Assembly: GCA_030615855.1 (NCBI GenBank)
Contig: JAUWYL010000014.1
Span: forward strand, 1-32,940
Direction: 5' to 3'
Length of the DNA stretch: 32,940 nt
Source of the DNA: a bacterium
Lineage (GTDB): Bacteria; UBP18; UBA7526
Shown: one piece after another, positions 1 through 32,940 of the stretch
How the letters are laid out: every line of letters starts with the position of its first letter
Numbering within the stretch: position 1 is the stretch's first letter
Made by a program: the position numbers and the translations under genes
Notes under the pieces: generated by a model
Database searches by the model: none
Told to the model about the DNA's origin: nothing
Seen by the model: only the letters and a program-made list of their open reading frames with translations

Positions 1-3000
1 GTCCAGACTCAAATCTTTCCCGCAGTCAACGTAATCGTCAACCCCGTCAAAGCTCAAGGCAGTGTCGATCCTTCCCGCTGCTCCATAAGTGGCCCCATAA
101 TTTATTCCGTGATTACCCTGAACTGAAGAGTCCTCTATGTCGTACCCGCCTGGTGCTCCTCCGCCAGCGGTCTCGTCCAGGTGCATCCAGAGCACGCGGC
201 CTACCGGTGATTGCATGGTATCGAGGATAATGGTATCGCTGGATGCTTCTGACCAATTACCAGCCACATCCTTGAACTTGACATAGACTGTTCTCTCTCC
301 GTCATCTCCAGAGACTAAAATCCAGGACTTAGAAGTAGAGTAAGCTTCAGCTTCGCTGTAGCTAACCCCATCGTTAGAGAACTTCATCTGACTGACCCCA
401 CTTCCACTATCATTAGCTGAAAGGGTTAAAGTAACTGAAGTGGAGTTAGTGGTAATATTTCCACTATTGATGGAGATAGTCCCGGTAGGTGGCAGGGTGT
501 CTAAGGTGATGGAGTCACTTAGGATATTACTCTCATTAAGGGGTGCATCCCTCACTTTACAATAAACGGTCTTTGCTCCATCTCCGCTTGATAGACTAAA
601 GGTGGTGGGGTCTTCATAGGGAACCCAACTACCGACAATGAAGTTTGGATCCTCAGAGAGAATCATCTCTGTTGGTTCCCCAGAGGCAACCAAATCAACG
701 TCTATTGTCTGGCTATTGGTATAGGTTGTGGATCCACTATCTTGATCAGAGAGGGTAATGCTTGTTAGCTCTGGGGAAACAGTATCTATCCTGATCTGAT
801 AGTGGTCTGGATCGCCCCAGTTGCCTGCTCCATCTTGAGCCCTAACATGGAAGCACCAGATGCCATCTACCACATCAATATATGATGCGTTATTTCCAGT
901 GGTATCGATGACCGTATCGGGAACAGTTTCTGCAATCTGATCTAAAATGTAACTATAGCCAGCGATTCCCGAAGAATCTTGGGGAGTAGTCCAATCAAAC
1001 AATAGATCGTTGTTAGAATACCAAATATTCTCATTGGGATGAGTGGATGATGAGATGACCGGGGCTGGTGGAGGAGTAGTATCAAGGGTGAAAGACCAAG
1101 TAGCTGACCAGTCTCCATCTGTAGTTCCATCATTGGCAGAGACTCTCCAGTACCAGGTATCGTCTGCCAAGGGATCTCCAGCTGGTATGCTCTTCGAAGT
1201 CTTATCTGTCTCTTCTGCAATGTTAGAATACGTCCGTTTGCTTGGGGTATTAAAATTATCTGAGGTATCAACTTCTAAGGTATATGTCAAAGTGTCATTA
1301 TCTGGATCAGTAGTGTTATTCCAGGTAAGAGTCGGGGTATTATCCTTTGTCAATGTCCCATCTGCTGGAGAGTCTAAATTCGGCGCAGATGGTGCGCTAT
1401 TCAATATAGTCACTGAAGGAGAGGTCTTTAGTACACCGAAGTCTGTTCCATCACATGGCTTCACTGTGAAGTGCCATTTCTCTCCCTTTGCCGTGGCGAT
1501 TGAGGGGATAGTCAGTTGGTCATTGTAATTCGGTTGTAAAACATTGTCTTTATACCATCTGATCTCTGATCCACTCTCTGGATCATCGTCCGCATCATAG
1601 TAATCATAGCTTCCCACTAAATTGTGAGTAGTCTTGGGACTTTCTGGCGAGATACTTAGGTTACTTGCTATTGGTGGAATATTTGTGGTGTAGCTTATTG
1701 TGACCTCGCTTAGGATGGGAGTGTTTTGATTATTGGTTGTTTCAAGTATCGCTTCATATTGAATCCATCTATTAGAAGGGCTGATTATTACTGAGCCACT
1801 CGTTGTATAGTAATCACTCCACGCGCTCCAGGAAGAACCATCTGGAGATGTCCTTGTCCTAAACTTAATACTTGTTCCTTGAGTAGAAGTGTCAGCAGTC
1901 CAACTTATGGTACCCCAATCAGCAGGAGAGCCAGCATCATAGGCTGAAGAAGTAAGGGTGCCTGTGTTTCCTACTACTCTACCAGTATAGTATCTGACAT
2001 AATCCCATTTAATTTTTGTTATGTTGGTTGTCCAAAAAAGTATGCTAAACCTTACATAATTAGTCGTATAGTCAGAAGCAGTTCCTGTCCATTTTAATAA
2101 ACCATCAACATAAATTTTGTAAATTTCGTTTTTTAGTGTTAAACGATAAATATGAAAATTCCCATCATCTATACCATCTGTTCCAAAATTAAAAGATGCC
2201 CTTTTTGTTCCATCAGATATTGTAAATCCTACACTACCATCAGGATCAAAATTAAGGACTTTTAGTCTTACTTCCACTGTATTCCCGACAGAATTTTGAC
2301 TTAGAACATTGCTTCGACTATACATAACGTGCCCATATTGGGCACCAAATTGATCAACTGATAGTATTCCATCAGAAATATATATATTTGGAGCACCCGA
2401 ATTAAAAAAGCAGTCTTTATTCCACACAGGACTACTATTTTCTGGCAAAGCGTCAGCAGTATAATTAACTGTCCAATTTGAGCCTTCAAATAATTTTGAT
2501 TTTAGTTTTACATCTCCTGGACTGCTGATAGTATCTACATTTCCATTGTCAGATTTATACATTGTTGGGTCATCCCAGACATCTTGACCAGGACCGCCCG
2601 ACCAATCAGTTTGAGTCCAGTCATCTATACTAATGCCTACTGGACCCGAGGTCTTAAGTTCACCAAAGTATATTCCATCCTTTGGCTTTACTGTGAAGTG
2701 CCATTTCTCCCCCTTTGTCGTGGCGCTTGAGGCAAGGGTTACCGGGCTATGGGCATCATTATTATCGTAGTCTGGCTGATGAACACCATTTTTATACCAC
2801 TTGACCTCTGTTCCGCTTTCTGGATCTTCATCGAGATCAGAGTAGGTATAATTTCCCACTAAATCGTCAGTAGTCTTGGGGCTTTCTGGAGAGATAGATA
2901 GATTGCTTGCTACTGGTTTATGGTTAAGAGTGGTGAACTCTTTATCACTTCCATAGGTAGTTCCTCCGACATTGGAGGCATAGGCCCGAAAATGATAGGT

Positions 3001-4758
3001 AGTGCGGGCAGTAAGTCCAAAGATTCTCTGGTGGAAGGTTCCAGTAGTTGATTTATTAACCTTGCTGGTTTTGGATCCATAAGAAGTTGTTTTCCCATAC
3101 TCAAACCATACCTTACAGGCAGTGGGATAACCAAGATCGGTCAGATCACCATTCAGGATAGCACTATTTGCTTCAATATTGGTAGCGTCTTGAGTAGTCA
3201 CTGTTGGTGAAAAAAGAAGCATCCTTAAAAATGGATAGCTTACCCCTTCGTCAATGTTCCAAATAGTATCAAAGTCCCACCCAGCGTCTGTAAAGGTAGT
3301 TTTCACTTTCATCTCTGCTGTTGTTTTTCCTATTCCACAAGCACTTGAGGTTTGTCCTGAAGTTTGTTTATCCCAAAAACAGTTATTACAAGTGCCACCA
3401 CTATTAACACCAAGAAAACCTTTACCATTCACACTTCCTGTAGAATAACAATTAGTTATATCGCCTCTACTCCAGCCAACTAAACCACCAACTTCATAAT
3501 CTACAGCATTTACACTTCCCGTAGAATAACAATTAGTTATACTACCTTTACCATTACAACCGACTAGACCACCAACAGTAGCCCTTCCACTTACACTCCC
3601 TATGGAATAATAACAACTAGTTATATCACCTATATTACTACCAACTAAACCACCAATCGCAATATCGCTTCCATTTACACTTCCTGTAGAATAACAATTA
3701 GTTATAGGAGCAGTAGAACTATCATCAGCACTATTGCGACCATTATAACCGACTAAACCACCAACTTGGCTAATGCCACCCACATTACCTGTAGAATAAG
3801 AATTAGTTATAGGAGTGCGAAAAGTAGCACCAACCAAACCACCGATAAAAGTACCAACAGCACTTACATCTCCTGTGAAATAACAATTAGTTACACGGCT
3901 TTGGCCAGTATAACCAATCAAACCCCCGACATTATAACTGCCGTTCACACTTGCTGTAGAATAAGAGTTAGTTACAGTGCCTCCTTGCTGCTCACCAATC
4001 AAACCACCGACGTCTTGTCTACCATTCACACTTCCTGTAGAATAAGAGTTATTTATCATAGCACCTACACTATAACCAACCAAACTACCAGTATTGTGTC
4101 GACCCCCAGTTATATCGACATTTATCAAACCAACATCTTTGATTGTGCCACCTACAATATGACTAAATAAACCAACATTATTAAGAGAACTTCTATTTAT
4201 AAATAAATTAGTTAGTGTATGTCCATTTCCGTTAAAGCGACCTCTAAATTTATCAGCTGCAGTTCCAATAGGAATAAATCCTTTTCCATCGTTCCAATTT
4301 TTAGTATCGGAAGCATCAATATCATTACCTAACTCATACCAAGCAGTTAAATCATCCCTCACGTTTTGAAGGTCAGTTGCATTTTCAATTATATATGGGT
4401 CTTGTTCTGTTCCTGAACCTGTCATTGCAGCCACGGATGCGGACGCGAAAGTAACCAAGGTGAAGAAGGCAGTCGCGGACGCTAGTACGAGTATCAGACA
4501 TAGCGTGAGCGAGCCAACCTTTCTTCCGAAGAAACGTTGACGAAAGAAACCAGACTTTTTGACATTTTCGTGAACCTTTCTCAAAGGTTCTTTTGATGGA
4601 ACTGTTTCTAAAAGCTCCTTATTGCTCTTCCCAGACGTTTCTGATAATCCCTCCCGGCTCTCAGGTCCTCTCCAATGCCTTCTGAAGAAGGTGAAAAATC
4701 CCGTTCCCATCATCCCTTTCCAGAATTCAAGACCTACTTGTTTTTTACTTTTAATCAT
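1..4758 (-). CDS. Very large secreted/surface protein (>1586 aa, 3' end outside window): GLUG-motif repeats, FN3/Ig-like modules, duplicated ~80-aa module, LamG-like jellyroll starting at the window edge
   Basis: Not in the ORF track, consistent with no stop inside the window. Both ends were translated by hand in the same frame. ATG at 4758 follows GGAGG: MIKSKKQ...LTLCLILVLASATAFFTLVTFASASVAAMTGSGTEQDPYIIENATDLQNV...GFIPIG...F.G.FNGNGHT, then repeated 'GGLVG...ITNCYSTGSV' GLUG units. Positions 60->1 read ALSFDGVDDYVDCGKDLSLD (LamG-like). The track lists no terminated ORF in this frame. Confidence 0.85.
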   Translation of the reverse strand, partial: MIKSKKQVGLEFWKGMMGTGFFTFFRRHWRGPESREGLSETSGKSNKELLETVPSKEPLRKVHENVKKSGFFRQRFFGRKVGSLTLCLILVLASATAFFTLVTFASASVAAMTGSGTEQDPYIIENATDLQNVRDDLTAWYELGNDIDASDTKNWNDGKGFIPIGTAADKFRGRFNGNGHTLTNLFINRSSLNNVGLFSHIVGGTIKDVGLINVDITGGRHNTGSLVGYSVGAMINNSYSTGSVNGRQDVGGLIGEQQGGTVTNSYSTASVNGSYNVGGLIGYTGQSRVTNCYFTGDVSAVGTFIGGLVGATFRTPITNSYSTGNVGGISQVGGLVGYNGRNSADDSSTAPITNCYSTGSVNGSDIAIGGLVGSNIGDITSCYYSIGSVSGRATVGGLVGCNGKGSITNCYSTGSVNAVDYEVGGLVGWSRGDITNCYSTGSVNGKGFLGVNSGGTCNNCFWDKQTSGQTSSACGIGKTTAEMKVKTTFTDAGWDFDTIWNIDEGVSYPFLRMLLFSPTVTTQDATNIEANSAILNGDLTDLGYPTACKVWFEYGKTTSYGSKTSKVNKSTTGTFHQRIFGLTARTTYHFRAYASNVGGTTYGSDKEFTTLNHKPVASNLSISPESPKTTDDLVGNYTYSDLDEDPESGTEVKWYKNGVHQPDYDNNDAHSPVTLASSATTKGEKWHFTVKPKDGIYFGELKTSGPVGISIDDWTQTDWSGGPGQDVWDDPTMYKSDNGNVDTISSPGDVKLKSKLFEGSNWTVNYTADALPENSSPVWNKDCFFNSGAPNIYISDGILSVDQFGAQYGHVMYSRSNVLSQNSVGNTVEVRLKVLNFDPDGSVGFTISDGTKRASFNFGTDGIDDGNFHIYRLTLKNEIYKIYVDGLLKWTGTASDYTTNYVRFSILFWTTNITKIKWDYVRYYTGRVVGNTGTLTSSAYDAGSPADWGTISWTADTSTQGTSIKFRTRTSPDGSSWSAWSDYYTTSGSVIISPSNRWIQYEAILETTNNQNTPILSEVTISYTTNIPPIASNLSISPESPKTTHNLVGSYDYYDADDDPESGSEIRWYKDNVLQPNYNDQLTIPSIATAKGEKWHFTVKPCDGTDFGVLKTSPSVTILNSAPSAPNLDSPADGTLTKDNTPTLTWNNTTDPDNDTLTYTLEVDTSDNFNTPSKRTYSNIAEETDKTSKSIPAGDPLADDTWYWRVSANDGTTDGDWSATWSFTLDTTPPPAPVISSSTHPNENIWYSNNDLLFDWTTPQDSSGIAGYSYILDQIAETVPDTVIDTTGNNASYIDVVDGIWCFHVRAQDGAGNWGDPDHYQIRIDTVSPELTSITLSDQDSGSTTYTNSQTIDVDLVASGEPTEMILSEDPNFIVGSWVPYEDPTTFSLSSGDGAKTVYCKVRDAPLNESNILSDSITLDTLPPTGTISINSGNITTNSTSVTLTLSANDSGSGVSQMKFSNDGVSYSEAEAYSTSKSWILVSGDDGERTVYVKFKDVAGNWSEASSDTIILDTMQSPVGRVLWMHLDETAGGGAPGGYDIEDSSVQGNHGINYGATYGAAGRIDTALSFDGVDDYVDCGKDLSLD
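3330..4110 (-). repeat. Coding GLUG-motif repeats (~8 units of about 80-105 bp)
   Basis: Recurrent ACACTTCCTGTAGAATAACAATTAGTTAT-like segment near 3432, 3512, 3592, 3677, 3782, 3865, 3947 and 4028, encoding (I/V)TN(C/S)YSTGSV. Confidence 0.8.
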
Positions 4759-4958
4759 TTCTTGTCCTCCTTCTGACCTAACCACGGTTAAATATAAAGT
4801 TAGCTACTTTTTTCATCTTCTTATCTTTTCTTACCCTTCTCTTCTAACTAAATTTTTATGCAGATTGGTACAGATTTTAATTCTAAATTTTAAATGCTTA
4901 GTATAAATTATTTTCATGTTTTATTCGTGAGTCGTGGCACGTCGCTCGTTACTCTCTG

Positions 4959-7900
4959 TCATTCCCAGATGGGGTATTTGTGGGGAGGTCTTGTTTTTCT
5001 TTTAGCCAGCCAGAGGATAGGCTTTAACCCTGCTCTTATTATGGGCTTCAAGGCTTTCTTTTTCTCAATGAATTTGGATATTGAGGAACTATGGTGATAG
5101 TAAAAACGGACGAAGGCTCTACCCGTCTTATTGGTGAGCAAGCATTCATCCCGGAAGTTGCGGAATACTTCTACCTCCTCTGCCATAGAGGTGCCATAGG
5201 CAACAGAGGCGATGGGGCAGGTATGGCCATGAGTATGACCATCCTCACCAGGAGGAAACTTCAATCCTAATGCCGGATCGCCGAGCAAGCCGAAGGTATC
5301 AGCAACGTCTTCATAGCCATTGGCCAGTGCCGACATCTTGGCTTGGGAGATGGCCTTTCCAATAATGTTAGTGGTGCCTCCAAAGAAGGCCTGGAATAGT
5401 CCCTCATTGAGTATTTTCTGTCCAGAGCAAGGGGTTATCCCCGTTGATGAGAAAGTAGCAATGGCTCCTATTCCTTTTTCTTCATCATCCTTTGCTCTTA
5501 ATAATTCTTCAGCCAGACATTCATAACCTGCATAATAGGCGAAGTAGCCATCCTCGCAAGTCATATTAATAAAGAAGGGAAGTTTCTCCTCATTGTTAAG
5601 AGAGGAAATATCTGAGGAGTGGAAGATAGTTTCATCTGCCCATAGATTCCAGGCACCATGGCCTACATAGTTAACGATTAAAACACCGCTTTTGATGGTA
5701 TCGATGATTGCCTGTCTGCAAGCGCTTTGGCCCAGTTCACTGAGATATGCTTTGTAAAGCTGGTAGTCAGACGAGGGGTAGTTTCTGACACTATCGTTAG
5801 TTGTCTCAAATATTAATTCACCTATCCTTTTGGCATCATCAGCAACATAGAGGATATTTCTCTCCCAGGTATCAGTATAGGCTGCATTTTCATAATCCAC
5901 TATTTTATTAACAATAACCCCCAATTTATCATCAGTAGTCTTTACTGGCAGGCGACCGATATAGATATCGGGCACGATATCCTCATCGTTCACTACCCCA
6001 TCGTCATTGTCATCATTGACACAGACGAACCAGTTCTCATTGATCGTCTCCCCCATATATTCTGTCTCTGAGAGGTAGACAGGCAAATAATTATGATGTT
6101 GCTCTTCTCCCCTATTGTTCTTGTAATCGTAGGTAGCATCTCCTACTAAGAGGACATAGGTTGGCTTGGGTGCCGTCCAGTTATCATAGGCATAGATCAA
6201 GAAGTACTTTATTGCCTGGGGAGAGACAATGCCGTAATTGAACTCATCATAGATGTCGCTTACCTTTACTACCTTGACCCTCAGACCCTGGGACTCCCGG
6301 TGATTCTTGAGTTTTATGATGGGATTATCGGGGTCATTCTCATTGTAGAAGTCATCGTAGGTGATGATGATATAGTCTGCCCTATTATTTGGAGAACGGA
6401 TACCAGAGTCTTCGTATTTCTCAATGGCTGAGGCTGGAAGGGTAAGCGGCTCCTGTGCCAGATACTCAGTAGTTGCCAAGATATTATCTTTGAAGCTTAA
6501 GGTGCCATCCGTAATATCAAAGTTATTGATCTTTTGATCGTTTGTAATGTCAAAGACCTCTATATCATTATTGGTGAAGTTAGTGTTGAAGTCTGAGATC
6601 TCGAAGAGGTGGTCGCCAGCATCCTGGTTGAAACTCAGGGAATTGTTACTTGCTTTGAAGTCGCGCCAGTAGTCAATCTCAAACCAGTTGGCATAGACCT
6701 CGTCATTCTCCACCCCGGGATCAAGGATGACCTGAACGGTAATGGTATTAATCCCGTCCTGGAGTTGGAGATCGGATTGGGGTATAGACTTATCAATACT
6801 ACGCTCTCCTACCCCTGACCAGGTGGTATCCTCAACTACATTATTATTAATCTTAAGTATGGTATGGTGGGTAACATCAAAGAAACTGTAGAGGGCAGCT
6901 TTTATTTGAGCATTACCACTTGGTGAATGAAGGGGATCGGTCAAGGTAATGGTATAATCTCCTGGCGAGTCTTTGGCAGCGGTTTGGGAGAAGAACCACC
7001 TGTCGACACTCGCTGCACCCGTAACGGCATAGGAGTATGTTTGATCCCGTTCATAATGCTCTGTTGAAAGGAAGGAATTTGGAGTAGTACCAGAATCTGG
7101 AGTACCATCCTTGGTAGTCATACGCAGGCCATCATTCGTGCCGCCGCTGTCCAGCCAGTAGACGTTGGTAGAGGTATATTTTGTGGGTTCGATCTTTCCA
7201 TAGAACTCGATATAGTCATCAGAGTGGAAGGTCCCATCACTCTCTCCTTTTACATAGATGCGGATCTGATTGCCTTGACTGTCATAGATCTTGAAGGTCC
7301 TGGGATCAAGAGAATCTAGTTCAAGATCGGTATTCGCCTGTAGATAATCATAGGTCAACTTATAGATTCCTTCCTGGACTCCCTGGTAAAGGCCGCTTTC
7401 GCTGTAGGCATAGTCAAGGGATAACTTATAGGTTGGGCCAGTAAAGGCAGGAAGGGAAGAGGGACTGGGGTCTGCCCAGGCGGGAGTAGAAAATAGAGAG
7501 CGAATCGGTGAACCGGTGAACCGGTGAACCGGAGAACTGGCTAACTGGCTAACTTCACTAAAATCAAGTCTTACTCTTATCTTTTTATAGAATTTGAGTT
7601 CATTAGTTACTGGATTGAACTGGATGGGATAGAGTTTTATCTGAACGACCTTCTGCTCCCTCATATATCCTGTGAAGCCAAGTTCTGTTAAATTATCGGG
7701 ATAGAAGGCATCTGAAGTGTAGGCTATTTCATCCTTGGTAAATATCTCTTCCACATACTTAATATCCCCTGATTCCTTGGTCTCTTGAGTGGGAACGGGA
7801 TAGAGGTTATAGTCAGGCAGGATAGTAGATTCAGAGTCAAGGATGCTGATCTCAATTGAGGAGTCAGTGGGCACACCAAGTAAAACACCCTTCATGGGGA

Positions 7901-10499
7901 CCTGGGGCTTTCCTATCTCAGAAGAATGGCCGTGGATATAACCGGGAATGGAGACTCTCTGATAGGTGATCCCCTCCTCTATCTTCTCCTCTTCATCAAA
8001 TTCATCTGTGGTGAGTTCTAAGGTCACCCCGGTTTCATCAGATTCAATGATCTCTATCCCCTCTCCTTTAGCACTGGGACCTTCGGGCTCTGGGGGACGA
8101 GGAGGCGTGACTCCTTCTATATCTGGAACATAGGGATCGGTATCATTCAGGAACTCTTCATAGTTGGTGAAGCCATCATAATCCGGGTCAAGCCCTCCAT
8201 CATTTATATTAGGATTAAGACCATACCTCTCCTCCCAGCCATCTGGAATGCCATCATCATCAGAGTCTATTCCTGGAGTAGCCCAGACCGGCCCGTGCCT
8301 CTCCTTTCCACCAAAGAAGTCAACATCCTCCAACTTGTAATAATAGGTTTTTCCCGGGATGACATTTGGATCAGTATACCAATAGAGTCTGCCAACGATA
8401 GAGTATCCCAGTCCAGGGATGAGGGATGAATTCAACTTAGTATAAGGCCCATTCCTATTCTCGCTCCGATAGATATTGAAGCCCGCGTTGTTGTGCTCAC
8501 TGGCCGTCCTCCACCAGAGCCAGACCCCATCCTCATAGCCCAGAGCCTGAAAGCCTGTCAGGGTGACCAAAGTGGGGTTGCAGGGCCACCAAGCGGGAGC
8601 GGATGTACCTTCACCAAACCAGGCCGCCCCTATGTATACCTGGACGCTATTCCTTAACCTTATCTCTAAGCCTAAACTAGTTCCTGTCCCTGAATCGCCA
8701 TGATATCGGGCTAACTCAGACCACTCATTGAGAGTGGGGACCTCATAATACGCAGTATCTAGGCTGCCACCCGATTCTCTCATACCGAGACCTATATTCT
8801 CATGCTTACTATTGGTAGGTGGATCGCTCCAATCACCTGTTGCTATGGGATATACCCATATCTCCATACTGTAATTCCCCCCTGACCCTTGGCCGAGATT
8901 CACTTGTTTGAGGCCTACCGCAGTGCTGGAGTCATTGGCAGTACAGTTTGTAGAGTAATCAGTACCATAATCATCTACACAGGCCTCAGTTGAGCAGCGG
9001 GCGATATTACCCGTGGCACCTTCCCATTCCCAATAGTCGGGGGGAACTCCGGAGGTTCCTGATGACCAGTCCCTAAAGAATTCGTTCTTCAATAGATTAT
9101 CCGTGGTCGATTTCACTACTACCGTTGGAGAGCCGCTTGACAATGGTGTTAGTGTCCCTCCCGATCCCTTGCTCTTCATGGTAAATGTATATGTGCCCAC
9201 ATAGGCATCCTCGCCTGGTTCTGGACGAGCGCCAGCGGCGGGTCCTGCTTGATTCCCATACTCAACTATAAAGTAGTTGCCTGATACAAATGTTGTTAAT
9301 GGTACGGTTATTGTGTCGCCAGAGATATCCATGGTGCCGATAGTTCCGGTATTTGTTATGGTGCAGTATCCTGCGCCACTTGAATTATTCTTCTGAGGGT
9401 TTGTCCAATTACCGGGGATATCGATGGTTGACTGTCCACCCGATATGGTTGCTGTTGCGGTATAGGTGATGTTAAATGCATTGTAGTCCTGGCCGGCCAA
9501 GGTTGCCGCAACATCTGGATCAATGGTCCCAGTGCCAGATCCATCAGCAACAACGGGTCCCCAGCGGTAGAAATCTGTTTCCCCTTCTCCCCTCATGAGC
9601 CAGACATTGTTGTTATTAAAGGAGAGCCTTGAACCGCAGTAGTTACTCCCGTTGGCTAAAGTGAAGGGGAGATCGGTCAATGTCTCCCAGGAATTGCCAC
9701 TAATACTGAATCTCCAGAAACCCTTGGTTGCTCCTCCCTGAAGAGCATAGATATAATCGCTTCCGTCCCAGCATAAGGAACTTTCTTTACTAACTGCTGC
9801 TGAATCAATAGGAGCGTTCCAGGCGGAGGGAGTTCCCCAGTTGTTTCCACTTATTGAATAGCGATAAAATCCTGGGCCCTGTCCTCCCCCAGTAGCATAG
9901 ATGTAGTCTCCTCCTCCCCAGACAAGATCAGCGCCATTTCCGGCATTTACTGGCATACCAGCAAGTGTAGCCCAGGAACCTCCTTCAGATGATGCTCTAA
10001 AGTAGGTTCCAATGGTATTGTTTCCTGGGTGGGCAAAGACCATCCCACCACTATTCATGGCCATGGCTGTATTTCTCTTCAGGGCAAGGAAACTGGTTGC
10101 CGCTTCCCAGGTAGTATTCCCAATATTATAGCGGGACATCTGCTTATTGGTAGCAGCATTGGTTCCTTGTCCTCTGAGAACATAGATATTATCTCCCCCT
10201 CCCCAGCAGATTCCTGAGTTTCTATTTATGGGAGTAGCACCAGTGTAGGTGGAATCGCCCATCTGAGTCCAGGTATTATTTCCCGTATTATAGCGATAAA
10301 AGGCATTATTTGTACCACCGATCAAGACCCAGATATACTGGTTACTGTGAAACCCCACCAGTTGACCACCATTAAGCACAGCAGTGGAAACAGCGTTCAT
10401 GGAAGTCCACTGATTGGCAGCCAGAAGAGAGTCTGTAAAGAGAATAATTGGGGCTGCTATGGCTATTAAGAAAATTAAGAATTTTTGTATTTTTTTCAT
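4959..10499 (-). CDS. Secreted C25-family (gingipain-like) cysteine peptidase: N-terminal Kelch-like propeller, TSP3-like Ca-binding repeats, C25 propeptide, C25 catalytic domain, CFI-box-CTERM-like tail
   Basis: Signal peptide MKKIQKFLIFLIAIAAPIILF; 'GGGDYIYA..GG..GFYRYSISGNNW' repeats; DSDDDGIPDGWEERYGLNP; propeptide-like 'GKPQVP...PIQFNPV'; 'ADYIII...IYDEFNYG...YVLLVGDA...IGRLP'; catalytic-type VNYVGHG and NMTC; C-terminal 'LLGDPAL' then CPIASVAYG..FRD..L..YY. Confidence 0.88.
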   Translation of the reverse strand: MKKIQKFLIFLIAIAAPIILFTDSLLAANQWTSMNAVSTAVLNGGQLVGFHSNQYIWVLIGGTNNAFYRYNTGNNTWTQMGDSTYTGATPINRNSGICWGGGDNIYVLRGQGTNAATNKQMSRYNIGNTTWEAATSFLALKRNTAMAMNSGGMVFAHPGNNTIGTYFRASSEGGSWATLAGMPVNAGNGADLVWGGGDYIYATGGGQGPGFYRYSISGNNWGTPSAWNAPIDSAAVSKESSLCWDGSDYIYALQGGATKGFWRFSISGNSWETLTDLPFTLANGSNYCGSRLSFNNNNVWLMRGEGETDFYRWGPVVADGSGTGTIDPDVAATLAGQDYNAFNITYTATATISGGQSTIDIPGNWTNPQKNNSSGAGYCTITNTGTIGTMDISGDTITVPLTTFVSGNYFIVEYGNQAGPAAGARPEPGEDAYVGTYTFTMKSKGSGGTLTPLSSGSPTVVVKSTTDNLLKNEFFRDWSSGTSGVPPDYWEWEGATGNIARCSTEACVDDYGTDYSTNCTANDSSTAVGLKQVNLGQGSGGNYSMEIWVYPIATGDWSDPPTNSKHENIGLGMRESGGSLDTAYYEVPTLNEWSELARYHGDSGTGTSLGLEIRLRNSVQVYIGAAWFGEGTSAPAWWPCNPTLVTLTGFQALGYEDGVWLWWRTASEHNNAGFNIYRSENRNGPYTKLNSSLIPGLGYSIVGRLYWYTDPNVIPGKTYYYKLEDVDFFGGKERHGPVWATPGIDSDDDGIPDGWEERYGLNPNINDGGLDPDYDGFTNYEEFLNDTDPYVPDIEGVTPPRPPEPEGPSAKGEGIEIIESDETGVTLELTTDEFDEEEKIEEGITYQRVSIPGYIHGHSSEIGKPQVPMKGVLLGVPTDSSIEISILDSESTILPDYNLYPVPTQETKESGDIKYVEEIFTKDEIAYTSDAFYPDNLTELGFTGYMREQKVVQIKLYPIQFNPVTNELKFYKKIRVRLDFSEVSQLASSPVHRFTGSPIRSLFSTPAWADPSPSSLPAFTGPTYKLSLDYAYSESGLYQGVQEGIYKLTYDYLQANTDLELDSLDPRTFKIYDSQGNQIRIYVKGESDGTFHSDDYIEFYGKIEPTKYTSTNVYWLDSGGTNDGLRMTTKDGTPDSGTTPNSFLSTEHYERDQTYSYAVTGAASVDRWFFSQTAAKDSPGDYTITLTDPLHSPSGNAQIKAALYSFFDVTHHTILKINNNVVEDTTWSGVGERSIDKSIPQSDLQLQDGINTITVQVILDPGVENDEVYANWFEIDYWRDFKASNNSLSFNQDAGDHLFEISDFNTNFTNNDIEVFDITNDQKINNFDITDGTLSFKDNILATTEYLAQEPLTLPASAIEKYEDSGIRSPNNRADYIIITYDDFYNENDPDNPIIKLKNHRESQGLRVKVVKVSDIYDEFNYGIVSPQAIKYFLIYAYDNWTAPKPTYVLLVGDATYDYKNNRGEEQHHNYLPVYLSETEYMGETINENWFVCVNDDNDDGVVNDEDIVPDIYIGRLPVKTTDDKLGVIVNKIVDYENAAYTDTWERNILYVADDAKRIGELIFETTNDSVRNYPSSDYQLYKAYLSELGQSACRQAIIDTIKSGVLIVNYVGHGAWNLWADETIFHSSDISSLNNEEKLPFFINMTCEDGYFAYYAGYECLAEELLRAKDDEEKGIGAIATFSSTGITPCSGQKILNEGLFQAFFGGTTNIIGKAISQAKMSALANGYEDVADTFGLLGDPALGLKFPPGEDGHTHGHTCPIASVAYGTSMAEEVEVFRNFRDECLLTNKTGRAFVRFYYHHSSSISKFIEKKKALKPIIRAGLKPILWLAKRKTRPPHKYPIWE

Positions 10500-12856
10500 G
10501 CTTTCACTCTCCTTCCATTCATTACTTCTTCTTCAGTGACCTTTAGACTAATCTCTCTTTCTCCTACCTTTAACTTATAGGGCTCCTCAGATACTGTCTG
10601 ATAGGGACTATTCTCTGTGGCATAGGGGAGGATAACCTCAAACTCTCCTTTCTCATCAGCCTTTATCACATTTCTATAGAGGAACCTTCTTCCGGCATTA
10701 CTGATAAGGGGAAGGGAGATCTCTATCTCTTCCAAAGGATTAGTTCTTCCTCTATATCTTGCCCCCTTCACATATTCAAAGACTTTCATCCTGCTGGTAG
10801 AGCCCGGGCCACCAAAATAGGTGAAGTCTGAGTATTCTGGGGACTCATAGATAAGTCTATACTGGCTTACCCCCGGGATATCTAAGTCTGGAATGATGGG
10901 CTGGGAACCATCGTGGAGATGGAGGCAGTTCCCCATTAAAGAGAGATACTCTCCCTTGGGGATTCTGACTAAAGGACCATCATACTCTAACAGACGGTAG
11001 GCTTCTTCTGGATAACGGAGGCTGATCTTCCTCAAGGCTTCCACCAAAAGAAGGAGATCCTGGCTAATGACGAAGCGGCAATTTGATTTCTCCATCACCA
11101 TATTCGCTTCCTTTTCGTTTTTGGCTAAGAAGAAGTCGCACATTCGATCAACGCCCTTTCCATAGGGATTGACCGTTGCTGGCCTTTCGCTCAGATATTC
11201 AATGAAATGGCCCAGATCCCAAAAAGCCATTATACCATACTCTGGCTTAATTTCTAAATCGACATTGTTATAGGAACTGGTCTTTGGAGTATTCTCCTTT
11301 ATCCAGATATAGGTCTCATATTCGCCACGGGAGAGGAATGGTCTACTCATTCTAAATCCAGCATAGAGCATCTTAGAATGGCTAAAGAGGAAGATGAGGC
11401 CGATTAGGATGACAATCATCTGGGGCTTGAAGGTTAGTATTCCTTTTAAAAACTTGGGAAGTCGTTCTCGAAGAGCGAGAAATCTCTCTGAGACAATTCT
11501 TACTTCCACTATCTTACTAAACCTTCTTTCTTTCAGATAATCATAGCATTTAAAGAAGAGATAGCCAGTTAAGAGAGCGATGTTGGCTCCAAAGATATAA
11601 GCAAACCTCAACTTTGCCAAGGTTATCAGACAAAAAGAGATTGTCCAGATGAGGAGAAAGAGGACCCTTACCGGCTCCTTCCTTCTTGTAAAAAAGAGTA
11701 GGAGAAGGGCAATGGGAAAAAGGTAAAAAGCCCAGGAGAGTTGGAAGACGGCCCTTAATGGTGAGAAATTTTCGCCAAAGTAAAGCAGGGGTTGGTTCTC
11801 TCCAATGGTGGTAAGCCAGACATTCTCTGTCTTCGTTATCCAGGAGACTCCCTTAAAGAACAACCTTTGAAAATCAGGGAAGAATATCCGGGAGAAGACA
11901 AATATTAATCCCACGCTAAGTAGTGACGAAGAGAGGATAATTTTCGGAATACTTTGTATTCTCTTTTTAAGCATTCCAGAAAATATTCTCACTCCGACAA
12001 AGAAGAGAATGAGAAAGGAGAAAAGATATATCTGGAAGTAGGATAAGGCCTTCTGGTTGAGGAGGGCCCGCCTTCCCCACCAAGAGGTAAGACAGGGATA
12101 GAGAAGAAAGAGTAATGCTACCAAGGGAATAAGGATATAGAGGTTGAGCATTCTACCCAGGGATTCTTTATTGATAAAGAAGAGGGAGAGAAACATAACC
12201 GATATCACTGGAAAGAGATAGAGGGTGGTCCCTGACCAATTGAGATAGCTGAGATATATGGCAAAGCCGGTCAGAAAAGCCCAGAGATAGTTTTTTTGTC
12301 CAGTAGAGTCATTCTTCCTTCCTAGGGTCATGATGAAGAAATAGATAAAGAGCAAGGTAAAAAAGGTCTCCCCAACATGCTGGTCGACCTTGCCAAGCGT
12401 GGAATAGCTGAGGTGGCCGGGCTGAAGGGCAAAGAGGAATGCGGAGAGGATTCCCACCTTATGAGAAAAGAGTTCCTTTCCTATGAGCCAGACGAGAAAG
12501 ATGGTCAGGCTACCCATCAGAGGAGGAAACCAGGCAGCGACCCTCTCTGTAAGTTCCTTGGCAGGTGCCCCTCTACCAATGAGCAAAGCAGAAACAGAGA
12601 TTATTCTATCGAATAGATGGGGCCAGAAACTCACCTGGCCCTCAGGATAATTGAGATAGGGATCAAACCCCAGTACCTTCATAGAGTGATCGAGGGCATA
12701 GACTATCCTCCTCATATGGTAATAGGGGTCGGTATCAACGAAGATAACCTTTCCCTCAATGAAGACCTTGGAATAGAAAGGAATGGTGCGGAGGGAAAAG
12801 GCTAAAGCAAATATTCCGATTAGGATGAGAAACGAAATTATCCTGGTCTTATTCAT
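10496..12856 (-). CDS. STT3/AglB-like oligosaccharyltransferase (protein N-glycosylation)
   Basis: DTDPYYHMRRI, FDPYLNYPEG, DQHVGE, TIGENQPL, ~13 hydrophobic segments, WWDYG-position motif FWDLG, AglB-like C-terminus (KVFEYVKGA...PYATE). Start placed at 12856 (ATGA overlap with the GT2 stop) rather than 12904. Its stop overlaps the C25 gene start. Confidence 0.9.
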   Translation of the reverse strand: MNKTRIISFLILIGIFALAFSLRTIPFYSKVFIEGKVIFVDTDPYYHMRRIVYALDHSMKVLGFDPYLNYPEGQVSFWPHLFDRIISVSALLIGRGAPAKELTERVAAWFPPLMGSLTIFLVWLIGKELFSHKVGILSAFLFALQPGHLSYSTLGKVDQHVGETFFTLLFIYFFIMTLGRKNDSTGQKNYLWAFLTGFAIYLSYLNWSGTTLYLFPVISVMFLSLFFINKESLGRMLNLYILIPLVALLFLLYPCLTSWWGRRALLNQKALSYFQIYLFSFLILFFVGVRIFSGMLKKRIQSIPKIILSSSLLSVGLIFVFSRIFFPDFQRLFFKGVSWITKTENVWLTTIGENQPLLYFGENFSPLRAVFQLSWAFYLFPIALLLLFFTRRKEPVRVLFLLIWTISFCLITLAKLRFAYIFGANIALLTGYLFFKCYDYLKERRFSKIVEVRIVSERFLALRERLPKFLKGILTFKPQMIVILIGLIFLFSHSKMLYAGFRMSRPFLSRGEYETYIWIKENTPKTSSYNNVDLEIKPEYGIMAFWDLGHFIEYLSERPATVNPYGKGVDRMCDFFLAKNEKEANMVMEKSNCRFVISQDLLLLVEALRKISLRYPEEAYRLLEYDGPLVRIPKGEYLSLMGNCLHLHDGSQPIIPDLDIPGVSQYRLIYESPEYSDFTYFGGPGSTSRMKVFEYVKGARYRGRTNPLEEIEISLPLISNAGRRFLYRNVIKADEKGEFEVILPYATENSPYQTVSEEPYKLKVGEREISLKVTEEEVMNGRRVKA

Positions 12857-13545
12857 CTTTCTTTGCCTTTTAGGGGAATGAAACGATTCTTGATTAATGT
12901 CCATAGAGCAGGGAAGCCATCGCGCCAGGTGATCTTTTTTCCTCCCGAATATCTTCTACCCTGATAACTGATGGGAACCTCATAGATAGGGATATTATGG
13001 CGTAGGAGTTTTGCCGTTACTTCGGGTTCAAATTCAAATCCCTTTGCTTTCAAGTTTAGATTCTTTAATATCCTGGTCTTGAAGAGTTTATAACAGGTCT
13101 CCATATCAGTCAGATGGGAGCCATATAAAAGATTGGTAACCAAGGTTAAAAATCTATTCCCCCAGTAAAATAGGAAGAAGAAGTTTTTGGGCTCCCCTAA
13201 GAAACGGGAGCCATATATTACCTCTGCCTTGCCCTCTATAATAGGGGGGAGTAATTTAAGATAATCCTGGGGATTATACTCCAGATCAGCATCCTGAACA
13301 ATGACTAAATCTCCCTTCACCCTTTTTAACCCACTCCGAATAGCCATCCCTTTTCCTTGATTCTTTGAATGATAGATTACCTTGATCCTATTCTCTAAGT
13401 CCTTTAATATTTCTCTGGAACCATCTGTGGAATAATCATCAACGGCAATAATCTCCTTCTCAACGGGTACCTTCTCCACCTTCTCTATCAGTTTCAAGAG
13501 ATTCCGCCTCTCATTATAGACCGGGATGATAATCGATAATTTCAT
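12853..13545 (-). CDS. Glycosyltransferase family 2 (polyprenol-phosphate glycosyltransferase/DPM1-like)
   Basis: LSIIIPVYNE, VDDYSTDGS, NQGKGMA, QDADLEY, GSRF, DMETCYK, FEFEPEVT. Confidence 0.93.
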   Translation of the reverse strand: MKLSIIIPVYNERRNLLKLIEKVEKVPVEKEIIAVDDYSTDGSREILKDLENRIKVIYHSKNQGKGMAIRSGLKRVKGDLVIVQDADLEYNPQDYLKLLPPIIEGKAEVIYGSRFLGEPKNFFFLFYWGNRFLTLVTNLLYGSHLTDMETCYKLFKTRILKNLNLKAKGFEFEPEVTAKLLRHNIPIYEVPISYQGRRYSGGKKITWRDGFPALWTLIKNRFIPLKGKER

Positions 13546-13762
13546 TCCTTTATCAAGTTCTGGAAAAATCTTCTTTTACTCATTGTCTTTCCTTATGTGT
13601 ACCGGTTAGCCAGTTGACAAGTTAATAAGTTAACAAGTTGAGTGGTTAAAACACAAGCTACGTGTTACGAGTTATGGGTAAGAATTGCTCTTTAGGTCAA
13701 GGTTCTTTTTTTCATAAACTGCTGTAAATTCTGCCTTATTTGTTCCGTCATCTTCTCTTAAA

Positions 13763-13996
13763 CTATTCGGATTTACTTTTGTTTAATAATCTTAAGAACT
13801 CTTCGTAATCCCTGCCTGTCAGCAGGCAGGCTTTTCTATTCTCATTCTTTAAATCCTTATTTATTTTAAAATACTCCTCTCTCAAAAGCTGGACAGCGCT
13901 CAATCTTTCTTCTGGAGAAAGGGATAGATTATATTGATCATCGAACTCTTCTGCTTTTTGGAAGGAATTCGTCTTATTCAACCAGACTTTTTTCAT
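13763..13996 (-). pseudogene. Small hypothetical gene, frameshifted by a 20-bp palindrome and fused to the truncated start of an overlapping nucleotidyltransferase-like gene
   Basis: Removing 13811-13830 restores ...ENRKGLRRVLKIIKQK* and an overlapping frame MRIEKDYEEFLRLLNK..., which stops after about 20 codons. The family assignment is from memory of such gene pairs. Confidence 0.6.
13811..13830. repeat. 20-bp palindromic element CCTGCCTG-TCAG-CAGGCAGG
   Basis: Perfect 8-bp arms; related copies at 15118-15137 and 15590-15609. Confidence 0.85.
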
Positions 13997-14261
13997 TTTT
14001 TTCTCCAGAGTTGAACTGCCTGTCTATCCTCTCCTTGATCTGGGCCAGGCTTGGTCGCTGGCTGTTGATTTTTTTGATCTCCCTTAGTCTGGCCAGGCTC
14101 TCTTCCTCCTCATAGAGGCGGTGGCCACCCGGGGTGGTAGAAGCCGGGCATAGAAGGCCGACATTGGTATAGTGCCTTATGGTAGAGGATAGAACCCCAG
14201 CCCTTTCTGCTAACTCCCCTACCCTCAACAGTCCCTTTTTCAACCTCTCACTACGAGTCAT
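13974..14261 (-). CDS. MerR-family HTH DNA-binding protein (no effector domain)
   Basis: LRVGELAERAGVLSSTIRHYTNVGLL.P....GGHRLY; ATG at 14261 preceded by GGAGG. Confidence 0.85.
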   Translation of the reverse strand: MTRSERLKKGLLRVGELAERAGVLSSTIRHYTNVGLLCPASTTPGGHRLYEEEESLARLREIKKINSQRPSLAQIKERIDRQFNSGEKNEKSLVE

Positions 14262-14303
14262 ATTTTCCTCCCAGATAAGCCTCACTATCGTTCGGCAATT
14301 TCA

Positions 14304-14378
14304 CCCCGCACCTTTTAAATATTCAGAATTTCTTGAATACTTAAATAATGCCTTTATGAATGCTAAAAAGGTGCGGGG
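14304..14378. mobile_element. 75-bp miniature inverted-repeat element, CCCCGCACCTTTT...AAAAGGTGCGGGG
   Basis: 13-bp perfect terminal inverted repeat, AT-rich interior, left flank TTCA (right flank CAAG); same ends as 20189-20296. Confidence 0.7.
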
Positions 14379-14583
14379 CAAGCAGATTAGCACAGATTTG
14401 GAACACGGATTACAGGATGCGCTTCGCTGGCATCCTAGAGAGCATAAATAATTAAGCATTGACACTGATTTAATCTGCCTGTCCCGTAGCCTCCGACTTT
14501 AAGTCGGAGTGGTATGGGGTGCCCATCCGTGTAACTATTCAAGTTCCGATACGACAAAATCTTAGAACTAACAGTCAATTTTA

Positions 14584-14612
14584 ATTTTATCATAGAAAAA
14601 GCCATTTGTCAA
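14584..14612 (-). promoter_or_regulatory. Sigma70-type promoter upstream of the MerR-like gene
   Basis: TTGACA-17 bp-TAAAAT with extended -10 TG on the minus strand. Confidence 0.65.
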
Positions 14613-14824
14613 GTTCTAATTTGATTCCTGAAAAAGTCACGAATGCATACCCCGTAAAGTTGCTACGCATCAACGGGGCAGGCAGGCGCTTGAATCCCTT
14701 CTTTATATTATTGAAGTGCCAATGCTTTTAACTACACAAATCAATCGACGATCGTCGATCAATTTGTGCTCTCACAATTCAGTATGTGCACAGTTTTAGA
14801 GACGATCGTCTTGAAAAATGTGCG

Positions 14825-14854
14825 AAAAGGGGAGCGAGAATTTCTCGCTCCCCT
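14825..14854 (-). terminator. Intrinsic terminator
   Basis: Minus strand AGGGGAGCGAGAA-A-TTCTCGCTCCCCT followed by a T run, downstream of the 15185-15376 gene. Confidence 0.7.
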
Positions 14855-14970
14855 GATCGGCAATTACAGAGTAGGGAACTTCGCCTCAAGAAGTTAGCAT
14901 AATCCAACTATTCGGTTACGGTTATGATGCCCGCTTTTATCTTTCAGTAATGTAATACGGTTAGGGTTAC

Positions 14971-15004
14971 CCGTCCGCCGTAATAGTATTACTATGGAGG
15001 GCGG
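14971..15004. repeat. 34-bp hairpin element (CCGTCC.CCG..TAG.A.T.CTA.GGAGG..GG family)
   Basis: Colinear and same length as the copy at 29750-29783 inside mrdA. Confidence 0.7.
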
Positions 15005-15184
15005 GTGACGCCCGTTTTGTTGAAGTCGGAAAACAGTTGATGGAAACCTGAAAACGGTAGTGAAATCAGAAATCTGAAATCAGAATTTTCCCGTTTTTTA
15101 AATAGTGATACGGGTTTTCTACCTGCCGGCAGGCAGGCGTTACCGTAACCTTTGTTTACTTATCTCGCTCTGGTGTCTTTACAG

Positions 15185-15376
15185 TCACTTCTTCTCTAGT
15201 AGTTTCAGGGTTCCTAAGGCGATGGCGAATAGTAGGCAGACGCTGGAAAACTGGAGGAAGGCATGGGCCTCAACCCGGAGACCACCGAAGAAGGGCTGAA
15301 TCATTATTCGTGAGATAATCCCCAGAAGAGCACTTACTGCCGCCACAACAATAGCAATGATGGAAAGCGTTCTCAT
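15185..15376 (-). CDS. Small membrane protein (63 aa, two TM helices)
   Basis: Strong SD AGGAGGTGA before the ATG; two hydrophobic segments. Confidence 0.75.
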   Translation of the reverse strand: MRTLSIIAIVVAAVSALLGIISRIMIQPFFGGLRVEAHAFLQFSSVCLLFAIALGTLKLLEKK

Positions 15377-15618
15377 CTCTAATCACCTCCTTTTTAAAAC
15401 ACGGATTAGCACTGATTTTTATCACACTGATTAGATAACAAAATCAAATATTAAATATCAAAGATAAAAATGACATATTAAATATCAAAATTACAGATTA
15501 AAATTTTACATTTTGTCCGTCTCAGGCGGATCATTTTGATTTTTGCATTTTGATTTTTGATATTGTGACCTATTACTTGATACGGGCTTCCTGCCTGCCG
15601 GCAAGCAGGCGTTACTCG

Positions 15619-17889
15619 TTACAGCCCTTCAACCAGACTTTCGATGTTAGCGATTAATGATTGGGCGGCCTTGATGAGTTGGGCAGCATCCTCTTCTGTA
15701 ATCTTCTTTCCCGATTGGGCTTTTACTTGATTGATGAAGGCATTTATCTTGTTTATGGCAGATGCTGCCATATTCTCAGCATGTTCAATGTCTCCATTCT
15801 CAATATCTGCTTGAGCAGTTAGTACCTTATCCAATACTGTCTCCAGTTTCGCCTCAAGACTTCCTTCAACCTGTTGAGGAATATCCATTTCCTCTATCGT
15901 AGTAATTAGCGCTTCCAATTCTTTATCGGGTGTCAATACTTCAACCTCTGTTCCTGGCCCACCATAAGCGCCCATATCATTCCTTGTTCCATCAGGATCA
16001 TTGTAAATTGGGTCTGGATCACCTGCATCGATACAGGGTGAACCTGCCTGTAGATGATAGTCGTGATTTTCTGGGTCTATAAATAACGGATTTTGTGAGA
16101 TCGCGCCTTCGCCAGGTGCAGGTGTATAGTAGAGTGAACCCATCCCAGTATAGTCTTTAGCATTCTTCCAGACATCATTATAAGCGATCGAAATTAAGTT
16201 AGTAACATTTGGATCAGTAATTTCTATTCCTATACCAACATAGCCATCAATGATAATATTATTTATGATTTTACCCGAAAGGGTAGACCTATTCTCAGCT
16301 AAAATATAAATACCTTCACCCTCAATATCCGCAATTGTATTATTGAAAATTCTTGCCTCTAATAAATCATCATTTTGTACAAACCCATAAAACCCAGCAA
16401 AGCAGTTATAAATTAGATTATTTTGAATTGTAATGGTATTTTCTCCAGCTGCCTCCTCAAGCAGTATAGCCCCATCATTTCCGCATCCCGTAAAAATATT
16501 GTTTTTGATAGTTACCGAGGAAACATGGCCAGTGATGATCCCGGTAGCACGAGAATCACCGTTGAAAGTAAATCCCGCGATTGTGAAATTTTCAATCCCG
16601 TAACGGTGTTTATAAACACCCAGCATATAAAAGCAGGTATCTCCAGCCAGTAATATGGTATTCTCAGCCCCTGAGCCCTTCAAAGTTATTCCGTTCTTTG
16701 TAATACGTATTCTTTCAGTAATATTATAGAGTCCTTCCGCTACTAAAACAGTATCGCCACTACCAGCAGCAGCTATTCCTTCCTGAATAGTATTATAGGG
16801 ATGTTCGAAACTTCCGTCTTCAATGCCAGAGGTATTATTGAGATCAACATAGATAGTAATGGGTGGTCGACAAGCTAATTGAGTTAATGCTTTATCATAG
16901 TAGGTTGAGCCATCAGAGGCAACATATAGACGAAGAACCTTATATTCTATTTCTGGTGTTTCTGGAAGATAAATAGTCAATTCTTGGCCACCGTCATAAG
17001 TGATGGTAACCGTATCTCCTGCCTCTATCGAAAGTGGCTCGTGAAATGGCTCAAATTCAAGAACAAGGCAAGAAACATAAGCAAAATTATCCTTAAAAAA
17101 TTCTTGGTTATTGTCTAAGGCAACATAACCAAATGCCTCATCAGGATAAGGTTCTCCATGAATCCTTATGTTCCAAATCGGATCCCAATTCGGATATCCG
17201 TAACTGCCAGCTGTTCTGAGAGTAGTTGTTACATCCTCTAGATCTTGGATGTTTAAAGGCTCTGCTACATCAGACATTTGTGGGGATGCTTGGGCCAACC
17301 GAGTCAATGCTCTATCATAGTAGGTTGAGCCATCTGTGGCTACATATACACGAAGCCAATTTTCCGTTGTTGTTGGAAGATAAATAGTCAATTCTTGGCC
17401 ACCGTCATAAGTGATGGTAACCGTATCTCCTGCCTCTATCGAAAGTGGCTCGCATATTCCCTCAAGGTCAAGAACAAGATGAGAAACATAAGAAAAATTA
17501 TCATAAAAAAATTCTTGGTTACCGTCTAGGTGAACATCACCAAATCTCTCATCAGGACAAGGTTTTCCATAAATCAACAGATACCAAGTCGGATCATTGT
17601 TCGGATATCCGTAGCTACTAGCTGTTCTAACAGTAGTTGTTACATCCTCTAGATCTTGGATGCTTAAAGGCTCTGCTGCATTAAGGGTTGCAGTAGTTAA
17701 ACCCACAAATAATCCCACCAACACCAAAACCAATAAACTCTTTTTCTTCACCCCGTTAGAGATAGGTCGCCTTGGGCGACCGTAATTTACATCATTTACT
17801 AGCTTCATTTTTCCCTCCTTGTCCTTTTTCTTATTTTCAAAAATTCTTTCTACTATCAAATTTGCTCTATCATCTCTAACGGGGTTCAT
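15619..17889 (-). CDS. Secreted right-handed parallel beta-helix (pectin-lyase-like/DUF1565-type) protein with a tandemly duplicated N-terminal domain and a helical C-terminal domain
   Basis: IYVD...EDGSFEHPYNTIQEGI..AGSGDTVLVAEGLY; 'NNII...YNDVW...NPLF..DYHLQAGSPCIDAG...DMGAYGG'; signal peptide KKKSLLVLVLVGLFVGL; AGGAGG precedes the ATG at 17889. Confidence 0.85.
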   Translation of the reverse strand: MNPVRDDRANLIVERIFENKKKDKEGKMKLVNDVNYGRPRRPISNGVKKKSLLVLVLVGLFVGLTTATLNAAEPLSIQDLEDVTTTVRTASSYGYPNNDPTWYLLIYGKPCPDERFGDVHLDGNQEFFYDNFSYVSHLVLDLEGICEPLSIEAGDTVTITYDGGQELTIYLPTTTENWLRVYVATDGSTYYDRALTRLAQASPQMSDVAEPLNIQDLEDVTTTLRTAGSYGYPNWDPIWNIRIHGEPYPDEAFGYVALDNNQEFFKDNFAYVSCLVLEFEPFHEPLSIEAGDTVTITYDGGQELTIYLPETPEIEYKVLRLYVASDGSTYYDKALTQLACRPPITIYVDLNNTSGIEDGSFEHPYNTIQEGIAAAGSGDTVLVAEGLYNITERIRITKNGITLKGSGAENTILLAGDTCFYMLGVYKHRYGIENFTIAGFTFNGDSRATGIITGHVSSVTIKNNIFTGCGNDGAILLEEAAGENTITIQNNLIYNCFAGFYGFVQNDDLLEARIFNNTIADIEGEGIYILAENRSTLSGKIINNIIIDGYVGIGIEITDPNVTNLISIAYNDVWKNAKDYTGMGSLYYTPAPGEGAISQNPLFIDPENHDYHLQAGSPCIDAGDPDPIYNDPDGTRNDMGAYGGPGTEVEVLTPDKELEALITTIEEMDIPQQVEGSLEAKLETVLDKVLTAQADIENGDIEHAENMAASAINKINAFINQVKAQSGKKITEEDAAQLIKAAQSLIANIESLVEGL
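17751..17884. mobile_element. 134-bp miniature inverted-repeat element inserted in frame at the start of the beta-helix gene
   Basis: 13-bp TIR CCCCGTTAGAGAT/ATCTCTAACGGGG; TTCA duplicated at 17747-17750 and 17885-17888; 134+4=138 bp = 46 codons. Confidence 0.85.
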
Positions 17890-18142
17890 TTCTTTGTTCC
17901 TCCTTTTAGACACGGATTTTCTTGCTTTGCTTATTGTGTGAGAAAAATACCACGGATTAGCACGGATCAATTAATTAGTCGATAAGTTGAATAGTTAATA
18001 AGTTGACAAGTTGATAAGTATCACAGATTTGCACAGATTTATTACGGATTAGCACGGATCACAGATAAAGGTCATCCGGCAATCCGGTAATCAGGAACTA
18101 GGATATCCGGATAACCTGATAGCCTGATAACCTTATGTTATT

Positions 18143-18949
18143 TTACCATCTTCCTCCCAGGTCGCTGGCTACCTCTCTAACGATATCCTCCCCTATCCTG
18201 GGAACCTCCTTGCCGAAGCCGATGAAGAGGGCCATATCGCAGATATTATTTATCTCCCTGGGACAGCCCTTGGACTGCCTGTGGATTAGGTCCAATGCTT
18301 CAGCATCGAAGAGCTCCTCCTCCCTCCCCGCTATTCGCAGGCGATGGGCGATGTATTTCCCGGTTTCCTCCGCATTCAGGGTGGTAAGATGATACCTTAT
18401 GGGAAGGCGCTGCTTGAACTGGGGGATGCGGTTTATCTTCTCCCTCAATTCGGGTTGGCCTAAAAGGAGGAGGGTGAGAAGGAACCTCTTCTCCCACTGA
18501 AAGTTCAGAAGCATCCTCAGTTCCTCGAATATCCTCTGGTCGGCGATAAGCTGGGCCTCATCGATGATGATGACGGTATCCTTTCCAATATCCACATTCC
18601 TCTGCAGTATCTCGTTCAGGATGTGGAGGAGGTCTGACTTTCTGAAGGGAGGGGTCTCATTCTGTAATTGACGCACGATCTCCCTCAGGAACTCTATGGC
18701 TGTGATCTGGGTATTGGTGATGTAAATGAGCTTATACTTCACGGGATCGAGTTCATCCAAAAGGACCCGGGATATGACGGTTTTCCCGCTTCCGAACTCC
18801 CCGGTCATTACTGCTCCTCCCTTCCTCTCCTGAATGGCATAGATTAAGCGGGTTAAAGCCTCCTCATGCTTTGGGGAGCGATAGAGGAAGCGGGGATCGG
18901 GAGTATTCTCAAAGGGCTTCTCCTTCAATCCCCAGTAGGCCTCATACAT
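18143..18949 (-). CDS. ExeA/GspA-family AAA ATPase (secretion or glycoprotein-export associated)
   Basis: MYEAYWGLKEKPFENTPDPRFLY, Walker A GEFGSGKT, Walker B IIDEAQ, LLGQPEL, G.PREINNICD. Confidence 0.92.
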   Translation of the reverse strand: MYEAYWGLKEKPFENTPDPRFLYRSPKHEEALTRLIYAIQERKGGAVMTGEFGSGKTVISRVLLDELDPVKYKLIYITNTQITAIEFLREIVRQLQNETPPFRKSDLLHILNEILQRNVDIGKDTVIIIDEAQLIADQRIFEELRMLLNFQWEKRFLLTLLLLGQPELREKINRIPQFKQRLPIRYHLTTLNAEETGKYIAHRLRIAGREEELFDAEALDLIHRQSKGCPREINNICDMALFIGFGKEVPRIGEDIVREVASDLGGRW

Positions 18950-19034
18950 AATAGACTCCTTTAATCAGGGTATCGGGTAATCGGGGTATCGGGTAATCAG
19001 GATATCATAAAGATTGCGATTTAACAATAATTTT

Positions 19035-20189
19035 TTATTCAGAGACCTCTTTTAAGGTTTCAACGATGTATTCTATCTCTTCCCTCTTTAGTTCGGGATA
19101 GATGGGAAGAGAGATTACTTCTTTAGCGCATTCTTCTGCAACTGGGAAATCCCCTTTTTTATATCCTAAACGATGATATACTTTTTGGAGATGTAAAGGA
19201 AGAGGATAGTGAATGCCACAGAAAATACTTTTCCCCTGCAAGAATTTATAGATCTCGTTCCTTCTCTTTATTCTTATGACATAGAGGTGATAGACATGCC
19301 TGGCGTATTCTTCTTCATAAGGAGTGATGACATCGAAATCTTTTAACAACTCATTATAGATCAAGGCATTCTTTCTTCTCTTCTCGTTCCATTCATCGAG
19401 GTATTTGAGTTTTACTCTCAGGATAGCGGCCTGGAGGGCATCTAACCTATAATTATAACCAACCATGAGATGCTCATACTTTTCTCTCCTTCCATGATCC
19501 CGAAGCATTCTGATCTTATTAGTCATCTTCCCATCATTGGTGACCACCATTCCTCCATCCCCATAGGCTCCCAGATTCTTTCCGGGATAGAAGCTGAAGC
19601 ATCCAATATCTCCTATGGAGCCCACTCTCTTTCCTTTATACTTTGCTCCGTGTGCCTGACAGGCGTCCTCAATCACCTTGAGATTATACTTTTTGGCTAA
19701 TTTCAGAATAGGGTCCAAATCTGCTGGCTGGCCATAGAGATGGATGGGGATGATGGCTCTGATTAGTTGGTTGGTTTGTTTGTTGGTTGGTTGGTTAGTT
19801 TTGGAATTAACCTTACATCTCTTTTTAATGAATTCCCCGAGTTTTTGGACATCGATATTGTAGTCTCTGGGATTAATATCAATAAAGACTGGTTTCGCCC
19901 CAGAGTGGATAATGGTCTCGACCGTTGCCGTGAAGGTATAGGGGGTGGTGATGACCTCATCCCCTTCTCCAATCCCCAAAGATAATAGGGCGAGGTGGAG
20001 GGCAGAGGTCCCACTCGAGGTTCCTACTGCGTATTTCGTATTACAGAATTTAGCAAACTCTTCTTCAAATTTAGCGAGCTCTTCACCCAGAATAAAGGCC
20101 GTTGAATCCAAGACCCTATTTATTGCCCCCTGAATCTCATCCTTTATCTCCTCATACTGACTCTTCAGGTCTACTAAGGGAATCTTCAC
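19035..20189 (-). CDS. DegT/DnrJ/EryC1/StrS PLP-dependent sugar aminotransferase
   Basis: [55 protein letters not shown] start. Confidence 0.95.
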
Positions 20190-20296
20190 TCCGCACCTTC
20201 TCCGTATTCTATTATTTTTATTTAACTACTGTGTCAACCTCTATGTCCCCACACCCTCTTATCAAGAATATGATTGAATATAAAGAAGGTGCGGGG
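20189..20296. mobile_element. 108-bp miniature inverted-repeat element at the nadD/DegT junction
   Basis: CTCCGCACCTTCT...AGAAGGTGCGGGG ends; TTCA duplicated at 20185-20188 and 20297-20300. Confidence 0.85.
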
Positions 20297-20297
20297 T

Positions 20298-20879
20298 TCA
20301 TAGGTATAGCCGGTGCTGATAGATGTATCTCTCCACCTTCTCTGGGAGAAGATACTTTATGGTCTCGCCCCTTTTCAGGCGCTTCCTGATATCTGTGGAT
20401 GAGATGGCCAAGGCAGGAACCTCGATTAAGCGGGTATGCCTCTCATATCTCGGGGGTAGTTTTCTTAGTTTAAAGCCCGGTCGGGAAGCAGCGATAAACT
20501 CGCACAAAGTGGGTAATTCCTTGGCCTTCTTCCACTTGGGCATCTGAGCGATGGCATCCGCTCCCGTGATAAAGAAGAGTTTCGTCTCTTTCCCAAACTT
20601 TTTCTTAAATTCTTTCATGGTATCCCGGGTGTATGACTTTCCCCTTCTCTTAATCTCAATATTGGATACTGAAAAATAGCCATTATTCTCTATGGCTAAT
20701 TTTGCCATCTTGTAGCGATGAGAGGAAGAGATTAAGTCTCTTCTCCCTTTATAGGGAGTGCGATAGGAGGGAACGAAGATCACCTTGTCCAACTTGAACT
20801 TATCCCTCACTACTTCTGCGGTCACCAGGTGGCCGTAGTGGATGGGGTTAAAGGTCCCGCCCATGATCCCAATGCGCAT
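20298..20879 (-). CDS. nadD: Nicotinate-nucleotide adenylyltransferase
   Basis: GGTFNPIHYGH, SYT..T, FITGADA, ISSTDIR. Confidence 0.97.
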   Translation of the reverse strand: MRIGIMGGTFNPIHYGHLVTAEVVRDKFKLDKVIFVPSYRTPYKGRRDLISSSHRYKMAKLAIENNGYFSVSNIEIKRRGKSYTRDTMKEFKKKFGKETKLFFITGADAIAQMPKWKKAKELPTLCEFIAASRPGFKLRKLPPRYERHTRLIEVPALAISSTDIRKRLKRGETIKYLLPEKVERYIYQHRLYL

Positions 20880-20894
20880 ATTTCACCTGCCAAG

Positions 20895-20935
20895 TTCAGG
20901 ATATCGGGTAATCAGGATATCGGGTAATCGGGTTA
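20895..20935. repeat. 8-bp tandem repeat arm (ATCRGGnn) downstream of the four-helix-bundle gene
   Basis: TCAGGATA TCGGGTAA TCAGGATA TCGGGTAA TCGGGTT; inverted relative to 21335-21377. Confidence 0.8.
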
Positions 20936-20950
20936 AAAACATGTAATGTA

Positions 20951-21322
20951 TTAATCGTCGCTATCCCGTTTTCTACGAATATATTTGATGTAGGCGTTAA
21001 TTCCTTTTATTAACTCCTCATATTCGTTGACTAAACGATCGCTACGTTCCTTATCAATATATTTCTTCCCTTCAAGTTTCCTTAAATGGTTTTGGGTCTC
21101 ACCTGCCTCTCTGCGTGCTGTATACATCCCTTTCATCTTATTATTGTAATAATAACTGGTGTAACCTTCGGCAATGTTATCAGGAACTGAAGAAGACGAC
21201 CTTTCTATTTGACTCCGATCCCTAAAGCGCTCATCTGAAGGTAATGATTTAGCAATGGTGTGAACCTCGAGCATCAATTTATGCGCCTGTTGCCAGATTC
21301 TTAGTTTTTCAAACCCCGCCAT
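20951..21322 (-). CDS. Four helix bundle protein (TIGR02436 / 23S rRNA IVP-like family)
   Basis: FEKLRIWQQAHKL...LPSDERF...SQIERSSSSVPDNIAEGY...ARREAGET. Confidence 0.9.
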   Translation of the reverse strand: MAGFEKLRIWQQAHKLMLEVHTIAKSLPSDERFRDRSQIERSSSSVPDNIAEGYTSYYYNNKMKGMYTARREAGETQNHLRKLEGKKYIDKERSDRLVNEYEELIKGINAYIKYIRRKRDSDD

Positions 21323-21334
21323 TTCTTACCTGTT

Positions 21335-21377
21335 CTCCTGATAACCTGATCCCCTGATCTCCCGATAACCCGATCCT
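21335..21377. repeat. 8-bp tandem repeat arm (CCYGATnn) upstream of the four-helix-bundle gene
   Basis: CCTGATAA CCTGATCC CCTGATCT CCCGATAA CCCGATCC. Confidence 0.8.
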
Positions 21378-22636
21378 CATTCTCTAACCTGTCCCTTCCC
21401 GTAGACTAAGTACTTATAAGTGGTGAGTTCCTCTAGGCCCATGGGCCCTCGAGCATGGAGCTTCTGGGTAGAGATCCCAATCTCGGCTCCCAGACCAAAC
21501 TCCCCACCATCATTGAGCCTGGTTGAGGCATTGACGAAGACCGCACTGGCATCGACCTCTTTCAAGAACCTCTCTGCCGCTCTCTTATTTCTGGTAATTA
21601 TGGCCTCTGAGTGGCCTGAGCCATACCTTGAGATATGGTTTAAGGCCTCAGCGAGGCCTTTTACTACCTTGATGGACAGGACCAAGTTCAGGTACTCTGT
21701 CTGCCAATCGATTTCGTTTGCTCTTTTAATTTGAGAAATAATCCTTTTGGTCTTGGGACAACCCCTCACCTCCACTCCTGCTTCTTTTAGTCTTTCGATT
21801 ATTCGGGGTAGAAACTTCTTGGCGATATCTTTATGAACCAAGAGGGTCTCAAGAGCATTACATACCCCTGGCCTCTGAACCTTGGCATTATAGACTATTT
21901 CCTCCGCCATGTCCAGATTAGCATCCCGGTCCACATAGGTATGGCATAACCCCTTGGCATGGGCGATGACCGGGATAGTGGATTCCCTTCGCACCATCTG
22001 GATGAGACCCTCTCCTCCCCGGGGGATGACGAGATCGATGTAGTCATCCAGCCTCAGTAATTCCTTTACCGCCTTTCGAGAAGTGGTCCCGATTAGTTGA
22101 ATGGCGTTTTCAGGAAGGCCTTTAGTTCCGTTCAAAATTTTGGTGATAATAAGGTTAGAGTTCTGGGCCTCGCTTCCTCCCTTTAGAATGATGGCGTTCC
22201 CGCTCTTGAAGGCCAGGCCACTGGCTTCTACCGTGACATTTGGCCGGGCCTCATAGATCATGGCGATTACCCCGATGGGAACCCTCACCTTCTTTATTAC
22301 TAGGCCATTGGGTCTTCTGGTGGTTCTCATTATCCTTCCCACGGGATCGGGAAGGGAGGCGACCTCTCTCAGGGATTTTGCCATATTCCTGATGCGTAAG
22401 AGAGTCAGAGTGAGGCGATCTATCAGGGCCTTGCTTAGACCTTTCTTCTTAGCCAGTTTAATATCCCTTTCGTTTGCTCTTAAAATTTCTTTCTTCCTCT
22501 TAAGGATTCCCCTTGCCATATTCTTTAGGATGCTATTCTTGACAGGGGTGGAAAGTCTGGCCAATTCTTCCGAGGCCCTCTTGGCCCTCTTGGCCATTCT
22601 TATCATCTCATTCTTAATATCCACCTTAACACCCAT
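21377..22636 (-). CDS. proA: Gamma-glutamyl phosphate reductase
   Basis: PIGVIAMIYEARPNVT, IPRGGEGLI, RPGVCNALETLL, NASTRLNDGGEFGLGAEIGISTQKLHARGPMGL. Confidence 0.98.
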   Translation of the reverse strand: MGVKVDIKNEMIRMAKRAKRASEELARLSTPVKNSILKNMARGILKRKKEILRANERDIKLAKKKGLSKALIDRLTLTLLRIRNMAKSLREVASLPDPVGRIMRTTRRPNGLVIKKVRVPIGVIAMIYEARPNVTVEASGLAFKSGNAIILKGGSEAQNSNLIITKILNGTKGLPENAIQLIGTTSRKAVKELLRLDDYIDLVIPRGGEGLIQMVRRESTIPVIAHAKGLCHTYVDRDANLDMAEEIVYNAKVQRPGVCNALETLLVHKDIAKKFLPRIIERLKEAGVEVRGCPKTKRIISQIKRANEIDWQTEYLNLVLSIKVVKGLAEALNHISRYGSGHSEAIITRNKRAAERFLKEVDASAVFVNASTRLNDGGEFGLGAEIGISTQKLHARGPMGLEELTTYKYLVYGKGQVRE

Positions 22637-22641
22637 ATAAG

Positions 22642-22914
22642 AAGTAACCAGTAACCAGTTTACAGCAAAAAGTAGAAGGATACCAGAAGATCAGAATATC
22701 AGTAGGAAGGATACCAGTACATCAGGATATCAGGAAAAATCTATTAAAGCCTGATATTCTGGTACCCTGATACTCTACCTACTGATTTGCTGATACCCTG
22801 ATATGCGTTTCATCTTGTTTGTAATTTGTTATTTGGAATTTAAACATTCTGGTTACTGTTCGTCCGCCCCAGAGGGGCGAGACCTCGCCTTCGGCGGGCT
22901 GGTTACTGTAAACT
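22642..22914. repeat. Nested palindromic composite element, copy A (proB-proA gap)
   Basis: Outer CAGTAAC/GTTACTG arms, inner ATCAG/CTGAT arms, GC-rich hairpin; homologous to 25653-26054. Confidence 0.8.
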
Positions 22915-22936
22915 CTCTGCCTTGCCCTCTAACTTG

Positions 22937-24046
22937 TTAAAGGATGACCAGATTATCTCTATGGATGATTTCATCGTAGTCCTTATAGCCCAGGATCTTT
23001 CTTATCTCTTGGGTCTTCTTTCCCTTTATTTCATCAATTTCATTTGAAGAGTAAGAGACTATTCCCCGGGCAAACTCTTCATCTTCTTCATCGATAACGC
23101 TCACCCCGTCTCCTATAGAGAACCTACCCTCGACCTCTCTGATTCCAGAGGGAAGGAGACTTTTGCCTCTTTTAGAAATGGCCTCCTTGGCCCCCTCGTC
23201 TATCTTTATCTTCCCCCTGAGGACGACTCCAAAAGCGATCCATCTCTTCCGCGACTTGAGCCTTTCCTTAGGGAGGAATAGGGTTCCCAGGCGCTCCCCA
23301 GCTAGGAGCCGGGAGATCGCGTTCTTTATCCTTCCATCAGCGATGACCATGGCCACCCCAGAGGAGCGGGCAATCTTGGCCGCCCGGAGTTTAGTTACCA
23401 TCCCACCCGTTCCCCTCAGGGTTCCCGAGCCAGAGGCCATCCTTTCTAACTGAGGGGTAATCTGGGACACCTCTTCTATGAACCTAGCCCCTCCTCCCCT
23501 CTTAGGGTCCGTGGTATATAATCCCTTAGTATCTGTTAGGATAATTAGTAGATCGGCCTCTACCTTACTGGCTACCAAGGCGGAGAGGGTATCGTTATCT
23601 CCAAACTTTATCTCATCTACTGCTACGGTATCGTTCTCGTTGACGATGGGGATGGCCTTGTAATTCAAGAGGGTTAAAAGGGTATTTCGGGCATTGAGGT
23701 ATCTCTCTCTATTTTGAATATCCTCTGAGGTTAATAGAACCTGGGCCACGAGGCAGCCCCTCTTCTTGAAGAGCCTCTCGTATATCCCCATCAAGAGATT
23801 CTGGCCGATGGCTGCCGCGGCTTGCTTCTGAGGCATGGTGGTGAGTTTCCTCAGGTTCAGCCTCCCCATTCCGCTGGCAATGGCACCAGAGGTGACGAGG
23901 ATGATTTCTCTATTCTTCTTCTGTAAAGAGGCTAGTTGATCTACGATCCCCTCCATCCTCTTCAGGTTCAGTCTATTCTTTTCTGTTAAGAGGCTGGAAC
24001 CCACCTTAACCACGATGCGCTTTGCTTTTGAGAAGTCTCTTTCCAT
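22937..24046 (-). CDS. proB: Glutamate 5-kinase with PUA domain
   Basis: VVKVGSSLL, VTSGAIASG, NENDTVAVDEIKFGDNDTLSA, GTGGMVTK, SLLPSGI, IHRDNL. Confidence 0.98.
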   Translation of the reverse strand: MERDFSKAKRIVVKVGSSLLTEKNRLNLKRMEGIVDQLASLQKKNREIILVTSGAIASGMGRLNLRKLTTMPQKQAAAAIGQNLLMGIYERLFKKRGCLVAQVLLTSEDIQNRERYLNARNTLLTLLNYKAIPIVNENDTVAVDEIKFGDNDTLSALVASKVEADLLIILTDTKGLYTTDPKRGGGARFIEEVSQITPQLERMASGSGTLRGTGGMVTKLRAAKIARSSGVAMVIADGRIKNAISRLLAGERLGTLFLPKERLKSRKRWIAFGVVLRGKIKIDEGAKEAISKRGKSLLPSGIREVEGRFSIGDGVSVIDEEDEEFARGIVSYSSNEIDEIKGKKTQEIRKILGYKDYDEIIHRDNLVIL

Positions 24047-24083
24047 CTACTGCTCCCTTTGGTCGCAAGTAAGAAGGGAGATT

Positions 24084-24195
24084 GGGATGCGGGTGAGTTG
24101 TGGGTTATGAGTCGGGTTGTGCGGGTGAGGGTGAGTTTTAATTCCCCATCCTCACAACTCATCCCCGACCCACTACTCACAACCCATCCTCACCC
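24084..24195. repeat. Inverted arrays of degenerate 6-bp repeats (TGRGnn / nnCYCA) with no enclosed gene
   Basis: TGGGAT GCGGGT GAGTTG TGGGTT ATGAGT... then ...CCCATC CTCACA ACTCAT...CTCACC. Confidence 0.65.
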
Positions 24196-24280
24196 TTAAT
24201 CATTCCCTTACTTTTTACTTGGTGTTTGAATATTGGTGATTGTTTGGTAATTGTTTCTTGTATCTTGTTTTCGCGCTTGC

Positions 24281-25279
24281 TCACTTTCCCAGTATTTCCA
24301 GTCCTTCTGCTATTGCTTCCTTTAACTCTTCTGTTCCTTCTCCAGTTAAGGCGGAAATAGGATATACCTTATATCTCTGGTTTCTAAGCTCTTTTTGGAA
24401 CTGGGGGAAGTTCTCCCTGGCCTCCTTCAGATCCATCTTATTCGCCGCCACGATCTGAGGCCTCTCGAAGAGCAAGGGATCATGAGCTTTAAGCTCTTCA
24501 TTTATCGCCTGGAAGTTAAAGAGGGGAGGATTTTTTCCATAGCCAGTAAGATCGACAATGTGGATGAGGAGACTGGTTCTCTCTATGTGGCGCAGGAAGT
24601 CAACTCCCAGCCCCTTCCCTTTATGGGCCCCTTCAATGAGTCCTGGGATGTCAGCCAGGATGAATTCTCTTCCTTTAAAGGAGGCAACCCCCAGGTTGGG
24701 GGAGAGGGTGGTAAAGGGATAGGATGCGACCTTGGGCCGGGCACGGGTAAGAGAGGCCAAAAGGGTCGACTTCCCACTATTAGGGTAGCCGACCAATCCC
24801 ACATCTGCAATTAGTTTTAATTCTAATTCTAACTCCTTTTCCTCACCTGTCTGCCCTTCCTCGGCAAAGCGGGGGGCAGGGTCCCGAGAAGAAGCAAGGG
24901 AGGCATTTCCCTTTCCTCCCTTCCCTCCCTTAGTGATTAATATCTTCTGGCCCGGGTTTACCAGATCAGCGATGAGTTCTCTATTCTTTCTATTCCTTAT
25001 TACGGTTCCCGGGGGGACCCTAACGATTAAGTCCTCTCCCGCCTTTCCACTTTTTTTCTTTCCCTTACCATGGGCCCCGTTTCGTGCTCTATAGTGAGGA
25101 TGATAACGAAGGTCGATTAATGTCTTGAGCCTCTTATCTACCTCCAGGTAGATACTCCCTCCTCTTCCCCCATTTCCTCCATCCGGACCACCGCGGCGAT
25201 GTTTCTGGCGGGCAAAGGCGGTACAACCATTTCCTCCATTGCCTGCCCTAATAAAGATGTTTGCCCGATCAATGAACAT
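24281..25279 (-). CDS. obgE: GTPase ObgE/CgtA
   Basis: MFIDRA...GGPDGGNGGRGG, ADVGLVGYPNSGKSTL, YPFTTL.PNLG, DIPGLIEGA, NKMD. Confidence 0.97.
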   Translation of the reverse strand: MFIDRANIFIRAGNGGNGCTAFARQKHRRGGPDGGNGGRGGSIYLEVDKRLKTLIDLRYHPHYRARNGAHGKGKKKSGKAGEDLIVRVPPGTVIRNRKNRELIADLVNPGQKILITKGGKGGKGNASLASSRDPAPRFAEEGQTGEEKELELELKLIADVGLVGYPNSGKSTLLASLTRARPKVASYPFTTLSPNLGVASFKGREFILADIPGLIEGAHKGKGLGVDFLRHIERTSLLIHIVDLTGYGKNPPLFNFQAINEELKAHDPLLFERPQIVAANKMDLKEARENFPQFQKELRNQRYKVYPISALTGEGTEELKEAIAEGLEILGK

Positions 25280-25282
25280 GGT

Positions 25283-25358
25283 TCGGGATATCAGGTTATC
25301 GGGATATCAGGATATCTGAAGGTTCCCGATCACCCGATCCCCTGATTACCTGATCACC
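25283..25358. repeat. Empty inverted 8-bp repeat array of the same family as the arms flanking the gene at 20951-21322
   Basis: TCGGGATA TCAGGTTA TCGGGATA TCAGGATA...CCCGATCA CCCGATCC CCTGATTA CCTGATCA. Confidence 0.8.
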
Positions 25359-25363
25359 TACCT

Positions 25364-25630
25364 TTAGTGGGTCATCTTAAGAGAGGGATAGATAGAGACT
25401 CTCTTCCTCTCCCCGGCTCTCTCAAAGGAGACGAAACCATCTATCATGGCAAATAGGGTATCATCCCTTCCCAAGCCGACATTCAAACCCGGTCGAAATC
25501 TCGTCCCCCTCTGCCTGACAATGATGGCTCCTGCTCTTACCTTCTGGCCAGAGGAGGTCTTGATCCCCAATCTTTGGGAAGCGGAATCCCTTCCGTTCCT
25601 TGAGGAACCCATTCCCTTCTTATGTGCCAT
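25364..25630 (-). CDS. rpmA: 50S ribosomal protein L27
   Basis: [22 protein letters not shown]...IIVRQRGT...G.DDTLFA. Confidence 0.98.
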
Positions 25631-25652
25631 AATTTCCTCCCTTATAGATTAG

Positions 25653-26054
25653 AAGTTTACAGTAACCAGTTTACAGTAAAATTACAAGCACCAAATTAGA
25701 TAAATCAAAAGCATACCAGGGTACCAGAATATCAGTGGGTAGAGTATCAGGGTACCCCCGAAGGAAAGCCTGTGGCTTCCAACGGGGCAGGCAGAATATC
25801 AGGCTTTAATAGATTTTTCCTGATATCCCGATAATCTGCATTCGGAGTATCGCGAAGAATTTAGCCAGCTTGTCTGGCGTCTATCCTTCCTACTGATGTT
25901 CTGATGTTCTGATTCGCTTATTGTTTTGGTCATTTGGTCATTGTATATTGTTTGTGATTTGTAATTTGTTATTTGGAATTTACTGTTCTGGTTACTGTTC
26001 GTCCGCCCCAGAGGGGCGAGACCTCGCCTTCGGTGGGCTGGTTACTGGTTACTT
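25653..26054. repeat. Nested palindromic composite element, copy B (rplU-rpmA gap)
   Basis: 25986-26047 matches 22847-22908 at 61/62 in direct orientation; 25792-25828 is the exact reverse complement of 22725-22761. Confidence 0.8.
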
Positions 26055-26107
26055 TATTACGTCTTGACCAGAACTTAGCCCTCAAAGTAACAAGGTTCTT
26101 GACGAAG

Positions 26108-26425
26108 TCAAGGCGTCCTTATAATTTCCTTGATGAGCAATGCAGTATATTCCTGGCGATGCCCGGCCTTTCTTCTGTATCCCTTCCTCTTCTTGAACTT
26201 ACCGATCACTATCTTCTTCTCCCTCCCCTGCTCCTTCACCTCTGCAATAACCTTTGCTCCAGAGAGAAGGGGCCTTCCCACCAGGACCTGATCCTCATCC
26301 TTGATCAGTAGGACTTCCTTTAGCTCTATCTTCTCTCTCACTTTGGAGTCTATTCTTTCTGTGCGGATAGTATCCCCGACCTCTATTTTATACTGCTTGC
26401 TTCCGCTTTGGATTATGGCGTACAT
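26108..26425 (-). CDS. rplU: 50S ribosomal protein L21
   Basis: MYAIIQSGSKQYKI...KFKKRKGYRRKAGHRQEYT; ATG at 26425 with GGAG upstream. Confidence 0.97.
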   Translation of the reverse strand: MYAIIQSGSKQYKIEVGDTIRTERIDSKVREKIELKEVLLIKDEDQVLVGRPLLSGAKVIAEVKEQGREKKIVIGKFKKRKGYRRKAGHRQEYTALLIKEIIRTP

Positions 26426-26542
26426 ATCGTTCTCCAATTACTCTATTTTATTTCAATAAAAGAGTCAACTTGTTTGGCTCATTTTAAGGTACCGAAATTT
26501 CAATAAAACAAGGTTCTTGTGAAGCGAGGTTTTTATTTGTTA

Positions 26543-26571
26543 AGTATATCATTAATTACGAGATTTGTCAA
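26543..26571 (-). promoter_or_regulatory. Sigma70-type promoter of rplU-rpmA-obgE
   Basis: TTGACA-17 bp-TATACT with extended -10 TG. Confidence 0.75.
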
Positions 26572-26617
26572 ATATTGTCTTGAGGTCCTTGCTAACTTCC
26601 CTCTTGTTGCCTGGGTC

Positions 26618-27670
26618 TTAAAACATAAATCTTCTCATTCTAATATTGAGCAAGAGGCCGATTGAGGCGAGGCTGGTTACTAAGTGGCTTCCCCCATAAC
26701 TTAAGAAAGGAAGGGGCAATCCCGTGGCAGGCAGGATTCCGGTTGCCATGGCGATATTGATGATGATCTGGCTGGCGAGGAGAATGGCCACCCCTGCTGC
26801 TAAGAGGGATCCCAATCTATCCTTAGCATGGAGGCTTATTTCAATGGCACGAATGATGAGAAAGAAGTAGATTCCCAAAAGGAGAAGGGAGCCCAGAAAG
26901 CCCCACTCCTCTGCAAAGGAGGAGAAGATGAAGTCGGTATGATGTCCGGGTAAAAAACTACTTTGGGTGCTATTTAGAAATCCTTTTCCCAGGAGCCGGC
27001 CAGAGCCGATGGCGATCTTAGACTGGATGACATTGTAGCCCGCACCCAGAGGATCCCGGGCGGGACTTAAGAAGGAGAGGATCCTCCTCTTCTGATAGTC
27101 ATGCAGGAAGAGCCAGACTAGGGGAGAAACAAGTAGGAAGGAACCGATTAAAAGGAGAAGATGCCTTATCCGGGCACCAGCGAGATAGACGAGAATGAAT
27201 CCCAAGGGCAGGAAGAGGAAGGCAGTTCCCAGGTCGGGCTGACTGGCTATTAAAAGAAGGGGTAGGACGACAATGATTAAAGGAATGAAGAGGTCTGTCT
27301 TCTCTTTTTGGCTTAGGTATCTGGCGAGAAGGAGAAGGGTTGCTACCTTGGAGACTTCTGAAGGCTGGAAGGTTAAGAAGCCAATGGAGAGCCAGCGCCT
27401 GGCACCCAATACTGAGTGGCCGAAGAAGAAGAGGAGCGAGAGAAGCGCCAAGCCTGCAAGATAAAGGAGAGGAGCCCATCTCGCCCACTTATGATAATCG
27501 ATGGAGAAGAGAATCATACAGGCAACCAGGCCCAGACCCAGAGAAGCAAACTGCTTCAGGTGATGGGGAGTGGCGGTACTATAGATGGTCAATATCCCGA
27601 TAAGGCAAAGGAGAAGGGTGATGGCGAGTAAGCCCCAGTCAAAGTTCTTGAAAAGCCTTCTATCGAACAT
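26618..27670 (-). CDS. rodA: Rod shape-determining protein RodA (SEDS)
   Basis: GARRWL, FQPSE, QPDLGTA, YQKRRI..FL.P..DPLGAGY, HTDFIFS, GLPLPFLSYGGS; follows mrdA. Confidence 0.96.
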   Translation of the reverse strand: MFDRRLFKNFDWGLLAITLLLCLIGILTIYSTATPHHLKQFASLGLGLVACMILFSIDYHKWARWAPLLYLAGLALLSLLFFFGHSVLGARRWLSIGFLTFQPSEVSKVATLLLLARYLSQKEKTDLFIPLIIVVLPLLLIASQPDLGTAFLFLPLGFILVYLAGARIRHLLLLIGSFLLVSPLVWLFLHDYQKRRILSFLSPARDPLGAGYNVIQSKIAIGSGRLLGKGFLNSTQSSFLPGHHTDFIFSSFAEEWGFLGSLLLLGIYFFLIIRAIEISLHAKDRLGSLLAAGVAILLASQIIINIAMATGILPATGLPLPFLSYGGSHLVTSLASIGLLLNIRMRRFMF

Positions 27671-27987
27671 CGCCCACCTCCGGTGGGAGTTGACAAGTTA
27701 ATAAGTTAATAAGTTAATGCGGTAATGCGAAATGCGTTAATGCGAAAAAAAGTTAACACATTAATGCGAAAATAAGAACCTTTCGCTTTGCTCAAGAACC
27801 TTGTTTTCTCGCTTTGCTCGAAAATACGGGAATAAGTGATTAAAACATCCAACCATCCAACCATCAAACTATTCACCTAATCCAACCAATCCACCTATTC
27901 CACCCAACTTACTATCCATTTTCTCACCTGCTCACTTTCCCACTTTCTCACTTTCCCTCCGGGGCAGAGCCCCTCTGGGGCGGAGCC
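27671..27987. repeat. Mosaic of short tandem repeats and hairpins (mrdA-rodA gap)
   Basis: AGTTAATA x3-4, TAATGCG x4, CCAACCAT-like x5, CTCACTTT x4, a CAAGAACCTTGTT hairpin, and GCCCCTCTGGGGCGGA (reverse complement of the hairpin start at 22863/26002). Confidence 0.7.
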
Positions 27988-29814
27988 TCATTTTCCTGTA
28001 AAGTAGGCCTCAAATATTTTTTTGGCGACCGGGGCCGCAGCCTCCCCTCCCATCCCTCCGTGTTCGATGAGAATGGCAAGCGCTATCTCTGGCTTCTTGT
28101 GGGGAGCGAAACCAATGAACCAGGCGTGGTCCTCTCCTAATGGATTCTCAGCAGTGCCCGTCTTCCCTGCTGCTTCTACTCCCTTTATCTTTGCCCGCCA
28201 ACCGGTCCCCAGCTCATTGACCACACCGGAGAGGGATTTTCTCAGAAGGTCGAGATTTTCCTTCCTTAATTTCACTTCTCTTATTAAGCGGGGTCTCGCT
28301 TCCCTTATCACCTTCCCTTCTGGTGAAAGGATTCTCTTTACCAGATAAGGGCGATAGAGCCTCCCTCCATTGGCAACAGCAGCTATTAGATTTGCCATCT
28401 GCAAAGGAGTAACGAGCAGATACCCTTGGCCGATGGAGAGATTAACGGTATCTCCCTCATACCATCCCCTGCCCAGGGAGTCCTTCCTCCATTTCTTAGA
28501 AGGTAGAAGACCTTTTTCTTCATAAGGAAGGCCTATCCTGCTTGGCTGGCCCAAGCCGAACTTTTGAGAGAAATCCACGATATTATCTACCCCGGTCTCA
28601 AGACCTAATTGATAGAAGTAGATATCGCAGGAATGGATAATGGCCTCTTTTAGATTCAAGGTCCCGTGTCCCTCTTCCTTCCAGCACCTGAAGACCCGAT
28701 CCTTAAAGGGGAAGGCACCGGAGCATGAGAACTCCTTATCTCGAGAGGCTATTCTCTTCTCCAAGGCAGTGATAGCCGTGATTACTTTAAAGGCAGAACC
28801 CGGGGCATACTGACCCTGGGTAGCGCGGTTGGTCAAGGGATGTAGGGGATCTTTTTTCAGAGAAAGCCACTCCTCTTGGGAGAGGAACCCTGCGAAGAGG
28901 TTGGGGTTATAGGCTGGAGAACTTACTAAACTTAGTATCTCCCCATTATTGGGGTCCAGGACTACAACGGCTCCTGGTCGCCCTTCGAAGGAATCCCAGG
29001 CCACTCTCTGTAACTGGTGATCGATGGTCAGTACCAGGTTATTCCCGGGAAGCGGCCTCCTATAGTCCATTACTCCCACCCTCTGGCCACGGTTGTTCAC
29101 CCTAATCTGCCAACCCCCATCCTCACCCCCCAGATACTCATCATAGACCTTCTCCACTCCATCCTGTCCTATTCTCTCACCCAAGCGATAGCCCTCACCT
29201 CTTAAAACCTCGAGTTCCTCCTTATCAATCTCTCCTAAGTGCCCCAGAACCGGAGCTAAAAGTTCTTCATCTGGATAGTAGCGCCGGGGCTGCACCTGGA
29301 GATCAACTCCAGCAAGCTCTAATTTTCTCACCAAGATCTTAGTGGCCGTCTCCAGATCAACATCCTCTCTTAGAGAGATGCTGGAGAAAGGCCTCTGGGA
29401 CTCTTTAATGGTCTGGTAGATTCTTTTTTCCGCCACCCCAATAATGGGAGCTACCTCTCTGACGGTCTTGGCTAAATCCTCTCGACTTAGGTTCCAGGGA
29501 TAGATAGTGAGGGAGAAAGAGGGACGACTTTTGGCCAGAACCTTCCCTTTTCGGTCATAGATAATCCCTCTCGGGGCGCGGGAGGGGAGGAGGCGGATGC
29601 TATTATTCTGGGCTAAGGAGCGATATCTCTCGCCCTGGATAATCTCCAGGACCCAGAGCCTTCCCAAGAGGATGAGAAAAGAGAGAGATATAAGAATGGT
29701 AAGGATTAAGAGCCGCTTTCGAAATTCCGCTCCGTCGCTGAAGCTATGCCCGTCCTCCGCAGTAGCACTGCTACGGAGGATGGAGAGCGTAGGCGACTTC
29801 TTTTCAGAAGACAT
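27988..29814 (-). CDS. mrdA: Penicillin-binding protein 2
   Basis: TM anchor, APRGIIYDR, SxxK (GSAFK), SCD, KTGTAE, DHAWF; ATG at 29814 just after the mreD stop. Confidence 0.96.
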   Translation of the reverse strand: MSSEKKSPTLSILRSSATAEDGHSFSDGAEFRKRLLILTILISLSFLILLGRLWVLEIIQGERYRSLAQNNSIRLLPSRAPRGIIYDRKGKVLAKSRPSFSLTIYPWNLSREDLAKTVREVAPIIGVAEKRIYQTIKESQRPFSSISLREDVDLETATKILVRKLELAGVDLQVQPRRYYPDEELLAPVLGHLGEIDKEELEVLRGEGYRLGERIGQDGVEKVYDEYLGGEDGGWQIRVNNRGQRVGVMDYRRPLPGNNLVLTIDHQLQRVAWDSFEGRPGAVVVLDPNNGEILSLVSSPAYNPNLFAGFLSQEEWLSLKKDPLHPLTNRATQGQYAPGSAFKVITAITALEKRIASRDKEFSCSGAFPFKDRVFRCWKEEGHGTLNLKEAIIHSCDIYFYQLGLETGVDNIVDFSQKFGLGQPSRIGLPYEEKGLLPSKKWRKDSLGRGWYEGDTVNLSIGQGYLLVTPLQMANLIAAVANGGRLYRPYLVKRILSPEGKVIREARPRLIREVKLRKENLDLLRKSLSGVVNELGTGWRAKIKGVEAAGKTGTAENPLGEDHAWFIGFAPHKKPEIALAILIEHGGMGGEAAAPVAKKIFEAYFTGK

Positions 29815-29816
29815 GA

Positions 29817-30323
29817 TTACCAAACCTTTGTCTCATTAGAAGTATTTCTAATGGGGGTTATCCTCTTAAAGACGTAAAAGAGGAGAGGGGTAAGAAGGGA
29901 GGTATAGAGAGAAGCGGGAAGGATGATGTAAAGAAAACAGTGGCGGAAGGGTGGGGTAAGATAGAACGAGGAGAGGAGAATGAAGAGAATCATTCCTTCC
30001 AAGAACATGCCTATAAATAGAAGGAGCCCCTGGGTGAGGGGGGCTTTGAAATATAGAAGGGGAGCAACCACTCCTGCTAAAAATCCAAGAACCGTCTTAG
30101 AGAAAGCATTGGTCCCTAATGAGACGGGGGAAAAAAGATCCAAAAGAATCCCGGCCAAGAAACCACACCAGGCTCCAGAGATGGGTCCTTTATAAAGACC
30201 TATAAAGATGACCAGTATGAGGAGAAGGTCGGGCTTAATTCCCAGGATGCTCAGCCGATTCAAGAGGGTGGCCTGGAGAATAGCCAGGAAGAGAAGGAGG
30301 ATGAAGGGAACTATTCTTCTCAT
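29817..30323 (-). CDS. mreD: Rod shape-determining protein MreD
   Basis: Hydrophobic protein with 'IKPDLLLILV...GF.AG.LLD'; lies between mreC and mrdA. Confidence 0.92.
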   Translation of the reverse strand: MRRIVPFILLLFLAILQATLLNRLSILGIKPDLLLILVIFIGLYKGPISGAWCGFLAGILLDLFSPVSLGTNAFSKTVLGFLAGVVAPLLYFKAPLTQGLLLFIGMFLEGMILFILLSSFYLTPPFRHCFLYIILPASLYTSLLTPLLFYVFKRITPIRNTSNETKVW

Positions 30324-31042
30324 TGAGTCTTAAGGACTAGGACCTCTTCTAAGCTGCTCAGGTTTACTTCTGGGATAACAACTATCTTCAAGAAGAGGTC
30401 CTGGGGATGGGGAGGTTCTATTTTCTTTACTCTTCCTATGGCCAGACCCTTAGGGAAGAGCCCGCCTTCTAAACCAGAGGTGATGACTAGATCCCCCTCC
30501 CGGACATCTGCCCCTAAGGGGAGATACTTCAAGATGAGATACTTTCCCTTTCCCTGGATTACTCCCTGAATACGACTCCTCTGAACTAAAGCACCGATCT
30601 CGCTTCCCGGATCGGTGATGAGCAAAACCTGGGAAGAGTTTTTATTCGCCTTAATTACTCTTCCTGCCAGGCCCTTTGGGGTAATTACTACAGAATTCTT
30701 TTCTACTCCCCACTTTTCCCCTCTATCGAGAAGAAGGGCATGGAACCAGTTGCTTGGCTCCCGGGCAATGACAGAAGAGACCAGACCCTCATAGATGGAA
30801 TGCTCCTTTAGGTCCAAGAGCCTCCGTAACCTCTTATTTTCCTCTTCGACCTCAAGCAAGAACCTCTCTTTTCCTTGGACTGGCACTTCTTTCGGTCCAG
30901 AAGGTGCCCTGGCCAGGACCTTCACTGGCAGGTAGATAATGGTGGTTAGGCCCTCCTCTAATTTAGTACCCCGCTTCTTAGAGAGCAAAAAAAAGAGAGC
31001 TATTAAAATAAGCAAAACTAAAACAAAAACTTTCTTCTTCAT
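30320..31042 (-). CDS. mreC: Rod shape-determining protein MreC
   Basis: EENKRLRRLL, LDRG...GV, GLAGRV, VLLITD, GDLVITSGL.GGLFPKGLAIGRV. Confidence 0.95.
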   Translation of the reverse strand: MKKKVFVLVLLILIALFFLLSKKRGTKLEEGLTTIIYLPVKVLARAPSGPKEVPVQGKERFLLEVEEENKRLRRLLDLKEHSIYEGLVSSVIAREPSNWFHALLLDRGEKWGVEKNSVVITPKGLAGRVIKANKNSSQVLLITDPGSEIGALVQRSRIQGVIQGKGKYLILKYLPLGADVREGDLVITSGLEGGLFPKGLAIGRVKKIEPPHPQDLFLKIVVIPEVNLSSLEEVLVLKTQ

Positions 31043-31075
31043 CAGACGCTGATTTCCTTTTACTGCTTACTGCTT

Positions 31076-31423
31076 GGGCTTACTAGACGCGGATACTCAA
31101 CGTACTTTCCCGCTTCTAGCGGGACCCCGCCATTCGGCGGTGGCGTTTGCCTTGAGGAGTAACCGCTGATAATAAGGAAGCCTCCCCGATTCATCGGGGA
31201 GAACCTTGTTATTCGGGCTTCTTTAGTAGAGGGGGCAAGCAAATGCGCGCCCTTATAATAAAGATGCCTTCGCTTTGCGAAGAACTTTGTTATTCCTCCG
31301 CATCTTTAGTAGACGAGGCAAGCGAAGCGCGTCGTCATAATAAAGACGCCTTCGCTTCGCGAAGAACTTTGTTATGCCAGCGCGTCTTTATTAGACAGGG
31401 CAAGTGAAACGCACTGTCATAAT
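31076..31423. repeat. Tandem array of ~81-82-bp double-hairpin units (about 4 units) between mreB and mreC
   Basis: AGAAC(C/T)TTGTTAT recurs at 31200, 31281 and 31363; conserved TCTTTA(G/T)TAGA and ATAATAAAGA(C/T)GCCT blocks with variable hairpin tips. Confidence 0.8.
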
Positions 31424-31489
31424 CTGCGGTCATTGCTTGATATTCATGCTCTCTCGGATGAAAGCTGTGCGCATCCGGCATCTGCGTCC

Positions 31490-32530
31490 TCAGTAGCGGT
31501 GATGGATAGGAGCTAAAATGTGCTTTAGGGTATCCAGTTCATCCAGGACCTTACCCGTTCCTAGAACAACTGTAGACATAGGATCCTCATCGAGATTAAC
31601 GGGAAGTCCGGTCTCCTCAGAGAGTAGCCTATCCATTCCCCGGAGCATGGCTCCCCCACCTGCCATCATAATTCCTCTCTCCATAATGTCTGCGGATAGC
31701 TCTGGTGGGGTACGTTCTAAGGTGCTCTTCACCGCCTCCACAATGACCCCTAAGGTTTCTTGTAAGGCTTTTCTTATCTCCTGGGAAGTGATGGTCACTG
31801 TCTTGGGCAAACCTGCTATCAGGTCCCTTCCCTTCACCTCCAGGGTGAGTTCCTCTTTTAAGGGGTAGGCGCTCCCAATCCTTATCTTAATCTCCTCTGC
31901 AGTATGCTCTCCAATAGCCAGGTTATAGGTCTTCTTAAGATAGGCCATAATGGCCTCATCCATCTCATTCCCGGCCACGCGAATCGAGCGATGACAGACG
32001 ATCCCGCCCAATGAGATTACTGCTACCTCACAGGTTCCCCCACCAACATCTACGATCATATTTCCCGCGGGTTCGGCAATGGGGAGTCCGGCTCCAATGG
32101 CGGCAGCCATGGGCTCCTCAATAAGATAAACCTCTCTGGCTCCTGCCTGCCGAGCGGATTCTTCCACCGCCCTCTTCTCCACCCCTGTTATTCCTAAGGG
32201 AACACAGACGATAATTCGGGGTCTTACCAGGGCCCTTCTCTTATGGGCCTTGGTAATGAAGTAGCGTAGCATCTCCTCTGTGACCTCGAAATCGGCGATT
32301 ACTCCGTCCTTCATAGGTCGGATGGCCACGATATTGGCCGGGGTCCTTCCCAGCATCCTTTTGGCATCGCTTCCCACCGCCACTACCTTGCCTGTCTCTT
32401 TCAGGATGGCCACCACGCTTGGTTCCCTCAAAATAATTCCCTGGCCCTTAACATAGGCTAAGGTGGTAGAGGTCCCCAGATCGATGGCCACATCGTTAGA
32501 GAATATTCCCAAGAACCAATCGAATAACAT
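31490..32530 (-). CDS. mreB: Rod shape-determining protein MreB
   Basis: [52 protein letters not shown]. Confidence 0.98.
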
Positions 32531-32586
32531 CTTACAACCTCCTTTCAGGTAGGTATTAGTTAACAGTAACCAGTTTACAGTAAAAA

Positions 32587-32940
32587 TTACAAAGAATTGA
32601 TTAGCCCAGTAATCATACTGGTAATCTCTCGACCATCCTTACGTAGGTCTTTAAATACTGCTTTATCAATAAGCGATTGCCTGATTAAGACATTGAATAC
32701 AGAAATACATTCCCTCGTGGAATCTAAAGAAATTCCAAAGTAACGAGCCTTCTCTTTCTTTGATATTTTGCCACTTCCCTCTGCCAGATTGTTTGCAATA
32801 GATAAACCGGCTCTTAAAAGATTATTGCCTATGGAATATTTAAATTCTTTTGGTAGTTTTCTATACACCTCAAAGATTTTATCTATAAACTTTAGGGCAA
32901 ATTGGTAGACCTTTAGCCTTTCAAAATCAAACTGAAAATC
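32587..32940 (-). CDS. Four helix bundle protein (TIGR02436-like), 5' end outside window
   Basis: Frame is open to the edge: [18 protein letters not shown]...LPKEFKY...[16 protein letters not shown]...STREC. Confidence 0.88.

Follow-up and report, generated by a model that had tools for sequence, protein, structure and literature searches.

A four-helix-bundle gene between inverted octamer arrays in the proA-nadD gap: a candidate IVS-type cassette outside rRNA

Gene organization of the proA-nadD region

The window – the whole 32,940-nucleotide stretch of DNA analysed here – carries its genes on the minus strand throughout, and includes the string rplU, rpmA, obg, proB, proA, 4HB-1 and nadD, in which 4HB-1 codes for a four-helix-bundle (4HB) protein. 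A second 4HB gene lies at the end of the window. The genes relevant here are as follows:

26108-26437, minus strand: rplU (Pfam/NCBIfam profile search)
25364-25630, minus strand: rpmA, L27 (Pfam/NCBIfam profile search)
24281-25279, minus strand: obg (Pfam/NCBIfam profile search)
22937-24046, minus strand: proB (Pfam/NCBIfam profile search)
21377-22636, minus strand: proA, the upstream host gene (NF001221, 7e-184)
20951-21322, minus strand: 4HB-1, a 123 aa four-helix-bundle protein (PF05635, 3.1e-28)
20298-20879, minus strand: nadD, the downstream host gene (NF000840, 2.6e-75)
32587-32940, minus strand: 4HB-2, second PF05635 gene, 5′ end cut by the window end (PF05635, 6e-25)

Close relatives of ProA stand at 75-88% identity and the nearest named one, from candidate division NPL-UPA2, at 63-64%, and an alteration of its C-terminus by the insertion was considered and rejected, the C-terminus being unchanged relative to those of its relatives. 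No Rfam family reaches its gathering score in the window, which accordingly has no rRNA match. Lying in the sense orientation within the gene string, the unit containing 4HB-1 would be transcribed by read-through.

4HB-1 scores 98.5 bits against PF05635 (cut-off 33.8) and 101.4 bits against TIGR02436 (cut-off 24) and is a full-length member of both; 4HB-2 scores 87.9 and 84.8 bits against the same two families, above both curated cut-offs, and shares 28% identity with 4HB-1 across 50 aa. The AlphaFold2 model of 4HB-1 has four helices (pLDDT 95.1), and Foldseek matches it to pentameric XCC0516 (2gsc; TM 0.84, E 1.4e-5), BT_0352 (2rld; TM 0.79) and DGR Avd (4dwl; TM 0.78), plus 8ub* RNP chains. 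Homologues of 4HB-1 with 59-73% identity carry names from Nitrospirota, Phycisphaerae, Omnitrophica, Patescibacteria, Margulisiibacteriota and Planctomycetota. PADLOC matched neither 4HB-1 nor 4HB-2, and a tblastn search of phages with 4HB-1 gave no match.

Repeat arms and arrays in the window

Arrays were scanned for as ATCRGG units at period 8, with at least three units, and are termed G-type where ATCRGGNN reads on the plus strand and C-type where its complement does. Together with other inverted arrays that bear on the locus, they are:

21329-21376, minus strand: 5′ arm on the mRNA, C-type, six ATCRGGNN units, directly after the proA stop codon (21329-21374 in the array scan)
20895-20932, minus strand: 3′ arm on the mRNA, G-type, five NNCCYGAT units complementary to the 5′ arm (array scan)
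25282-25354, unstranded: cargo-less hairpin of ATCRGGNN type in the rpmA (L27)-obg gap, G-type at 25282-25311 then C-type at 25325-25354
18074-18136, unstranded: cargo-less hairpin of the ATCCGG/ATCAGG variant in the gap between an AAA_22 gene and a beta-helix gene, G-type at 18074-18095 then C-type at 18107-18136
18964-19001, unstranded: solitary five-unit array with no partner nearby (array scan)
22637-22936, unstranded: nested hairpin between proB and proA, with ATCAG/ACCAG-type inner arms and CAGTAAC-type outer arms
32559-32586, minus strand: 3′ arm of a second candidate cassette, a CTGTAAACTGGTTACTG array on the mRNA that abuts 4HB-2, its expected 5′ partner lying beyond the window

Profile searches and the array scan agree with the first-pass annotation of this DNA, which had described a 4HB gene interrupting proA-nadD with ATCRGGNN arrays inverted on either side. 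The 5′ arm is purine-rich and contains Shine-Dalgarno-like AGGAG/GGGAG sequences, with GGAG/AGGA motifs beside the 4HB-1 start codon; the 3′ arm begins 18 nt past the 4HB-1 stop and is followed by nadD's own AGGTGA Shine-Dalgarno sequence and ATG. Two back-to-back arm pairs without a gene, a lone arm and a different arm adjoining the second 4HB gene had also been noted, and all were recovered at the positions above. In the proA-proB and L27-L21 gaps, too, the outer arms belong to the CTGTAAACTGGTTACTG family of that different arm.

Arrays of this kind pervade the window. ATCRGGNNATCRGG has 27 matches with at most one mismatch where 0.85 are expected, and 100 shuffles gave a maximum of 4, none (0/100) reaching 27. 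Arrays of period 7-9 or multiples thereof were found by TRF in 13 of the 16 intergenic gaps; they belong to several unit families, many form nested inverted pairs, and some gaps hold 7-nt arrays. No intrinsic terminator in the window coincides with a hairpin. Because 13 of 16 gaps hold short-period arrays, the window by itself cannot link arrays to 4HB genes: an array beside a 4HB gene is the chance expectation in this genome, and local adjacency proves little. The same abundance, together with cargo-less pairs that far outnumber filled ones, speaks for a rival reading in which the arrays are intergenic hairpins of one genome-wide family, similar to STRR or REP sequences and having their own function or dynamics, and the 4HB gene merely landed or was retained in one loop.

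Predicted folding and flank complementarity

The first-pass suggestion that the arms could pair in the mRNA is in keeping with folding predictions, in which the arms around 4HB-1 pair in both the MFE and the centroid folds of a 521-nt sense RNA (z -3.7; 0/100 shuffles as good). The two cargo-less pairs at 25282-25354 and 18074-18136 are predicted to fold into hairpins of 6-bp blocks split by small internal loops, with energies of -35.9 kcal/mol (z -3.0; 3/200 shuffles as good) and -29.6 kcal/mol (z -4.5; 0/200).

Among window ORFs of 90-200 aa, the duplex predicted between the 60-nt flanks of 4HB-1 (-50.6 kcal/mol) ranks first of 20. The 4HB gene ranks 1/18, 1/36 and 2/40 in three of the plasmid stretches described below; in a fourth it ranked 34/63 with the start used by the scan, 60 nt ahead of the annotated one, and with the annotated 4HB start the duplex is -70.4 kcal/mol versus -43.1 for the best other ORF.

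Octamer arrays in other genomes

A pattern scan for four ATCRGGNN units, with one genome per species, returned at least 122 loci, 80 of them with 10-kb flanks; the flanked set analysed comprises 79 loci (1.18 Mb), the overlapping L036 being left out. The matches listed span many phyla, Acidobacteriota foremost, and the arrays often form back-to-back pairs. Where neighbouring arrays lie within 600 nt of each other, their order is G-then-C in 48 cases and C-then-G in three among the loci listed, within which the polarity of paired arrays is fixed. The NN positions are TA, AT or TT in the window, and TG is commonest (283 units) in the other loci. Among the 71 of 141 flank ORFs that were scanned, the genes beside arrays are a varied, ordinary set with no common function, and in other genomes array copies also lie in frame inside genes.

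An iterated local HMM recovered eight ORFs at 1.8e-20 or better, the next standing at 0.88; a first HMM, built from the 4HB-1 subfamily alone, was too narrow, with 4 matches. The 79 loci contain six 4HB ORFs, all confirmed by Pfam, and three of these lie within 50 nt of an ATCRGGNN array versus 6.1% expected (binomial P = 0.004). The Terriglobales locus L006 has the exact architecture of the window, an array, a 4HB gene and an inverted array; a Sphingosinicella locus (L039) has the upstream array and a decayed downstream complement; and a Bdellovibrionales locus (L015) holds two 4HB paralogues with flanking arrays of GGCAATCN, whose homology spans the 5′ leader and ORF and fades in the arrays. 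One CPR copy, between two tRNA genes, has no arms, and all but about 4 of the 148 arrays in the flanked loci are without a 4HB gene. At one further locus (L091) a HicB-like ORF lies between the arms.

The first-pass annotation had asked whether arm type tracks the phylogeny of the 4HB proteins. In a comparison with row L015b left out it did not: arm type follows the host genome, as seen in NN usage, and not the protein tree, and the arms are therefore remade or homogenised locally. The obg-nadD gap was found with 4 units, a small hairpin and a large hairpin in three related genomes, and this orthologous gap indicates growth in place. Counting these loci (L024, L072 and L076) as three independent cases was rejected, because their flanks are near-identical and they represent one site. 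Given growth in place at obg-nadD, cargo-less hairpins may be independent, cassette derivatives or landing pads.

The genome-specific NN flavour of the arms, their disregard of the protein tree and the growth in place at obg-nadD add to the case for a hairpin family with a life of its own. A further reading is that the cassette needs no dedicated enzyme and moves by homologous recombination between the arms of a filled site and those of cargo-less hairpins, which would serve as landing pads also for DNA of other species. Cargo-less pairs do share the order and polarity of cassette arms (the 48 to 3 excess among the loci listed), the ATCRGGNN unit is present in many phyla among the matches listed, arms match the arrays of the host genome itself, and the HicB-like ORF at L091 shows other cargo between arms. 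Against this, the arms are just 30-50 nt long and imperfect, the cyanobacterial plasmid empty sites seen had no arms, and no filled/empty pair was found at a hairpin site; we regard such recombination as very doubtful.

Four-helix-bundle genes on plasmids

A sample centred on the 4HB gene, and blind to arrays, was drawn by tblastn of 4HB-1 against plasmids, which gave 34 records, mostly of cyanobacteria; of the 14 taken, 12 have an annotated 4HB CDS and were examined. At eight of the 12 loci a purine-rich array precedes the gene and its complement follows it, both built from lineage-dependent units (GGAGATNN, AGTCAGG, AAGGTTYA and GGCAGAA); these eight are not fully independent, since L124, L130 and L131 are homologous Nostoc plasmid sites and at the Aulosira locus L133 the same cassette lies among other genes. 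Two loci have arrays in direct orientation and two have none. 4HB genes with a purine-rich upstream array also occur in Riemerella DNA, and the downstream complement is present in most cases across lineages.

The arrays of four 50-kb plasmid stretches, each with one 4HB gene, are concentrated at that gene: all four TRF rows of period 7 or 8 with a score of at least 40 lie within 60 nt of it, as do six of eight rows when the score is lowered to at least 36, and two 21-nt arrays and one 14-nt array lie elsewhere. The strongest heptamer arrays of the array-rich N. punctiforme plasmid pNPUN01 (50 kb) flank its 4HB gene, and four of its five heptamer clusters are cargo-less. The alternative foreseen in the first-pass annotation, that arms are no commoner beside 4HB genes than in other gaps, is in keeping with the window, with arrays in 13 of 16 gaps, and fails in array-poor plasmids, where strong 7- or 8-nt arrays abut only the 4HB gene; the latter also tells against an independent hairpin family.

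Both neighbours of the 4HB gene are co-directional with it at nine of the 12 plasmid loci, in line with the proposed sense-orientation insertion into gene strings; two loci have opposite neighbours, and one has only its upstream neighbour annotated. The plasmid sites include cas10/cmr3 and cas6/cas4 gaps. These contexts bear on whether 4HB is an ordinary, useful host gene of the obg/nadD neighbourhood, with the arrays as its translational control, Shine-Dalgarno-like units being masked by anti-Shine-Dalgarno-like ones. The gene immediately precedes nadD in the window and obg in a Patescibacteria contig, a gmk-4HB-nadD order is listed for Flavobacterium columnare (PMC5524665, Table 5), and the GGAG/AGGA motifs of the upstream arm lie beside the start codon. 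However, the family is also found in cas operons, conjugative-plasmid operons and rRNA genes, so that it has no constant partner, and its presence differs between close strains; a host-gene role of this kind is highly improbable.

Filled and empty sites

A comparison of filled and empty sites across strains, as proposed at the outset, revealed presence/absence polymorphism in Picosynechococcus and in Nostoc-type plasmids. Picosynechococcus PCC 7003 has the order cas10-4HB-cmr3, and PCC 7002 (89.5% identity) has cas10-cmr3 with a 12-nt spacer and no arms. Among the homologous records listed for Nostoc and related plasmids, the 4HB gene is present in six and absent from nine, and the three Nostoc-type empty sites examined have a 3-nt spacer; no empty site examined, in Picosynechococcus or the Nostoc-type plasmids, carries arms. 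Filled alleles differ in arm length (5 versus 8 heptamers), and the filled Nostoc allele shows synonymous recoding of the upstream gene's final five codons into arm-like sequence. The cas10-cmr3 gap of Synechocystis PCC 7338 holds a Uma2 gene and no arms.

One and the same cassette is also found in three unrelated gene contexts – in N. punctiforme, in Aulosira, and in Trichormus with Scytonema – at 78-81% identity, and in the alignment homology begins and stops inside the arms on both sides. No target-site duplication is evident at the borders in the window, at the Terriglobales locus or in Picosynechococcus; the N. punctiforme cassette has a possible ATTCTAA at both borders, though this resembles an arm unit.

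Because gene and arms are present or absent together, and because the cassette occurs in unrelated contexts, these comparisons, which come from lineages other than the window's own, support the view that arms and gene form one insertable unit. The earlier proposal of a mobile or excisable unit of arms plus cargo therefore stands as regards joint insertion, at the cyanobacterial filled/empty sites and in the three contexts. Its companion idea, that the cargo-less pairs of the window are empty cassette sites, is not supported by them, the orthologous empty sites seen carrying no arms. The absence of a hairpin at these sites, and the inclusion of the arms in the homology between cassettes of different contexts, are likewise at odds with the 4HB gene having merely settled in a pre-existing hairpin, which overall we judge unlikely.

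A probable IVS-type cassette between protein-coding genes

The reading we favour, with a probability of roughly 60%, is that positions 20895-21376 are a single inserted unit, a selfish cassette of the type of the rRNA intervening sequences (IVSs), consisting of a purine-rich 8-nt array, a 4HB ORF and a complementary pyrimidine-rich array. In the transcript the arms would close into an interrupted stem of about 40 bp, with 6-bp blocks separated by 2x2 loops, which would hide the Shine-Dalgarno-like units of the cassette. By analogy with the Coxiella IVS, RNase III may cut the stem, and such a cut would free the RNA of the cassette, with the messages of proA and nadD still usable. Arms built of repeats may be favoured because slippage could lengthen or shorten them without loss of register. 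The cargo-less hairpins of the same genome would be the ORF-less counterpart, arising from local expansion or as derivatives of cassettes.

Several observations count against the cassette explanation: local arrays occupy 13 of 16 gaps, arrays are mostly cargo-less, and there are armless 4HB copies. Arm type also departs from the protein tree, L091 carries a HicB-like ORF, and there is no clear target duplication.

A much broader version is conceivable, in which PF05635 cassettes with short-period inverted arms are pan-bacterial tiny mobile elements, the 23S IVSs being their rRNA subset. An Avd-like pentamer would copy or maintain the cassette by acting on the arm hairpin, as RNA or as single-stranded DNA, for example through retro-homing with a reverse transcriptase provided in trans, and the STRR-type cargo-less hairpins of the cyanobacterial, acidobacterial and window genomes, even those in frame inside genes, would be non-autonomous derivatives or landing pads. 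This broader version would give a function to both the 4HB family and the STRR arrays, and we consider it distinctly unlikely.

Two old puzzles meet in the favoured reading, that of multicopy 4HB ('S23p') proteins of unknown function and that of the short tandem arrays that fill intergenic gaps. Reported links of 4HB genes to CRISPR operons may, if it is true, simply reflect cassette insertion, as at cas10/cmr3 and cas6/cas4. The filled PCC 7003 and empty PCC 7002 sites offer a tractable pair for the study of processing and mobility.

Relationship to known systems

Like MITEs, the cassettes and hairpins are small, transposase-less and palindromic, have terminal inverted repeats, and are present in many intergenic copies; the cyanobacterial cassettes further share presence/absence polymorphism and copies in unrelated contexts. 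Unlike MITEs, their arms are microsatellite-like with a variable number of units, some copies bear an ORF, and there is no clear target duplication. Rickettsia palindromic elements are likewise small, transposase-less and palindromic, with copies inside genes.

Cyanobacterial STRR (short tandemly repeated repetitive) sequences are heptanucleotide arrays of heterocystous cyanobacteria. Like the arrays of the window, they are tandem repeats of short period that lie between genes and are often paired in inverted orientation, and heptamer arms in the style of STRR sequences are found in the 4HB cassettes of Nostoc, Aulosira, Trichormus and Scytonema. STRR units are heptamers whereas those of the window cassette are octamers, and the organism of the window is not cyanobacterial by its ProA relatives. 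No paper linking STRR arrays to 4HB genes, and no description of 4HB genes linked to flanking repeat arrays outside IVSs, was found in the literature searched, to which subscription journals did not belong.

The fold is held in common with DGR Avd, and the 4dwl match (TM 0.78) bears out the structural kinship of a TIGR02436-type protein with Avd that had been noted for this locus. Avd is a positively charged pentamer and is reported to bind stem-loops in the spacer RNA of the DGR (bioRxiv 10.1101/2023.10.23.563531). An assignment of the 4HB protein as DGR Avd itself was rejected: 4HB-1 does not match the Avd equivalog NF033474, whose cut-off of 80 bits lies above the 20.9 bits that 4HB-2 reaches, and the 24 window ORFs scanned include no reverse transcriptase and no template or variable repeat.

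The closest known relative of the cassette is the ORF-bearing IVS of 23S rRNA, found in Coxiella burnetii and Leptospira with an S23p ORF, and the analogy with rRNA intervening sequences drawn in the first reading of this DNA is an apt one. According to the account in PMC4990558, the Coxiella IVS encodes an ORF of the PF05635 (S23p) family, has a 28-bp terminal stem and 2-3 tandem GACAGAT heptamers ahead of the ORF whose number varies between strains, and is excised by RNase III within the stem. Insertions with PF05635 ORFs are also described in CPR 16S and 23S genes, alongside ORF-less forms (PMC11270868). Cassette and IVS thus have in common a PF05635 ORF enclosed by pairing terminal inverted repeats, short purine-rich tandem repeats right before the ORF (six 8-nt units in the window), a variable repeat number, read-through from the host unit and the existence of ORF-less forms. 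They differ in that the IVS sits in helix 25 or 45 of 23S rRNA and the window cassette between protein-coding genes, and in that the arms of the latter consist almost wholly of 8-nt units; excision by RNase III was demonstrated in Coxiella, whereas the window cassette is known from its sequence and predicted folds. The window cassette has all the structural features of an IVS save the rRNA location, and RNase III would be expected, by the same analogy, to cut it. If IVS-like cassettes do reside in mRNA operons too, the rRNA intervening sequences would be one habitat of a wider element.

Polarity and size of the inverted arrays

Among at least 121 listed loci (121 being left once L036 was omitted from the count), ATCRGG units form the 5′ arm in 48 adjacent inverted pairs and stand in the reverse order in three. 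The polarity of the pairs is fixed, and because the order is identical on either strand, it is the hairpin centre that sets the orientation of the units. Hairpin size varies at a single position: one obg–nadD gap, compared in three genomes, carries four units, a small hairpin or one that is very large (>25 + 9 units).

Loci of the obg–nadD gap
L024:1518-1864, contig labelled Thermoleophilia
L072:1294-1507, Terriglobia contig
L076:10001-10030

The flanks of L024 are nearly identical to those of L072, and on this likeness the Thermoleophilia label or bin of L024 may be wrong.

The commonest unit in the mostly acidobacterial arrays, judged by the two variable (NN) positions in the loci listed, is GGGTGATC. 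GAUCACC is a conserved segment of the 16S rRNA 3′ tail, with GGTGATC as its complement. Given this complementarity, the G arms (ATCRGGNN units on the plus strand) may work as serial, extended Shine-Dalgarno sites, with the C arms (their complement) mimicking the rRNA tail, a reading that the window's own units, with TA, AT or TT at NN, fit more poorly.

Arrays within protein-coding genes

ATCRGGNN arrays or complete arm pairs also lie in frame within real proteins. In a Patescibacteria Obg they account for 19 aa that the Obg of the window lacks, and the other proteins are an ABC transporter (in the linker), an ImuB-like protein and an aminotransferase. We regard these arrays as reminiscent of Rickettsia palindromic elements.

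In-frame arrays or arm pairs
L005:5311-5372
L049:3881-3982
L047:11433-11930
L078:10001-10030

Cassettes and their cargo in other genomes

The arms can enclose cargo other than a four-helix-bundle (4HB) gene, as with a putative HicB-like ORF at L091, and a longer PF05635 relative on a Patescibacteria contig is free of arrays.

Cargo and related genes
L091:99-416, reverse strand, putative HicB-like antitoxin ORF (named by reading the sequence), between G arm and C arm
L005:4003-4533, PF05635 relative of 177 aa, between two sequences that by appearance resemble tRNA genes

In the gene upstream of the Nostoc cassette, the final five codons keep DSFRF despite five base changes (L131:1403-1420 versus L142:1118-1135), and these changes give a sequence resembling arm units. 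A Sphingosinicella MAG contig (L039) has, besides a 4HB cassette, 13.7 copies of GTCCCCA and inverted GGGTTTC/GAAACCC heptamer pairs (repeat arrays at 290-385, 1883-1978 and 5617-5718); the GTCCCCA unit is cyanobacterial STRR1, a short tandemly repeated repetitive heptamer. In Pseudanabaena (L125) and Picosynechococcus (L129 and L138), 4HB cassettes separate cas6 from cas4 and cas10 from cmr3. Such cassettes possibly account for a figure legend of PMC10910872 that lists 23S_rRNA_IVP with the CRISPR-associated domains.

Other features of the window

A GC-rich palindromic unit of 82 nt stands in 2.5 tandem copies in the mreC–mreB gap (31220-31423); repeats of this kind are distinct from the short-period arrays. 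A 1.3-kb gap (14286-15618) holds GC-rich palindromes of the GCCTGCCGGCAGGC type, several 7-nt arrays and one small ORF:

15185-15376, minus strand, 63-aa ORF preceded by a strong AGGAGG

Within 1-13545, the neighbours of a bacterial AglB/STT3 oligosaccharyltransferase and a GT2 enzyme are a gingipain-type (C25) peptidase of 1846 aa and a GLUG-repeat protein that exceeds 1595 aa.

Possible spread of the cassette gene and its position at nadD

The subfamily of 4HB-1, the window's gene between proA and nadD, retains 59-73% identity in homologues of the hit list whose names come from six or more phyla, and ProA identity drops to 63% beyond the source clade. This pattern of sequence identities is consistent with horizontal spread of the cassette gene. 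For Flavobacterium columnare, Table 5 of PMC5524665 gives the order gmk–4HB–nadD; the 4HB gene lies directly upstream of nadD both there and in the window (20298-21322).
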